From: a virus
DNA length: 64,000 bases
Reading direction: 5' to 3' (one strand)
Virus record (IMG/VR): IMGVR_UViG_3300004097_003605
Coordinates: 610 to 64,609 of that record
In this document: piece by piece, positions 1 to 64,000 of the stretch
How the letters are laid out: every line of letters begins with the position of its first letter
How positions within the stretch are numbered: position 1 is the stretch's first letter
Program-made: the position numbers and the translations under genes
The notes under the pieces: model-generated
Told to the model about the DNA's origin: nothing
The model's input: only the letters and a program-made list of their open reading frames with translations
The model's database searches: none

Positions 1-887
1 TGGTCGCGGCTGAAGGTCTGATTTCCCCAACGGCCGGTGACGAGAATCTTTGCTGTGAATTTCGTGTCGAGCACGATCAGGTGACCAGACGGCCGATGCT
101 GCAGGGCCAGGTCCGGTCTCATCGCCGGAAGAAACTCGGTCATTCCTTCTGCTGGCCACGCGAATGGCGGTTGCGAAGTGACCGTCCAGTCGCGGAGGTG
201 GTAGTTGTAGAACCGGGCGACGAAACGCTCGTAGGTGTCGTAGAGAGTGAACGCGTCCCGATCGAGTTGCGGCAATCCCGTAAAGCCCGAGTCCTCAGTC
301 GGCATTTGCCTCTTGCTCAGGAGAAAACAGATTGCGAGCATCAGTCGATAGTCGACATCGTGCCGATGTAATTGTTCCCGACGGATGTCGGACACCTTCA
401 GTTCGATCAGGTCGACTGCTTCCATCTCACGGACGATCCGTCGCAGCCGACCTCGCAATCCGTCGGCTGTTCGTCCATCTGTGCCGAACTGGCCAACCTG
501 AACCATCCGCGCGAGTGTGCTTCGCACGATCTGGTTCCTGGGGACATTGGCACTGAAGACCTGAAACTGGCAGTACGCTCGCCCATGTTGAAACGCCAGT
601 CGTTTCAGGCTTTCATTGAAGTCAACACGGCCGCGAATGCCCGCAATCTCGGCTGCGTGCGGCCGGTAGTCCCGCCCAAGACCAATGCGGATCCGTTGTT
701 GGATCAGATTCGCGAGAATCGTCGACAGTAGAGCGTCCAAAGTTGGGGCATTCTCGACTTCGGATTTCCAGTGGGACTTCAAATGCACGACGTCCCAGGC
801 ATACAGCAGCATGTGCCAGAGATTCCGAACCGGAATTCCGGTCTTCGTCAGCTGAACTTCCTGTGTTGAACACTCCATTTCGATCAT
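1..887 (-). CDS. mcrC: McrC family restriction endonuclease subunit (3' end runs off the window)
   Basis: Manual translation from the ATG at 887 (ATGA overlap with the mcrB stop) gives MIEMECSTQEVQLTKTGIPVRNLWHMLLYAW...RPDLALQHRPSGHLIVLDTKF, with the McrC N-terminal motif and a PD-(D/E)xK motif. The frame is open to base 1, so it is absent from the ORF track. Confidence 0.88.
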   Translation of the reverse strand, partial: MIEMECSTQEVQLTKTGIPVRNLWHMLLYAWDVVHLKSHWKSEVENAPTLDALLSTILANLIQQRIRIGLGRDYRPHAAEIAGIRGRVDFNESLKRLAFQHGRAYCQFQVFSANVPRNQIVRSTLARMVQVGQFGTDGRTADGLRGRLRRIVREMEAVDLIELKVSDIRREQLHRHDVDYRLMLAICFLLSKRQMPTEDSGFTGLPQLDRDAFTLYDTYERFVARFYNYHLRDWTVTSQPPFAWPAEGMTEFLPAMRPDLALQHRPSGHLIVLDTKFTAKILVTGRWGNQTFSRD

Positions 888-2995
888 TTCGCAAGCAGCC
901 CTTCCTCGGCCTGTTCAACCCGTCTCGCATTGTCGAACCAGTACTCCTTGAGTAGCGGAACAATTTCACTGCGAACGACTCCTTCGAACCATGAACGGTC
1001 CAATCCAGAGAAGTCGTCGCCGCGCGGACAGAAGAAGCTGTGTCCGACCTGGTAGTTCTCGCCGAGCAAGGGATCGTCAGCAATCTCCTGATTCAAGGTG
1101 ATCATGCGCGTGGCCACCAGTTCCGCGAGCTCCGGCTGCATTTTTCGATCGGTCAGCCACTGGCGAAAAACTCGACTTGAGTACTGCGGCGTGAGCGTCA
1201 TGAAGGCGAATCTGCGGCGCAATGCATAATCAACGATAGCCAGCGATCGATCGGCAAGATTCATCAATCCAATCAGATGCACGTTGGCAGGCACGTAGAA
1301 CCGCGGCTCACCGTTATTCTGATAAACGAGCGGCACGGCGAACTCAGGTCCCCGCTTGTCTGCTTCGATGAGCATCAGTAACTCACCGAATATCTGACTC
1401 AGGTTTCCGCGATTGATCTCGTCAATGATGAAAACGAAATCGCGGTCGGGATCGCTCTGCGCTCGCTGGCAGAACTTGTAGAAGACGGCGTCCTGCAGCC
1501 CGAACGTTCCCGCCTGGTCTGGCAGTGGGCGATATCCCCGCACGAAGTCTTCGTACGAATACGTCTGGTGGAACTGGACCAGTTCCAGACGGTCATCTGC
1601 CTTCTCCTCCATCAGGGCGTATGCCAGTTTTCGCGCGATGAAGGTCTTGCCAACACCTGGAGCGCCTTGAAGGATCAGGTTCTTCTTTGCACGAAGTCGG
1701 TCAATCGCGTGGGCAATCTCGGCCTCGGGCAGAAATACACCCGAGGCGATGATGTCCTCGATGCTGTACGGTTCCCCTGAACTACCATCGTCATCATCGG
1801 GGTCCGGTTCGGGAACGTCGTCTGAGCTCCACCATCGCTGACAGAACCAGCCATAGTCCTGGCTCGCCCCGTTCCAGATAAAGTCGATTAACCGGCTCGA
1901 AAGATCGGTATGTCGGTAATCAGGATCAGTTCGCAGTCGCCAGATGGTTCGGCGGTCTGTGTAGAAATACCACTCCTTTGGCTTGAAGCCGGAGTCCCAT
2001 TCCACCTCCAGCGTTCTGCCATCGCCACGATTGGCGACGACAGTGCCAATCGCCTTGATTGACATTCGCGAAACCGTGTTGCCACGCGCGTCAAACGGCA
2101 GGTTCTTTTTCTGTGTCGAGGATGACTTAATAGCAATTTGATCCCCGACTTTGATTGAGCGGACTTCTTCGAGGTACTTGTTCGTGTAACCGTTCTGCCA
2201 AACACCTTCGTCGAGGAACCGCTCTGTCTGGTCGGGCGGATCGGAATCGTTCCAGTAGGCGCCAACGAGCCAGTAATTATTTCCAGCCGGCAACTTCTTG
2301 CCGGGCTTGTCATCTCCGGTGTTAGTGGAGAGCCAGGCTTCGCGGGAAACCTCAGGCAGAGGTTTCCCCTTCTTTGCGACACTTTTGACTGCATCAATGT
2401 AGAAGCTGGCAGACAGACCCTCGGAAGGCAGATCGATCTTGAGATAGTCCCGGTTAATGTTGTCCAGATTCAAGAACGTGTCAGGGCGAATCCAGAACAG
2501 TCCCATCGTGAGATTTGTAGCGACACCCCTGACATTGAGTGCCTCATCAAATGCCTCTGCGAATTCCGGACTGCCAATCGGATCGTCACTCAGCGCCAAT
2601 CGAAACACGCGCCAGAGGGCCGAGACATCGTCGCGACCACGCTTGTCCTGGTAGGAAATGAACCATGAATTCTGGTTGTTCACAACCGGAATGCCATTGA
2701 AGTCATCTGGAAGGGGCTTCTCTGCTCCGAGGAGCCTTTTGACCTCGGTGAGGATCGCCAGGCGTTCCTCGTTTCGAATCTGGCGGTTGAAGGAGCCAAG
2801 AAATGTGAAAGGGTCGATCTCCTTGATCAGAAACCGTTCACCGTCCTTGCCTTTGTCATTCAGCGGCGTGACCTTGATGCCATCCGAACGCAATTTATTG
2901 AGGCACTCGATGAGTTCAGGCTGTCGGTCTTCCCAGTCAAGAAGCAGACGGCCAATCTCTGTATAAAGCGGAATCCAGGTAAATGTATTTTCCAT
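884..2995 (-). CDS. mcrB: McrB family AAA+ GTPase with non-canonical N-terminal DNA-reading domains
   Basis: Walker A GAPGVGKT, QFHQTYSYEDFVRG, Walker B IIDEINRG, McrB signature MNLADRS; coupled to mcrC. Confidence 0.92.
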   Translation of the reverse strand: MENTFTWIPLYTEIGRLLLDWEDRQPELIECLNKLRSDGIKVTPLNDKGKDGERFLIKEIDPFTFLGSFNRQIRNEERLAILTEVKRLLGAEKPLPDDFNGIPVVNNQNSWFISYQDKRGRDDVSALWRVFRLALSDDPIGSPEFAEAFDEALNVRGVATNLTMGLFWIRPDTFLNLDNINRDYLKIDLPSEGLSASFYIDAVKSVAKKGKPLPEVSREAWLSTNTGDDKPGKKLPAGNNYWLVGAYWNDSDPPDQTERFLDEGVWQNGYTNKYLEEVRSIKVGDQIAIKSSSTQKKNLPFDARGNTVSRMSIKAIGTVVANRGDGRTLEVEWDSGFKPKEWYFYTDRRTIWRLRTDPDYRHTDLSSRLIDFIWNGASQDYGWFCQRWWSSDDVPEPDPDDDDGSSGEPYSIEDIIASGVFLPEAEIAHAIDRLRAKKNLILQGAPGVGKTFIARKLAYALMEEKADDRLELVQFHQTYSYEDFVRGYRPLPDQAGTFGLQDAVFYKFCQRAQSDPDRDFVFIIDEINRGNLSQIFGELLMLIEADKRGPEFAVPLVYQNNGEPRFYVPANVHLIGLMNLADRSLAIVDYALRRRFAFMTLTPQYSSRVFRQWLTDRKMQPELAELVATRMITLNQEIADDPLLGENYQVGHSFFCPRGDDFSGLDRSWFEGVVRSEIVPLLKEYWFDNARRVEQAEEGLLAK

Positions 2996-3096
2996 GCAGC
3001 ATCTGGTCCTGAAGCATCATTGTAGATCTCTTGAGTGCTGGTCGGATTGTACAGAACCGTCATCCTCACAGCACTTGGCTACGGATGCTATTAAAT

Positions 3097-3507
3097 TCAG
3101 TCTGCTGGCGACTCCTTCGCCTCACCCCACGCTCGCCGTTGCTTCCGCCAGTCGGGGATGGCGGCGATGGGTTGGAGTTGGCGGAGGTGGAGCGGGTCGC
3201 GGCCGGATTCGACCCGAGGCAGGAACAGCAGGTCTTCCTGGATGTCGGGAGCCAGCATCAGCAGATTCATGATCTGCGTGACCCGAGCCCGACTGACGTT
3301 GCCGAGGTGGGCGAGTTCGGACTGGTTGTCGATCTTTCCAGCCTTGATCAGTCCGTCGAAGCGGATTGCCAGCGCCATCAGGCGGGCGACTCGCGGAATG
3401 CGTCCGGACGGACGCGGTGTGTCGTCCGGCGGGCCGTCGACCAGAACGCGGCGGCCACGATTCTGTCGCTGGAAGTGGATCTCGGCTTCGACTCGAATCG
3501 GTTTCAT
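3097..3507 (-). CDS. Recombinase-associated hypothetical HTH protein
   Basis: 136 aa; overlaps the recombinase stop; HTH-like segment SELAHLGNVSRARVTQIMNLL. Confidence 0.75.
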   Translation of the reverse strand: MKPIRVEAEIHFQRQNRGRRVLVDGPPDDTPRPSGRIPRVARLMALAIRFDGLIKAGKIDNQSELAHLGNVSRARVTQIMNLLMLAPDIQEDLLFLPRVESGRDPLHLRQLQPIAAIPDWRKQRRAWGEAKESPAD

Positions 3508-5096
3508 GATGCGTCTTCCTCGTCAGTGAATTCCTCGGTCAGTGTCTGGATTCCATTGGGATGAAACGTGACGGCGACCTTGTTGCGGGCACCGTCGTAG
3601 TCGACCCGGGAAACCAGCAGGCTGATGACACGAACCTGTTCGCGGGGTGGCATGGATTCCCACAGCGGGTCAAACAGGGACATGGCCTGTGCGACTTCCT
3701 TCTGGTCCACGACCTTGTGACTGAGCGCGAGCGCCTTCTCACGAAGTTCGGTCATGCGTCGTTCGCCGTCGCGGATACGTTCCTGCAGGTCAGCCAGCCG
3801 ATCGACGGCGGGCGATGCCTGATCGCTCGGCTTCAACTGGTCGATCAGACGTCTCACTTCGTCATTCCAGCGAACGAGTTCCTGTTCGAGACCGTGGCGT
3901 TCGGCTTCCAGCCCTTTCACCAGTTCGTTGGCCTGCTCACGGGCCTGTGCGACGGTGTCGCGAATCAACTCTTCGTCTCGACCGACGCAGCGGATCTGGT
4001 CTACGACGAATCGTTCAATCTCAGTCGCGGGGATAGAGCGCGACGGGCATGTGTGCCATCCGCGTTTCTGCGCCGCCGAGCAGACGTAGTAGCGGTAGCG
4101 TTTCCCGTCCGGCTTCTTCGTGTGTGTCGGCACCATTGCCGCATCGCAGGGAACACAGCGCAGAATGCCCTTCAGTAGAGCGCCGAAGCGGTTCCGCACG
4201 AGCGCGCCGCCAGTGCGACCGTTGCGCTGGAGCAACGACTGCACGCGCTGCCAGGTTTCCGGGTCGACGATGCCAGCGTGCTCCCCTTCATGGATTTCGT
4301 CCTTGTACCGCAGTTTGCCGGTGTACGTCACATTGGTGAGCAACTTGTGCAGACTCGACTTCGTAAACGTCTTCCCGCCGCGTTCAGTGCCCTTGCGGGT
4401 GATCCATCGCTTGTTGAACCATCCGCGATTCTCAAGTTCCTGAATGACGGCAAGCAGTGAGCGGTGTTCGAGGTACAGCTCGTAGATTATTCCCACGCGC
4501 ACAGCCTCGTCCTCATTGACGATCAGCTTCGAGCCACGCGGATCGACGTCATAGCCCAGTATCGGCATGCCGCCTGACCATTTCCCCTTGCGTCGCGCTG
4601 CGGCAATCTTGTCTCGCGTCCGTTCCGAAATGATCTCGCGTTCGAACTGGGCGAAGGACAGCAGGATGTTAAGCGTCAATCTGCCCATCGAACTGGTCGT
4701 ATTGAAATTCTGCGTGACAGCGACAAACGACACGCCGTGCAGGTCGAACTTCTCCAGCATGCGTGAGAAATCCATCAGCGACCGACTGAGGCGATCGACC
4801 TTGTAAACGACCACGCAGTCGATTCGGTCGGCTTCAATGTCGGCCATCAGCCGCTTCAGCGCTGGGCGGTCCATGTTGCCGCCTGTGAATCCGCCGTCGT
4901 CGTACTTGTCGGCGACAAGTTCCCAGCCTTCCTGTACCTGGCTGAGAATGTACGCCTCACCGGACTCACGTTGAGCGTCGAGCGAATTGAATTCCTGGTC
5001 GAGGCCTTCCTCTGTCGACTTTCGCGTGTAGACGGCACATCGAATCTTCGCTGGCGGCTTTTCCCGGCCATTGCGACGTTGAGAGAACTGACTCAT
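3504..5096 (-). CDS. Large serine recombinase (resolvase + recombinase + Zn-ribbon + coiled coil)
   Basis: YTRKST catalytic Ser motif, VVYKVDRLSRS, Zn ribbon LRCVPC...YYVC, C-terminal coiled coil. Confidence 0.95.
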   Translation of the reverse strand: MSQFSQRRNGREKPPAKIRCAVYTRKSTEEGLDQEFNSLDAQRESGEAYILSQVQEGWELVADKYDDGGFTGGNMDRPALKRLMADIEADRIDCVVVYKVDRLSRSLMDFSRMLEKFDLHGVSFVAVTQNFNTTSSMGRLTLNILLSFAQFEREIISERTRDKIAAARRKGKWSGGMPILGYDVDPRGSKLIVNEDEAVRVGIIYELYLEHRSLLAVIQELENRGWFNKRWITRKGTERGGKTFTKSSLHKLLTNVTYTGKLRYKDEIHEGEHAGIVDPETWQRVQSLLQRNGRTGGALVRNRFGALLKGILRCVPCDAAMVPTHTKKPDGKRYRYYVCSAAQKRGWHTCPSRSIPATEIERFVVDQIRCVGRDEELIRDTVAQAREQANELVKGLEAERHGLEQELVRWNDEVRRLIDQLKPSDQASPAVDRLADLQERIRDGERRMTELREKALALSHKVVDQKEVAQAMSLFDPLWESMPPREQVRVISLLVSRVDYDGARNKVAVTFHPNGIQTLTEEFTDEEDAS

Positions 5097-5593
5097 TTCC
5101 GGTTCTCCCGGCGAAGGCGGAAGAACTGAAAGCCGTTGATGTGCGTGCCGGTAATCTTCTTCGCGGCGGCGCTGAGCGAACGGTAGACCTCGCCTTCGTA
5201 TTCGAACCCGCTGGTCAACACGCGGACCTGAACCGTACGGCCCTTGTACTCGCGAGACAGCACCGTTCCTGGCAGCGGTAATCGATCGTCGTGATCGAAC
5301 TGCACGTGAGTTGTGACCGTCTGCGCTTCCGGGTTTGTTGTGGCAGGTTTTGGACGCGGTGGCGCAAGGCGCAGATCGGCATCGTTCGCGAGTTCCTCTG
5401 CCCGCTGCCGCGCCCGTTCGGATAAGCCACCCTCGGCGATTTCCTGAATTCGCCAGACGATTCGCTTGATGAGCCAGGCCCGGTTGCCCGTCTTCGTTTG
5501 ATCACCAAAGACGTCTTCGTACTTTCGTCGCAGCTCCCGGACTGTCATCCGCTGCAGCGCCGAGATCTCTTTGCCCACATTCAATGACATCAC
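5093..5593 (-). CDS. DUF2924 domain protein (recombinase accessory)
   Basis: LPGTVLSREYKG...YRSLSAAAKKITGTHING pattern; directly upstream of the recombinase. Confidence 0.85.
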   Translation of the reverse strand: MMSLNVGKEISALQRMTVRELRRKYEDVFGDQTKTGNRAWLIKRIVWRIQEIAEGGLSERARQRAEELANDADLRLAPPRPKPATTNPEAQTVTTHVQFDHDDRLPLPGTVLSREYKGRTVQVRVLTSGFEYEGEVYRSLSAAAKKITGTHINGFQFFRLRRENRK

Positions 5594-5639
5594 ATGCCTC
5601 CGTTTGAGAAATCGATCGCATCACACGATCTCGAAACCG

Positions 5640-5828
5640 TTAACCGTCGTGGTCACTGAGCACGGTTTCGGACGAAAGCTCAAGGCATGTCGTGTCGGAC
5701 GCGGGCGACTCCCGTTGTTCGAGGATCAACCGGCAACGCTGTCGCAGAATGACAGCAGAGAAGATCGCAGCCAGCTCGGTTCGACGTTCTTCCGACGTCA
5801 TCAGTACGGGGTCATCTGTCATGAGCAT
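5640..5828 (-). CDS. Small hypothetical protein, first gene of the recombinase operon
   Basis: 62 aa, AGGA RBS (true start may be 5822), co-oriented with the DUF2924 gene. Confidence 0.6.
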   Translation of the reverse strand: MLMTDDPVLMTSEERRTELAAIFSAVILRQRCRLILEQRESPASDTTCLELSSETVLSDHDG

Positions 5829-5916
5829 CCTGCTGTGAGTCTGGCGGCGCGCAGGGCGATCTCAGTTCAGCGATGCGGCAGCCAGCTCGGTTTCAGCGTT
5901 TATTCGTTCGCCCTGT

Positions 5917-5951
5917 CTGTAGACCTACCCGGTCGGAGATCGAACTGACGA
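5917..5951 (-). promoter_or_regulatory. Phage promoter motif, copy A (TCGTCA-N13-CCGGGTAGGTCTACAG)
   Basis: Identical blocks and spacing to the copies at 9695 and 23318; points into the recombinase operon. Confidence 0.75.
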
Positions 5952-5960
5952 ATTCGATCT
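5937..5960. promoter_or_regulatory. Perfect 8-bp inverted repeat AGATCGAA-N8-TTCGATCT, candidate operator
   Basis: Seen directly; overlaps the TCGTCA block of copy A in the divergent region before lexA. Confidence 0.45.
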
Positions 5961-6129
5961 CGCGAAAGTGACCGGCTCGTTCAGTCGCCGACGATTGTTG
6001 CCGAAGACGCCCGCCGGCGAGGGCGGCGATTCGGCGGCTAAAATACTTGTTCAATTGACCTGATAGATATGCGGGCTAAAATGCCGCCAATCAATGGACA
6101 GCAGAAAAAGGCGATGAAAGGACAGTTCT

Positions 6130-6792
6130 GTGGCGGGACAGCGTGCGCGTCGTGGTCGACGCCCAATATCCGGACTCACCGAGCCCCAGCAGAAGACGCT
6201 GGCAGCGGTGCAGGAATGGCTTGCGCGCAATCATGTCCCGCCGACGATGCAGGAACTGGCGGACGCGTTGGGAATCGCTCCCGCCAGTGTGCATGAGCAG
6301 ATCACACAGCTCGTGCGCAAAGGTTATCTGCATCGGGAACCGCGCAAGGCCCGCAGCCTGACTGTGGTCAGGCAGGTGCCCCCCGATCCGGCCGGACTCG
6401 TTTCGGTGCCGATCGTGGGCACGGTCGTTGCGGGCATGCCGCTGCTGGCGGAAGAAAACGTCGAAGGGGAAGTGCTGGTCGACGCGGCTCAGGTGCGTTC
6501 GGGCCGGCACTTCGCTCTGAGAGTTTCCGGTGACAGCATGCAGGATGCCGGCATGCAGACCGGAGACCTGGTCGTCGTCCGTCAACAGCCGGTGGCCGAG
6601 AACGGTGACATCGTGGTCGCACTGCTGGATGGCGAAGCGACCGTCAAACGACTGTCCATACAGGGGCACGAGATTGAACTGCGTCCCGAGAACTCCCGGT
6701 ATCGACCGATACCAGTGGCTCCGGATGCAGATCTTCGCGTGCTGGGCAAAGTCGTGGCGGTTCGCCGAATTCAGCAGGAACAGAACGAATGA
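6130..6792 (+). CDS. lexA: LexA-family repressor (prophage repressor)
   Basis: N-terminal wHTH (PPTMQELADALG), cleavage-site region VVAGMP, catalytic Ser in GDSM and Lys in TVKRL. Confidence 0.9.
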   Translation: MAGQRARRGRRPISGLTEPQQKTLAAVQEWLARNHVPPTMQELADALGIAPASVHEQITQLVRKGYLHREPRKARSLTVVRQVPPDPAGLVSVPIVGTVVAGMPLLAEENVEGEVLVDAAQVRSGRHFALRVSGDSMQDAGMQTGDLVVVRQQPVAENGDIVVALLDGEATVKRLSIQGHEIELRPENSRYRPIPVAPDADLRVLGKVVAVRRIQQEQNE

Positions 6793-8012
6793 CTCGATTT
6801 TCACTGCCAACCGTGCTGCGCATGGTTCCCAACCCGCTGCTGCGGGAATTCTTCATCCGGATGAACCTGGGCTCACTGCCCATCGACTGGGACGGTCTTC
6901 AGAAGCGGGAGATCGGTCCCATCCAGCAGGCTCTGGATGAACTCTCTGACGAGGACTTCGACCGGGTCGAATCGAATCTGCATGATGTCTGCGAGCTGTC
7001 ACGCGAGACCGGATTCAATGCACTGGTCGAAGCGGCAGCGGACGCTGGCGATTTCGATTTCGCCAACCGTCTGCCGGACAATGGCGGCTGGTATCACAAG
7101 GCGATGTGGGCCTGGTTGAATGAACCGGAACTTGTGCAGTCGGCGCTGGTGATTCACGAAGTTCAATCGCTGAGTCGCTGGCGGATACGCACCGATCTGC
7201 CTCACACGAATCCCGACACGTCGCCGGAAGCGGTTGAGCAATTGTCGCGTCAGCTGTCCGATCTGCTGGTCTGGGAACAGGGTCGCGGCCGGCACTGCAC
7301 GGTGGAAAAACTCAGTCGCAAGGGCGTCGAGTACTTTTTCGCGTGGCCTGACGATTTTGTGCAGAACGTCACGGTCCACGATTCGTCCGGACTGTTGCGA
7401 CCACGGATGATGCGGAAGACGTTTCAGATCGTCTTTGCGTTTTCGCCCGCCGACGGGACTCTCGAACTGCTGGCTCGCGTTCCGCCGAAAGTCCGCGACG
7501 GGATCGAAGCCGTCTTCGGCCGCGTGATGCTGGGTGTCGATCTGGCTCCGTGGAAACCGGAGACCGTGTATGACCTCGACGTGCTCAAGGACCCGCACTT
7601 CTCGCTGACCACCGATCCTGAAGATGCAGTCGAAGTTCGGATCCGGGCCATGCGGCTGTCGTTCCGAAACAGCCATCGCCGGATCACGCTGGAAGCCGAT
7701 CCCGACCGGACGCCAGACGACGTTTACCACATGATCGACGAGTGCCTGAACGATACGGGATGTCCGATGCACGCCGTGCATGTGACGCAGGTCACGTTCT
7801 GTTTTCAGTTTGCTCCTCGGAGCCGGACGCGCGGCGGAACGGTGACCTTCAACGTGACCTGGCCGAACTCATGCACCGTCCGCAGCGAACGGCCGGAACG
7901 AGTGGAGATCGTGCACAAGTACCTCAAGCGATGGGGAATCGAACGTGACGAGCAGTCTGTCGAGAGTGCTGCAGACGCTGGAGATGGAGCCAGCCCGGCT
8001 CTCGTCAACTGA
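6789..8012 (+). CDS. Conserved hypothetical protein, 407 aa
   Basis: Long ORF overlapping the lexA stop (ATGA); no motif recognised. Confidence 0.8.
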   Translation: MTRFSLPTVLRMVPNPLLREFFIRMNLGSLPIDWDGLQKREIGPIQQALDELSDEDFDRVESNLHDVCELSRETGFNALVEAAADAGDFDFANRLPDNGGWYHKAMWAWLNEPELVQSALVIHEVQSLSRWRIRTDLPHTNPDTSPEAVEQLSRQLSDLLVWEQGRGRHCTVEKLSRKGVEYFFAWPDDFVQNVTVHDSSGLLRPRMMRKTFQIVFAFSPADGTLELLARVPPKVRDGIEAVFGRVMLGVDLAPWKPETVYDLDVLKDPHFSLTTDPEDAVEVRIRAMRLSFRNSHRRITLEADPDRTPDDVYHMIDECLNDTGCPMHAVHVTQVTFCFQFAPRSRTRGGTVTFNVTWPNSCTVRSERPERVEIVHKYLKRWGIERDEQSVESAADAGDGASPALVN

Positions 8013-8892
8013 CGTCGAACGCTGGCTGTCGCCGTCACCAGCATGGATGAATGGAACTCGAGTTCTGGCAGCGGCGCAGCCGGCGCGTTCGCTGCCCTGT
8101 CCGCACTGCGCCGGAATCGGACGTGTTGCGCCGCTTGCGAAGTCACTGCTGCTGATGTGCCCCGAGTGCGGTCCGACGGGCATTGAGGCGTCGAGTCTCC
8201 AGCGATGGGACATCGACGTTCCCGCACTGCTCGCGCTTCTCAACAGCACAATAAACCTTCGCGGTCCAGCGACTGAACTTGTGACTGGCCGACTCTGGCG
8301 ATGGGGAACAGCCACGTGGAATGGCAGGTCGCGAGAGACCATGTTCGCCCGCAACTGGAAGGGACACGAGGCCAACATTCTCAATGAGATGGATCGCCGC
8401 CCGGCAGCTGTGGTCGTCGTTCCGACTGAAGCATCGGTTCGTCACTGGCCGTTTGCAGGATCGAAAGTCGTGGTCGCGCTGGAAAGCGTTCTTCTCGAAA
8501 CCAGCGATGGCCTCGAGTTCGATGCTGATCAGATCGCTGGCCGGTTTGAGGATGCGTCTGCGGACGAGCGATCTCGTCGGACTGCTCCAAAGAAACGTGG
8601 TGGCCGAGCCGCGAAGATCGAAAAGCTGGTTCACGAAATGCAGCGGCATCTCAATGCCGCGCGGAATCACGCTGCCGATACTCGGGAACGAACGGGTTCG
8701 CCTCGTCTGCTTCCACGACCTACGCAGGCCGAGTTGGCACACATGACAGGACTCAGCGAATCCGATGTCAGCCGCTGCCTGAAGGACGACAGCGCGGACG
8801 TTCTTCGCGTGCTCTGGGAAACAGCTGCTGATCTCAACGCCCTCGTATCGTGGAGCGGGGCCATTCGACCGCCGGTGGAAGTAGAGGACTAA
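7945..8892 (+). CDS. Hypothetical Zn-finger + C-terminal HTH protein
   Basis: CPHC...CPEC, and RPTQAELAHMTGLSESDVSRCL HTH-like segment. Confidence 0.75.
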   Translation: MTSSLSRVLQTLEMEPARLSSTDVERWLSPSPAWMNGTRVLAAAQPARSLPCPHCAGIGRVAPLAKSLLLMCPECGPTGIEASSLQRWDIDVPALLALLNSTINLRGPATELVTGRLWRWGTATWNGRSRETMFARNWKGHEANILNEMDRRPAAVVVVPTEASVRHWPFAGSKVVVALESVLLETSDGLEFDADQIAGRFEDASADERSRRTAPKKRGGRAAKIEKLVHEMQRHLNAARNHAADTRERTGSPRLLPRPTQAELAHMTGLSESDVSRCLKDDSADVLRVLWETAADLNALVSWSGAIRPPVEVED

Positions 8893-8900
8893 ACGTTGCA

Positions 8901-8933
8901 CTTGCAGTTGTCGCGTTTTCGTGCAACTGCAAG
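8901..8933. promoter_or_regulatory. Inverted repeat CTTGCAGTTG-N13-CAACTGCAAG (operator or hairpin) between the HTH gene and the sigma gene
   Basis: Perfect 10-bp arms seen directly; no clear U-tract. Confidence 0.5.
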
Positions 8934-9077
8934 ACGTGAAATCTCAAGACGGAAGTCTCAGCTGGGACACGCGTTGCGTCACCCGGCTGATTTTCTTTTC
9001 GCGTTTCGTGCCAGCCCCCCGGGGGCTGTCGTCGTGCACTGGGCACGACGGGAGTTCCACCCCGACGGAGTCACGAA

Positions 9078-9686
9078 ATGCTGCAGATCACTGACAATTC
9101 CACCGACCAACAAAGCCAGCCCCGCATTCCCGACAACTTCTCAACGTCGGTCGTTCGTCGCGCCGCCCGGCGCATGGTCGGGCGAGCCGGGTTCCAGTCC
9201 CATGACCGGGACGACATCGAACAGGAACTCTGGCTCAAGTTGCTACGCCATGCCGAGTCCTTTGACCCGAAGCGTGCCCACTGGCATGTCTTTGTGACGA
9301 CGGTCGTCAATCGCTACGCAGCGAACCTGCTGCGCGACCAGCGCGCTCTCAAACGCGACCGTGACCGGCTGGATTCGCTGCATGGCAAAGTGCGGGTCTC
9401 GGGCGAGGCACCGGTTGAACTCGGTGACTGTCTCGACACCACGGAAAAGAACCGCCATCGCGGACAGGTACCGCGTGATCAACTCGAGCAGGAATCGCTG
9501 GCCGTTGATGTCGCCTCACTGCTTGAAACGCTCAACCACGACGACCGCGACCTGGCCAGGCGATTGAGCGAAACGTCGATCTCTCAGGCGGCGCGCGAAT
9601 TGGGAGTCCCACGGACAACGCTCAATGACGCAGTTCGGCGACTGCGCCAGCGCTTCGAAGACGCAGCACTCCGAGACTGGCTTTGA
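9078..9686 (+). CDS. Phage-encoded sigma-70 family (ECF-like) sigma factor
   Basis: Region 2-like DDIEQELWLKLL...FVTTVVNRYAANLLR and region 4 HTH SISQAARELGVPRTTL; GGAG RBS. Confidence 0.85.
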   Translation: MLQITDNSTDQQSQPRIPDNFSTSVVRRAARRMVGRAGFQSHDRDDIEQELWLKLLRHAESFDPKRAHWHVFVTTVVNRYAANLLRDQRALKRDRDRLDSLHGKVRVSGEAPVELGDCLDTTEKNRHRGQVPRDQLEQESLAVDVASLLETLNHDDRDLARRLSETSISQAARELGVPRTTLNDAVRRLRQRFEDAALRDWL

Positions 9687-9694
9687 GAATCACT

Positions 9695-9729
9695 TCGTCA
9701 CCTCGCGTCCGAACCGGGTAGGTCTACAG
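9695..9729 (+). promoter_or_regulatory. Phage promoter motif, copy B
   Basis: TCGTCA-cctcgcgtccgaa-CCGGGTAGGTCTACAG; 37 nt before the ATG at 9766, the first gene of the replication operon. Confidence 0.78.
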
Positions 9730-9765
9730 GTAGAGACGAAACAAACCCCGCCGAGGAACACCTGG

Positions 9766-10089
9766 ATGCACAGCGCTGCCCGACGCTTCGTCTTCGCAGA
9801 CGAAGTCCCCTTCGAGGATGTGGAAGCGAGCCTGCTGCTCGCGATCTGGGCTACGGAAAGCCTGCATGGCAGTGAACGCGTCCGCATGGACGCGGGGCAT
9901 TTTCTCGACAAGGACGCTCGCACCGTCGTCGTCGCGGCCGACACCGATGTCGGTCGCGACCTGTGCAAGGTGTTCCTCGGCTTTCTTCGTCGTGAGTTCG
10001 GCGAAGACGCCTTTCGAATTGAACGCAACAACCAACCCAATCCACGTCATTCAATCAACGAAAGGACTGCAACTACATGTCACTCATGA
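9766..10089 (+). CDS. Hypothetical protein, first gene of the replication operon
   Basis: ATG 9766 with GAGGA RBS, in the frame of ORF 9625..10089. Confidence 0.75.
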   Translation: MHSAARRFVFADEVPFEDVEASLLLAIWATESLHGSERVRMDAGHFLDKDARTVVVAADTDVGRDLCKVFLGFLRREFGEDAFRIERNNQPNPRHSINERTATTCHS

Positions 10090-10862
10090 AGCAGATTCAG
10101 AAGGGGCGGCAACCCATGCCGCCACGACTGGCGGTGTACGGCACAGAGGGCATCGGGAAGAGCACGTTTGCGGCGCAGGCTCCGAAACCCGTCTTCATCC
10201 AAACTGAAGACGGACTCGCGGAGATCGACTGTGACCGCTTCCCGCTTTCCACCACTTTCGAAGACGTCGAGACGGCATTGGCCGAGCTCGCAATGGAGCA
10301 GCACCACTACCAGACGGTCGTGATTGATTCATTGGATTGGCTGGAGCGTCTGATCTGGGACGACCTTTGCCAGCAGTACAACGTCTCATCGATCGAGAAG
10401 GTCGATGGCGGCTATGCCAAGGGCTACACGCACGCCGTGTCTCTCTGGCGCAAAGTGCTGGACGCCTTGAACGGACTTCGAACCGAACGCGGCATGGTCG
10501 TGATCTGCATTGCTCATGCGAAGGTCGAGAAGTTCGAAGACCCGGAAACCGCCGCTTACGACCGCTATTCGCCTCGGTTGCACAAGCACGCCAGCGCACT
10601 CGTCAACGAATGGTCGGACGCCGTGCTGTTCGCCACGCGGAAGTTCCGCACTCAGACGGAAGATGCTGGCTTCGGTCGCAAACGGTCGATCGCGAAGGAA
10701 ATCGGTAACGCCGGCGGCGAACGCATTCTGCGCTGCGTTGGCGGACCGTCATGCATCGCGAAGAACCGCTACGGCATCGACGAAGAGATTGATCTCTCTT
10801 GGACGGCTTTCATCAACGCACTCTCATCAACCAAACCATCAACAGGAGAAAACAATGGCTGA
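10077..10862 (+). CDS. Sak4-like phage recombination ATPase (AAA_24)
   Basis: YGTEGIGKST Walker A, VVIDSLDWLE Walker B, AKNR C-terminal motif. Confidence 0.85.
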   Translation: MSLMKQIQKGRQPMPPRLAVYGTEGIGKSTFAAQAPKPVFIQTEDGLAEIDCDRFPLSTTFEDVETALAELAMEQHHYQTVVIDSLDWLERLIWDDLCQQYNVSSIEKVDGGYAKGYTHAVSLWRKVLDALNGLRTERGMVVICIAHAKVEKFEDPETAAYDRYSPRLHKHASALVNEWSDAVLFATRKFRTQTEDAGFGRKRSIAKEIGNAGGERILRCVGGPSCIAKNRYGIDEEIDLSWTAFINALSSTKPSTGENNG

Positions 10863-11313
10863 CCTGCAGGGATTCGACGCGAACGAAGTGGAACCAACAT
10901 CAGACTTCGAAGCGATTCCAGCCGGCAAGTACGTGGCTGTCATCACTGAGTCGGAAAAGAAACCGACAAAGGCTGGCACAGGCCAGTATTTGCAACTGAC
11001 GTTTCAGATCATCGAGGGACCTCACAGCAATCGGATTCTGTGGGCTCGCCTGAATCTGGATAACCCGAACGCGACGGCCGTCGCCATCGCGAAGGCGGAA
11101 CTGTCGGCTGTGTGTCGAGCCGTCGGTGTCATGGCTCCGAAGGACTCGGTGGAACTTCACAACCTGCCACTCGTGATCCACGTACGCTGCCGACGGCGTG
11201 ACGACACGGGTGACATTACGAATGAGATCCGCGGCTACTCCCGGAAAGAGTCTCCGCCGGTCGCTGCGGCCGCGGCGACATCAGTCAGGACGCCTCCGTG
11301 GAGCCGTGCCTGA
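10855..11313 (+). CDS. DUF669 family (phage ssDNA-binding-like) protein
   Basis: AGGAG RBS; FEAIPAGKYVAVITESEKKPTKAGTGQYLQLTFQI motif; follows the Sak4-like gene. Confidence 0.85.
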   Translation: MADLQGFDANEVEPTSDFEAIPAGKYVAVITESEKKPTKAGTGQYLQLTFQIIEGPHSNRILWARLNLDNPNATAVAIAKAELSAVCRAVGVMAPKDSVELHNLPLVIHVRCRRRDDTGDITNEIRGYSRKESPPVAAAAATSVRTPPWSRA

Positions 11314-11744
11314 TGGTGGAACTGGAGTTGCCGTGGCCACCGTCGATTAACCACTACTGGCGTCGGGTCGGAGCACGAACGCTGATCAGCCGCGAGGGTC
11401 GCCGGTTCCGGGAAACCGTACTGGCGATTCTCGCGGAGACGTCGATTGTGCCACTCACGGAAGAACTCGAAATGCTGATCGTGGCCTCACCGCCTGATCG
11501 TCGGCGGCGTGACATCGACAACATCGCGAAAGCACTCCTGGATGCACTTCAGCACGGTGGCGTCTACATCGACGACAGCCAGATCGTCGACCTGAGAATC
11601 AAGAAAGCCGATCCCATCAAAAGCGGCAGAACTCTCGTGCAGATCTTTGAACTGACTGGCGACGGTCATTCGAACGATTGCGCGGCGAGAAACTCGGCGG
11701 GAGTCAGGATCGGGCATTCTCCGGAGGTTGGAAAGTGCCCCTGA
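11313..11744 (+). CDS. rusA: RusA family Holliday-junction resolvase (C-terminus runs into the inserted TA module)
   Basis: PWPPSINHYW, RRRDIDNIAKALLDAL, DDSQI motifs. Confidence 0.9.
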   Translation: MVELELPWPPSINHYWRRVGARTLISREGRRFRETVLAILAETSIVPLTEELEMLIVASPPDRRRRDIDNIAKALLDALQHGGVYIDDSQIVDLRIKKADPIKSGRTLVQIFELTGDGHSNDCAARNSAGVRIGHSPEVGKCP

Positions 11745-12091
11745 TTGCGAGTTACCAGACAGTCGGCATTCGCCTGAACGGCACTCTGATATTGAACCGC
11801 GTCTTCAAAGTCCCGGAACTTTGCGTCTATCGCGAGTTGGATGGTGCTGGCGTTGCAGGCAACCGGCGTGAAAGCATCGCGGAGCAGACCGAGCGCCCGT
11901 CGAGCCGTCCTGAGATCGGTCAGTCGCCGAACGATGTAAAAGATGTTCGTGAAACTGAGGACCGATATCTGGCCAGTCACCGACTGCTGCTCGGCCAGCG
12001 TCCAGATCGCCGCCGAGTCGTCGTAGAACGGTTCCCGATCTGCCAGCACGTCGATCAGAACGTTGGTGTCAAGGAAAACCTTCATGGTCAC
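11666..12091 (-). CDS. PIN-domain (VapC-like) toxin
   Basis: FLDTNVLID...DFEDAVQY...LVTRN PIN acidic motifs. Confidence 0.88.
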   Translation of the reverse strand: MTMKVFLDTNVLIDVLADREPFYDDSAAIWTLAEQQSVTGQISVLSFTNIFYIVRRLTDLRTARRALGLLRDAFTPVACNASTIQLAIDAKFRDFEDAVQYQSAVQANADCLVTRNQGHFPTSGECPILTPAEFLAAQSFE

Positions 12092-12333
12092 AAGCCGTGC
12101 TTTTCTGCCAGAGCGTCTTCCAGCACATCGCGCTCTGACTGTCCTTCAGGAAGCTGGATGATCCCCGTTGCACGACGGGTCAATCGCCCGATCCGAGGCC
12201 GTTCGCGATCACGCTGCGACAGCAACTGGACGAAGCGCGAGAACATGGCTGACACACTTGTGCCCTGGCTCTTCGCCAGGCGATGTGCCTCGGAAATGAC
12301 TTCAGGATCAGCGCTGAGCGTGAGTTTTTTCAT
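12088..12333 (-). CDS. RHH-type antitoxin (DUF6364-like)
   Basis: MKKLTLSADPEVISEAHRLAKSQGTSVSAMF; overlaps the start of the PIN gene. Confidence 0.82.
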   Translation of the reverse strand: MKKLTLSADPEVISEAHRLAKSQGTSVSAMFSRFVQLLSQRDRERPRIGRLTRRATGIIQLPEGQSERDVLEDALAEKHGL

Positions 12334-12426
12334 TAGAGCTGCCTCGTTACGTATTGGGGGCGATAAATCGTACGTATCAGTCAGGTGGCGGGCAAGACCG
12401 ACTTCTCGAAATCAGGAGCCGGTGAA

Positions 12427-14079
12427 ATGCTGACTCTTCGCGCTTATCAGGAAGCTGCCCGGGCAGCGGTCTACGAGCACCTTCGATCGCGGGACGATAA
12501 CCCGTGCGTCGTGATTCCCACAGGCGGTGGCAAGACACCCGTCATCGCTTCGATCTGCCACGACGCTGTGACGCTCTGGCAGGGGCGGGTTTTGATTCTT
12601 GCACACGTGAAGGAACTGCTTGAGCAGGCTGCTGACAAACTGCGAGTCGTTTCGCCGGAACTTGAGTTCGGCATCTACTCGGCCGGGCTCAATCGGCGGG
12701 ATACGGGCAGCGGCGTCATCGTCGCCGGCATTCAGAGCGTTCATCGCCGGGCCCGGGAACTTGGGGCGTTCGACCTCATCATGATTGACGAGGCGCACAT
12801 GCTGCCGCCTGAAGGCGAAGGCATGTATCGGCAGTTCCTGAGCAATGCACAGGATGAGAATCCCAACGTCAGGCTCATCGGGTTCACAGCGACGCCGTTC
12901 CGAATGAAGGACGGCCCGATCTGCACACCGGACCATTTTCTTACTCACGTCTGCTACGAAGTCGGGGTGCGGGAACTGATCCGGGACGGTTACCTCTCAC
13001 CATTGACCGCAAAGGCCGGCCGGGAACAGGCCGACACGGATGCCCTGCATGTCCGGGCTGGCGAATTCGTCGCCGGCGAAGTCGAAGCGCTAATGGACAC
13101 CGAAGTGCTTGTCGAGTCGGCCTGCACCGAGATCATTGAAACCACGCGGGATCGCCGTGCCGTTCTGATCTTCGCGTCGGGCGTCCAGCACGGTGAGCAC
13201 GTTACGTCGGTCATCGAGCGGCATGGTTTCGAATGCGGGTTCATCAGCGGCCAAAGCTCGACGTCAGAACGCGACGCGACGCTCAAGCGATTCCGAGACG
13301 GCGGTCTGAAGTACCTGGCCAACGTCAATGTGCTGACGACCGGCTTCGACGCCACGCACATCGACTGCGTCGCACTGCTCCGGCCGACGCTCTCGCCGGG
13401 CCTCTACTACCAGATGGTCGGTAGGGGGTTCCGCTGCCATCCGGGGAAGCAGAACTGCCTCGTTCTGGATTTTGGTGGCAACGTGCTCCGTCATGGACCG
13501 GTGGACGCGATTCAGATTTCAGAGGCCGCAGAAACACTCGGTGAAGCCCCGGCAAAGATGTGTCCGGAATGCCGGTCGCTGATCGCCGCAGGCTACAGCG
13601 TATGTCCCGAATGTGGATTCGAGTTCCCGCCGCCTGATCGTCAGAAGCACGAAGCGAAGGCCAGTCAGACCGGAGTGCTGTCAGGCGAAGCAACCGACGT
13701 CCGATACGACGTGCTCGACGTCCGCTACAGCGTCCATCTGAAACGCGATGCCGATGAAGGCACGCCACGAACGATGCGCGTCGAGTACCGACTGGGTCTC
13801 GATCACTGGCAGTCTGAGTGGGTCTGCTTCGAGCATACCGGATACGCCCGGTGGAAAGCGGAGCAGTGGTGGAAACGCCGCTCGCCGGACCATGTACCCG
13901 AAACAGCACAGGACGCAGTCGACATCGCCAACGCCGGCGGCGTCGCCCTGGCGGAAACGATCACGGTGTGCAGTGTTGCTGGTGAGAAGTACGACCGAAT
14001 CATCGCATACGAACTGGGTGAACTGCCGGAGCCCGTCATTCATCAACCGAGTTTCGATGATGACGAGGTGCCCTTCTGA
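12427..14079 (+). CDS. SF2 DEAD/DEAH helicase with Zn finger
   Basis: PTGGGKT, IDEAH, TATP, QMVGRGFR, CPEC...CPECG; likely start is the ATG at 12427. Confidence 0.9.
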   Translation: MLTLRAYQEAARAAVYEHLRSRDDNPCVVIPTGGGKTPVIASICHDAVTLWQGRVLILAHVKELLEQAADKLRVVSPELEFGIYSAGLNRRDTGSGVIVAGIQSVHRRARELGAFDLIMIDEAHMLPPEGEGMYRQFLSNAQDENPNVRLIGFTATPFRMKDGPICTPDHFLTHVCYEVGVRELIRDGYLSPLTAKAGREQADTDALHVRAGEFVAGEVEALMDTEVLVESACTEIIETTRDRRAVLIFASGVQHGEHVTSVIERHGFECGFISGQSSTSERDATLKRFRDGGLKYLANVNVLTTGFDATHIDCVALLRPTLSPGLYYQMVGRGFRCHPGKQNCLVLDFGGNVLRHGPVDAIQISEAAETLGEAPAKMCPECRSLIAAGYSVCPECGFEFPPPDRQKHEAKASQTGVLSGEATDVRYDVLDVRYSVHLKRDADEGTPRTMRVEYRLGLDHWQSEWVCFEHTGYARWKAEQWWKRRSPDHVPETAQDAVDIANAGGVALAETITVCSVAGEKYDRIIAYELGELPEPVIHQPSFDDDEVPF

Positions 14080-14081
14080 AC

Positions 14082-16073
14082 GTGCAACGGACTGCACTCT
14101 GGACGGCTGCTTTGGAGTATTCACAACGGGGATACGCCGTCTTCCCCTGCGCACCCGGAACTAAAGCTCCGCTCACGAAGCACGGAAATCGTGACGCGAC
14201 GCTGGACGCCTCGCAGATCGATGAATGGTGGTCTCAACGCCCGAATGCCAACATCGGTCTGGCGACGCAGGGGCTGATCGTCATCGACGTCGACACCGGC
14301 AGCACGTGGCTCACCGAGGTTGAGGGTCGAACTGATGAACTGGGGACGGCACCATTGTCGCTGACCGCCAACGGCGGCCAACAGTACATATTTCGACAGC
14401 CTGCGGAAACGCACTGGCGAAACACGGCCGGCCGTCTTGCTGATCGAGTCGATACGCGTGGCGACGGCGGTTACATCGTCGTACCGCCATCGATCCTGCA
14501 GGGCGGTCGTCGCTATCGCTGGGATGAGGATCGGGAACTCGACCTGCCATTCGACCAGTTGCCGGAACCGCCTCACTGGTTGTGTCGCCAACTCGACGCG
14601 CTTGCCACCGAAACAAAATCAAACGGCCGGAACGAGCCAACCCGTTCGCCGTCCACGTCGCCCACGGTTGCCCGTGTCGCAACCGGTTCGATCTCGGCGA
14701 ACGCAATACCGTCAGGCCAACGGAACGCCACTCTGGCGAGACTTGCGGGCACGATGCGTCGTGTCGGGATGTCCCGCAGCGAAATCCTGGCAGCACTCGA
14801 TCGGGCGAATTCGGAACGCTGTTCACCACCACTCAAATCGGGCGAGGTTGATCGCATTGCAGACAGCGTTGGCCGCTACGAACCCGATCAGATCGCCGTT
14901 GCCCTGGTTGAGAATCACTGGGATCAGATGCGGGAGAGCGATTCCGGCCCCCGTTTCACGGGGATCACGTCGGCGGAACTCGACGCCAACGAGTACAACC
15001 TGGAATACCTGATTCCGGGACTTCTGGTTCGCGGTCAGCCTGGCGTGATTGCCGGCCCGAAGAAAACGCTCAAGACGAACATCAGTGTCGACCTGGCCAT
15101 CTCGCTCGGTCAGTGCGAACCGTTCCTCGGTGCGCACCCCGTCGCGACCGCGTGCCGCGTCGGCCTGATGAGCGGTGAATCCGGAGCCGCGACGATTCAG
15201 GAAACTGCACGGCGGATCGCTACATCCAAAGGCCTGCGGCTGGCCGAGTGTGACAACGTCATCTGGTCGTTCGAGGTACCGCAACTCGGGCAGGCCGAGC
15301 AGATTCGGGCACTCAAGGCTTTTATAGAAACGCATCGACTCGATGTTCTCATTCTCGATCCAACGTATCTCATGATGCTTGGCCTTGGTGAGAACGCCGG
15401 CAATCTTTTCATTGTTGGGTCGTATCTGAAGTCGCTTGGTGAACTGGCTCAGGAAACAGGATGCACGCCGCTGCTGTGCCATCACCTGAAGAAGGGCATC
15501 GCTGAGCCGTACGAACCGGCAGAGCTCGACAACATCGCGTGGGCGGGATTTCAGGAGTTCGTACGGCAATGGCTGCTGCTCAATCGTCGCGTGCGCTACG
15601 ACCCGGATCTGGGTGGTCACCACGAACTCTGGATGTCTGCCGGTGGCAGTGCCGGCCACAGCGGGCTCTGGGGGATCGACGTCGATGAAGGCACGCGTCA
15701 GGACTCGGACGGGCGTCGGTGGGATGTCCAGATGATGACCGCCGCCGAAGCATACGCGGCTCGTGATGAAGCCTCAGAGACCGTCACTCGCCGGCGTCGC
15801 GAACGTCGTGATGCCGCGCGGGTCGATCAGGATCAGCAGACGATCATCGACGTCCTGCCACGCTTCTCTGACGGCGAAACGGCGCGAGCGATCCGGGAAG
15901 CCACCGGTCTCAGCACACGCCGGTTCAACCCGGCGATCAACGAACTCGTTTCGAACAGGGTTGTGAGCGAATGCGAAATCACCAAGTCGAACGGTCAGAA
16001 GTACTCGGGTTATCGACTCGAAAACGTCACTGGGACGACTGGGACAGACCGGGACACAAACGCGGTCCAGTGA
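14082..16073 (+). CDS. Bifunctional primase-polymerase + PriCT + AAA_25 helicase
   Basis: Prim-pol motifs VFPC...PNANIGLAT...IVIDVD and DTRGDGGYIVVPPS; GQRNATLARLAG; Walker A GPKKTLKT; LILDP. Confidence 0.9.
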   Translation: MQRTALWTAALEYSQRGYAVFPCAPGTKAPLTKHGNRDATLDASQIDEWWSQRPNANIGLATQGLIVIDVDTGSTWLTEVEGRTDELGTAPLSLTANGGQQYIFRQPAETHWRNTAGRLADRVDTRGDGGYIVVPPSILQGGRRYRWDEDRELDLPFDQLPEPPHWLCRQLDALATETKSNGRNEPTRSPSTSPTVARVATGSISANAIPSGQRNATLARLAGTMRRVGMSRSEILAALDRANSERCSPPLKSGEVDRIADSVGRYEPDQIAVALVENHWDQMRESDSGPRFTGITSAELDANEYNLEYLIPGLLVRGQPGVIAGPKKTLKTNISVDLAISLGQCEPFLGAHPVATACRVGLMSGESGAATIQETARRIATSKGLRLAECDNVIWSFEVPQLGQAEQIRALKAFIETHRLDVLILDPTYLMMLGLGENAGNLFIVGSYLKSLGELAQETGCTPLLCHHLKKGIAEPYEPAELDNIAWAGFQEFVRQWLLLNRRVRYDPDLGGHHELWMSAGGSAGHSGLWGIDVDEGTRQDSDGRRWDVQMMTAAEAYAARDEASETVTRRRRERRDAARVDQDQQTIIDVLPRFSDGETARAIREATGLSTRRFNPAINELVSNRVVSECEITKSNGQKYSGYRLENVTGTTGTDRDTNAVQ

Positions 16074-16165
16074 CCGGAACACACAGTGGGACACACCCCT
16101 ATAAGGGGGTGTCCCCACTGTGTGTGCGATGGCCCGGTGGAGCACTGGTCGATTTGTCCCAGTGG
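16031..16165. repeat. GGGAC(A) iterons plus a 20-bp-arm inverted repeat; candidate phage replication origin
   Basis: GGGAC at 16032, 16041, 16051, 16088; inverted TGTCCC near 16110 and 16155; hairpin ACACAGTGGGACACACCCCT-ATA-AGGGGGTGTCCCCACTGTGT at 16081-16123. Confidence 0.6.
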
Positions 16166-16325
16166 CACAGTGCCGGCTGCTCAGGCATGGACGCGGTCAG
16201 GCGGAGCCAACCCCATGCGATTAGGTACTTCCGAACGATGCGAACAGAAACATCCACGCGGGAACAGCAGCGCTATTGAGGACAGTTTGTTTTGTGTGTC
16301 CGAAGTCTGAACGGAGTCAGAAATC

Positions 16326-17648
16326 ATGAGAATTGAGCAACGGAAACTGACGGACGTCAAACCCTATGAGCAGAACCCGCGTCTCAACGATGGCGCGGTG
16401 GAACCCGTGGTCCAGAGCATTCAGGAGTTCGGATTCCGGCAGCCGATTGTGGTCGACGAGGATGGCGTGATCATCGTCGGTCACACGCGATTCAAGGCGG
16501 CTCAGAAACTGGGGCTGGAGAAGGTGCCGGTCCATGTGGCGAAAGGACTGACGCCAGCGCAGGTGAAGGCTTACCGCCTCGCCGATAACCGCACGGGTGA
16601 GATCGCCGAGTGGGATTACGATCTGCTGCCCATCGAACTGTCGCAGCTTGGCGAGATGGACTTCGATCTGGGCATGCTCGCCTTCACGCAGGACGACCTG
16701 GCGACGCTGCTCGACCCGGGCGTGCAGGAAGGGCTCACCGATCCAGACGCAGTTCCTGAACCACCGGACGAAGCGATCACGCAACCCGGCGACCTTTGGA
16801 TCCTTGGCGATCATCGACTGCTGTGCGGCGACAGTTCGAAGCCTGAAGACGTGGATCGGCTGCTCGATGGCCAGGCGATCCACATCGTAAATATGGATCC
16901 GCCGTACAACGTGAAGGTCGAACCGCGGTCGAACAATGCGATCGCCGCCGGCCTGTCGTCGTTCGAGGGCGCGAAGCATCACCAGAAGCTGGACGTCGCT
17001 CGGCATCCCGAGAAGGCGAAGCCTACGCAGAAAAAGCTGCGAGCGAAGGACCGTCCGCTGGCCAATGACTTCGTGTCCGATGAGGAATTCGATCGGTTGC
17101 TGGATGCGTGGTTCGGGAACGCGGCGCGAGTGCTTGAGCCTGGTCGGGCGTTCTATATCTGGGGCGGCTATGCGAATTGTGCCAACTACCCGCCGTTCCT
17201 GAAGAAGCATGGCCTGTACTTCTCGCAGGCAATCATCTGGGACAAGCAGCATCCTGTGCTGACTCGGAAGGATTTCATGGGAGCGCACGAGTGGTGCTTC
17301 TACGGCTGGAAAGAAGGCTCGGCACACCAGTTCTTTGGACCGAACAACGCGACCGATCTATGGGCGATCAAGAAGGTCAACCCGCAGTCGATGATTCATC
17401 TCACGGAGAAGCCAGTTGAGCTGGCGGTGCGGGCGATGCAGTACTCATCCCGCACTGGCGAGAACGTGCTTGATCTGTTCGGCGGCTCCGGCAGCACGCT
17501 CATGGCGGCGGAGCAGACCGGACGCAAAGCGTTCCTTATGGAACTCGATTGCCTGTATGCCGACGTGATCGTCAAGCGGTGGGAGGAGTTTACGGGCCGT
17601 AAGGCGGAGCGGATCGCGGCAGTTCCAGAACAGGAGGTACCGGCATGA
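16326..17648 (+). CDS. ParB-like N-terminal domain + N6/N4 DNA methyltransferase
   Basis: NPRLND...QPIVVD...GHTR ParB motif; DPPY; LDLFGGSGST. Confidence 0.92.
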   Translation: MRIEQRKLTDVKPYEQNPRLNDGAVEPVVQSIQEFGFRQPIVVDEDGVIIVGHTRFKAAQKLGLEKVPVHVAKGLTPAQVKAYRLADNRTGEIAEWDYDLLPIELSQLGEMDFDLGMLAFTQDDLATLLDPGVQEGLTDPDAVPEPPDEAITQPGDLWILGDHRLLCGDSSKPEDVDRLLDGQAIHIVNMDPPYNVKVEPRSNNAIAAGLSSFEGAKHHQKLDVARHPEKAKPTQKKLRAKDRPLANDFVSDEEFDRLLDAWFGNAARVLEPGRAFYIWGGYANCANYPPFLKKHGLYFSQAIIWDKQHPVLTRKDFMGAHEWCFYGWKEGSAHQFFGPNNATDLWAIKKVNPQSMIHLTEKPVELAVRAMQYSSRTGENVLDLFGGSGSTLMAAEQTGRKAFLMELDCLYADVIVKRWEEFTGRKAERIAAVPEQEVPA

Positions 17649-18025
17649 TCTACCTGGCCAGCCCTTACACGCATGCAGACGCCACGATTCGGGAAGAACG
17701 ATTTCGTGCGGTCTGTCGCGCGGCAGCCACGCTCATGCGACAGGGCCACGTTGTCTTCGCACCGATCGTTCATGGGCATCCGCTGGTGGCGGAAGGGCTG
17801 CCGATCGAATGGCCGTGGTGGGAGCGGTTCGATCGCGAGCATCTGTCGCGCTGCGACGAAGTTGTTGTGCTGATACTCGATAGCTGGGAAACGAGCACCG
17901 GCGTGCAGGCTGAGATCCGAATCGCGGAGGAACTCGGCAAGCCGGTGCGTTATCTGGCTCCGGTTGACACCGTCGCGCCCGGTTCGCCCGTGTTGGCGCG
18001 TGTGGCGATGGAGGGCGGGCTTTGA
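17645..18025 (+). CDS. DUF1937 family (nucleoside deoxyribosyltransferase-like fold)
   Basis: MIYLASPY...APIVHGH...STGVQAEI motifs. Confidence 0.85.
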   Translation: MIYLASPYTHADATIREERFRAVCRAAATLMRQGHVVFAPIVHGHPLVAEGLPIEWPWWERFDREHLSRCDEVVVLILDSWETSTGVQAEIRIAEELGKPVRYLAPVDTVAPGSPVLARVAMEGGL

Positions 18026-18102
18026 ACGTTCTACGGACCAACGAGAAAACGCCCCGACGTCGCGAACGTGGGGCGTCACGCGCTACGGAGCGCGTCGGGC
18101 GG

Positions 18103-18285
18103 TCAGTTGCCAGTCGCGTCGCTGGTGGGAACGGGCGTGTCGAGGCGGTCTGCGATCGCCAGCAGGGCCTCGACCAGATCCCAGGCATCAATGCGTGTGG
18201 AACGCCGGCCTTCATCCAGCGTTGTCTGCATGGCGGCGGTCACGTCGCGGATGGCGTCCGCCACTTCAGCTCGTGTTGTCGTCAT
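18103..18285 (-). CDS. Small hypothetical protein (60 aa)
   Basis: ATG 18285 with GGAG RBS, in the frame of ORF 18103..18420. Confidence 0.6.
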   Translation of the reverse strand: MTTTRAEVADAIRDVTAAMQTTLDEGRRSTRIDAWDLVEALLAIADRLDTPVPTSDATGN

Positions 18286-18445
18286 CGTATTCGTACTCCG
18301 CATCGGGTTCGTAAAGATGTCCGCAGCTCGCACAGCGGACGGTTTCGAAGTTGTCCTGCCAGACCAGGCGATCCGCGTCGCGTTCTCCGCAGCGCGGACA
18401 TTCGCAGCCGGGCGGGACATCGCTGGATCGTCGTTCGGCGATCAT
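18266..18445 (-). CDS. Small Zn-ribbon protein (59 aa, not in the ORF track)
   Basis: Manual translation MIAERRSSDVPPGCECPRCGERDADRLVWQDNFETVRCASCGHLYEPDAEYEYDDDNTS; AAGGAG RBS. Confidence 0.65.
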   Translation of the reverse strand: MIAERRSSDVPPGCECPRCGERDADRLVWQDNFETVRCASCGHLYEPDAEYEYDDDNTS

Positions 18446-18459
18446 GTTCGGCGTCTCCT

Positions 18460-18825
18460 TCAGGCGGTCTTCAGGGCGAAGCGGCCGCGATCGGTCTTCA
18501 CAAATCGGCTGTCGTCGCCCTTCGTTCTGATCTCGCGGATGATCGCGGCGTAAAGTGTGGCGTGAGGCGTTTTGCCACCGGGGCTCGTCCAGTAGCCTTT
18601 GGTCGCCATCGTCTCGATCATCTCCTTCGAAGCCATCGGTTCGGTCGCTTCGCCGAGCACCTTTGCCGCAGCGTCCAAGGCGCTGAGCCTCTTCGCGGAG
18701 CCGGCCTTCTTCGCCGACTGTTTCTTCGCAGCCGGTTTCGCGGCATCCGGCTTTGCCGTCGCGCTCTTGCGAGTCGTGGCCTTCCGCGTGGTCGCCTTCT
18801 TCATCGTGGTCTTACTTGCAGCCAT
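18460..18825 (-). CDS. Lys/Ala-rich N-tail + winged HTH (HARE-HTH-like) DNA-binding protein
   Basis: [18 protein letters not shown] repeats; [16 protein letters not shown]...[11 protein letters not shown]. Confidence 0.8.
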
Positions 18826-18854
18826 TCTTCGTTCCCCTTCGTAAAGTGGGTCCA

Positions 18855-18887
18855 GAAACAGAAAGAGCCGGCCAACGTGGCCGGCTC
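18855..18887 (-). terminator. Intrinsic terminator-like hairpin
   Basis: GAGCCGGCCA-CGT-TGGCCGGCTC 10-bp stem followed by TTTCTGTTTC on the minus strand, at the stop of the 86-aa gene. Confidence 0.6.
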
Positions 18888-19146
18888 AGGAGTCCGTCGT
18901 AGTTGCCCGGTCTTTCCGGGCGAGCATCTTGTGATGCCAGTTCCAGAGTTCGATCTCGTCCTCGGTCGCGGGTCGCACCGTGTGAATGACGATCGGATGG
19001 TTGCCGTACTTCTCGCGGAAATCGGCGTAGAGGTCCTCAAGCAGCGGCATGGCCATCTCGCGGGCGAGCGTTTCGTTGTCGGCGTCGACCAGCACGTACC
19101 GCGTGACCGTCGCGACCAGCCAGGTGGTTGTGTTTGCGTTCTTCAT
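18886..19146 (-). CDS. Hypothetical protein, 86 aa
   Basis: GGCTCCTGCG region with RBS-like AGGGCT upstream; part of the antisense small-gene cluster. Confidence 0.65.
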   Translation of the reverse strand: MKNANTTTWLVATVTRYVLVDADNETLAREMAMPLLEDLYADFREKYGNHPIVIHTVRPATEDEIELWNWHHKMLARKDRATTTDS

Positions 19147-19158
19147 CGCAGGAGCCCT

Positions 19159-19458
19159 TCAGTCGCGGGTGTTGAGGAAGCGGGTGATCGAGCGTCGCGT
19201 CCAGGCGGGCAGCGGGCCGCTGATCCAGCCGTCGTGCGTCATCGCGTCAGCGAGGTGGCGTCCGTCTCGGCTGTCGAGGAAGTCGCGGGCGTGCTCGCTG
19301 GTCAGCCCGAATGCGTGAATCAACTCGCAGCTCACGTCACCCCAGATCTCACGGGCGTCGGTGTCGCTGCAGCCGGTGTTCGAAAGCGTGGTCCCAAAGA
19401 AACCCCACGCTTCGTTCCGTGTGGCGAGGATCTCGGGCATGTCGTGTGTGGCGTTCAT
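19159..19458 (-). CDS. Hypothetical phage protein (RNEAWGFFGT motif)
   Basis: ATG 19458 with GGAG RBS, within ORF 19159..19512. Confidence 0.7.
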   Translation of the reverse strand: MNATHDMPEILATRNEAWGFFGTTLSNTGCSDTDAREIWGDVSCELIHAFGLTSEHARDFLDSRDGRHLADAMTHDGWISGPLPAWTRRSITRFLNTRD

Positions 19459-19574
19459 CGTACGCGTCTCCGTAGTTCGTGGTCCGTTCAACAACGAGAC
19501 ACATGGAGCCATGAGACGCGGACGAACTCCAGCGAGTTCGCGAATGATTCCAGCATCTTTTCAAAGGTTTCCTG

Positions 19575-19787
19575 ATGTCGTCAGATGACCACGATCGCAG
19601 CCTGAATCCGACAGCACTGGCGATCCCGGCTGCAGCCGCGCTGCTGTCGAAGGTCGGTGGGAAGCCCGTGCGCGAGGACACGCTGCGGGCGGACATCGAG
19701 GCCGGCGCTCCGACGAATGCGAATGGCACGATCAACCTGGTGATGTACGCCGCGTGGCTGGTAAAGGGACTCGGACGTGGCGATTGA
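19575..19787 (+). CDS. Small terminase-associated DNA-binding protein (terminase small subunit candidate)
   Basis: 70 aa; overlaps the terminase start; C-terminal INLVMYAAWLV resembles the terminase N-terminal VDLLRYVAWLV. Confidence 0.65.
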   Translation: MSSDDHDRSLNPTALAIPAAAALLSKVGGKPVREDTLRADIEAGAPTNANGTINLVMYAAWLVKGLGRGD

Positions 19788-22041
19788 TCCTCGCAAACTC
19801 AGACCGGGCGAACTGTGCCGGCTGTTGAACTCGACCCCGCTGGGCGAAGTCATCAGCGAACGCCAGCTTTACCGCCACCGTACGCGGGCAGGCTTTCGCG
19901 TGGGTGACGGCCGGCATGTCGACCTGCTGCGGTACGTCGCGTGGCTCGTCGATGTCTGTCACCGGCCAGAAGCGGAACCGGACGCCGATCCCTACAGCAC
20001 ACTCAAGGAGCGAGCTCGTGCCCGTAATGCCGCAATCGCGCAGGCCGGTCGAGACATTGGCGAACTGCCGGCGATCGGCAATTCCGATCGACGTCATCGG
20101 GCCGAACGCGATTTTCGATTTTTCTGCGAGGCCTACTTCCCGCTGACATTTCATCTGGCCTGGTCGCCGGACCATCTCAAGGTCATCGCGAAGATCGAAG
20201 AGGCAGTGCTTGAAGGCGGTCTGTTCGCGATGGCGATGCCGCGTGGCAGCGGCAAGACGACAATCTGTGAATGTGCCTGCATCTGGGCCGTGCTGAACGG
20301 CCACCGCGAGTTCGTCTGCCTCATCGGTTCGAACGAAGGCCACGCGATGGACATGCTGGATTCCATCAAGACGGAACTCGACGGCAACGAGCTGCTGCTG
20401 GCAGACTTCCCCGAGGTCGTCTTTCCGATCCAGTGTCTTGATGGCATCGCGAACCGATGCAGCGGCCAGCTTCACCAAGGTGAGCGAACTCACATCGGCT
20501 GGACGGCCCGCGAAGTTGTGCTGCCCACGATGCCGGGTTCGTTGGCCAGCGGAGCGATCATCAAAGTCGCAGGCATCACCGGTCGGATTCGTGGAATGAA
20601 GTTCAAGCGATCCGATGGTCAGACGGTGCGACCGTCACTGGTCGTGCTCGACGATCCACAAACCGACGAGTCGGCCCGCTCGCTGTCTCAGTGTGCGAAT
20701 CGTGAGAGCATTCTGGCCGGAGCGGTCCTTGGTCTCGCTGGGCCGGGGAAGAAGATCAGCGGCATCATGCCCTGCACGGTGATTCGGCCCGGCGACATGG
20801 CCGACAGCATTCTTGATCGCGATCGGCATCCCGAATGGAACGGCGAACGCACCCGCATGGTTTACTCGTTCCCTGACGACGAAAAGCTGTGGGCTCGTTA
20901 CGCGGAACTCCGCGCAGAAGGCATGCGGAGCGGCGACGGTGGCAAAGCAGCGACCGAATTCTACGCTCAACATCGGGAAGCGATGGACGTCGGTGCGAAG
21001 ATCGCGTGGCCGGAACGCCACAATCACGACGAGCTGTCAGCGATCCAGCACGCGATGAATCTCAAACTGCAGGACGAGGCTGCATTTTTCGCAGAGTATC
21101 AGAACGAACCGCTGCCGGAGGAAACCGTCGACGAGGACATGCTCACCGCTGACCAGATCGAGGCGAAGATCAACAACATCCAGCGCGCCGAGATTCCAAT
21201 CTCGTGCAACCACCTGACGATGTTCATCGACGTGCAGCAGAAACTGCTGTTCTTCTGCGTGTGCGCGTGGGAAGACGACTTCACCGGCTACGTCGTCGAC
21301 TACGGCTCTTTTCCTGACCAGAAGCGGACGTACTTCACGCTACGGGATGCGCGCCACACGCTGGCCAATGCGTCACCGGGCAGTGGCCTGGAAGGTTCGA
21401 TCTACGCGGGCCTCGAAGCACTGACGCAGCAGTACCTCAGCCAGGAGTGGAAACGGGACGATGGAGCGGCGTTGAAGATTGATCGCTGTCTGATCGATGC
21501 CAACTGGGGGCACTCGACTGATGTTGTCTACCAGTTCTGCCGGCAAAGCAGTCACTCGACGATTATCACGCCATCGCATGGACGCTTTGTCGGCGCGTCG
21601 AGCATTCCCTTTTCCGAGTACAAGCGAAAACAGGGCGATCGCGTCGGACTCAACTGGCGCATCCCCAACGTCCGAGGCAAGCGGGCCATTCGGCATGTCG
21701 TCTACGACACGAACTGGTGGAAGTCGTTCGTCCACGCGAGGCTGGCGGTTTCGATGGGCGACCGGGGCTGCCTGTCGGTGTTCGGTTCAAAGCCCGAAAC
21801 ACACCGACTGTTTGCCGAGCAGGTCACCGCCGAGTACTTCGTCAAAACAACCGGTCGCGGCCGAACAGTCGACGAATGGAAACTTCGCCCAGAGCAGTCC
21901 GACAACCACTGGCTGGACTGTCTCGTTGGAAGTGCTGTGGCAGCATCAATTCAGGGAGCGGTTTTGTTTGGCACCGACGTCGCGCCGGTGCTGCCACGTC
22001 GTCGTCTGAAGCTCTCTGAACTGCAGAGAGGGCGACGTTGA
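19777..22041 (+). CDS. Terminase large subunit (GpA-like)
   Basis: Walker A MPRGSGKTT, Walker B VVLDDPQ, nuclease motifs FIDVQ and DNHWLDC. Confidence 0.9.
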   Translation: MAIDPRKLRPGELCRLLNSTPLGEVISERQLYRHRTRAGFRVGDGRHVDLLRYVAWLVDVCHRPEAEPDADPYSTLKERARARNAAIAQAGRDIGELPAIGNSDRRHRAERDFRFFCEAYFPLTFHLAWSPDHLKVIAKIEEAVLEGGLFAMAMPRGSGKTTICECACIWAVLNGHREFVCLIGSNEGHAMDMLDSIKTELDGNELLLADFPEVVFPIQCLDGIANRCSGQLHQGERTHIGWTAREVVLPTMPGSLASGAIIKVAGITGRIRGMKFKRSDGQTVRPSLVVLDDPQTDESARSLSQCANRESILAGAVLGLAGPGKKISGIMPCTVIRPGDMADSILDRDRHPEWNGERTRMVYSFPDDEKLWARYAELRAEGMRSGDGGKAATEFYAQHREAMDVGAKIAWPERHNHDELSAIQHAMNLKLQDEAAFFAEYQNEPLPEETVDEDMLTADQIEAKINNIQRAEIPISCNHLTMFIDVQQKLLFFCVCAWEDDFTGYVVDYGSFPDQKRTYFTLRDARHTLANASPGSGLEGSIYAGLEALTQQYLSQEWKRDDGAALKIDRCLIDANWGHSTDVVYQFCRQSSHSTIITPSHGRFVGASSIPFSEYKRKQGDRVGLNWRIPNVRGKRAIRHVVYDTNWWKSFVHARLAVSMGDRGCLSVFGSKPETHRLFAEQVTAEYFVKTTGRGRTVDEWKLRPEQSDNHWLDCLVGSAVAASIQGAVLFGTDVAPVLPRRRLKLSELQRGRR

Positions 22042-22220
22042 TGGGCGAGTCGAAGTCAAATCTGTCGAACTCTCGGCAGGGAATCGAATGTCCGAGGTGC
22101 GGTTGTCGACATTTCTTCGTCATCTATACGCGGCCCCGGGAAGGGAAGATCGTCCGTCGAAAAGAATGTCGACACTGCCAGTGGAGAGTGACCACTTCGG
22201 AAACGTTGGCTGGCTCGTGA
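22041..22220 (+). CDS. Small Zn-ribbon protein (Ogr/NrdR-like), possible late regulator
   Basis: CPRCGC...RRKECRHC. Confidence 0.7.
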   Translation: MGESKSNLSNSRQGIECPRCGCRHFFVIYTRPREGKIVRRKECRHCQWRVTTSETLAGS

Positions 22221-22270
22221 GAAAAGTGCCTGACCGAACCTCTCGTCGCCGTCGTGTATCCTGATCGACA

Positions 22271-23164
22271 ATGAGAATCGTCGACTTCCAACTTGAACCA
22301 ATCGTAGAGTTTCCGTTTCTGAATGCTGGTCGCGGAGCTGGGGGGTTCTACGTCGATCGACTTCCGGTGCATGTTGCGACAGTCGACCGTCTCCCGGCTG
22401 ATGCTCTTGCTGTAGTGGTGACTGCAGATCTCCAGGGGCGGGAGAGATTTGAAGACTCCGCAGGCGGACCGATTCGGCTCCTTGGTGAAGTCATACCGGA
22501 CCGTCTAGTCGCCGAAGTACTTCCACGTTTCGGAATCGACAACGGCAAGCACGTACGAGCGCTTCTGGCTGGTGATTTCTACACTGTTCCGAGACTCGAC
22601 AAGCGGGGTGGGACGGGTGACGTGACGGATGTGTGGAATGCATTCGCGGATTGCTTCGATTGGGTTGCTGGTGTTGCCGGAAACCACGACATCTTCAGTG
22701 ACCATCAATCCTGCCGACCGCGACTTCCGTCGAATGCCCATTATTTCGACGGGGACGTCGTTGAAATAGATGGACTGAAGATTGCTGGAATCGGTGGAAT
22801 CATTGGTAAGGCCACCCGCCTGAATCGTCGCAGCCATGACGATTACCTTGCGACGCTCAATCGTGTCCTCGACCGCGAGCCGGATGTTCTGATCATGCAC
22901 GATGGTCCCGCTGGACCACATGAGTCACAGCGGGGAATCTCGGAAGTACGCGACGCTTTGCTACGAAGAAGAGACTGCCTGGTCATTCGCGGGCATGCTC
23001 ACTGGAAGCAGCCATTCGTCGAGTTCGAAAACGGACTGCAGGTTCTCAACGTCGACGCCCGAATTGTCATCCTCACATCGGATGACCGGGCAGCGAACGC
23101 AATGCGGGCCCAGGCACTGGACGAGTTGGCCGCTCAGGCGCAGCAACTCGACATGGGCGACTGA
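22271..23164 (+). CDS. Calcineurin-like metallophosphoesterase (moron)
   Basis: ADLQG, AGDFY, AGNHD, MHDGP, GHAH motifs. Confidence 0.82.
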   Translation: MRIVDFQLEPIVEFPFLNAGRGAGGFYVDRLPVHVATVDRLPADALAVVVTADLQGRERFEDSAGGPIRLLGEVIPDRLVAEVLPRFGIDNGKHVRALLAGDFYTVPRLDKRGGTGDVTDVWNAFADCFDWVAGVAGNHDIFSDHQSCRPRLPSNAHYFDGDVVEIDGLKIAGIGGIIGKATRLNRRSHDDYLATLNRVLDREPDVLIMHDGPAGPHESQRGISEVRDALLRRRDCLVIRGHAHWKQPFVEFENGLQVLNVDARIVILTSDDRAANAMRAQALDELAAQAQQLDMGD

Positions 23165-23317
23165 GTCGGCACTCATCTGCGAGTGCGATGTCGTTGAGCC
23201 ACATCTCGAAATAGCGGTCAAGGCCGACCAGACGTTGAAGCACTGTGTGAGTTTCCAGCCGCTGATCACTCTTTGGTTCCACATATGGAGCAAGTCTGTC
23301 AATCAGGGCCGATTCCG

Positions 23318-23352
23318 TCGTCAGTTCGAACCGCAACCGGGTAGGTCTACAG
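23318..23352 (+). promoter_or_regulatory. Phage promoter motif, copy C
   Basis: TCGTCA-gttcgaaccgcaa-CCGGGTAGGTCTACAG; 44 nt before the GTG at 23396, the first morphogenesis gene. Confidence 0.78.
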
Positions 23353-23395
23353 GTAGGCGACGTTCGTTGTTCGTCATCAACACAGGAGACCGGAC

Positions 23396-23593
23396 GTGGC
23401 GGAATCACTCGACGAGACCATTCGCGAGAACGCTGCCGGACCGGCGAAGGCGTCGGGTGATTCGGGCAGCATGGAACAGCACAAGCTGACCGACCAGATC
23501 GCGGTCGACCGCCACCTGTGTTCGAAGGATGCCGCGAAGTCAAAGTCTCGCGGCCTGCGGTTCAATAAACTCACACCGCCGGGGTCGACATAG
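23396..23593 (+). CDS. Head-tail joining (gpW-like) small protein
   Basis: AGGAG RBS; 65 aa directly before the portal gene; function inferred from position. Confidence 0.65.
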   Translation: MAESLDETIRENAAGPAKASGDSGSMEQHKLTDQIAVDRHLCSKDAAKSKSRGLRFNKLTPPGST

Positions 23594-25053
23594 TGCTGGC
23601 GTGGCTCAGAAACATTTCGCGATCGCGACTGACCAAGGCGTCACTTTCGGGCCGTTCTGGTCGGTTCTTTCGCAGCCGCTACGACGCGGCGGCGACCACG
23701 CCGGATAACCGCCGTCACTGGGCGAATGCGGACGGGCTGTCGGCGTTGGCCGCCAATAGTGCCGATGTGCGGCGGATTCTTCGTAACCGGTCCCGTTACG
23801 AAGTGGCGAACAACAGCTACGCCCGCGGGATTGTGCTGACGCTCGCCAATGACGTGATCGGGACCGGGCCGCGATTGCAGTTGTTGACGGGTGATGGTGA
23901 CGCCAACCGCCGCATCGAGCGGGAGTTTCAACGCTGGGCGCAGGCCGTTGACCTGGCGGGAAAACTCCGCACGCTGCGGATGGCTCAGACGACTGATGGC
24001 GAAGCGTTCGCCGTGCTGATCAACAATTCCGCTCTGCCCACGGGCATTCAGCTCGATCTGCAACTTATCGAAGCCGAGCAGGTTGCCACGCCAGAACCGC
24101 TCACCACAGCCGGCAGCAATGCCGTCGATGGCATCGTGCTGGATCGCAGCGGAAACGCGGTCGAGTACCACGTGCTGCGGACTCATCCGGGCGATGCGGT
24201 GGCTGTGCCTGGTGTGGAATACGACCGTGTGCCAGCAGCCAGCGTCATTCACCAGTTCCGCACCGACCGACCTGGGCAGCGTCGCGGTGTTCCAGAAATT
24301 ACTCCCGCTCTGCCGCTGTTTGCCATGCTGCGGGACTACTCACTGGCGACGCTGGATGCCGCCAAGGCCGCTGCTTACTTCGCCGGGATTCTCTACACTG
24401 ACGCTCCCGCCAACGGGGAAGCTGACGCGGTTGAGCCGCTGGATGAGATTCAGCTTGACCGCAATCTGCTGCTGACCATGCCCGGCGGCTGGAAGATGTC
24501 GCAACTGCATGCCGAGCATCCGTCAGGCACATACGCCGATTTCAAACGCGAACTGCTCAACGAAATCGCGCGGTGTCTCAACATGCCGTATAACGTCGCC
24601 GCGGCGAATTCGTCGGGCTACAACTACGCCTCCGGCCGGCTCGACCATCAGACTTACTTCAAGTCGATTCGGGTCGATCAGTCGCACCTTGAGTGCCGCG
24701 TACTGGACCGCATTCTCGCCGCATGGCTCGATGAAGCAGTGCTGATTCCCGGGCTGCTCACTGCTGGCCTGGGGCCGATCGCCGACTGGCCACACCAGTG
24801 GTTCTGGGACGGTCACGAGCACGTGGATCCCGCCAAAGAAGCAACGGCACAAGCCACGCGATTGAAGTCTCACACGACCACACTCGCGGATGAATACGCA
24901 CGCCGCGGTCAGGACTGGGAATCGCAGTTGCGGCAGCGGGCTGGCGAACTGCAACTCATGAAGGAACTCGGACTGGTGGACGTTCCGCCGGATGACAACG
25001 CCTCACAGGATGTCGAGGAAAACGATGCAGAATCTGTCCCCACAGCTGCCTGA
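23593..25053 (+). CDS. Portal protein, lambda family
   Basis: LRNRSRYEVANNSYARG, GQRRGVPE, NYASGRLD, HVDPAKEA motifs. Confidence 0.92.
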   Translation: MLAWLRNISRSRLTKASLSGRSGRFFRSRYDAAATTPDNRRHWANADGLSALAANSADVRRILRNRSRYEVANNSYARGIVLTLANDVIGTGPRLQLLTGDGDANRRIEREFQRWAQAVDLAGKLRTLRMAQTTDGEAFAVLINNSALPTGIQLDLQLIEAEQVATPEPLTTAGSNAVDGIVLDRSGNAVEYHVLRTHPGDAVAVPGVEYDRVPAASVIHQFRTDRPGQRRGVPEITPALPLFAMLRDYSLATLDAAKAAAYFAGILYTDAPANGEADAVEPLDEIQLDRNLLLTMPGGWKMSQLHAEHPSGTYADFKRELLNEIARCLNMPYNVAAANSSGYNYASGRLDHQTYFKSIRVDQSHLECRVLDRILAAWLDEAVLIPGLLTAGLGPIADWPHQWFWDGHEHVDPAKEATAQATRLKSHTTTLADEYARRGQDWESQLRQRAGELQLMKELGLVDVPPDDNASQDVEENDAESVPTAA

Positions 25054-27106
25054 CGGACAATCACTGCGGCTGCAGGCTGCGGAACTGGAGATCGAAGCGG
25101 CGACCGAGAACGAACCCGGCCGGCAGCGGCGATTTCGGATGGTCGCCTACACGGGCGGAGCCATGAAGCTCACCGGCTGGAAACACCCGGTGGTTGTGGA
25201 TCTCAACGGGATTGATGTCGGTCTCCAGCGTCGGCCGATCCTTCTCGATCACACCCGTGACGTGGACTGCGTCCTCGGTCAGACAGACCGCATCACGGTC
25301 GAAGACAGCCGGCTGCTGGTCAGCGGCGAAGTATTGGGAGACTCGGGCAAGGTGCAGCGAGTGATTGCACTGAGCGACCGTGGATTCGCGTGGCAGGCTT
25401 CGATCGGTGCCCGGGCCGACGATGTGGAATTCGTTCCGGCGGGAAGCACGGTCGAGGTTAACGGCCGAGAGGTCAGTGGTCCGGTCAACATTGCCCGACG
25501 GGCGTTGCTGGGTGAGGTCAGCTTCGTCGTGCTCGGAGCTGACGACCAGACTTCGGCCGAGATCGCCGCCACACTGGAAGCGGCGACGCAGGATGACAAC
25601 TCGATGCGGGCTGGTGCGGACTTCGCCAACTGGGTGACGGCTCAGGGATTCGATGCGGGAAACCTGAGCGAACGGCAGCAGCAGAGCCTGAGCGAACTCT
25701 TCGCGACACGCGGGGCACGCACGGAAGCGGACGCGGCCACGGACGTCAGTGACGACGGGAACCCCGTGGCTACCCTGCGTGCCGAGTTGGCCGCAGAAAC
25801 GCAGCGTGTCGGCCGCATTCGAAAGATCTGCAGCGGCAGGCATGCGGACATCGAAGCCCGAGCCATCGCGGAAGGATGGGACAATATGCAGACGGAACTC
25901 GAAGTGCTGCGGGCCACACGTCCGCAGGGACCGGCCATTCACTCACGTGATGCGTCGAGGCCTGATGCGGAAGCGATTGAGGCAGCGTTGTGCCTGTCGG
26001 CCAGTCTGCCCGAGCAGAAGTGCGGAAAACTGTTCAGCGAACGCGCGATGAACGCGGCACTCGGCCGGGACCTGCGTGGCATCGGACTGCACTACCTGAT
26101 GCACGCCGTGATCCGCGCAGCGGGCATGCACGTGCAGCCCGGGCTTGTGGATAACGACTTCATTCGCGCGGCGATGGCGGCGGACCGCAAGCTGACCGCG
26201 TCCGGCGGATTCTCGACGGTCTCACTGTCGGGCATCCTGTCGAACGTGGCCAACCGGACGATGCTGGCTTCGTTTGAAGCCGTCGACAACGTGCTCGGTC
26301 AGATTGCGGCGCAGGCGGATGCCAACGACTTCAAGCAGGTCACCAGTTACCGCCTGACGGGACTGGGTGAGTTCCAGAAGGTCGGGCCGGACGGCGAGCT
26401 GAAGCACGGGTCGCTCAGCGAAGAGACCTTCCAGAATCAGGTTGAGACCTACGGCACGCTGCTGTCGCTGACGCGGCAGATGATGATCAACGACGACCTG
26501 GGCGCATTCCTGCGTCTGCCACGTCTGATCGGACGCCAGTCCGCGATCAAGTTGCAGAAAGTCGGTTTCGGTCTTCTGCTGGCCAATGCCAACGCGTTTT
26601 TCAGTGCCGGCAATGGCAACTACTTCGCAGGCGCCGAAAGCAATCTGCAGATCAATTCGCTGACGACCGCCGAGCAGATGTTCTTCGACCAGAAGGACGA
26701 GAATGGTGATCCAGTCTCAATGACGCCGGGCGTACTGCTCGTTCCGACGTCGCTGAAGACGGTCGGCGATCAGCTCTACAACGATGTGGCCGTCAACGAA
26801 ACGACGACGGCCAACAAGCCGAAGCCCAACCGCAACCCGCACGCCGGCAAGTTCCGTCCGGTGGCGACACCGTGGCTCAACGCTCAGTCGCTGACGGGCA
26901 GCAGTGACACTGCGTGGTATCTGCTGGCCGATCCGGCTGACGCGGCGGTCCTCGAAATCATTTATCTGCGGGGCCGTCGTGTGCCTTACATCGAGAGCGA
27001 GGAATCCTCGTTCAACACATTGGGCATGCAGTGGCGAGGCTACTTCGACTTCGGCGTCGCTCTACAGGAGAAGCGGGCCGGTGTGAAGAGCAAAGGCGCG
27101 GCGTAA
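25025..27106 (+). CDS. Prohead protease-major capsid fusion (Mu gpT-like capsid C-terminus)
   Basis: N-terminal protease PILLDH...WQASIG...LGEVSFV; capsid NDFKQV...ETYGTLLSLTRQMMINDDLGAF...FDFG. Confidence 0.88.
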   Translation: MQNLSPQLPDGQSLRLQAAELEIEAATENEPGRQRRFRMVAYTGGAMKLTGWKHPVVVDLNGIDVGLQRRPILLDHTRDVDCVLGQTDRITVEDSRLLVSGEVLGDSGKVQRVIALSDRGFAWQASIGARADDVEFVPAGSTVEVNGREVSGPVNIARRALLGEVSFVVLGADDQTSAEIAATLEAATQDDNSMRAGADFANWVTAQGFDAGNLSERQQQSLSELFATRGARTEADAATDVSDDGNPVATLRAELAAETQRVGRIRKICSGRHADIEARAIAEGWDNMQTELEVLRATRPQGPAIHSRDASRPDAEAIEAALCLSASLPEQKCGKLFSERAMNAALGRDLRGIGLHYLMHAVIRAAGMHVQPGLVDNDFIRAAMAADRKLTASGGFSTVSLSGILSNVANRTMLASFEAVDNVLGQIAAQADANDFKQVTSYRLTGLGEFQKVGPDGELKHGSLSEETFQNQVETYGTLLSLTRQMMINDDLGAFLRLPRLIGRQSAIKLQKVGFGLLLANANAFFSAGNGNYFAGAESNLQINSLTTAEQMFFDQKDENGDPVSMTPGVLLVPTSLKTVGDQLYNDVAVNETTTANKPKPNRNPHAGKFRPVATPWLNAQSLTGSSDTAWYLLADPADAAVLEIIYLRGRRVPYIESEESSFNTLGMQWRGYFDFGVALQEKRAGVKSKGAA

Positions 27107-27151
27107 GTGTTCGGCTGACACGGACCAGTTCACTCGACAGGAGCAGGATGT

Positions 27152-27493
27152 ATGGCGACGGCAGTATTTCGACAGGAAGGAGCGTCAATTGACCACACGC
27201 CGGGAGCGGCTGTGGCGGCTGGCGATGTAGTAGTCCAGGGCGACCTTATTGGCGTAGCGAAGCTGAACATCGAGGCGAGTCAGCTGGGAGCTCTCGCGGT
27301 CGAGGGGGTGTTCGACTTTCCCAAAGCAAGCGGTGCAGCCACGGCGATCACGTTGGGGACAAGCCTGTTCTGGGACGAGATCGCGCAGCAGGCAACCAGT
27401 GATGACAATGCCGGAGCCAATAAGGCACTTGGCAAGTCCATCGCAGATGCCAGCGACGATGACACCACAGTCCGCGTACGGATCAACCAGTAG
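27152..27493 (+). CDS. DUF2190 family capsid decoration/cement protein
   Basis: FRQEGASID...GALAVEGVFDFPK...VRVRIN; follows the capsid gene. Confidence 0.85.
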   Translation: MATAVFRQEGASIDHTPGAAVAAGDVVVQGDLIGVAKLNIEASQLGALAVEGVFDFPKASGAATAITLGTSLFWDEIAQQATSDDNAGANKALGKSIADASDDDTTVRVRINQ

Positions 27494-27584
27494 GCCACCA
27501 TTGGCGGTTTGATCGGGCTGTCGCCCGTAACTGTGAACGACGCGGTTCCAGACGCACCAGCCGAAAGGCAATTGAGAGAGATCG

Positions 27585-27968
27585 ATGACCGACATCCTTG
27601 AACGAGGCTCGAACTGGCTGGAAGACCAGCGGGTCGCTCACGCGTCCCGGCCGGTTGAATACCAGCGTGGCGAGAGCAGCGTCGAAGTGCCGGCATCGAT
27701 CGGACGGACTGTGTTCGAGATCGACGACGGTGTTGGGATTCTCCAGCGCACGGAGTCGCGGGACTTCCTTGTTCCGGCGGTGAGTCTGGTCCTGGACGGT
27801 ACGCAGACTCTGCCGGAACGAGGAGACCGCATCCGTGAAACGATCGGGACGGTCACGTTCACCTACGAGGTTATGGCTCCGGGGAAGGAGCCGCCGTGGC
27901 GGTACAGCGACGCGTACCGCCGCACATTGAGGATTCACACGAAGCTGACGGGAACGGAGTCCACATAG
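27585..27968 (+). CDS. Head closure/adaptor protein
   Basis: Position and size (127 aa); PERGDRIRE motif. Confidence 0.65.
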   Translation: MTDILERGSNWLEDQRVAHASRPVEYQRGESSVEVPASIGRTVFEIDDGVGILQRTESRDFLVPAVSLVLDGTQTLPERGDRIRETIGTVTFTYEVMAPGKEPPWRYSDAYRRTLRIHTKLTGTEST

Positions 27969-27970
27969 AT

Positions 27971-28399
27971 ATGTCAGTTATCAGCGACATTGCGGCGGCT
28001 GTTGTGTTCGAGATCAACGCGGCAGAACTCAGTCAGTCGGCGACCGCCGAGCGGACATTCCTCCCGGTTTTCGATCTGGAAGACATGCAGGACCTGCATG
28101 TGACAGTCGTGCCACGCGGAGTCATCACGCTGCCCGGCGGCCGTGCCCATAACCAGCACGATTACGCGATCGACATCGCCGTGCAGAAGAAGCTCGATGC
28201 TGTCAGCAATGCGGAAGTCGACGCGCTGCTGGGGCTCGTGCAGGAGCTGGCTGACTTGTTTCGGTTCAAGCGGCTGACGGATGCGCCGAATGCAGTGTGG
28301 CTGAAGTCCGACAACGTTCCTGTGTACTCGCCCGAGCACCTGGACCAGCTCCGGCAGTTCACCAGCGTCATCACGATCACATTTCGAATCATGAGGTAG
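27971..28399 (+). CDS. Tail terminator-like protein
   Basis: Position in the neck cluster; likely ATG at 27971. Confidence 0.6.
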   Translation: MSVISDIAAAVVFEINAAELSQSATAERTFLPVFDLEDMQDLHVTVVPRGVITLPGGRAHNQHDYAIDIAVQKKLDAVSNAEVDALLGLVQELADLFRFKRLTDAPNAVWLKSDNVPVYSPEHLDQLRQFTSVITITFRIMR

Positions 28400-28408
28400 G
28401 CGTCAGGG

Positions 28409-28840
28409 ATGCTCGGTGTGCAGATTGGACCAGCGAAAGGACTGTTCTTTGACCGGCCGGCGGTGATGAAGGCCGTGGATCGGGCTCAGCGGCGCGTGTT
28501 GTCCCGGTTCGGGGCGTATGTCCGACGCGGGGCGAGATCGAGTATCCGGCGACGGAAGCGTCCGGCTCCACCGGGCTCACCACCATCCGATCACACGGGG
28601 CGACTGAAGCGGAATATCTTCTTTGTTTACGAGCCGGTGAAGTCGAGCGTCCTGATTGGCCCGGTTCGGCTGAGTGGCAGCACGAACGCTCCGGAAACTC
28701 TGGAACACGGCGGACCAGTCGTCCTGAAACGTCGTGGCCGTCGCATTCGGAAGACTTATCAGCCGCGTCCTTTTATGGGGCCGGCCTTTGATCGAGAGCA
28801 GCCAAAGCTGCCAGCGATGTGGCGGGATTCAGTGAGGTAA
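28409..28840 (+). CDS. Neck/tail completion protein (HK97 gp10-like)
   Basis: Basic 143-aa protein ending in PRPFMGPAF. Confidence 0.65.
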   Translation: MLGVQIGPAKGLFFDRPAVMKAVDRAQRRVLSRFGAYVRRGARSSIRRRKRPAPPGSPPSDHTGRLKRNIFFVYEPVKSSVLIGPVRLSGSTNAPETLEHGGPVVLKRRGRRIRKTYQPRPFMGPAFDREQPKLPAMWRDSVR

Positions 28841-28843
28841 CGC

Positions 28844-29116
28844 ATGGCCTGCAGCAATGGACAGACAACGCATCCGCACGGCAACGGCTTCATCGTCGTG
28901 CCGAAGTGGTTCGTGTCGTTCATCAGTTTCATGACGTCGGTCGTGTTCGTAGGAGCCGTCTTGTGGGCGTGGTCCATCTCGAACGACGTGAGCGCGATCA
29001 AGGCGGAACTCAAGATGACCAATGACATCCGGACGGCGGAACTTGATGCCGTGCGGAGACGGCTCGACCGGCACGATGTGCTGCTCGATCGACTGACGGA
29101 GCGACTCAAGCCATGA
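28844..29116 (+). CDS. Single-TM + coiled-coil membrane protein (holin-like candidate)
   Basis: Hydrophobic FVSFISFMTSVVFVGAVLWAWSI followed by a coiled coil. Confidence 0.6.
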   Translation: MACSNGQTTHPHGNGFIVVPKWFVSFISFMTSVVFVGAVLWAWSISNDVSAIKAELKMTNDIRTAELDAVRRRLDRHDVLLDRLTERLKP

Positions 29117-29754
29117 CGGCACCACTGATCAACATCGATGACTTTCAGCCGCTAGACCTGCTGGCGTGCTACGGCACGGACGCAGCGTCGAAGGCAATCT
29201 CGTGGGGCACGGCCTCGGTGCTGGCTCCGTCGCGATTGCGGCTGGGGCCATCGCACGTCGCGGTGATCTGCGAATACCACGACTCACCATTGTGGGTGGA
29301 GTCGACCACTCTGTGCCGCCATGCGTGTACTGTGCTGGGGTATCCGGTCTCGGGTTGTCAGTCGCATCAGCCGGAAGAACGGCTCAGTGATTACGTTGAG
29401 GCTGGCGGGCACGTGGATGTTTATCGGCTCACGGCGGTCGACCAGTTGTCGCAGAGTGAGTCGGAACTGCTGACGCGGATTCTCGTGAGGCATTTCATCG
29501 GAAAGCAGGTCACGTACGACTTCGGCGGAGCCCTGCTGTCGGGGACGCGGCTGTTTCGACACACGCGGCTGCTGCCCGGAGCGGATCTCAACGAACTGTT
29601 CTGCTCGGAACTGGCAGCCAAGGTGCTGATGCGGCTGGGCCGGCTGAATCGGGACAACCCGACGAAGTACAGCCCGGCCACGCTGTTTCGGAAGCTCGTC
29701 CGTCAGGGCACGGTGCAGTTCCAGACGCGGTACGAACAGGAGGCTGCGAAGTGA
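29113..29754 (+). CDS. Permuted papain-like amidase (YaeF/YiiX-type NlpC/P60)
   Basis: His motif GPSHVAVI precedes Cys motif LFCSEL; YDFGG. Confidence 0.75.
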   Translation: MTAPLINIDDFQPLDLLACYGTDAASKAISWGTASVLAPSRLRLGPSHVAVICEYHDSPLWVESTTLCRHACTVLGYPVSGCQSHQPEERLSDYVEAGGHVDVYRLTAVDQLSQSESELLTRILVRHFIGKQVTYDFGGALLSGTRLFRHTRLLPGADLNELFCSELAAKVLMRLGRLNRDNPTKYSPATLFRKLVRQGTVQFQTRYEQEAAK

Positions 29755-31034
29755 CACACCGATTTCTTTTCACGGCAGTGCTCCTGATGACCGCATCGGT
29801 CGCCCATGCGGACGAACGCGATGCCGTCGTCCGTGTGGACGGCTGCACGGGATTCATCGTCGCCGACAATCTGCTCGTGACCGCGAAGCACTGCCGCCAT
29901 CCCGCCCGTCTGAAAGTCAAAGTGCAGGGGAAGGACGTTTCCGCAAGTCGCGTCTACGTGTACCGCGGTGAAGACGGTCCGGCGGTGTTTCAACTCGACG
30001 GTGGGCCGTTTGCAAGTCTGCCGGTCGCGAGCCGTAAGCCGGAGATTGGTGAGCGTGTCTATTCGCTGGGTTATCCCGGCGGGAACTGGGCACGGATTGA
30101 AGGCGAAGTCAGCGGCGGCAACGGCGTTGATATCAACTACACCAACCATCGCATCGACAGTGGTAACAGTGGTGGCCCGCTGCTCAACGCAAGAGGTGAG
30201 GTCGTTGGAGTCGCTCTGCACGTTGCCGCCAATCCAGGAGTACACAGCTCCGGGTTCTCTGGCTGGCGAGTGACGACGGAGGCGATTCGCGCGGCACAGG
30301 GCGAAACGATCGAATTGCCGCAGCGCTACAGCCGACAACCGGTCGTCGTCGTGTTTTCCTCGACCAGTTGTTCGAGTTGCCGACAACTTGAGACCGACGT
30401 CGCGTCAGGCCAGTTCCGCGACTACCAGTTCCGATTCGTGAAGTGGGATCCGCAGATGCGGCAGTGGAGTGATCCGGAATTGTTCCGGGAATTCTCGAAC
30501 ACGTGCCGTCCGACAGAACAACTCGGCTTTCCCACGATCTGGGTAAAAAACACAAGTCAATACCGGGTCGGCTATTCGGCTGCCCGACGAGGCGGTCTGC
30601 TCGGCTGGCTTTCAAACGCCGTACGGTCACTGGTGGAAGCAATCATCGGGCACGAAGAACCACCGCCTTTTCCGACACCGAATGAGGTTCCGATTCCACC
30701 GGTCACTGATCCGGCACCGGTCCCCGGACCACCATCCGAAGAAGCGGCACCCGACACTGCACTCCTGCGGCTGGCACGTGACCTTGCTGCTCTGCGTGAC
30801 GAGGCGAGGGAGACACGCAGCGACTTCAACGAATTCCGCGAGTCCGGGGTCATCGGAAAGATTCGGGCCATCGCCAGGTTGCGCGAAGATAAGGACGACG
30901 CACTGGAAGCGGTCAACGCCGTTCGGGCTGATGTGGATGCAGTCCGCGACGACTTTCGGGAACGACCACTGCAGTTTCTGTGGGGGCTGTTTGGAACCAT
31001 CACCGGGCTGCTTCATCGGAGGTTTGCTCACTGA
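29751..31034 (+). CDS. Secreted trypsin-like serine protease + thioredoxin-like domain + C-terminal amphipathic tail
   Basis: Signal peptide (..ASVAHA); VTAKHC; DSGNSGGP; CSSC with FPTIW; Pro-rich linker. Confidence 0.85.
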   Translation: MTHRFLFTAVLLMTASVAHADERDAVVRVDGCTGFIVADNLLVTAKHCRHPARLKVKVQGKDVSASRVYVYRGEDGPAVFQLDGGPFASLPVASRKPEIGERVYSLGYPGGNWARIEGEVSGGNGVDINYTNHRIDSGNSGGPLLNARGEVVGVALHVAANPGVHSSGFSGWRVTTEAIRAAQGETIELPQRYSRQPVVVVFSSTSCSSCRQLETDVASGQFRDYQFRFVKWDPQMRQWSDPELFREFSNTCRPTEQLGFPTIWVKNTSQYRVGYSAARRGGLLGWLSNAVRSLVEAIIGHEEPPPFPTPNEVPIPPVTDPAPVPGPPSEEAAPDTALLRLARDLAALRDEARETRSDFNEFRESGVIGKIRAIARLREDKDDALEAVNAVRADVDAVRDDFRERPLQFLWGLFGTITGLLHRRFAH

Positions 31035-31294
31035 TGGGAACGATTGCAGGCATCATCGCGACAGCAGCCCTGTCGCATCTGGGCGGAGCGACGCTGGGTG
31101 GCGTGCTCGCGAAGTTCGGCGTGCTGGGCTTCGGGAAGAAGCTGACGGTCGCACGGCACATCCTCAAAGTTGGAAAAGCACTCAGGCAACGGCTGGACCG
31201 CGACCGCAATGAAGAGGCTCGCAAGGACCTCAAAGCCTGGCTGAAGAATCACGATCCGGACAACGAGTCCGGCCTCGGTAACGGCATCACCTGA
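31034..31294 (+). CDS. Small hydrophobic protein (membrane/holin-like candidate)
   Basis: Gly/Ala/Leu-rich hydrophobic N-half, basic C-half. Confidence 0.6.
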   Translation: MGTIAGIIATAALSHLGGATLGGVLAKFGVLGFGKKLTVARHILKVGKALRQRLDRDRNEEARKDLKAWLKNHDPDNESGLGNGIT

Positions 31295-31311
31295 TTGGAC
31301 TGGAGTCCCTC

Positions 31312-31746
31312 ATGAAACTCGGCATGGAAGCAAAGCTGTACCGCAACACGGGCTCGTTCGGAGCACCGACGTGGGTCGAGATGACCAACGTCAAAGACCT
31401 GACGCTGAATCTCGAAGCCTCCGAAGCGGACGTCACTACGCGTGGCAACGCCGGCTGGCGAGCGACGATTGCGGCGTTGAAGGATGGTTCGATCGAGTTC
31501 GAGATGGTGTGGGATCCGGCGGACGCCGGTTTCACCGCCATTCAGGATGCGTACTTCAACAACACGACGCTGGAGTTCGGTGTGATGGATGGCGACATCA
31601 CGTCCAGCGGCACGCAGGGACTGCGAGCCACGATGTCGATCACCAAGCTCACTCGCAGCGAACCACTCGAACAGGCCATCACGGTCAGTGTCACCGCGAA
31701 GCCAACGTACTCGGCGAACGCGCCCGACTGGATGACGGTGCCGTAA
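31312..31746 (+). CDS. Tail tube protein
   Basis: NVKDLTLNLEASEADVTTRGNAGWR...GSIEFEM motif; located before chaperones and tape measure. Confidence 0.85.
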   Translation: MKLGMEAKLYRNTGSFGAPTWVEMTNVKDLTLNLEASEADVTTRGNAGWRATIAALKDGSIEFEMVWDPADAGFTAIQDAYFNNTTLEFGVMDGDITSSGTQGLRATMSITKLTRSEPLEQAITVSVTAKPTYSANAPDWMTVP

Positions 31747-31798
31747 TGAGGCGGAGACGTGAGGGCTGAGAGGCAAGTGTTCTTCGGGGAATTCAGGG

Positions 31799-32278
31799 AT
31801 GAAGACGTTTCAGGACAATGCAGGTCGCCAGTGGACGGTGACGATCAATGTAGACGCCATCCGGCGTGTCCGGTCATTGGTCGAGGTCAATCTGCTGGAC
31901 GTGCTCGACGACGGCTGCCGGTTGCTCGCGCAACTGCACGATGACCCGGTGCTGCTGGTCGATGTCATCTACTGCGTGTGCAAACTGGAAGCGGATGCAA
32001 AGGACGTCAGCGACGAGGACTTCGGTCGGGCAATGGCCGGTGACGCCATCGGAAATGCGACAGCCGCGCTGCTGGCGGAACTGTCGGATTTTTTCCCGAA
32101 TGCCCGGCAACGGGCGGCGATGCAGGAACTGCTCCGCAAGACGAACACAGTCGCGGACCGTCTGCTGGAGAAGGCGGTGTCCGCGATCCAGCAACTCGAT
32201 CCCGCGTGTGTGGTCGAGACGCTGACCGCTTCATCAGCGAACTCGCCGGCATCGTCGGCCTCGATCCCGGACGGCTGA
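31799..32278 (+). CDS. Tail assembly chaperone (G)
   Basis: Located between tail tube and tape measure; contains DFFP. Confidence 0.75.
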   Translation: MKTFQDNAGRQWTVTINVDAIRRVRSLVEVNLLDVLDDGCRLLAQLHDDPVLLVDVIYCVCKLEADAKDVSDEDFGRAMAGDAIGNATAALLAELSDFFPNARQRAAMQELLRKTNTVADRLLEKAVSAIQQLDPACVVETLTASSANSPASSASIPDG

Positions 32279-32529
32279 CGCTGCGTGAACTGATTCGCAT
32301 GGCCGAGTCCCGCATCCGGCAGGAGTGGAATCACACGTCCGCCGTGCTGGCGATGCTGGCCAACTGCCATCGTGACCCGAAGAAGGCCCGGACGTTCCGG
32401 CCTGGGGATTTTCATCCGTTGACTCGTGAATCCGCCCGTCGCGGCGAACTGCCGAAAGCCAGCATTATGCTGCTGAAGACCATCTTCGTGGACCAGCACC
32501 GCCGCGCCGACGCGGCTCCGGAGGCCTGA
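32206..32529 (+). CDS. Tail assembly chaperone T segment (probably expressed by -1 frameshift)
   Basis: -1 frame relative to G, open from 32044, only a weak GTG start; ELAGIVGLDPGRLTLREL. Confidence 0.65.
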   Translation: MCGRDADRFISELAGIVGLDPGRLTLRELIRMAESRIRQEWNHTSAVLAMLANCHRDPKKARTFRPGDFHPLTRESARRGELPKASIMLLKTIFVDQHRRADAAPEA

Positions 32530-32530
32530 C

Positions 32531-34570
32531 ATGGCCAGTGCATCCGGAATCCGCGCTGGACGGGCTTTTGTCGAGTTGTTCGCGGATGACTCAAAGCTCG
32601 TTCGCGGTCTGAACGCTGCCCGCAAACGATTACAGGCGTTCGGTTCGTCGGCGCGGGCCATCGGCACGCGATTATTGACTGCCGGGTCTCTTGTGGCCGC
32701 TCCGCTGTCGTTCGCGGTGAAGGCCGGCAGCGACATGGAAGAGACGATGAACAAGTTCAATGTCGTCTTTGGTCAGAACGCACCGGCGGTGAAAGATTGG
32801 AGCGATCAGTTTGCCGGACAGATGGGACGCTCGAAAAAGCAGGTGGCCGACTTTCTTGCCGGGACTCAGGACCTGCTGGTTCCGATCGGTTTTGACGATG
32901 ACAGTGCGACCACGATGAGCCAGCAGCTGACCGGCCTGGCGATCGACCTGGCGTCTTTCAACAACATGTCGGATTCGGATGTGCTGCGCGACCTGCACGC
33001 GGCACTGACAGGATCGAGCGAGGTCATGAAAAAGTATGGCGTGATCGTCAACGAGACCGCCGTCAAACAGGAGATGCTCAATCAGGGTGTCGACCCCAGT
33101 CACGCCACCGAGCAGCAGAAGGTGATGTCGCGGCTGGCGATCATCATGCGCGGGACGACTGCGGCGCAGGGCGATGCCGAACGCTCGGCCGGTTCGTTCG
33201 CGAATCAGATGAAAGCGCTGCAGGCGAAGGTCGAGGACGCGGCGGTTGAGATCGGGTCGGCTTTGCTGCCGGTCGTCACGCCGCTGGTCACTGCGCTGGC
33301 CGACGCCGTGAAGATGGTCAGCGCGTGGATCAAAGAGAATCGCGGGCTGGTCATTGTGCTGGCGAAGATCGCTGCTGCTGCGGTCGCTGCCGGACTGGCG
33401 TTCATCCTGATCGGCACTGTGGTCTCGGGATTCGGGGCGACGCTGGGAGCACTCGCGTCCGTGCTCACCGGCATCGGAAGTGCGTTCAGCCTCGTGGGGT
33501 CAGCGATTGCCGCACTGATGTCGCCGATCGGACTGGTGATCGCCGGCGTCGGAGTACTCGCGGCTTACCTCATCACCTCGACGGATGCCGGCGGGCAGGC
33601 TCTGGCATGGCTGGGCGACAAGTTCGCAGTCCTCAAAGACGAGGCGCTCGCCGCGTGGAGCGGTATCAGTGACGCACTTGCGGCGGGAGATATCGGGCTG
33701 GCCGCACGCATTTTGTGGTTGACGCTCAAGTTACAGTGGCAGAAGGGCGTCGCCGCTCTTAACCGCATCTGGGCCAGCGTGAAGAACACGTTTCTCACGA
33801 CTTGGACGGAAGCGGTCTTCAGTACAGCTGCGATCGCCACGGAAGGCTGGGCCGGGCTGCAGTCCGCGTGGACGGAGACGATCGACTTCCTCGCCGATGC
33901 GTGGTCGATCTTCACGACCGGCCTGACGAAGACGTGGAACACGGCCGTCGGGTTCATTCGTACGGCGTGGATCAAACTGAAGTCGCTGTTCGACGACGAG
34001 GTAGATGTCGACGCCGAAGTCGTCCGCATCACGGAAGAAACAACTTCGGCGAATGCCTCGGAAGACCGGTCGCGCGACGAACGTATCTTCCAGCGTGAGC
34101 GGCAGCGTCGAGAGCGACTGAGTGAGATCGAACAGCAGAGCTCCGGCACGCTGGAAGAACTCGAACGCGAACGGGTCAGTGAACAGGACCGCCACTCGGA
34201 GCAGTTCCGTTCCGACGTTCGGCAGTCGGAAGACTCGCTTTCTCAGGCGCGTCGAGAGTGGCAGCAGGCGACCGAACAGGCGGCCGAGGCTCGTCGCCAG
34301 TCGGAGTCCGAAGCTGACGACGGTCCCGCGAAGGCAAAGTCGCCAGGCGATCTGATTCAGCAGTTGCAGCAGCAACTCAACGGAGCGGGCGAGCAACTGC
34401 AGGAGACGCAGGATCGCATCAGCGTTACGGGAACTTTCAACGCCGCCGCTGTGCGTGGTCTGGGCGGTGGAGCCCCCGAGGAACGAACGGCCAAAGCCAC
34501 GGAAGAAACCGCGAAGAACACCCGCCGCATTCTGGATGAGGCCCGTCAGAACGGGCTTGTTTTTGGTTGA
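32531..34570 (+). CDS. Tape measure protein
   Basis: 679 aa, Ala-rich helical protein with hydrophobic middle; follows the chaperones. Confidence 0.9.
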   Translation: MASASGIRAGRAFVELFADDSKLVRGLNAARKRLQAFGSSARAIGTRLLTAGSLVAAPLSFAVKAGSDMEETMNKFNVVFGQNAPAVKDWSDQFAGQMGRSKKQVADFLAGTQDLLVPIGFDDDSATTMSQQLTGLAIDLASFNNMSDSDVLRDLHAALTGSSEVMKKYGVIVNETAVKQEMLNQGVDPSHATEQQKVMSRLAIIMRGTTAAQGDAERSAGSFANQMKALQAKVEDAAVEIGSALLPVVTPLVTALADAVKMVSAWIKENRGLVIVLAKIAAAAVAAGLAFILIGTVVSGFGATLGALASVLTGIGSAFSLVGSAIAALMSPIGLVIAGVGVLAAYLITSTDAGGQALAWLGDKFAVLKDEALAAWSGISDALAAGDIGLAARILWLTLKLQWQKGVAALNRIWASVKNTFLTTWTEAVFSTAAIATEGWAGLQSAWTETIDFLADAWSIFTTGLTKTWNTAVGFIRTAWIKLKSLFDDEVDVDAEVVRITEETTSANASEDRSRDERIFQRERQRRERLSEIEQQSSGTLEELERERVSEQDRHSEQFRSDVRQSEDSLSQARREWQQATEQAAEARRQSESEADDGPAKAKSPGDLIQQLQQQLNGAGEQLQETQDRISVTGTFNAAAVRGLGGGAPEERTAKATEETAKNTRRILDEARQNGLVFG

Positions 34571-34598
34571 GGAATCATGAGGACACCGGTCACACGAA

Positions 34599-35393
34599 AT
34601 GCCTGTCACGGTTCACGAGAAATGGGACAGCCGCGAAACGACGATCAGCGAAGACTCGACCGTCGATCTGCGGTTCGTGATTCGCGGCACGAACGACGAC
34701 GCGGCGGCCAACTCGGCGCTGCTGTCGGCGTCGCCCGTGCTGTATGGCGGGCTTGTGCGCCAGAGTCTTCATACCGAGCGGATCGCCGAGTACGAGTGGG
34801 AAGGCTCGGTCCGTTACGGCCGGTTCGAACCGCCTCAGACCGGCGACAGTTCCTTCTCGTTCGACACGGGTGGCGGCTCACAACACATCACACAGTCGCT
34901 GGCCACGGTTGGAGCGTGGTCAGTCGATGGGCCGCCTCCCGACTTTCGCGGCGCGATCGGAGTCACACGCGACAGTGTCGACGGCGTGGACATCACGGTC
35001 CCGGTCTACAACTTCAGCGAGACGCACTACATCAGTGTGGGCTTCGTGACCGCTGCCTACAAGGCGGCTCTCTTCTACCTCACCGGTCAGGTCAACAACG
35101 CGCCGTTCCGCGGGTTCGCTTCCGGCGAAGTGCTCTTCCTCGGCGCGTCCGGTTCGAGGCGAGGCCCCGACGACTGGGAGATCACGTACCGCTTCGCCGC
35201 CAGTCCCAACGTCGCCGGACTGGCCGTTGGCGACATGACAGGCATCGGCAAACGCGGCTGGGAGTATCTCTGGGTGCGGTATGAGGATGTCGAAGACACG
35301 GCGGCGATGGCACTCGTCAAGCGGCCGGTCGCGTCTTACGTCGAACAGGTTTATCCGTATGGCAACTTCGCGGGACTTGGCATTGGAGCGTGA
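34599..35393 (+). CDS. Tail tip/distal tail protein
   Basis: Directly after the tape measure; beta-rich, 264 aa. Confidence 0.65.
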   Translation: MPVTVHEKWDSRETTISEDSTVDLRFVIRGTNDDAAANSALLSASPVLYGGLVRQSLHTERIAEYEWEGSVRYGRFEPPQTGDSSFSFDTGGGSQHITQSLATVGAWSVDGPPPDFRGAIGVTRDSVDGVDITVPVYNFSETHYISVGFVTAAYKAALFYLTGQVNNAPFRGFASGEVLFLGASGSRRGPDDWEITYRFAASPNVAGLAVGDMTGIGKRGWEYLWVRYEDVEDTAAMALVKRPVASYVEQVYPYGNFAGLGIGA

Positions 35394-35396
35394 CGT

Positions 35397-36032
35397 GTGG
35401 GAGATGCCTTCCGAAAAGTCCGGACCGGCGACGCCCTGCGAATTCCGGCTGAGACGTTCAACACGTTCATTGATGCCGCGCGCGATTTCAAAACGCGGCA
35501 ACGTTCACTGGCCCGGCAGGTTGAATCCGAATTCTCGCAGGCAGGCATCATCCCGGTCCGTAATGACTCGGGCGAGGACCGCAGTCGGTTCGACGTGCTG
35601 GGCATCTGCGGTCCGGTGTTTCCGCCAGCGGTCAGCCTCACGTCGTTCCAGAACCGCGTCGCGCTCGCCGGAACGACGCCGTGTGAGGTCGCCCACCTCG
35701 GACGGTTCGTCGTGCTGCTCGAACCGGTCCGTGCCGGACGGATCGGCATGGCCTGTGTCAGTGGCGTCTGTGTGGCAAAGGTTACGGTTGAGGATCCCAC
35801 GCATGAATTTGCAGACGTTGAGGACGGCAACCCGGAGAACCTGAAGTCAGCCGAATCCGGTTCCGCGTTTCTGCTGTGGACCGACGACCCCGGCGGTGAT
35901 GGAGATGGCTACGACGGCGGATACGGCTACTGCGGTTACGGATACACGGGCGGCTATGGCTACGGCGGACCGGTGTGGGCGGTCATTCGGATTGGCAACA
36001 TTTGTCCGGGGCAGCAGTGGGGTGCGGTGTAA
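35397..36032 (+). CDS. Tail tip protein with Gly/Tyr-rich loop
   Basis: 211 aa; GGDGDGYDGGYGYCGYGYTGGYGYGG near the C-terminus. Confidence 0.65.
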   Translation: MGDAFRKVRTGDALRIPAETFNTFIDAARDFKTRQRSLARQVESEFSQAGIIPVRNDSGEDRSRFDVLGICGPVFPPAVSLTSFQNRVALAGTTPCEVAHLGRFVVLLEPVRAGRIGMACVSGVCVAKVTVEDPTHEFADVEDGNPENLKSAESGSAFLLWTDDPGGDGDGYDGGYGYCGYGYTGGYGYGGPVWAVIRIGNICPGQQWGAV

Positions 36033-36067
36033 CGGGGATGGACGAACGAAGTCAGGCAGGAGGGACA

Positions 36068-39000
36068 ATGACAATCGTGAATGGAGCCGCGACGCTGCTG
36101 GCCGATCTGACGCGACTTGGAATCCGTCTGGAACCGCGCGGCAGTCGACTGGCGTACTTCCCGCAGTCGCGGATGACGCCCGACCTGCTGTCCCGACTGG
36201 GACAATACAAATCGGAACTGTTGCCACTGCTGAACGGAACGTCGGTCGTCGCACGGACGCCGAAAGAGCAGAAGGCGGAGTCCCCGGTTGTCAGCACGGT
36301 CGCAACCGTTGACGTGACAGCGCCCGTCTCGGTGATCATCACCTGCCACAACTACGCGCGGTACCTGGAATCGGCGATCCTCAGCGTCCTCGGCCAGACT
36401 CAGCGGCCGACCGAAATTATCGTGGTCGACGACGCGAGCACAGATCACACGAAAGATGTAGCGGCCCTGTTTGCACGCGAGGGCGTCGAATATATCCGCG
36501 TGGAGCATCGCAGTACTCACCTGGCCCGACTGGCGGGCTTCAACCGGGCGCACGGTGAATTCGTCCTGTTCGTCGACGCCGACAACCTGCTCTCACGCGA
36601 GTTCATCGAACATGGACTGGCTGCATTTGACGCCAGTGACATCGGTGCTGTGTACGGAAACGTCGAGCGTTTCGGGATCGATACGGGCCGGACGAATCGT
36701 CCTGCGGAGTTACCGCGTGAAGACATTTTCCGTGCGGCACTCGGTGATTGCTCTGCGATCATCCGCCGTAACGCACTGGTCTCCGCGGCAGCGTGGGACC
36801 GCACGCTGCCGGCGGAAATTCCGGCTCAGGCTTATGTCTATCAGAAACTTGCCCGGCTCGGCTGGAAGTTCCACCGTCACGACGGCGTGCTCCGCATCCG
36901 CACGCACGCCGGTCAGCAACACCGACGATTCGCCGATCAGCGAGCCGAGTATTTCGTCCGAGAGGCACTTTCGCTGCAGGACGTGACACTGTTTATCCCG
37001 CTCGCCGGGCGACACTTCGCCTGGGACCGAATGAGTGACTTTCTGCAGCAGCAGGTCTGGCCGCATCCGCAGACGCATCTGATCTTGTGCGACACCAGCC
37101 AGAACCGACGATTCAGCGATCGCATTCGCGACTGGATCCGGCAGTGCGATTATCCGGACGTGCGACACATGATGTGTGCGCCGGGCCCGGCAGGTCTGGC
37201 TGACCGCGTACGCGGCGGCGGAACGGACGCGATCCGTTACCTCAACGAGGTCATGTGTCGCATCGCCAACCGCCTGCGGGCGACGGTCGATACCGAGTAC
37301 ACGTGGGTCCTCGAAGACGACGTGATCCCGTCGCCAGATGTGCTGCCGCGACTGATGCGGCATTTCCGCGAGAACGTCGGCACGGTCTCTGCGCCGTACC
37401 GGTCGCGTCAGGACGGACAGTACTACGTGTGGGATCGCGATCTCGGCAAAACGCCAGGCGTGCATCGCATTAACCGTCCTGAAGCAGATCGTCCTCAGAC
37501 GCAGGACGTTCGTGGCACGGGATTCGGCTGCGTGGTGATGCGGAGCGATCTGCTGCGGAAGCACGTCTTCTCGATCCCACGCGGCGAACTCTGCTTTGAC
37601 GTCCACTTCTTCCGCACACTGGAATCCCGCTGGCGACGCATCTGCGACTGGACATGCGAAGCCGAACACCTCTCCGCACCGAACAGTAGCCCGAAGAGAC
37701 GCAAGGAGAAGTTCCCGGATCCGGTGTGGTTCCGGCAGGCAACGATGCGTCGCAGTGACTGGACACTGGATGAACTCTACAAACTGGTCAGCGGCACGTT
37801 CTCCGACATCAGCGAGCACTGTTCGACACTGAAAGAACTTGCCTCTCAGTGTGATCACGTCACGGAACTCGGCACGCGTTACGGCATCTCGACCGTCGCT
37901 CTGCTGGCCGGACAGCCGGAGCAGTTCGTGAGCTGCGACCTGCACCGGCAGCCGACAATCGGCGTCATCGAATCAGTCACCGGTGAGACGAAGTTCCGCT
38001 TCATGGAAGGCGACAGCAGGCGGATCGATCTTGAGGAAACCGATCTGCTCTTCATCGACACGCTGCATGAGTACGACCAGCTCCGAGCGGAACTGGCCCG
38101 TCACTCGGCCAAGGTCCGCAAGTGGATCGTGCTGCACGACACCGAGTCATTCCGCACCGAAGGCGAAGCTGGCGGGCGTGGTCTGTGGCCGGCTGTTGAA
38201 GAGTTCGTTCGCAATGGCCAGTGGCGGATCGCGAAACATCACGAGAACAACAATGGTCTGACCGTTCTCGAACGGATCGTCCACACGCCCGGCGTGTCTC
38301 TGATCACTCCGACCGGCGATCGTCCCGAAGCCTTCGCGTTGTGCGTCAAATGGATGCAGCGGCAGCAGTGCGAGAAGGTCGGCCCGCTGCAATGGATCAT
38401 CGTCGATGACGGACGAAAGCCGATTGACCGTTCGCTGCTCTCAGCTCTGGATTCTGATCGCTGGACCATCCAGTACATCCGCCGGGAGCCGCTACCAAAA
38501 GATCCGGCGCACACGCTGTGTCTCAACATGCAGCTGGCGCTGCCACACATTGCTCGCGACAAAGTGCTGATTATCGAGGATGACGATTACTACGCCCCCG
38601 ACTACATCACCACGATGGCCAGCTGGCTCGACAAAGCCGACCTCGTTGGCGAAGTCGGAGCGAAATACTACTACCTCGATTCCCGCTCCTACTACCACTT
38701 CCGCGAACACCAGCACGCGAGCTGGTGCCGCACTGGCTTCCGTCCCTCGGTCATTCCCATTGTGTGGAAGGAAGCGGCCCGCACAAATCAGTGGTCGCTC
38801 GATCTACGGGTGTGGGAAGCATGGAGCGGCTCAAAGCACCCGTGGGTCGATGAGTCTGGCAGCCGTGCTCTGTGCATCGGCATCAAGGGAGTCCCCGGTC
38901 GGGCCGGAGCGACCTGGAAGACCGGACGGGCCAGCTATGCCGATCCGGGTTTGAAGCAACTGAAAACATGGCTCGGTGATGACGCGACCGACTACGAACC

Positions 39001-39712
39001 ACTACTGACGAGCCGCCAGCGAGTGAAGGCTCCGTCGGCAAAGGTCGTTGTCTACACCGCGATCTTCGACGGCTACGACCGGTTGCTCACAGACCACGTC
39101 GTCAACGACGGCGTGAATTACGTTTGCTTCACGGATGCCGACATCAAAGAACCCGGCCCGTGGGAATTGAGACGAGTCGAACGCACTCAGAAATCCGCCC
39201 GCCGTGAGAACCGCCGCTACAAGCTGCTCTCGCACCGCTGGTTTCCGGATGCCGACTACACAATCTATTTCGACGGCTGCTCGCGGTTGCTGATCGATCC
39301 GGTCGACCTGGTCAACTACTGCGAGTCATGCGACCCGCAAATGGCCCGGCGTAACGAAGCGAAGCTGTTCACGTGCCGACACCCGGAACGCGACTGCCTC
39401 TATGCAGAGGCCGACGTCTGCATCCGCACACGGCGCGATGATCCGGACACGATCCGCAGGCAGATCGAGCGATACCGCAAGGAAGCCTTCCCCGAGCATG
39501 CCGGTCTGCCGCACGGCGGCTTACTCATCCGTAAACGCGGCTGCGAGTTCTTCAATCAATGCTGGTGGGATGAGGTCATGGCAGACTCGTGCCGCGACCA
39601 GATCAGCTTTCCGTATGCCGTCCGTCGATCAGGCATCGGTCACGTGCTGCTGCCCGAGCCCATTGAAAAGTTCACCGAACGGCTGCGGCACGCGCAGCCG
39701 TATCACATCTGA
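36068..39712 (+). CDS. Multidomain glycosyltransferase: TubC_N-like + GT2 + GT2-like + methyltransferase + GT2-like + DUF616
   Basis: AGGAGGG RBS before ATG 36068; VSVIITCHNY..VVDDAS..FVDADN; VLEDDV; TELGTRYGIST..LLFIDTLH..LHDT; IIEDDDYY; RRYKLLSH..YFDG..RDQISFPY. Confidence 0.85.
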   Translation: MTIVNGAATLLADLTRLGIRLEPRGSRLAYFPQSRMTPDLLSRLGQYKSELLPLLNGTSVVARTPKEQKAESPVVSTVATVDVTAPVSVIITCHNYARYLESAILSVLGQTQRPTEIIVVDDASTDHTKDVAALFAREGVEYIRVEHRSTHLARLAGFNRAHGEFVLFVDADNLLSREFIEHGLAAFDASDIGAVYGNVERFGIDTGRTNRPAELPREDIFRAALGDCSAIIRRNALVSAAAWDRTLPAEIPAQAYVYQKLARLGWKFHRHDGVLRIRTHAGQQHRRFADQRAEYFVREALSLQDVTLFIPLAGRHFAWDRMSDFLQQQVWPHPQTHLILCDTSQNRRFSDRIRDWIRQCDYPDVRHMMCAPGPAGLADRVRGGGTDAIRYLNEVMCRIANRLRATVDTEYTWVLEDDVIPSPDVLPRLMRHFRENVGTVSAPYRSRQDGQYYVWDRDLGKTPGVHRINRPEADRPQTQDVRGTGFGCVVMRSDLLRKHVFSIPRGELCFDVHFFRTLESRWRRICDWTCEAEHLSAPNSSPKRRKEKFPDPVWFRQATMRRSDWTLDELYKLVSGTFSDISEHCSTLKELASQCDHVTELGTRYGISTVALLAGQPEQFVSCDLHRQPTIGVIESVTGETKFRFMEGDSRRIDLEETDLLFIDTLHEYDQLRAELARHSAKVRKWIVLHDTESFRTEGEAGGRGLWPAVEEFVRNGQWRIAKHHENNNGLTVLERIVHTPGVSLITPTGDRPEAFALCVKWMQRQQCEKVGPLQWIIVDDGRKPIDRSLLSALDSDRWTIQYIRREPLPKDPAHTLCLNMQLALPHIARDKVLIIEDDDYYAPDYITTMASWLDKADLVGEVGAKYYYLDSRSYYHFREHQHASWCRTGFRPSVIPIVWKEAARTNQWSLDLRVWEAWSGSKHPWVDESGSRALCIGIKGVPGRAGATWKTGRASYADPGLKQLKTWLGDDATDYEPLLTSRQRVKAPSAKVVVYTAIFDGYDRLLTDHVVNDGVNYVCFTDADIKEPGPWELRRVERTQKSARRENRRYKLLSHRWFPDADYTIYFDGCSRLLIDPVDLVNYCESCDPQMARRNEAKLFTCRHPERDCLYAEADVCIRTRRDDPDTIRRQIERYRKEAFPEHAGLPHGGLLIRKRGCEFFNQCWWDEVMADSCRDQISFPYAVRRSGIGHVLLPEPIEKFTERLRHAQPYHI

Positions 39713-39727
39713 AAGGATCACGCAGGG

Positions 39728-41611
39728 ATGCAGGTCTCCGTCATTATCACCTCTCACAACTATGGTCACTTCCTCGAACCGGCGATCCTCAGCGTCCTCG
39801 CGCAGACAACGCGGCCGCACGAGATTCTCGTCGTCGATGATTCGAGCACGGACAACACCCGCGAGGTCGCCGAAGGTTTCGCCGACCGGGGCGTGAAGCA
39901 TCTGCGACTGGAAACCGGTAGCGTTCACAAGGCCCGCCGTGCCGGCGTGAAGCAGACGTCGGGCGATGTCGTGCTGTTTCTTGACGCCGACAACTGCCTG
40001 GCACCGGATTACATCGAGTGCGGCCTCAAAGAATTTGTCAGTCTGAAAGTTGGCGTGGTCTACGCGGACCTGCAGCGTTTCGGCCAGTACGACCACGACC
40101 GCACCAACTTCCCGGCGTTCACTCGCGGACGGTTACTGCGGTTCAACTTCGTCGATGCCTGCGCTCTGGTGCGTCGCGACGCTCTCGAAGTCTGCAATGC
40201 ATGGGACACCGCGTTCGATGACTTCCTCACGCCAGAAGACGACTGGATGTTTCAGTGTCTGGCTCGAGACGGATGGGAGTTCCGCAAGCAGAAAGGACTC
40301 GTCTGGTATCGAACTCACGACGGCCAGAAGAACCGCCGGGCGTTTGGCGAGCGCAAGAGAGCAGGCTATTTCATTTTGCGGGGCCTGCATCTGCAGCAGG
40401 TGACACTATTCATCCCACTGGCCGGACGCGACTACGCGTGGGCGGAGCAGAGTCGGTTCCTGGAACGGCAGGCCTGGCCGCACGACCGTATCCGGTTGAT
40501 TCTGTGCGACACGAGCCAGAACCCGGAATTCACTCGAAAGGTCCGCCAGTGGATCGCGTCCTGCGATTACACCGATATCCGTCACTTCCAGTTCGCACCC
40601 GATCGCGCGGGCATTGCGGACGAGTCCCGTTACGACCGGCAGATTGAACACGACGTCCAGGTCGCGATGTGCCGTATTTACAACCGGCTGCGGGCGGCCA
40701 TCGACACCGATTACGTGTGGGTACTCGAGGACGACATCATTCCGCCGGACGATGCCCTCGAACGCCTCATGAAACATTTCAGCCGGGACGTGGCCTGCGT
40801 CGGAGCACCCTATCCGTCCCGCTGGGATCCACAGTACGTCGTGTGGAACGCCGACCGAAAGCCTGGTCAAAAGGGTGTGCATCGTGCCTTGAAGCCAGCT
40901 GATGGCGAACCACAGGTGCAGCAGGTCCGAGGCATGGGCTTCGGCTGCACGGTCTTTCGTTCTGAAGTCCTGCTCGATCACATCTTCCGCATGCCACGCG
41001 GCGAGCCTTATTACGATCCCTACTTCTATCGCAGCCTGCCCGATACATGGAAACGGATCTGCGACTGGTCCTGCGAAGCACAGCACCTTGGTCCGCGCGG
41101 ACGCGGGGCTCAGGCGTATTGGGAAGGTCGCAAAGATCTGAGGTACTACCGTCAGGCTGTCGATCTGGCTCGGAAGCATGCCCCTGAAGCGACGTCACTG
41201 CTCGACGTCGGTGGCGGAGTGAGTCTCGGCTGCCGTTACCTGGAGTGGTTCGACTGGATCACCGATCGCGTGTCCGTCGAACGAAACGACGGTGACTACA
41301 CGCTTGACGGTGTCCAGGTTGAATTTGCCGACTTCTCGGTCTGGCAATCAACAAAACGCTTCGATGTTGTGATGGCTTTGCAGGTACTGGAGCATCAGCC
41401 TGACCCGGCTTCCTTCGCGCAGAAACTGCTGGCCACTGGCGGGATCATGATCATCAGCGTGCCTTATCGCTGGCTGGCTGGTTCGTGTGGCGATCACCGG
41501 CATGATCCCATTGACGAAGCGAAGCTCCATCAATGGTTCGGCTGTGAGCCACTCGAATCAAACATTGAGGACACTCGTCTGGTCGCTGTCTACAAAGGGG
41601 TGGCCGGATGA
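39728..41611 (+). CDS. GT2 + GT2-like + SAM methyltransferase
   Basis: VSVIITSHNY..FLDADN; VLEDDI; LLDVGGG..QVLEH. Confidence 0.87.
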   Translation: MQVSVIITSHNYGHFLEPAILSVLAQTTRPHEILVVDDSSTDNTREVAEGFADRGVKHLRLETGSVHKARRAGVKQTSGDVVLFLDADNCLAPDYIECGLKEFVSLKVGVVYADLQRFGQYDHDRTNFPAFTRGRLLRFNFVDACALVRRDALEVCNAWDTAFDDFLTPEDDWMFQCLARDGWEFRKQKGLVWYRTHDGQKNRRAFGERKRAGYFILRGLHLQQVTLFIPLAGRDYAWAEQSRFLERQAWPHDRIRLILCDTSQNPEFTRKVRQWIASCDYTDIRHFQFAPDRAGIADESRYDRQIEHDVQVAMCRIYNRLRAAIDTDYVWVLEDDIIPPDDALERLMKHFSRDVACVGAPYPSRWDPQYVVWNADRKPGQKGVHRALKPADGEPQVQQVRGMGFGCTVFRSEVLLDHIFRMPRGEPYYDPYFYRSLPDTWKRICDWSCEAQHLGPRGRGAQAYWEGRKDLRYYRQAVDLARKHAPEATSLLDVGGGVSLGCRYLEWFDWITDRVSVERNDGDYTLDGVQVEFADFSVWQSTKRFDVVMALQVLEHQPDPASFAQKLLATGGIMIISVPYRWLAGSCGDHRHDPIDEAKLHQWFGCEPLESNIEDTRLVAVYKGVAG

Positions 41612-42216
41612 CGAACGAACAACTCACCCAGCGTCGGGCGTTGTGGGATGCGTACCTGAAAGAGCACCAGCCCAACGCATCGGTCGCACATCACCTGCAG
41701 CGAATGCTGTTCGCCTACACTCGGTATCCCGAGGCTGAATCGGCTTTGAGTCACTTGCCATGCGCTGGAAGCCATGTCCTCGACTTCGGCTGCGGCGTCG
41801 GTGACTACGGAGTCTCGTTCGCCCGACGTAGTTGGACTGTCACCTTCTGCGACGTCCCGGACGTCCTGAAGTTCGCGAGGTTCCGCTGCAGGCACGAAAC
41901 GATCAATGCCGAGTTCATCGAGTCACCGACCGAGTTCCACGGTTTCGATGCTGTCGTCTTCGGCGAAGTTCTCGAACACCTGACAAACCCGCTGGAACTG
42001 CTCACCGCCTGCATCCAGCAAGTCCGCTGGATCGTCACGTCGAGCTACCCGCTTCCGCACAGTGACGAGTACTGGACCCGCTACCCGGATCACACCGATG
42101 AAGCCCGTCAGCAGCAATCGGCCTGCCTGAGCCTGCTGCGATCGCACTGCGAATGCAGCCGGACCAGCGGAATGCTCTGCGTCTGGAAGAACCGCTCACT
42201 GCCGGAGCCTGAGTAG
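41608..42216 (+). CDS. Class I SAM-dependent methyltransferase
   Basis: VLDFGCGVG, FDAVVFGEVLEHL. Confidence 0.88.
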   Translation: MTNEQLTQRRALWDAYLKEHQPNASVAHHLQRMLFAYTRYPEAESALSHLPCAGSHVLDFGCGVGDYGVSFARRSWTVTFCDVPDVLKFARFRCRHETINAEFIESPTEFHGFDAVVFGEVLEHLTNPLELLTACIQQVRWIVTSSYPLPHSDEYWTRYPDHTDEARQQQSACLSLLRSHCECSRTSGMLCVWKNRSLPEPE

Positions 42217-42903
42217 ATGGCCGACCTGACGCTGATCACCTGCACGGCCGACCGGCCGGAAGCCTTCCATCTATGCGAACGCTGGATGGCACGGCAGACG
42301 TATCGAGGCTCCATTCAATGGATCGTCGCTGACGGCGGTGAGAAACCCGCGAATTGCACCCGAGGTCAACAGCACCTGATCCTCGGCCCCGAACCCGACC
42401 CGCTGAAGAACTTCCGCCGAAACCTGACCGTCGCCCTGGAGCACGTCGAGTCCCGGATGATCGCGTTCATCGAAGACGACGACTGGTATGCCCCCGACTG
42501 GCTAGAAGCTGTAACCGGTTGGCTCACCAACGCCGACATCGCCGGCGAAATCCCGGCCCGATACTACAACGTCGCGTCACGTCGTTACCACGAGCATGCC
42601 AACGGCACGCACGCGTCCCTGTGTCAGACCGCGATGCGTTCGTCGCTGCTTTGGAGTCTTCTGACTGCAATCGGGCATGATCGGGGACCTTTTGTTGATC
42701 GCACGCTATGGGACCAGGTTGCTGCAACGAAGCGTCAGCGACTTGAGCGATCTTGCCGCGTGATTGGCATGAAAGGTGTTATAGGTCGCGTTGGCCTTGG
42801 GCTTGGCCATGCTGATCACCACTTCGGATCCAGCGATCCAGATAGAGCAACTCTTGACCGCTGGATGAGTTGCGATGCCGGTCTGTTCTTTCCGAAAACT
42901 TGA
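42217..42903 (+). CDS. GT2-like glycosyltransferase
   Basis: LITCTADRPEAF..FIEDDDWY; paralogous to the third GT domain of the 36068 gene. Confidence 0.8.
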   Translation: MADLTLITCTADRPEAFHLCERWMARQTYRGSIQWIVADGGEKPANCTRGQQHLILGPEPDPLKNFRRNLTVALEHVESRMIAFIEDDDWYAPDWLEAVTGWLTNADIAGEIPARYYNVASRRYHEHANGTHASLCQTAMRSSLLWSLLTAIGHDRGPFVDRTLWDQVAATKRQRLERSCRVIGMKGVIGRVGLGLGHADHHFGSSDPDRATLDRWMSCDAGLFFPKT

Positions 42904-43254
42904 TTCCTGCACGCGGCTGTTTGCTGCACGGTAGCAACCATACACTCTGATTTGCCCTAAGCACAAAGAGAATTGCGGTAGTGGCACGCAGTCGAATTCG
43001 GGTCTCCTGAACTGGCCACAACGATCTACTTGGGCTGGCTGCTGATACTACTGCTTAACAACAAAATATCATTCTCGAATCGGATTAATCGTGCGCTGCT
43101 CGAAACCATCGACAGACGGGTTTTAGAGTGATGCCGTGTCGCGAAACTTCGACGGGCAACCATCCCGTCCGCTTCCAACGACGCTATGTCGCTATCAAAA
43201 AGCAAAGGGGCCTATAATGCTGTCTTCAGAACTCGTTGCAGGCGACATACGTAA

Positions 43255-46200
43255 TCATCGCCAAGCGTCCTCGAATTCATTCAAATCGATTTCGAACCAG
43301 ACTCCGTGCGATTGCTTTCGGCAATTGGACGTAAATCCATACAGGCCATGCCCAAGTAAAACCTTGTAATGCTGCTTAGTAGCACCGTCTATAGTTTCAA
43401 CATAGAGCGGCCGGTCATGCTCTTCGAAGAATGCATGCTCGAGCGCGATTTCAAGATTCAAGTGCTTCAAGTCACGTCTTAGCCGCGAAACTTCTGCTTG
43501 TTGTTCATCATCACTTCCGAAATTTCCTTTGCCAATTCGCTGCAGTCTTGCAGTTTGTATGTGCACATTAGAGTTGTCGCTCCCCCGTAGGGCCCGGAGA
43601 AACAGCTCGACTGCAAACACTTGGTGAGGCCCACTCATAATGTGTGGGTCGACAATCAATACTCGGCTTACACGATGCAATAGAATCTGTCCGAGGTAGT
43701 CGGTCGCCATCGGATTATGGCCTGTTCCTCCCTGAAGCGTGAATGCATGAAAATGACGTGATTCAGGTAGCGTCGCGACTGACCAACTGAGGTCAGACTT
43801 AACATCCGAATATGCATCCAATTCACGTCCAATTCGGCTGCACGAGGCTGATTGCAATCCGCTGCCGAGTTTCTCACTCGCGGGCCATTTCCAAACGACC
43901 AATGGCTGCTTGCCCTCGCCATCAATCACGATTGATGAGACATCAGGCTGTGCGTTGCCCGGCGATTCGACCGTTACGCCAAGTTCATTTAGCTCAGAGA
44001 GACGATTACGAGCGATATTGCGGTCCACTGCGTCAGCCCCCGCATCAACAGAACTAATTCTCAGAATGACGCCTGCTGGGCCAACGGGCGACATTGCCAC
44101 TTCCTTTATTACATCAAACCAGTCCTTGTGCAGTCCCGCAATTCGTCGTGGGACAAGTTCCGAAACAGTAAATACAACTCGCCCACGCGCCCCGCGTAGA
44201 GATGCAACAATCTCCCGCTCCGCCGATTTGCTTGGCGTTCGCCATGGAGATTCGCGCCCAGTGTCTGCAGCATCAATGAGACGATTCAGATATTGAAGAG
44301 GCTCACCTCGAGACAGCTGTTCGTGGCTAAATTGATTCTGGTAGTCGCAAAGACAGCCGTAACAACCGACGCTATCTGGATCGCATTCACAACTTGCAAG
44401 TAGATCACGAGCTGCTCGTAAGACAGCATCGAGATCCCTCAAAATTCGTTGGCAATGTCCAGCACCTCCCGGAACAGTATCGTACAAGACGATGACCTGT
44501 TTTCCGGTTGACGGATACGTCGTCGCTGCGAGATCGGAACGCTCGATTCCCAATGACTGACACGCGCCATTTGTCAAAGCATATGCGAGGCTGAGCCAGA
44601 AGCCAGTTTCTGACAAAGAGTGTTCAGAACCATGAAATTGAAGTGTCACGACGTCGGTTTCATACTCGTGGCCCAGCGCCACACCCTCACCTGTAGTCTC
44701 AGGACCAACGCCAATCGGTCCACAACAGGAAGTGCCGCGTGTGTGATACGGAGCGCGATGCTTATTTGGCCTGTTTCGGGCTTGGTCAAAATGCGAACGG
44801 CCACATGTGCTGCAGATCACAAACCCATTTCGAAATTGATTAGAGTCCGAAGCACGAACGAATGATCCGAGATTGAGCACCAACAGGCTGCGTCCGGTCA
44901 AGTACTCAGCATCAACGCGGACCGGATCATCTGCCGTCGGAATCGTGTTCATCTGATCCACTGTTTGCGTCGCATCTGTTCCAAGGTGTTGGAGAAAGAA
45001 CGATCGCGTCGCATGGCTTCTACGTGGCCGGCGACGACGTGGCTCTTTACCTTTCTCTGATGCGTCGGTTACGAATCCCCACTTGGGATCTATCCATTGC
45101 ATTGGTGCGCTACGCGAGGGATCAAACGGATTTCCGCAGACCTTACACTCTGGGTCAATTCCGTCAGGAGAGTGAGCGTCTCGCCATGTTTCGAGTGAAT
45201 TGCATTGGTTACACCAACGGAACCAGTTCGTTCCATCAAACTCAAGAGCCGGGAACTTTCGAAGACCGATTGATCTGTGAACCCGTTTGCCAGCAACAAT
45301 CTCCGCGCCGGGGGCATATTCGGCAAGCGCTATTTTTCCATCACGTTCCAGACGCAACGCTCCCCGTTCATTTGGCTTGGCGCTAAACTCCTGGTGCGTG
45401 AGGTGGAGCTTTACGACGTTAATCGGAAATGCGAAACTCGGGAGAACCCCGTGTCCCATTAGGTACGAGATCAGGAACTCTCCTCGAGTTTGTTTCAGCA
45501 ACTTCTCGAAGGACCGGACGATCGAACGCTCACGATCTGCATCCTTGTTCCGCTCACTTTCAATTTTGCGGTTACTATCGCGAGAAGTTCGGGCCTGACC
45601 TTCGAAGTTTTTGGCCTCTTCCCTGTGCCGATCAATTTCCAAACGGAAACTTCGCAGGAGGCTCGTCGTCGTCTGAGTTGCAATTGCCAGCGGATTTCCA
45701 CTTGCTGGATCAGAGTTGGCGAACAGACTCATGAAGTCTAATGCATCCACTCGAGTAATGTCGGGGAAGGACTCAATTATCCGTTTTAGGCAGATATCGG
45801 AATTATTTGCTTCATCCAACCAGTTACGTAGATTATCAACTGGGGACTGCCCGGTGCTGGCAATCTGACTGTCAAAGAAATGGCCGACGGTTCCAGCACG
45901 CTCAAACGCGTTCAACTCTCCATCAATTTTTTGGACGTTCAACCATTCCCAGTACTCGGATAGTACTTCAGCGAAGCAGTGACGCTGGAGAATTTTTCGA
46001 TTATTAAGATCGAGAACTGGTGGTGTTACTTCACCATTTATTATTCGAACCGGGTCATCGAAATGGACTCGATCGTGTGGACGCCGCTGGCAGAATGTCA
46101 GGACGAATGCAACGGAATCCGCTCGGCGCCCCGCTCGACCGGCTCGTTGCACATAGTTCACTGTGCTTGGGGGGACATTTCTTAGGACAACCGCCTGCAG

Positions 46201-49200
46201 GGCCCCAATGTCAATTCCCATTTCGAAAGTTGTCGAGCAGGAAAGTGCATTTACTTGTCCGCATTGGAACGCTTCTTGTGTTTCCTGACCGAATCCAGAC
46301 GACAACTGAGCCGTATGCTCTTCGCAACGAAGCTCTGTCGAAGCCATCCGTACAATTCGGCTGGTAAAAATATTTTCGCCAGGGGCGTCACTTGGAAGTT
46401 TATCAACACTTTTCAACTTGCCGTTGCATCTCGGAGTGCTGCATATGTGCTCGATATTAACTGACTCGAAGCGGCCGCATTTGTCACATTTCCAGATGAC
46501 GCGTGGTCTGGCTACCATCAGCGCGGAGTCTTGAATTACTAGAGCATTCTCACCTCCAATTTCCTCACGACGAAACAACGATTCGAGCGATTCGCCGGAC
46601 AAAAGATCGGTATATATTTGCCCAAGGAATTCTCGGACCGCGCTGTCTGGCAACGTATTCTGTGTACGTCTCAACCACCATCGTTTCACGAGTTCTTCAA
46701 ACAGGGTTTCATTTGCGCCCGAATTGCGCAGTCCATGCAGAACGGCATCACCCTTTCTCTGTCGTTCTATCACCAAATAATGTTGCTTGTCATGGAACCC
46801 TGGCTGTTCGATAGTGTCTGGCACACGAACTAAATGCCGTCGACGCATAAGGTTTATGATTCGTTCAACTAGATGTAGCAACTCATTCCAAGTCAATTTT
46901 CCCGGGAGGCCGCAGCTGTCAATTTGCTCATCACCTTGCGACAGAAATTGATCGCGAACCTCGTTTAGAATCGATACATGCATCAGGCCAAGGGACTCGA
47001 TTGAGAGCCGATCGGAGCCCATCACTTCAGACATTAGGTGATAGATCACTCTATTCTTGCGCTCATTTTTTCCAGTGAGGTACGAACCCTTGAAGGGGCC
47101 GTCGGGCATGTCCGCCAATTCGCGACTCTCAAGAAAGGGAACCTTTAGCCCTCGCTCTCGAATAACATCCAAACAACGCTCCGCCCATTCGGAAATATGA
47201 ATGGCCGAGTAGTCTTTCGGAAGAGCCTGGAAAGCCACTTCACGCATCATACTTTCGCTGATCTGGTCCTGAAAAAATGAGGCCATGAATGCGGCGTTCT
47301 GCCTGCTGTCACTGAAGACCAGCATTTTCCGTCCGCCGCCAACGAGTGGATCGTCACTAGCCGTTGTGCGGTGCGGAAACGATTTGCGAAGTTCCGATTG
47401 TTGCGTGGAAGAAAGGGCAGGAAGCTGAGTGTAGAGTGCCTGTGAGAGAATGCTTACAGGCACGTCTTGTCCCGTTTGAAGACGTTCGGCAATTCGTTGA
47501 TGCCTGCTAATTCCACAGTTCGGGCAGGATCGGACATCGGTTCGATCTTCATTCGTGGGGACTATATACATCGTTCTCCATATCGGAGTACGGTTGCTTG
47601 ACTGCCCCTCCAACGCACCAGTTACTAAATCAAATCGAACTGGCTCCAATGAGTCTCCTTCAAGGTTTGCATCCTCGAAAGCCAAAAAGTTGACCGGACG
47701 AGTCCACTCCGGAGGTTGATCCAGGCTTTCCCCTCTCTGCGACACATTGTTGCAGATAAATGGGAATTGACAGCTTCTGCACCTCGCAACTTCGAACGCT
47801 TCACGATCAACCGCCTTTTGACGACGAATGTCGATCGCAGTGATGCCGAGATCTGGAACACAGTCTTTGACAGACCTGCTTTCGATTTCTTCATCAGACG
47901 CGAGAACAACAAAAAGTCCTTCAAGAGCACCGGCGAACATATGATATCGGCACGGTAGAAGCGGCTGATCGCCGGGCGCGGGACGAGCGGAATTGCAAAG
48001 TGAAACAAGTCGTTCCAGATGGTTGGAATAATCGGTATCGGATGACTGGCCTTTGTTCCAGCGATCAGCCAGCTCCTGAAATGCCTTGGGCTCGTCCTTA
48101 ATTTGATTCCAGAGCCAGCGGAATCGTGGATGTCCCTTCATCAGGTGAAACAGAAATGCCCTTCGATCATTCCCCGCGGTCTTCTTTGCATTTATCCAGG
48201 TGTCTTTCGGCGCTAAATGCTTGAATGTGTCGACGAACTTTTCGTGATTACATCCATCTATGTCGACCAGCTGATCCGCCGGAATTTCCCCAAATGCATC
48301 ATCCGCGATACCCTGAAGCTTCGTCGACGCGAATTCCCAACCGAATGTAACGTCAGTTGGTGCAAGTCGTTTCGCAAGGATGACAGATGACTCGTCAAAT
48401 GGCAGCCCGAATAAATCGCCTGCAAAGGTAGACGTCGCGTTTCGCTTGTCCTTGTCAGACATTCTGGGGCCGGTAAGTGTTGCACTCGTCGCAATGCACA
48501 CAGGTTCGCGATACTCCGTACCGACGGCCTTTTTTCCACGGTGAATTGCAGCTCGGAGCCGCTGCATCAGACGTGCCAACTCGATCCCCTGAGCACCACG
48601 ATAGCTATGGGCTTCGTCGAGAATTAGAAATCGCCATGCCGCCTCATCCACAATCTCGAAAAACGGCGACTCGTATGGACGAAGAAGCGATTGCTCAAGC
48701 ATCGCAAAGTTCGTGATCAGAATGTCCGGCGGATCCTCAACGATTTCTTCTCGGCTTAGTAACTGGTTGTCAGGCGCATTCGGCTCCTTGCGAAGTCCCT
48801 TTTCGCGTCCACCTTTCACCGTCTCACTTGTGTATCGCGCGAATGTAATCGGGATTGCGTTTTCGCCGTTACTATCGTTGTATCCAATGAGCTGAACGAG
48901 TCGACGAATCTGGTCGTTTACCAATGCATTCATTGGATAGACAATCAGAGCCCGAATTCCCTTACCGCATTGGCTTCCGTCTGGAGAACGAGTCGGCCAC
49001 CTTAGAATCCAGTCGATGGCCGGTAACAGAAAGCATTCAGTTTTTCCGCTACCAGTTCCGCTTGCAACTACAGTATTCGCCCCACCATTTGTACAAAGTC
49101 TGGTGATCGCTGACTCCTGATGTTCGTACAGCTTCCGGCTTCCTGGAATCCTTTCGCGTGCAACAACAGCTTTCGCTGTTCGAGACTTCCGTCCGATTGA

Positions 49201-49500
49201 CAGACCTCTACTAGTTCCAGATTCCCTGGACGGTTCGGGCTGGTTCTCGCGAAATAGCTCGGAAAATCTTTCGTGAAGAGTTCCATCAGAAACAAGCGTG
49301 TCTAGTGTCGAATTTCCAAGCGTAAATGGGGCCGTCGCTTCGAGAAACGGGCCATTGATGAGCCGACCTGGTGATCTAAGAATTCGACGGAATTCATCAT
49401 TTAGCTCGCGAGTACCTGCATCACCACTCAGCCCGAACGATGTAGCAAGGTAGGCCAAGTATTCGTTGCGAAGATTGTTGGCCACGTCGATAGGGTTCAT
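43255..49500 (-). CDS. DruE-like SF2 helicase + DUF1998 + C-terminal MIT_C/PLD-like domain
   Basis: SGTGSGKT, LDEAH, ATSAT, STTFEMGIDIG, QRAGRAGRR; DUF1998 YDTVPGGAG..CEC..CYGC; C-terminal IVDPH..HQ..HDR..LGHGL; likely ATG at 49500. Confidence 0.85.
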   Translation of the reverse strand: MNPIDVANNLRNEYLAYLATSFGLSGDAGTRELNDEFRRILRSPGRLINGPFLEATAPFTLGNSTLDTLVSDGTLHERFSELFRENQPEPSRESGTSRGLSIGRKSRTAKAVVARERIPGSRKLYEHQESAITRLCTNGGANTVVASGTGSGKTECFLLPAIDWILRWPTRSPDGSQCGKGIRALIVYPMNALVNDQIRRLVQLIGYNDSNGENAIPITFARYTSETVKGGREKGLRKEPNAPDNQLLSREEIVEDPPDILITNFAMLEQSLLRPYESPFFEIVDEAAWRFLILDEAHSYRGAQGIELARLMQRLRAAIHRGKKAVGTEYREPVCIATSATLTGPRMSDKDKRNATSTFAGDLFGLPFDESSVILAKRLAPTDVTFGWEFASTKLQGIADDAFGEIPADQLVDIDGCNHEKFVDTFKHLAPKDTWINAKKTAGNDRRAFLFHLMKGHPRFRWLWNQIKDEPKAFQELADRWNKGQSSDTDYSNHLERLVSLCNSARPAPGDQPLLPCRYHMFAGALEGLFVVLASDEEIESRSVKDCVPDLGITAIDIRRQKAVDREAFEVARCRSCQFPFICNNVSQRGESLDQPPEWTRPVNFLAFEDANLEGDSLEPVRFDLVTGALEGQSSNRTPIWRTMYIVPTNEDRTDVRSCPNCGISRHQRIAERLQTGQDVPVSILSQALYTQLPALSSTQQSELRKSFPHRTTASDDPLVGGGRKMLVFSDSRQNAAFMASFFQDQISESMMREVAFQALPKDYSAIHISEWAERCLDVIRERGLKVPFLESRELADMPDGPFKGSYLTGKNERKNRVIYHLMSEVMGSDRLSIESLGLMHVSILNEVRDQFLSQGDEQIDSCGLPGKLTWNELLHLVERIINLMRRRHLVRVPDTIEQPGFHDKQHYLVIERQRKGDAVLHGLRNSGANETLFEELVKRWWLRRTQNTLPDSAVREFLGQIYTDLLSGESLESLFRREEIGGENALVIQDSALMVARPRVIWKCDKCGRFESVNIEHICSTPRCNGKLKSVDKLPSDAPGENIFTSRIVRMASTELRCEEHTAQLSSGFGQETQEAFQCGQVNALSCSTTFEMGIDIGALQAVVLRNVPPSTVNYVQRAGRAGRRADSVAFVLTFCQRRPHDRVHFDDPVRIINGEVTPPVLDLNNRKILQRHCFAEVLSEYWEWLNVQKIDGELNAFERAGTVGHFFDSQIASTGQSPVDNLRNWLDEANNSDICLKRIIESFPDITRVDALDFMSLFANSDPASGNPLAIATQTTTSLLRSFRLEIDRHREEAKNFEGQARTSRDSNRKIESERNKDADRERSIVRSFEKLLKQTRGEFLISYLMGHGVLPSFAFPINVVKLHLTHQEFSAKPNERGALRLERDGKIALAEYAPGAEIVAGKRVHRSIGLRKFPALEFDGTNWFRWCNQCNSLETWRDAHSPDGIDPECKVCGNPFDPSRSAPMQWIDPKWGFVTDASEKGKEPRRRRPRRSHATRSFFLQHLGTDATQTVDQMNTIPTADDPVRVDAEYLTGRSLLVLNLGSFVRASDSNQFRNGFVICSTCGRSHFDQARNRPNKHRAPYHTRGTSCCGPIGVGPETTGEGVALGHEYETDVVTLQFHGSEHSLSETGFWLSLAYALTNGACQSLGIERSDLAATTYPSTGKQVIVLYDTVPGGAGHCQRILRDLDAVLRAARDLLASCECDPDSVGCYGCLCDYQNQFSHEQLSRGEPLQYLNRLIDAADTGRESPWRTPSKSAEREIVASLRGARGRVVFTVSELVPRRIAGLHKDWFDVIKEVAMSPVGPAGVILRISSVDAGADAVDRNIARNRLSELNELGVTVESPGNAQPDVSSIVIDGEGKQPLVVWKWPASEKLGSGLQSASCSRIGRELDAYSDVKSDLSWSVATLPESRHFHAFTLQGGTGHNPMATDYLGQILLHRVSRVLIVDPHIMSGPHQVFAVELFLRALRGSDNSNVHIQTARLQRIGKGNFGSDDEQQAEVSRLRRDLKHLNLEIALEHAFFEEHDRPLYVETIDGATKQHYKVLLGHGLYGFTSNCRKQSHGVWFEIDLNEFEDAWR

Positions 49501-49510
49501 TGCGTTCTCG

Positions 49511-52500
49511 CTATTTATAGATGAATGACCCGTCTGGTAGGCCGGCTCCACCTCGGTAGAAGATTTGTACGAGAAGCTCGGCGAGAATTAGACACTTGCG
49601 AGCTTTCGTGGGGGCCTGCTCCATGACTTTGCCAAGCTGACGGTTTAGAATTTTGATGATTGGTGCGTCAAAGTCGTCGATCCCAAACACAGGCTCAGGA
49701 CCCTCTGATGCCACAATTCGGTCCATCCAGCTGATCAGCCAGATATCTCGAATTGACTCGGAAATTCGTAAAGATTCCTGTTTGATCGCAGATCCCCAAA
49801 GCATTTGAGTGCTTGCCCCAGCCGGACGACTTACCTCTTCGTACCACTCGCCCGCAATTGGTGACATAGTTTCGGCACTGCAGAAGCTGAGGTCGATATC
49901 AGCACCCGTAAGCGATTCTTGTGGACTGACTTCGTCCCACTCATTCAACGTCTTGCGAAGATCGATCAGTTCGCTGACGCTATCTGATGCCGGCGGACTG
50001 ATTCGCAACGCCCCGTCGAACCTGCATGTAGCCAGCCCGTTGATAAGATCTCTTTCGTCGAAAATTGTCCATACGTGATTCTTATCAGACCACCGTAACG
50101 AACAGGCCTGTTTGCGGCGGGAAGCGCTTCCGTAGCAGTTCGCATTAATGATCATGTCGCCGTTGGCGTTGCTATCATTGTCAATATTCAGGAGTTGAAG
50201 CTGATGTCGGTGGCGACCATTTCTACAGATGAACTCAGTGGTTGAACCGAGGTTGAGCGGATGCAACTGCTTAAGAGGCGGCAACCCCAAAGCGGCGTGA
50301 TGAGCTTCAATGCGGCTACTTGCTTCTCGTTTGTTGTAGTACTTGGCCTTTTCGCTGGATGCTCTACTGACAAGCCACAAATCCCGGATGTAGTCAATGG
50401 GGAATGTCAATTCTGGCGATGATGCCCCAATCGGAGGTATCCAATTGGCGACCGTTACATTGAAGTCCGCAAAATGCCGACCATCCATAAGCAATTCGAC
50501 ACATTCTGCATCGCATTCCTTCTTCGTCGCGAGTTTGTTGAAGAAGGAAAGCGGGTCGAGTAACTGATGACCGCGCCTTGCTGATTGCAGCCGATTAGCG
50601 AAATTGACAAGCTCCTCATCAGCATGTGATTGCTCGCCAATCCATGCCCTGATTCTCTGCTCAAATGCAATCAGGTCATCGCTTCCCACTGGCTCTGAAA
50701 AGTTGGGATTAAACTCCGACAAGTCGCGAGCCAGCTTCCTACGAAAATCGGGCAATCCATCGCTAAGTTGAGCCAGTAGATAGGCTGAATTTGCCGCCCC
50801 GATGAGCGAAGCGGAAGTGAATGAGGACTGCTCATTATGGAAACGCCAGCACGGTGTCCTCATGCTTTTGCTGTCGACGGCAATGCGCAGGGCGGGCTTC
50901 TTTAGCGACAACCCGCGAGGCGGCAGAGTGGTGACAGCGATGGCAGTCCGACTGCCTGCAGGTAGTTCATCCAGCGTCCCAATCCATGAGATGTTTCGGT
51001 TTGAATCATCACAGCTCGCCAAAACGGTCGGACGGCTGGCCGGGTCCAGAGGATCCCATGCAACAAGAGAACAATGTTCGTTTTCAAGCTCAAGCTCAGC
51101 CGTAATTTGAAACGTGTTGTGATCGGCTTCGACATCGAGATTGACGACAATTGGTCGATCAACCTTGATGAGGGCAACGAATTCCTTGCCACAACTTTCA
51201 AACCGGATCTCATTGACTGAGTCAAGTTTCCGTACAACGCGCAGACCGGACTCAGTCTTCTGTCCGTCAAAAGTAAGGTCTCGACCAAGAATACGAATGT
51301 CACTGTCGAACGGTACTTCGATTTCAAGTAATGCCCCTGCCGCATCCCGCTTGTCGATCAGGATTACCTCGTCTGTCCAGATCGCGTCAGAGTCCTTCGC
51401 GGAGACGACTCGCCAGCGAATGCCTTGTACGGGCCAGCTGAATGAGATGGCAGGCACCCTGTCATCATCCCATTTCCATAACGCAGACAAGGCGGGCTGG
51501 ACCGTTGAATCTTTGACGGCCCAAAGGCCGTCGATGTTGGAGACGTGTTGGCCTTCCAGGACTCCACCCTGTGGCGCGAGAACTTCAACGGCAGCACTCT
51601 TCCCGTTGTCGGTGTAATGTGGCCCATCGAAGCTAAAGCCTGGAATTACTGCAAGGCGGGATACCAAGCGGCCTATCCCTTTGGCATTTCGAAGTTGAAA
51701 CACCCCTGGGCCTTCGTTTGGATCAATCGGGAACAACAAACTCTGGCTTGAATCTATACGAATTCGTGAGGGATCGCCGAGCTCATAGGCGGAGTACTCG
51801 CGTGTCAGCAATAACGTGACCGGTTGTCGGCTGTCAGAGTTAACAAGCGGCGGCTCGTCATAGACGTCAACTAGTTGTCCATCTGACGTTTCTGCAGTAA
51901 CTACAGGCTTCGGCAGTTCAACATGCGCGCCAGGACGGTAAGCCAGCTCAATTGACTCCTCTTCACCGTCGATCATCCATTTAAGAGTAGACTCGCTATG
52001 TGACCTAACAGGTACTTGAACTTCCCAGGCCGTCCAGGTTTTGTGTTTTGAAAACCAACGCCATTTCGTTTGCAGCTGACGAATCAGACCGGGACAACAC
52101 TCAGTGTCGGGAGTGCCTTCAATCAGTACGTACCAACGACCGGCTCCAAGTCCGCGGGAGTCCAGAATCGCGGCATCCTCAAGATTTCCGTTGTGCCCGT
52201 GAAACCAGATCCAGTGAGAATCGTTGTGGCGAGCAAGAAAGGACCTGTTCAAATCCGGGTCGCGACGAGACACCACCGCAACGTCCTCTATGATTGGTCC
52301 CTGCACATACGCGGTCGATTCAGACTTGCCCTTGATCCAGAACGGTTTTTCGATTCCTGATAGGCGCCAGGCGGTTGTATCGGTTGACGGCACCGACAGT
52401 ACAACGTGACCGGTTTCCGGACGAAACTTGATTTCAGGAAAACTGCGATGACGAGATCGAGAACGCAGCCCGACCGAAAGGTCGGCCAGTGCAGATCGAA

Positions 52501-53239
52501 CAAGGGACAAGTCGATACTCGGTGGAAGCAGTTCCAGCTCTAGATCTGCGTTTCCCCGTTGAACCCAGCCAACAACAACTCGACTGAAGCACGCCCATAG
52601 TTCAGCTGCTCCCAGCGATTCGCCCTCTAGGAACCTGCGGGTCTTGGCCGGGATGCCGCGAAATCCTGTCACATGGCGTTCGATGAGTTGACGCCGCATG
52701 TCCACTGGAAGGTTTGGCAATGAATGGCCATGAACGTCAAAACCTTTCGCAAGTACTCCAATGAGAGGATTAATTGCGACGTTTGGGAGACCGCAGTGGT
52801 AGACGATTGGGCCAATGTTGCTCTGACGAGTCCGTGGTATTGTGTAGTCGAATGCATCAAGAGCATGTCGCGCCCAAGACCCGAGCAAGCGTTGCTTCTG
52901 CGGGCCGCCTGGCACGCTCTTGGGGCACCGGCTGTTTGGCGCGTAGCGGGCCGTTCGAATGTGCTCAAAAAGGAATGGCCAGAATTCGCTCCACCCGTCT
53001 GTCGCATAGTCCTTTTGCGCAACGCTCAAAAACGCGTGCAGCGCTTTAGCTAAATCAAGATCTGTTGCCTTTGACTCATCCTTATCACGGTTGACAACTT
53101 CGAAAAGCAGTCGGAGACAATCATCAAGGATGAGAGGGTCATCTGGCAGGCCGGCAAGCCCAGCGATGTCAAATTCATTCTCACGAAAAGCCTGTGCAAG
53201 TTTCTCGGTGATCTTTGAGTGATTCGAAGTCACAGACAT
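49511..53239 (-). CDS. Large hypothetical protein, DruH-like partner of the helicase
   Basis: ~1240 aa, GGAGG RBS before ATG 53239, ends 10 nt before the helicase; N-terminal WSEFWPFL..IVYHCGLP. The DruH call is mainly from context. Confidence 0.6.
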   Translation of the reverse strand: MSVTSNHSKITEKLAQAFRENEFDIAGLAGLPDDPLILDDCLRLLFEVVNRDKDESKATDLDLAKALHAFLSVAQKDYATDGWSEFWPFLFEHIRTARYAPNSRCPKSVPGGPQKQRLLGSWARHALDAFDYTIPRTRQSNIGPIVYHCGLPNVAINPLIGVLAKGFDVHGHSLPNLPVDMRRQLIERHVTGFRGIPAKTRRFLEGESLGAAELWACFSRVVVGWVQRGNADLELELLPPSIDLSLVRSALADLSVGLRSRSRHRSFPEIKFRPETGHVVLSVPSTDTTAWRLSGIEKPFWIKGKSESTAYVQGPIIEDVAVVSRRDPDLNRSFLARHNDSHWIWFHGHNGNLEDAAILDSRGLGAGRWYVLIEGTPDTECCPGLIRQLQTKWRWFSKHKTWTAWEVQVPVRSHSESTLKWMIDGEEESIELAYRPGAHVELPKPVVTAETSDGQLVDVYDEPPLVNSDSRQPVTLLLTREYSAYELGDPSRIRIDSSQSLLFPIDPNEGPGVFQLRNAKGIGRLVSRLAVIPGFSFDGPHYTDNGKSAAVEVLAPQGGVLEGQHVSNIDGLWAVKDSTVQPALSALWKWDDDRVPAISFSWPVQGIRWRVVSAKDSDAIWTDEVILIDKRDAAGALLEIEVPFDSDIRILGRDLTFDGQKTESGLRVVRKLDSVNEIRFESCGKEFVALIKVDRPIVVNLDVEADHNTFQITAELELENEHCSLVAWDPLDPASRPTVLASCDDSNRNISWIGTLDELPAGSRTAIAVTTLPPRGLSLKKPALRIAVDSKSMRTPCWRFHNEQSSFTSASLIGAANSAYLLAQLSDGLPDFRRKLARDLSEFNPNFSEPVGSDDLIAFEQRIRAWIGEQSHADEELVNFANRLQSARRGHQLLDPLSFFNKLATKKECDAECVELLMDGRHFADFNVTVANWIPPIGASSPELTFPIDYIRDLWLVSRASSEKAKYYNKREASSRIEAHHAALGLPPLKQLHPLNLGSTTEFICRNGRHRHQLQLLNIDNDSNANGDMIINANCYGSASRRKQACSLRWSDKNHVWTIFDERDLINGLATCRFDGALRISPPASDSVSELIDLRKTLNEWDEVSPQESLTGADIDLSFCSAETMSPIAGEWYEEVSRPAGASTQMLWGSAIKQESLRISESIRDIWLISWMDRIVASEGPEPVFGIDDFDAPIIKILNRQLGKVMEQAPTKARKCLILAELLVQIFYRGGAGLPDGSFIYK

Positions 53240-53550
53240 CTCTCGTGCCTCCTGCCGATAGGTATTCCTCAGACGAAACAAACACGGTGTCTGTTTACGT
53301 CATGCCCCAGCCATATTGCATCAAAGATGTTCGATGCCAAGATATACACTTCGGATCAGTTTTGCTATGAAGCTGACAGATAAGGAAGAGATCAACTGTA
53401 TGCAAAACCTGCCTGCGTAAGCCGCGGAAAGACTGCCGCCAAAACCGGATTAGACTTAGCCTGCCAACCACCTGTGCTCGGTACAGCAATGCCCGATGGG
53501 CAAGGTGAGACTGAGTTGCTTGGCGCCCCGCAATCGGGGCTGGCGTAGAT

Positions 53551-53910
53551 TCATGTTGATTCCCTGAGCGGGAATTGGATTCCGTGGATTACGGTCGTGC
53601 TGACGGGGCCACATGCAAAACCATGCTCAGTGAAGGCAAACAGCACGGCGTTTTCCGGCATCGCGTTTAGGAATTCGTCTTCGCATGGCGAAGGTTCGTA
53701 CCCGTCTTCGTCCGACAGTAGCTTCAGGGTTTTCTTTGTCTCGATGCTGCTGTTTTCGTACTCGCCAACCACGTCAATCCAAGAGAACAGTAAGTGATCG
53801 CAAGGCTTGGACGTGCCCTCGCCGTTTACGCTGTAGACTTCCTTTCCGCAGACTGGGCAGCAGAACTGCGGTCCCGACCAGATGTTCTCGATTTCGATGA
53901 GCTGAGCCAT
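53551..53910 (-). CDS. Small acidic protein with Zn-binding motif
   Basis: AAGGAG RBS; CCPVCG..PCDH. Confidence 0.7.
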   Translation of the reverse strand: MAQLIEIENIWSGPQFCCPVCGKEVYSVNGEGTSKPCDHLLFSWIDVVGEYENSSIETKKTLKLLSDEDGYEPSPCEDEFLNAMPENAVLFAFTEHGFACGPVSTTVIHGIQFPLREST

Positions 53911-53966
53911 GTTCGTGTCTCCTTTGGGGGTTCTGAAAAATGTGGGTTACTGTGCTACTGTCCGAA

Positions 53967-55604
53967 TCATTCAGAGGCTGACGCGTTTGCCAGGTGCTGC
54001 TGCAATCGCTCGATCTGAGTATCTAGTCCGGATTTCAGTCGCTCGGCTTTCTTCACGATCTTCTCGCTGCTGCTTCTGACCGTCGTAGCAAATTTAATGA
54101 TGTCTCCCAGCGATTCAGCGTCTCGCAGGATGGTATTCACTGCCTGGTCCATCTCCGCAAAGTCGGCGGCAGAGCTGTCTTTCGCACGGCGGTCTGCGAC
54201 GACCATGGCGCGAGCGAGTGAGATCGCAGCCTTGAGAAATACGTCATGCTCTGGACTCTCTGCGTCCCAGACGACGATGATGTCATCTCCCCATCGATTG
54301 ATGACCTCAAGCCCCTCTGGAGCAGCATCCGGCGTGAAAACCATGACGCCTACTGTGGCTTCCCGGTTTTCTCTTGCTGTTTGAAGCTCCTTCAGCGCCT
54401 TGGAAACTCCGTAGCTCTTGTTGCCCTTTGCTTCGAAGACAATACGTCCGCCCGGAGCCGCTGACTCCGGCCCCAGCTCCTGGACATGGTCTCCCACTTT
54501 GCAGCGGGAGATCGTTCCGGCGGAGTCTGTGGTATCGACAAAGATGTCGTTCAGCCGACGGGATTCGATTTGCAGAAATTCGCCCAGCGAATCCTCGAAC
54601 TCGAGCCCATGGCGTGTGGACCGTCCTGCTTCTTCCCGCTTTGCATTGAGTGCCTCAAGTGAGGCACGCACATCCGACTGAAAATTCGTATTCGACTCAG
54701 CCATCGCGTCGATGGTTTTTCGCAGCTCATTTCTCAGTCGCGACAGGGGTGAGTCCTCACGGTCGAGACTGAGACTGTCACGAATTGATGAATGCATTTG
54801 CTCCAGCAGATTCGACATCCGGTTGATTGCTGAGTTCTCGTTGTCGCGTGAGAACTCTTTCATGATGGTGTCGTTTGCCGCTTCGACGCGTGTAACAAGT
54901 CGCGAGAGAGCGCCGTCTTCGTTGTCGAGCGAGAACTCTTGCCGAACGGCATCGACGTCTTCAGCAAGTTCCTTGCGAAGCCGTCCGTTCTCGCCAGTCA
55001 GTTCTTCAACGAGCCGCGAAAGCGCCGACTCTTTGTCGTCCAGTGAGAACTGACCTAGGATCACCTTTCGGTGTCCCTTCAGCGAGGTCTCGACTGTCTC
55101 TCCAAGCAGAGCAAGGACACCATTGCTCTGCTCCGGAGACAGCATCTTCAAGAGGGGACTGTCTGAGCCGATGTGCTGTTTCAATGTTCCAGCAAGTGTT
55201 GAACCGTCATCACCGACGTGTCGAGCCAGCAATTGTTCCAGTTCGCCGTCACGAGAAACGAGCCGGTTGATACGCTGCGGCAGCTCGCCGTCAGTGGCGT
55301 CGAAGTACTTCTGGAGTGAGTTCGACACGCCGCGAAGTGTCGTGTCCGCGTGCTCGGTCAGAGCAGACTTGACCGAGTTCATCAGCCGCTCGCCTTCGAG
55401 ACGTACAGAGTCAGCGTCAACCGTGCCAGTCGCCTGTCGCAGGGCGAGAACTCCAAGCCGGAGCGACGACAGTGCAAACAGGTCACGGGCCTCACCCTCG
55501 GGGTGCTTCATCAACTCGCAAATAATGTCAGGGTCGGCCACCGTCAGGTGCAGCTGAATCGTTCGGGCGGATTGACCATTGAGGGGGTTCTGCGTGTCGA
55601 TCAT
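53967..55604 (-). CDS. Long coiled-coil protein with C-terminal PD-(D/E)xK-like domain
   Basis: ATG 55604 with GGAG RBS; heptad-rich body; GLEFE..GDHV..IVFEAK. Confidence 0.75.
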   Translation of the reverse strand: MIDTQNPLNGQSARTIQLHLTVADPDIICELMKHPEGEARDLFALSSLRLGVLALRQATGTVDADSVRLEGERLMNSVKSALTEHADTTLRGVSNSLQKYFDATDGELPQRINRLVSRDGELEQLLARHVGDDGSTLAGTLKQHIGSDSPLLKMLSPEQSNGVLALLGETVETSLKGHRKVILGQFSLDDKESALSRLVEELTGENGRLRKELAEDVDAVRQEFSLDNEDGALSRLVTRVEAANDTIMKEFSRDNENSAINRMSNLLEQMHSSIRDSLSLDREDSPLSRLRNELRKTIDAMAESNTNFQSDVRASLEALNAKREEAGRSTRHGLEFEDSLGEFLQIESRRLNDIFVDTTDSAGTISRCKVGDHVQELGPESAAPGGRIVFEAKGNKSYGVSKALKELQTARENREATVGVMVFTPDAAPEGLEVINRWGDDIIVVWDAESPEHDVFLKAAISLARAMVVADRRAKDSSAADFAEMDQAVNTILRDAESLGDIIKFATTVRSSSEKIVKKAERLKSGLDTQIERLQQHLANASASE

Positions 55605-55654
55605 CTGAGTGCTCCAGCTGAAATGGGGTGTTAAGGGCGACGAAACCTCTCTAA

Positions 55655-55671
55655 AGCAGACGATGTGCCAA
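55655..55671 (-). promoter_or_regulatory. Sigma54 (-24/-12) promoter
   Basis: TTGGCAC-ATCGT-CTGCT on the minus strand; GG and GC are exactly 10 nt apart; 51 nt before ATG 55604; divergent from a sigma54 activator. Confidence 0.78.
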
Positions 55672-55819
55672 TGCGGAATCTTCGATGTACGGTTGAGTTG
55701 CAATTGCTGTCTGTAATTGGAGTTGTACTCTTTTTAAAAGGATTCTTTCCTGGTCAGTACTCACTCTTCTCTGTCTGGGGTACAGTTAGGTTTGTGATTT
55801 GAACAAATGGAGATATGCA

Positions 55820-57418
55820 ATGAAAAGCAAGCGAATTCTGGTCGCATGGATCGGGCACAATGACTTGCTCGGCCTTGCTGCCGACTTGCCGGCAGGGCAG
55901 CAGGCTGCCCTGCTGAAGCGGATCAGTCGCTCTCTTCCTGCCGGGAAACAGAACGGCCCCATTCGGACGCTGGTGCAACAAGAGCTTTTTGACGAAGTAC
56001 ACCTACTGAGCAACGGCCATCCTGCAGCCACGACGAAGGCATTCGTCAAATGGCTGGGAGTGGAGGCGGCTGTCCACGAAGTCACCGTTGAAAATCCGAC
56101 GGACTATTCAGCGATCTTTGCTGCGGCGGAGACGACGCTGGCTGAGATCACCCGCGGCAAAGGATCGAAAGAACTCTGCATCCACCTCAGCCCTGGCACG
56201 CCGGCCATGACGGCGATCTGGGTGCTGCTCGGCAAGAGTCGCTACCCGGCGACATTTTATCAGTCGTACGACGGCCGTGCTTGGGAGACGACGATCCCCT
56301 TCGATCTTGTCGTTGATTTCGTGCCGGAACTTCTGATGCGACCGGACCAGAGTCTCCAGCACCTTGCCGCGCAGAGCCCTCAAGAAGTTGAAGGATTTGA
56401 GTCCATCGTTGGAGGGAGCCAGGCCATCCGTCTTGCAGTTGGAAGGGCTCAAAAGGCTGCAATTCGTGACGTCCCTGTCTTGATTCTTGGAGAGACGGGT
56501 ACCGGCAAGGAGATGTTTGCGCGGGCGATTCATGCAGCGAGCCACCGTAATGATGGTCCATTCATCGCAATTAATTGCGCTGCGATGCCGAAAGACCTGC
56601 TGGAGTCGGAATTGTTCGGCCACGCCAAGGGAGCATTCACTGGTGCCGATAAGCCCAGGGCTGGTGCATTCGAAACGGCTGACGGCGGGACACTGTTTCT
56701 GGATGAGCTTGGTGAGTGCGGGCCAGAGATGCAGGCAAAACTGTTACGTGCGCTCCAGCCGCCGCCCGGCAAAGGGCCATGTCACCGCGTGTTTCAGCGG
56801 CTCGGGGAAACGCGTGAAAGAACGAGCAATGTGCGAGTCGTTGCTGCAACGAACCGCGACCTGCTGGCTGACATTCGCGCCAACCGGTTTCGTGAGGATC
56901 TTTACTACCGTCTCGCTGTGATTTCGCTGCGGCTGCCACCTCTTCGTGAGCGTCGATCCGACGTCCCCCTTTTGACGCAGAGTCTTCTCGATCAGATCAA
57001 TCGCGAGTTTGCGGAAACCGAACCGGGCTATCAGCCACGACAACTCTCAAAAACCGCGCTGTCCTACGTGAAGCGACACCCGTGGAACGGCAATGTCCGG
57101 CAATTGCACAGTGTCCTGGTCCAGGCTGCCGTGATGTGCGACGGCACTGAAATCAAACCACGCGACCTGGCCGCATCAGCATCCGAACAGGAAAGTTCGG
57201 AATTCTCGCAGCTGTTGAATGTCTCGCTTGGCGGAGACTTTTCGAGTGAGAAATACCTTGAGAACATCCAGCGCCAGTTGCTGATCCGGGCAATGGATGA
57301 CGCAGACGGAGTGCTGGTAAAAGCCGCTGCTCTGCTTGGGATCACAAACTATCAGACGCTCGACGCACAACTGACGCGACTGGGAATAGACAAGTCACAA
57401 TGGAAACAGCGTCGCTGA
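55820..57418 (+). CDS. Sigma54-dependent activator (bEBP) with N-terminal RtcR-like CARF domain and C-terminal HTH
   Basis: ILVAWIGHNDL..IHLSPGTPAM (CARF-like); GETGTGKE; ESELFGHAKGAFTGA; FLDELGE; FREDLYYRL; WNGNVRQL. Confidence 0.88.
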   Translation: MKSKRILVAWIGHNDLLGLAADLPAGQQAALLKRISRSLPAGKQNGPIRTLVQQELFDEVHLLSNGHPAATTKAFVKWLGVEAAVHEVTVENPTDYSAIFAAAETTLAEITRGKGSKELCIHLSPGTPAMTAIWVLLGKSRYPATFYQSYDGRAWETTIPFDLVVDFVPELLMRPDQSLQHLAAQSPQEVEGFESIVGGSQAIRLAVGRAQKAAIRDVPVLILGETGTGKEMFARAIHAASHRNDGPFIAINCAAMPKDLLESELFGHAKGAFTGADKPRAGAFETADGGTLFLDELGECGPEMQAKLLRALQPPPGKGPCHRVFQRLGETRERTSNVRVVAATNRDLLADIRANRFREDLYYRLAVISLRLPPLRERRSDVPLLTQSLLDQINREFAETEPGYQPRQLSKTALSYVKRHPWNGNVRQLHSVLVQAAVMCDGTEIKPRDLAASASEQESSEFSQLLNVSLGGDFSSEKYLENIQRQLLIRAMDDADGVLVKAAALLGITNYQTLDAQLTRLGIDKSQWKQRR

Positions 57419-57555
57419 TTCGTTCAGGACTGCGTATGCTTGTGCATTCGCCTGTAGCAGTGAAACAATGACCACACACTTATAGAGGCACGCAACGATC
57501 GAGCATGCAGCAAAATCGGCCTTGCAGGAACTGATTCACAAGTAGGGGTCGAGGT

Positions 57556-59289
57556 GTGGCATCGATTGGTGACAGGCTTGATGGCAAATATTTGGTAACA
57601 AAGCGGCTTGGCGCCGGTGGGTTTGGAGAAGTCTTTCTTGCAGATGACGCGGCCATTCCTGGGCGGCATGTCGCCATTAAGGTGCTTCACCGCGCGGACG
57701 ACGAAGATGACCAGAGCGATCTGGTCTGGGAGATGCAGCAACTCGCAAAGGTCAGCCATCCTCACGTCGTGAGCTTTCACCATCATTTTTTTGAGGATGG
57801 CCACCTTCACCTTGTGATGGAGTATTGCTCGAAAGGCAGTCTTGACGAGCATCTGGCAAAAGCAGGGTCGTTCCCGGAGCGGCAAGTCTTCGAGTGGGCG
57901 TTACAGCTGTGCGGTGCACTTTCCCATGTTCATGGCAGAGGAATCGTGCACCACGACATCAAGCCGCAGAACGTTCTGTTTGCGGCTGATGGAACCATCA
58001 AGCTTAGCGATTTCGGCGTGGCGAATACGCACGCGGGAACGTTGGCATTTCTACCACCGGAAGCCTTCCTTCACGAGCCGGTTTCTCAAATGGATCCGCG
58101 CATCGACGTCTACGCATTTGGCCTCACGCTGATCCAGATGCTTACCGGCGAGCACCCGTTCTTTGGAGTTTCGAGAGAAGACGCGGTCGAGGCTCGAATC
58201 AGACACGACTTCGTTCCCGCCAGTCTTTCTCAGTGGACGCAGGATGTTCTGCTCAAGGCAACGCACCCCACTCCCGAATTGCGATTTCAGTCGATCGCAG
58301 ATCTTGCGCAGGCCATTCGCGCACAGCACGTCCCGTTCATCATCGATTTGAAGCGGATCCAGGCAGATAAACTTGCAGGCAAGGCCGAAGCTCAAATGCG
58401 CAGAGGTCGCTGGCGAAAGGCGGAGGAGCATATCAGATACGCTCTCGACTATAGCCCAGACTGTGTCTCTGCCTTGATGGCCGCGGGACGCTGCAAGCTA
58501 CTGGTACGCCAGACTGACAGTGCTTTCGAATACTTCCGCAAGGCGATGCGAGTCAGTCCTCGCACGCCTGTGCAGAAAGAACTCGCTGAAATCAGCCTGC
58601 AGCGAGGCAGGATTCCCAGAGCCATCTCGCTGTTGACGGATCATCTCCAGCGAAACGCGTCAGACTTTGAAGCATACAACCTGTTGCTGAAGTGCTACTA
58701 CCTGACTGATCGGCTTGAGGCGGGCATCGAACTGGCCGAGTCGCTTAAGGATGAATCGCCCAGCGTCTGCTTATCAAACAACCTGTTTGTACTGCGTATT
58801 CTGGATGGTGCAGTGACCAGCGACGAACTGGATGAACTTGAACGGGCTGACCGCAGTAATCCGTTCTTCGCTTACAACCTGGAAGTGTTCTGCGGAGCAC
58901 TCCGGCTCAGCGATCAGTCGCAGCCGCCACTGAAGTCCAAGTTGCTCTTTCAGGAATACCGGTTCGGGCTCGATGAGCCGAGAGGCAAATCGAATATTGT
59001 GTCCGTCTATCTGCCAGACGGACACCGAGAAGATTTCTCTCAACCCATTATTACCATCGGCTGGCTGGATTCGAATGACGTGACACTCGATTCCAGGGGA
59101 GTCAGTCGCCGTCACTGCGTCGTCGTCAACCGCTCGGATGATGTCTGGCTCTATGACCTCGAAAGTACGGTCGGCACTCTCGTCGATGGAGAGCAAATCT
59201 CAGGAAGCCAGCATCTTCCGGGTGTGCATAACATCGAGCTGGGGGAAGTCAGCCTCCGCATCGCGGCAAGCCATGATCTGCTTGTCTAA
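57556..59289 (+). CDS. Hanks-type Ser/Thr kinase + TPR repeats + FHA-like domain
   Basis: GAGGFGEV, VAIK, HHDIKPQN, DFG, PPE; TPR-like middle; C-terminal VSRRHC..DLESTVGT. Confidence 0.88.
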   Translation: MASIGDRLDGKYLVTKRLGAGGFGEVFLADDAAIPGRHVAIKVLHRADDEDDQSDLVWEMQQLAKVSHPHVVSFHHHFFEDGHLHLVMEYCSKGSLDEHLAKAGSFPERQVFEWALQLCGALSHVHGRGIVHHDIKPQNVLFAADGTIKLSDFGVANTHAGTLAFLPPEAFLHEPVSQMDPRIDVYAFGLTLIQMLTGEHPFFGVSREDAVEARIRHDFVPASLSQWTQDVLLKATHPTPELRFQSIADLAQAIRAQHVPFIIDLKRIQADKLAGKAEAQMRRGRWRKAEEHIRYALDYSPDCVSALMAAGRCKLLVRQTDSAFEYFRKAMRVSPRTPVQKELAEISLQRGRIPRAISLLTDHLQRNASDFEAYNLLLKCYYLTDRLEAGIELAESLKDESPSVCLSNNLFVLRILDGAVTSDELDELERADRSNPFFAYNLEVFCGALRLSDQSQPPLKSKLLFQEYRFGLDEPRGKSNIVSVYLPDGHREDFSQPIITIGWLDSNDVTLDSRGVSRRHCVVVNRSDDVWLYDLESTVGTLVDGEQISGSQHLPGVHNIELGEVSLRIAASHDLLV

Positions 59290-59306
59290 CAGTGGTCGCG
59301 CAATGC

Positions 59307-62300
59307 TCAGTCTGATTCGAAGTCCTGAGTCGAGAATTTCAATGTGCGGCAATTCTCCATGACAGTCCGCACGACGTTATCGGGAACGCCCTCTGGAATC
59401 TCGATCTGGATTTCCATCGTCACGTTGGCACTGGCACCGGGAAGTCCAGTCAGATGACTGAGTACTTCCTCGGCCACACGCCCGGCATCACGACCCAGTC
59501 GACTGGCATCGAGGGGGATCGCACCGAAGAAGCGGCGAGGTTTCGTGTCGACTTCTTCCGCATCCTGAGACTCACCATCTTCGGTCGGTTCCGAACCTCC
59601 GGGCGTCGTACCGCCAGAGGGCTTTCCGGAGCCTCCGCCTGGCCACGGTGCGGTTTCATCGGTCCCGATCTGCGCTGAAGCGATGTCGGGCTTGACCAGA
59701 ACAGTACTTCCGTCGGCGATGATGTTGGCATTCGTTGAATAGCGCAGACCTCGGTAGCGGTTTCGATCAGGGTCGAAGGCATCAGCGACGGCGAAGGTGT
59801 CTTCGCTCCATGTCAGCGAACTCACGCCGTCGATCATCGACTGGATGATCGCCCGCTGGTTCTTGAATCGAGGCAGGTACAGATACTGGGCCATGTCCTC
59901 GCAGAGCTGTTTGACTCCAACGTGGTTGCCTCGCCACAGCGGGACGCGGTCAAGGTCCATGCGCAGACGCACGCCGGCGTACTCGGTAACGAACAACTCC
60001 TCGCTGACGAGTTTCTTTGAGGCTCGTACAGGAAGTCGATCGGCGCCGGTGGCTTTGAATGTCTGCCACTGGACGGGCTGAGTCGGCTCCGGTTGAGTCG
60101 GGACCAGTAGCCACTGATAGGTTTCCGGAATTCGTGCCTGCACGGTTCCGTCGGATTCCTCAAACTTGGTCTTGGCCTGATTCGTCTGGAATGGGTCGAG
60201 GTTGAGTGACGTGCGGTCGTTGTAAATCGACTTCCACGCCAGGTACTTGCGAACAGCGTCTTCGAGGTCTGTAAGCCTCGTCCGATCGGCGGCCGCAAAC
60301 ACCAGAGTATTGCGGTTGATACGAGGGCTGCTGCCGCGCTGTTCAAGAATGGCCTGAGCAGCCTGCAGGGCGAGACTGTCTTCGTTCTTGTTCACGTGGG
60401 GCGATTCCGGTTTCAGAATCACGAGGCGTCCTTCGGTTTCGTCTGGGACGTCGGCTCCGGAGTCCGGGCAGGCGTGAACCCTCTCGAAGTCGCCGGCGTG
60501 CTTCTGCTCGGCTGCCAGGCGATTGCGGATCTCTTCCAGCACATCGTCATCAGTCTGTTCCGCGGCCCGGTCCTGAGCGACTCGCGTGACGCTGGGCTGA
60601 GTCGAATACCAGTAGCGGCTGCCATCGACATACAGGTGTGTCGCCTGATCGGTGAGCCGCCGGAGGGCATCGCCAAAGACGGCCACGCCTTCTCCTGGTT
60701 GAACGCAGCCCAGCTTGATGCGGCGATCGTCGACGCCTTTGCGCGCCGTGTCCGCGATGGGGGCCGAGCCGACATAGATCGTACGTGCCACGCGGCGGCA
60801 AGCAGACAGACGGCCGAGGTTGGGGTTGTCGCGGTCGATGCGTCGTGACAGCGAATCGTTGCCATCCACGTCGGTTTCGATGACCGTGGTCCATGCGGGC
60901 GACAGGCCGGACTTGGTGGTGATCTCGCTGAGGATTGCGGAATCGTCCATCGGAATCATGGCCGGCATGATCATCAGAGATTTGTCATCGCCTTCCCACA
61001 GCGAGTAGATCACTGTGGCCATCAGACGCAGCACGCCACGAGTTCTCTGGAATTCTTCCAGCGAGGCCCAGTCGGTATAGAGTCGTTCGAACAGCTCTGG
61101 GTGAACCGGATAGGCCAGCTCGACTTTGCGGCGGTAGTCGCCGTCGCGGCAGCCGGACGGGAATTCGGCTTCCTGCTTCTTGTAGAGCTGCATGTAGGCA
61201 TCGATCACCGCGTCCCGCGAGGCGAGGTTGTCTGGTTCGATCGATTCAAACAATCGCCGTCGAACGATCTCGTAGCTCTCTTCCTGACTGGCGGGCCGCC
61301 AGCTCGATTTCACGCGGGTGAACGTGTTCTCCAGAATGTCGAGTGCCTTCTGGCCGCCCTCGCCACCGACCTCAATCCGCGACTGAGGCAGCGACGCCAC
61401 GACCAGCACGTTTGGAGACTTGGCGGCCTCTGTCAGCGACTGAGCGAAGGTGAGGTTGGAGTCGAAACTGCCGCCGGGCAGGTCAGGCGTCTCGTATGTC
61501 TGACGGATGTAGGCGACCCATTCGTCGATCAGGATCAGCGTTGGTCCGGCTTTGGCGAACAGCTCGCTGAGGATGTCTGAGCCCGGACTCGTGCCGTTTT
61601 TGTCCGAGTCCGCGACGATGGCGTACCCTTTCTTGCCGAGCAGTTGCCAGGCCATTTCACCCCACAGCGTATGAACGACAGTTCCGTCCGGTTTCTTGTG
61701 AGCCTGACCGGCCGAGAGCGCCGTGCCCACCAATACGGCACGTTTGGCTTTCGGCAGCTCGGTGGCTTCGGTTTCACTCAGCAGAACATCGATGCCCGGC
61801 AGATCGGCCGCGCTGGTTCCAGACACCAGGTGATACAGCGCCAGCATCGAGTGTGTTTTTCCGCCACCGAAGTTGGTCTGCAGTTCGATGACTGGGTCAC
61901 TGCCGTTTCCGGTCAGACGATTAATCGCCCCCAGCAGCAGTCCACGTAAGCCGTCGGTGATGAACGTGCGGCGAAAGAACTCTTTGGGATTGCCGTACTC
62001 GTCGGTGGCGTCGCCGCGGATGACTTGCGCGAGGTCGGCGGCGAACTCGGCCTGAGCGAACCGGCCGCTGGCGACATCGGGGTGAGGCGTCACGACGTCG
62101 CGCCAGGGACGCAGTCCGCCGGTGGGTGTCCCGGCAAGGGCTTCCTTCTGAGCCCGTCGCGTTTCCTGACGAGCCAGTTCGCGGGAGCGTGTGTGTTGAG
62201 TGTCCGCCTTCAGGCGATCCACCTGCGCGGCTTCGTCGCCGGCCGAGATGGATGACAGCAGGCGGTGGATCGTATCCAGAGCCCGCCAGGTGTCGTCCGT

Positions 62301-62621
62301 GCTGAAGGCTTCCTGGTGAGCCCATCGGTTTCGGATTTCGGACAGCTCGTGCAGCATGCCGCGTTCGGCTTTGCCCAGCTTGTTGCGGAACAGGTACTGC
62401 CATTCGCTGTTGATGACGTTGACGATCAGCGGTGCGTCCCAGGGGATCTGAGCCCGACTGGCCTTCTCGGCAGTGGATTTGTTGCTCCGCAGGACCTCGC
62501 GGATCTTCTCCTGCCACTCATCTTTGTGACGGGCTTTCATTTCCCGTTCGACGAAGGGCTGCATGCCTTCGACGAACAGGTCCAGCGCGGTGCCTACGCG
62601 GTCTTTGTTGCTCTTTGCCAT
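59307..62621 (-). CDS. Swt1-like HEPN + DUF499 AAA+ ATPase (restriction-like defence system)
   Basis: N-terminal RNRWAH (R-X4-H); QTNFGGGKTHS; LILIDEW; FQRTRGVLRL. Confidence 0.88.
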   Translation of the reverse strand: MAKSNKDRVGTALDLFVEGMQPFVEREMKARHKDEWQEKIREVLRSNKSTAEKASRAQIPWDAPLIVNVINSEWQYLFRNKLGKAERGMLHELSEIRNRWAHQEAFSTDDTWRALDTIHRLLSSISAGDEAAQVDRLKADTQHTRSRELARQETRRAQKEALAGTPTGGLRPWRDVVTPHPDVASGRFAQAEFAADLAQVIRGDATDEYGNPKEFFRRTFITDGLRGLLLGAINRLTGNGSDPVIELQTNFGGGKTHSMLALYHLVSGTSAADLPGIDVLLSETEATELPKAKRAVLVGTALSAGQAHKKPDGTVVHTLWGEMAWQLLGKKGYAIVADSDKNGTSPGSDILSELFAKAGPTLILIDEWVAYIRQTYETPDLPGGSFDSNLTFAQSLTEAAKSPNVLVVASLPQSRIEVGGEGGQKALDILENTFTRVKSSWRPASQEESYEIVRRRLFESIEPDNLASRDAVIDAYMQLYKKQEAEFPSGCRDGDYRRKVELAYPVHPELFERLYTDWASLEEFQRTRGVLRLMATVIYSLWEGDDKSLMIMPAMIPMDDSAILSEITTKSGLSPAWTTVIETDVDGNDSLSRRIDRDNPNLGRLSACRRVARTIYVGSAPIADTARKGVDDRRIKLGCVQPGEGVAVFGDALRRLTDQATHLYVDGSRYWYSTQPSVTRVAQDRAAEQTDDDVLEEIRNRLAAEQKHAGDFERVHACPDSGADVPDETEGRLVILKPESPHVNKNEDSLALQAAQAILEQRGSSPRINRNTLVFAAADRTRLTDLEDAVRKYLAWKSIYNDRTSLNLDPFQTNQAKTKFEESDGTVQARIPETYQWLLVPTQPEPTQPVQWQTFKATGADRLPVRASKKLVSEELFVTEYAGVRLRMDLDRVPLWRGNHVGVKQLCEDMAQYLYLPRFKNQRAIIQSMIDGVSSLTWSEDTFAVADAFDPDRNRYRGLRYSTNANIIADGSTVLVKPDIASAQIGTDETAPWPGGGSGKPSGGTTPGGSEPTEDGESQDAEEVDTKPRRFFGAIPLDASRLGRDAGRVAEEVLSHLTGLPGASANVTMEIQIEIPEGVPDNVVRTVMENCRTLKFSTQDFESD

Positions 62622-62643
62622 GACGGGTCAATCCCTGATATGT

Positions 62644-64000
62644 CTATTCGAAGAGTTCTGTTTGAGTCTCTGCCTTTGGTGCTTCGCGGGCGAGTCGGGT
62701 GATTTCCGGCCAGCTCACGACCAGGCCGTTGTAGCTGCGGGCCTGGTCGGCCAGTTTTTTCTTTTCGCAGGTCTGGTACAGGCGGTAGGCCAGTTCGCGG
62801 GCGATTTCGCCGTTGGCGCTGCCGACGCGGGCCAGTAAGGCTCCGGCACCGGATTCGCCGTCGCTTTCCAGTTTGCGGATCAGATGCTGCGCGACTTCCC
62901 ACATTGTCAGTCGCGAGTCCGTGGTCGGGTCCCAGCCGGCGTCCATTTCGTCGCGTTGTAGCAGGCTGACTTTGCCGGCTCCGGATTTGGCGATACCGGC
63001 TTCGACGACGCCGGAGACGCTGACGGCCATGGCCTTCGAAAGGGTTTCGGCATCGCCGAAGGGGCCTTCGGTCATGCCGTACTGCTCGAACCAGCGGAGG
63101 GCGAACCGCGTTTCGGCGTCAAAATCGGATTCCTGCTCGACGAGCGACTCGTCCAGGACCTGATTGATCAGCTGCAGCGCCTCGCGGACGGACATCGGTG
63201 AGCCGTCGGCGTTGACGACCTTGCTGTAGCGGCTGAACACGGCCATCCCCGGCCCGATCGAAGCCTGAGCCAGGTCCACCGGAGCCACGTTGCCCGATTG
63301 CAGGTGTTTGATCGCTTCGGGTAACTCTTTCCGCAAAGCGTTCGCAAAGTCTCGACGTGTTACCATCGAAGCGTCAGAAGGTCTCGAACGGCAAACCAAT
63401 ACGATCGACGAAGCCAAGGCGTTGCTGTCTAGATTTCTAGTTCGAGCTTCTCGCTCACTTCGCATCGGCCAAGTTCCAACAATTGAACACCCGCTTTCGA
63501 TCAATCCAGCAAGCATAGTTTCCCATCCAGTTGAGGAAGTTGCCCCATCGCCTGAGCTTTCTGATTGTTTGAATGCGTAGAAGATCGTGACTGGCGCTTC
63601 CGAGTTAGCACCGTTTCGCATTTGGTGAAATGCTCGCCGCAATCCATCCTCGAAAAACGTGTTGGCAGCATTGCGGTCGTCTTCATGTCGAAATGGATTT
63701 GCAATCATTTCGGTCGACTTAGGAGTGAGCATTGTTGAGAGCAAATTGCCGTATTCTTGCCCCAACATTCTTCTAAGCCAGACGTAAAAGAAGTCGCTTA
63801 GGTCGGCATAGCCAATGTTGTCGTAGTATGGAGGGTCGCAGGAGATGACAGGAGGCGTTGGTGACGTGTACTCAGACGTTGCATCCGCTTGTTGAGCGTT
63901 TCCAGACACCACATTCAAATCGCCAATTGCCTCAAGTCCCGCGATCGTATTGTCAAGCATGCTTTCAAGCGATCCACTTGGCCCATTTACGACATTTGCT
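62644..64000 (-). CDS. DUF1156-type adenine DNA methyltransferase (5' part outside the window)
   Basis: DPPYYDNIGYADLSDFFYVWL; TWPMRSE; LASSIVLVCR; frame stays open to base 64000. Confidence 0.88.
   Translation of the reverse strand, partial: ANVVNGPSGSLESMLDNTIAGLEAIGDLNVVSGNAQQADATSEYTSPTPPVISCDPPYYDNIGYADLSDFFYVWLRRMLGQEYGNLLSTMLTPKSTEMIANPFRHEDDRNAANTFFEDGLRRAFHQMRNGANSEAPVTIFYAFKQSESSGDGATSSTGWETMLAGLIESGCSIVGTWPMRSEREARTRNLDSNALASSIVLVCRSRPSDASMVTRRDFANALRKELPEAIKHLQSGNVAPVDLAQASIGPGMAVFSRYSKVVNADGSPMSVREALQLINQVLDESLVEQESDFDAETRFALRWFEQYGMTEGPFGDAETLSKAMAVSVSGVVEAGIAKSGAGKVSLLQRDEMDAGWDPTTDSRLTMWEVAQHLIRKLESDGESGAGALLARVGSANGEIARELAYRLYQTCEKKKLADQARSYNGLVVSWPEITRLAREAPKAETQTELFE

Follow-up and report, generated by a model that had tools for sequence, protein, structure and literature searches.

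Gene order at the locus

In the 64,000-nt stretch of DNA analysed here (the window), a gene coding for a predicted sigma-54 activator (bEBP) is arranged divergently from four genes that are all read leftward, and the intergenic region between the two contains a -24/-12-like sequence together with several shorter elements. From left to right, the features are:

43255..49551, minus strand: DruE-like helicase, 2098 aa (PADLOC DruE1 1.7e-185, DruE3 1.4e-167)
49511..53239, minus strand: gene C, 1242 aa, a rare protein in DruH position (by genomic position)
53240..53550, minus strand: gap of 310 nt from gene B to gene C, with a GC hairpin, lacking a U-tract, immediately past the stop codon of gene B
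53551..53910, minus strand: gene B, 119 aa, a small CxxC...CxH protein (homologue in locus L090)
53967..55604, minus strand: gene A, 545 aa, coiled-coil PD-(D/E)xK nuclease-like protein, first gene behind the sigma-54 box (invariant residues, AF2 model, Foldseek)
55655..55670, minus strand: sigma-54 -24/-12 box TGGCAC-N5-CTGCT, GG at 55669-55668, GC at 55657-55656, predicted transcription start at ~55644
55721..55742, no strand: GAGT-N3-ACTC dyad (55721-55731) and AT-rich tract (55729-55742) (TCTTTTTAAAAGGA)
55781..55786, plus strand: TACAGT, -10-like hexamer of a putative sigma-70-type promoter of the activator (upstream sequences, 79 loci)
55791..55807, no strand: inverted repeat TTTGTG-N5-ACAAA, ~130 bp further upstream than the -24 element, with 13-29 nt to the activator ATG
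55799-57418, plus strand: activator open reading frame, likely start ATG 55820, giving 532 aa
55820..57418, plus strand: CARF-AAA+-HTH sigma-54 activator, family RtcR_PspF2 (Pfam, PADLOC, NCBIfam, motifs, CARF fold)
55820-56389, plus strand: CARF domain of the activator, residues ~1-190 (fold and conserved motifs)
57556..59289, plus strand: Ser/Thr kinase-TPR-FHA gene downstream of the activator (Pfam)

Besides DruE, the defence matches in the window include HmaB/HmaC-like genes (PADLOC), and a Swt1-HEPN domain is found on a DUF499 ATPase. The 71.6-kb record from which the window is taken contains neither rtcA nor rtcB, in agreement with the initial annotation, according to which the genes facing the activator are of a defence type and do not form an rtcAB operon. 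Also rpoN is absent from the record; it was found in five of five genomes of relatives.

The activator and the divergent intergenic region

With respect to its domain composition, the activator has Pfam matches to Sigma54_activat (PF00158, 5e-64), AAA_lid_14 and, as a C-terminal Fis-type HTH, HTH_8 (PF02954, residues 480-509, 23.4 bits compared to a cut-off of 22), and the motifs GETGTGKE at 224 (Walker A), GAFTGA at 271, LFLDE at 292 (Walker B) and DLYYRL at 360 (R-finger) are all intact, as had been noted before for GAFTGA. The PADLOC model RtcR_PspF2--CARF_AAA_HTH (PDLC01995) matches residues 4-523 over positions 1-480 of 481 (5.1e-161, 535 bits). The match to the NCBIfam RtcR equivalog NF038308 covers residues 81-514 alone and, at 322.9 bits, stays below the cut-off of 650, and no Pfam RtcR-family match is found at E up to 0.01. 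A Foldseek comparison of the AF2 model of residues 1-190 (pLDDT 84.8) with the PDB gives CARF proteins (Csm6, Cam1, Can2, Card1 and ring nucleases) as the best 50 matches, at probabilities of 0.99-1.0. In 25 homologues, the pocket positions W10, G12 and D15 after strand 1 (WIGHxD motif) are invariant, and so is H122-L-S-P-G-x-P-x-M130 after strand 4, with T127 nearly so and either A or T at position 129; the strand-4 motif of the family, HLSPGTPAM, is devoid of a basic residue, as in RtcR. Model and motifs thus confirm the RtcR-like CARF N-terminus that had originally been proposed.

The box TGGCAC-ATCGT-CTGCT, whose GG/GC spacing equals the consensus, is situated ~40 nt ahead of gene A and aims leftward at the ATG of this gene (55604; GGAG 7 nt upstream), with gene B, gene C and DruE following on the same strand. 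It agrees with the initial description in being divergent from the activator and exactly spaced (minus strand, 55670-55655). Compared to TGGCAC-N5-TTGC, TGGCACATCGTCTGCT matches at nine of ten consensus positions, the mismatch being CTGC for TTGC, and TGGCAC-N5-YTGCW has a single exact match in 64 kb, with 0.15 expected. Since there are eight matches at 9/10 positions in the window, mostly within genes (chance rate ~1 per 16 kb single strand), the box by itself is only modestly significant, and the strength of the call comes from the conservation of position and strand in relatives.

When boxes with at least nine of ten consensus positions are counted in 81 homologous planctomycete loci, they pile up at two sites only, over a background of 0-1 per 250-nt bin. 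One is the divergent site, 0-750 nt upstream of the activator, with 32 matches on the minus strand compared to one on the plus strand; the other lies on the plus strand directly after the activator stop, where 49 of 72 loci have a box, mostly before type I restriction genes. The window has the divergent box only, and none follows the activator stop before the Ser/Thr kinase-TPR-FHA gene, a neighbour also present in one related context (P0005). Alignment with four relatives (L081, L011, L016, L053) shows constant GG and GC elements and a variable spacer. The scan of orthologous loci that had been suggested as a check therefore supports a box whose position, strand and spacing are kept throughout the family, and it is on the box at 55655-55670 that the activator probably acts.

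Of the remaining intergenic elements, the dyad and the AT-rich tract singled out in the initial annotation are present, but they are not conserved in the alignment with the closest relative, L081; a possible role would be in DNA bending. A different inverted repeat is the conserved one: TTGT-N5-8-ACAA occurs 35 times in the bin from -100 to 0 (~79 loci) compared to ~1 per bin elsewhere, with sequence-conserved half-sites, and its copy at 55791..55807 is a candidate binding site of the activator, serving both as UAS and as auto-operator. The neighbouring TACAGT may form part of a sigma-70-type promoter of the activator gene; among 79 loci, its counterpart in most relatives is TACAAT, in many cases preceded by TTGCNN at a distance of 16-17 nt. 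PspF binds sites in a divergent intergenic region and autoregulates; it lacks a sensor domain, control being exerted by PspA. By analogy only, the layout here is likewise divergent, with the candidate site overlapping the promoter region of the regulator, whereas the CARF domain is fused to the activator.

Genes behind the box

The first gene behind the box, gene A, codes for a protein without transmembrane helix whose N-terminal two thirds are coiled coil (helices 25-330 in the AF2 model), followed by a C-terminal PD-(D/E)xK nuclease-like alpha/beta core (333-450) in which D372, E391 and K393 (D...ExK) are invariant among homologues. Foldseek matches include the MG148 family, McrC, Hjc, NucS, Bax1 and RmuC. 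Gene A itself has no match in Pfam, PADLOC or NCBIfam; among 26 family members, 12 show weak Mrr_cat matches and one a DUF2130 match (1e-4). It shares with the RmuC, DUF2130 and ShdA nucleases the order of coiled coil and PD-(D/E)xK core, but none of their models matched gene A, and hhalign against the DUF2130 cluster gave a probability of 5%. With at least 543 homologues, every one labelled 'hypothetical', gene A is part of a large family of coiled-coil nuclease-like proteins that has no name. Such a homologue is the divergent partner in a number of related contexts (L081, P0005, P0010, P0223) and in L011, L016, L053 and L084; for the closest relatives of the activator this holds in five of five contexts, one of them with a likely contig-end fragment. 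Related coiled-coil nucleases occupy the same slot elsewhere (DUF2130 in L020, L038 and L051, RmuC in L010), and at free-standing gene A homologues without activator no sigma-54 box is found (L082, L083).

Gene B has a homologue in L090 (52% identical), which lies directly behind a sigma-54 box and ahead of a gene C-DruE pair. Genes of 119 and 121 aa at gene B-like positions in two further contexts (P0010, P0247) are matched by size and position alone. As in Druantia type III (DruH plus DruE), the very large DruE is preceded by a large protein; gene C, however, could not be identified as DruH, with no PADLOC, Pfam or NCBIfam match at E up to 0.01, and it has only five known homologues, each with a DruE-like gene after it wherever the contig extends far enough. 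A further difference is the small zinc protein of gene B, which recurs upstream. In all three gene C relatives with readable DNA (L090, L091, L092), the pair lies behind a sigma-54 box and near the same regulator family. In L090, a CARF activator assigned to the family by signature motifs in its translation is followed by a box 15 nt after its stop; behind this box come the homologue of gene B, then gene C and DruE. L091 and L092, though diverged in the flanks, have the same box sequence 73 nt ahead of gene C.

For the initial proposal that the box drives both the nuclease-like and the Druantia-like genes, it follows that gene A stands as first cargo, whereas gene C and DruE lie beyond a 310-nt gap. 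Because of this gap, the drop in GC from ~55-57% before it to ~50-53% at gene C and DruE, and the lack of a box between genes B and C, the Druantia-like genes would need read-through from the box at gene A. It is possible, though doubtful, that the switch comprises gene A only, with or without gene B, and that the Druantia-like pair was acquired separately with a promoter of its own, its co-orientation reflecting island packing. In favour of this scenario are the gap with its hairpin, the GC drop, the pair's ability to carry its own promoter in L091 and L092, and three contexts (L081, P0005, P0010) in which mobile-element or housekeeping genes, not gene C and DruE, come after gene A. As to the cargo of orthologous loci, relatives of the pair do lie behind boxes, but the pair occurs in none of the five contexts of the activator's closest relatives, two of which are short contigs ending within ~500 nt of the activator on the cargo side. 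On the other hand, neither a promoter nor an intrinsic terminator is recognisable in the gap, and L090 shares the order gene B, gap (360 nt, no sequence conserved), gene C and DruE, with the sigma-54 box as the sole promoter signal found. In addition, gene A or DUF2130 repeatedly precedes defence systems of the same direction (BREX in L020 and L068, SIR2-HerA in L016, PLD plus SNF2 in L084). Read-through into gene C and DruE is regarded as probable.

A predicted switch and its signal

Considering the domain identity of the activator, the box, and their conservation and linkage at the level of sequence, the locus may best be understood as a ligand-gated transcription switch in a defence island beside a prophage, with a probability of roughly 0.6. 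The CARF domain would keep the AAA+ domain off until a nucleotide-type signal is bound; the activated protein would then assemble on the inverted repeat upstream of its own gene and loop to sigma-54 holoenzyme poised at the -24/-12 box, resulting in promoter opening and in leftward transcription of gene A first, plus gene B, and probably, by read-through, of the Druantia III-like pair gene C and DruE. Since a sigma-54 promoter does not fire unless its activator is at work, the unit would stay off until a signal arises in infection or from nucleic-acid damage, and its role would be an anti-phage one.

The logic of such a defence switch is not new in principle. The initial annotation knew of no demonstration, and indeed it has only been predicted, but it had already been proposed in print. 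Thus, passages of Makarova et al. [quoted passage not shown] These passages mention neither promoters nor binding sites, in contrast to the conserved box mapped here, and in the window no R-M operon lies behind the regulator, the cargo being the gene A family plus the Druantia-like pair. Likewise, RtcR homologues were proposed to turn on defence genes upon cyclic-phosphate RNA fragments in arrays with type I R-M, Druantia type III, Ser/Thr kinases and the coiled-coil RmuC-like nuclease ShdA (Bell et al. 2024, eLife, PMC11090510). Common to these CoCoNuT superoperons and the window is an RtcR-type regulator proposed to switch on defence genes; here, however, no CoCoNuT (McrBC-like) genes are seen in the window, the phylum is Planctomycetota, the cargo is divergent instead of co-directional, and gene A differs from ShdA in having neither a transmembrane helix nor an ShdA or RmuC model match. 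With RtcR of E. coli and Salmonella (rtcBA and rsr-yrlBA-rtcBA) the locus shares the CARF-AAA+-HTH architecture, the divergent arrangement and, as predicted here, sigma-54 dependence; it differs by its score below the equivalog cut-off, the absence of rtcA and rtcB from the record, and a cargo of nuclease and defence genes.

As to the ligand, a tentative best guess is that of RtcR, namely RNA carrying 2',3'-cyclic phosphate at its ends. Rather unlikely is the same wiring with another signal, namely a cyclic oligonucleotide from a neighbouring CBASS or type III CRISPR cyclase. Such a signal would agree with the closest structural matches, all of them cOA-binding CARF domains, with the arrays of L008, L037, L048 and L092, which also contain CBASS cyclase plus patatin genes, and with the type III CRISPR Cas10 gene after DruE in L090, but a cyclase is absent from the window and from most loci, and a HEPN RNase domain is found nearby more regularly (DUF4145 on HsdR in relatives, Swt1-HEPN on the DUF499 ATPase). 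Moreover, the missing basic residue after strand 4, which HLSPGTPAM shares with RtcR, was read in passages of Makarova et al. 2014 (PMC4012209) as indicating a different ligand class.

The regulon may also be a damage response and not immunity, because in a monophyletic Gemmataceae clade of the activator family, a sister clade, the divergent box drives Ro60/Rsr. In Salmonella, Rsr is known to belong to the RNA-repair operon under RtcR control (in line with PMC7790460). The module would then resemble Rtc in sensing damaged RNA and inducing processing or repair proteins in response to RNA or DNA damage, its island setting being due to damage by defence RNases; that RmuC and DUF2130 are widespread chromosomal genes counts for this reading, and that homologues of gene A are also met in housekeeping surroundings counts both for it and against the proposed switch. 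It is nevertheless improbable, as the regulator in most relatives fronts type I restriction genes via a sigma-54 box (type I R-M is found near the activator in ~40 of 80 loci), other cargo includes BREX, SIR2-HerA, ZorA-like and MrfA/DruE-like helicase genes, and rtcB is located elsewhere in relatives with no box within ~1.5 kb. The position of the restriction operon itself behind a sigma-54 promoter in most relatives is also at odds with the notion of a 'second-line' immunity put forward initially. Hardly credible, finally, is a chance match of the box with a distant target of the activator: the eight near matches in the window would allow for it, but dozens of loci agree in position, strand and spacing, and where the activator is missing there is no box either.

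If the proposed switch is extended to the phylum, it is conceivable, albeit speculative, that Planctomycetota keep a whole layer of immunity silent and release it by CARF-sigma-54 hubs that read the RNA-cleavage products of neighbouring HEPN RNases. The layer meant here includes coiled-coil nucleases, type I restriction whose HsdR is HEPN-tagged, and a Druantia III-like system in which the small zinc protein, the rare 1,200-1,400-aa protein and DruE are combined; example boxes are the one ahead of gene A in the window, the one that 49 of 72 relatives have after the regulator stop, and the one at 73 nt from gene C in L091 and L092. If true, one infection signal would turn on several unrelated defence systems via sigma-54 boxes along an island.

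According to the prevailing view, most of the known anti-phage systems are produced constitutively, and their activation takes place at the protein level. A sigma-54 gate that depends strictly on its activator and is read by a CARF sensor would, if true, represent a transcriptional immune alarm, by which toxic nucleases would be shut off completely and a single signal could be linked to several systems. Together, the conserved boxes, the candidate binding site and the compact pair of regulator and gene A make up a small, concrete cassette for testing this idea, and would offer a first functional handle on the unnamed coiled-coil nuclease-like family and on a rare Druantia-like variant.

Activator and divergent promoter box

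In the source record, which is 71.6 kb long and listed as a 'virus' in IMG/VR, a defence island comes after a prophage. As the best DNA matches to the window are to marine metagenomes and nearly all protein relatives belong to the Planctomycetota, the DNA evidently stems from a marine planctomycete host. No RNA run was found to contain it. The features of the island referred to below are:

43255-49551, minus strand, gene for a DruE-like helicase
49511-53239, minus strand, gene C
53551-53910, minus strand, gene B
53967-55604, minus strand, gene A
55670-55655, minus strand, sigma-54 box TGGCAC-ATCGT-CTGCT
55791-55807, inverted repeat, candidate binding site
55820-57418, plus strand, sigma-54 activator of 532 amino acids
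57556-59289, Ser/Thr kinase-TPR-FHA gene
59307-62621, DUF499 ATPase carrying a Swt1-type HEPN domain

The activator comprises the Pfam domains Sigma54_activat (5e-64), AAA_lid_14 and HTH_8, with Walker A, GAFTGA, Walker B and R-finger all intact, and it matches the PADLOC profile RtcR_PspF2--CARF_AAA_HTH from end to end (5e-161). Its N-terminal 190 residues matched no Pfam family above threshold, and since searching the PDB by sequence with the CARF profile gave nothing either, a fold search was needed. The top PDB fold matches to the AlphaFold model of this domain (pLDDT 84.8) are all CARF proteins, namely Csm6, Cam1, Can2, Card1 and ring nucleases (probability 1.0). Both pocket motifs, WIGHxD and HLSPGTPAM, are retained, W10, G12, D15 and the H-L-S-P-G-x-P-x-M core being invariant in 25 homologues. 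That the protein might be RtcR proper is ruled out by a score of 323 bits against a cut-off of 650 and by a record of 71.6 kb without rtcA or rtcB.

The box is the single exact match to TGGCAC-N5-YTGCW in the 64 kb and lies about 40 nt before the start codon of gene A (ATG at 55604), itself preceded at 7 nt by GGAG. By itself the box has modest significance only, as the window holds 8 matches at 9/10 consensus positions; comparative evidence is decisive. When 80 genome loci with a gene for the same CARF domain were scanned at a threshold of at least 9/10 positions, 32 minus-strand boxes were found in the 750 nt preceding the activator (20 of these within 250 nt) versus one on the plus strand, and in 49 of 72 loci a plus-strand box follows the activator stop codon by 15-50 nt, against a background of 0-1 per 250-nt bin outside both clusters. 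Alignment with the nearest relatives shows that the GG and GC blocks are retained while the spacer varies. Gene A homologues that occur on their own, with no activator, lack a box, and sigma-54 is encoded in all five of the relatives' genomes tested. Together with the PADLOC match and the CARF fold, the conserved boxes confirm the initial annotation in so far as it described an RtcR-like CARF-sigma-54 activator facing a divergent -24/-12 element. In the window, as in its closest relative (L081), the divergent box is the only one.

The GAGT-N3-ACTC dyad and AT-rich tract noted earlier between the two are indeed present, but alignment with relatives shows that they are not conserved, and the dyad was rejected as best candidate for a binding site. 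Conserved instead is a TACAAT-like hexamer followed by TTTGTG-N5-7-ACAAA, an inverted repeat located 20-30 nt ahead of the activator start; TTGT-N5-8-ACAA occurs 35 times in this 100-nt upstream bin versus about once per bin elsewhere. In the window the repeat lies upstream of the -24 element at about 130 bp, a usual distance for an enhancer. As the half-sites are conserved in sequence, a protein site is more likely here than an RNA hairpin, and we infer that the repeat may be the activator's own site.

Genes behind the boxes

Gene A encodes 545 amino acids without family assignment, and all of its at least 543 relatives are labelled 'hypothetical'. Its model consists of a long coiled coil and a confident alpha/beta core, in which D372, E391 and K393 are invariant; fold matches are headed by the MG148 family, followed by the PD-(D/E)xK nucleases McrC, Hjc, NucS, Bax1 and RmuC. 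Mrr_cat is weakly matched by 12 of 26 family members and DUF2130 by one of 26. Membership in DUF2130 is not claimed, the profile-profile link being weak (5% probability) although the ExK strand aligns.

Elsewhere the slot behind the divergent box is filled by DUF2130 (L020, L038, L051), by RmuC (L010) or by DUF3892 plus gene A (L011, L016). With gene A, DUF2130 and RmuC in this position, a coiled-coil PD-(D/E)xK protein is the divergent partner found most often, and it is distributed across the activator tree. The small DUF3892 protein, absent from the window, often stands first behind the box, ahead of gene A (L011, L016, L022, L024, L031; e.g., L016:9470-9757). A cassette DUF2130-BrxA-BrxB-BrxC is preceded by a sigma-54 box in both loci where it was seen, once divergent from the activator (L020:3539-9775) and once co-directional with it (L068:9856-15927).

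In a monophyletic Gemmataceae clade the slot is taken by Ro60/Rsr (TROVE plus vWA), which this clade of the activator family is predicted to drive from the divergent box:

L004, L005, L017, L026, L028, L029, Gemmataceae loci with divergent Ro60/Rsr gene (e.g., L005:733-2475)

An rtcB gene is found elsewhere in L004, the one genome of this clade checked, and at the rtcB loci inspected in all five relatives no box lies within about 1.5 kb.

About 40 of 80 loci have HsdR-HsdM-HsdS downstream of the activator. The post-stop box is near consensus and mostly stands before HsdR as the first gene behind it (e.g., L016 about 11605, L011 about 11602). Such a box would gate the restriction subunit most directly, so that one may ask how methylation of the host is maintained.

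Reach of the divergent box into gene C and DruE

Whether transcription from the divergent box would read through into gene C and DruE is about an even bet. Against it are a 310-nt gap with a GC hairpin after gene B and no box within the gap, a drop in GC content from about 55-57% to 50-53%, and the mobile-element or housekeeping genes that follow gene A in the activator's closest relatives. Folding of the gap scores no better than folding of shuffled sequences (z = 0.06), and alignment with L090 and L091 revealed no conserved element common to the window. In favour of read-through, the terminator and sigma-70 scan of 53-58 kb, which yielded nothing useful, found no intrinsic terminator between genes B and C; moreover, gene C is rare, with only five homologues, and its relatives are sigma-54-linked. 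In L090, an activator of the same CARF family is followed 15 nt past its stop by a box, behind which come a gene B homologue (52% identical) and, after a gap of 360 nt, gene C and DruE. At the end of a train of R-M, HEPN and ATPase genes in L091 and L092 stand gene C and a DruE-like gene (in L092 its first 27 codons only, up to the contig end), and an identical TGGCAC-AGCAA-GTGCT box (TGGCACAGCAAGTGCT) precedes the gene C homologue by 73 nt (8928 and 8927, respectively). As the flanks have otherwise diverged, this suggests that the gene C-DruE pair is sigma-54-promoted deep inside a train of R-M, HEPN, CBASS and ATPase genes. The working view drawn from the closest relatives, that the regulator controls gene A only and the Druantia-like genes are unrelated, is weakened by these three loci. 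The inducible defence operon proposed in the initial annotation is partly supported.

About 950 nt into the DruE frame, three homologues share a TGGCAC-N5-xTGC-like sequence (window 48578, minus strand; L090:14271; L091:14274). It was set aside as a promoter because of probable coding constraint; it is probably a conserved peptide motif, an internal promoter being conceivable.

Neighbours, possible signals and precedents

The Ser/Thr kinase-TPR-FHA gene follows the activator both in the window and in the locus of an 81%-identical relative (P0005), accompanied in both by the HEPN-DUF499 gene. It has no sigma-54 box in front, and its product may modulate the activator switch. Between 43255 and 64000 the GC content forms a mosaic, with 50-53% in gene C and DruE, 55-58% in gene A, activator and kinase, and 60-63% in the DUF499/DUF1156 system; by its composition the island appears as one put together from separately acquired modules. 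An Rfam search of 43-64 kb gave no family match, and thus no Y-RNA-like or other known RNA beside the regulator.

The HsdR proteins of relatives carry an N-terminal DUF4145 domain, which belongs to the HEPN RNases (PMC3710099), and its R-x2-GN-x3-H signature is intact in all 12 sequences inspected (example genes are L064:11721-15116 and L016:11697-15092). With the Swt1-type HEPN of the window's DUF499 ATPase, HEPN RNases are thus regularly found beside the CARF regulator and may produce its signal. In L090, headed by a CARF-sigma-54 activator, type III CRISPR genes (Cas6, Cas10; 19779-22314) directly follow the DruE-like gene and may be a source of cyclic oligoadenylate beside a CARF sensor.

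Makarova et al. (2014, PMC4012209) describe RtcR-like NtrC-AAA-HTH proteins as frequently linked to restriction-modification and predict sigma-54 regulation. RtcR-headed defence superoperons with type I R-M, Druantia III, Ser/Thr kinases and a coiled-coil RmuC-like nuclease have been described, the proposed signal being RNA fragments with cyclic-phosphate ends and HEPN RNases forming part of a feedback loop (Bell et al. 2024, PMC11090510). As no experimental test of RtcR-like sigma-54 control of defence genes was found in the literature searched, the principle is a prediction that is still unproven. What sets the window apart is its divergent-only layout, a nuclease-like partner that has no name, the candidate binding site and a connection to a rare Druantia-like variant that includes a small Zn protein. 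The locus is a compact cassette in which an idea that has stood open for some ten years could be tested.
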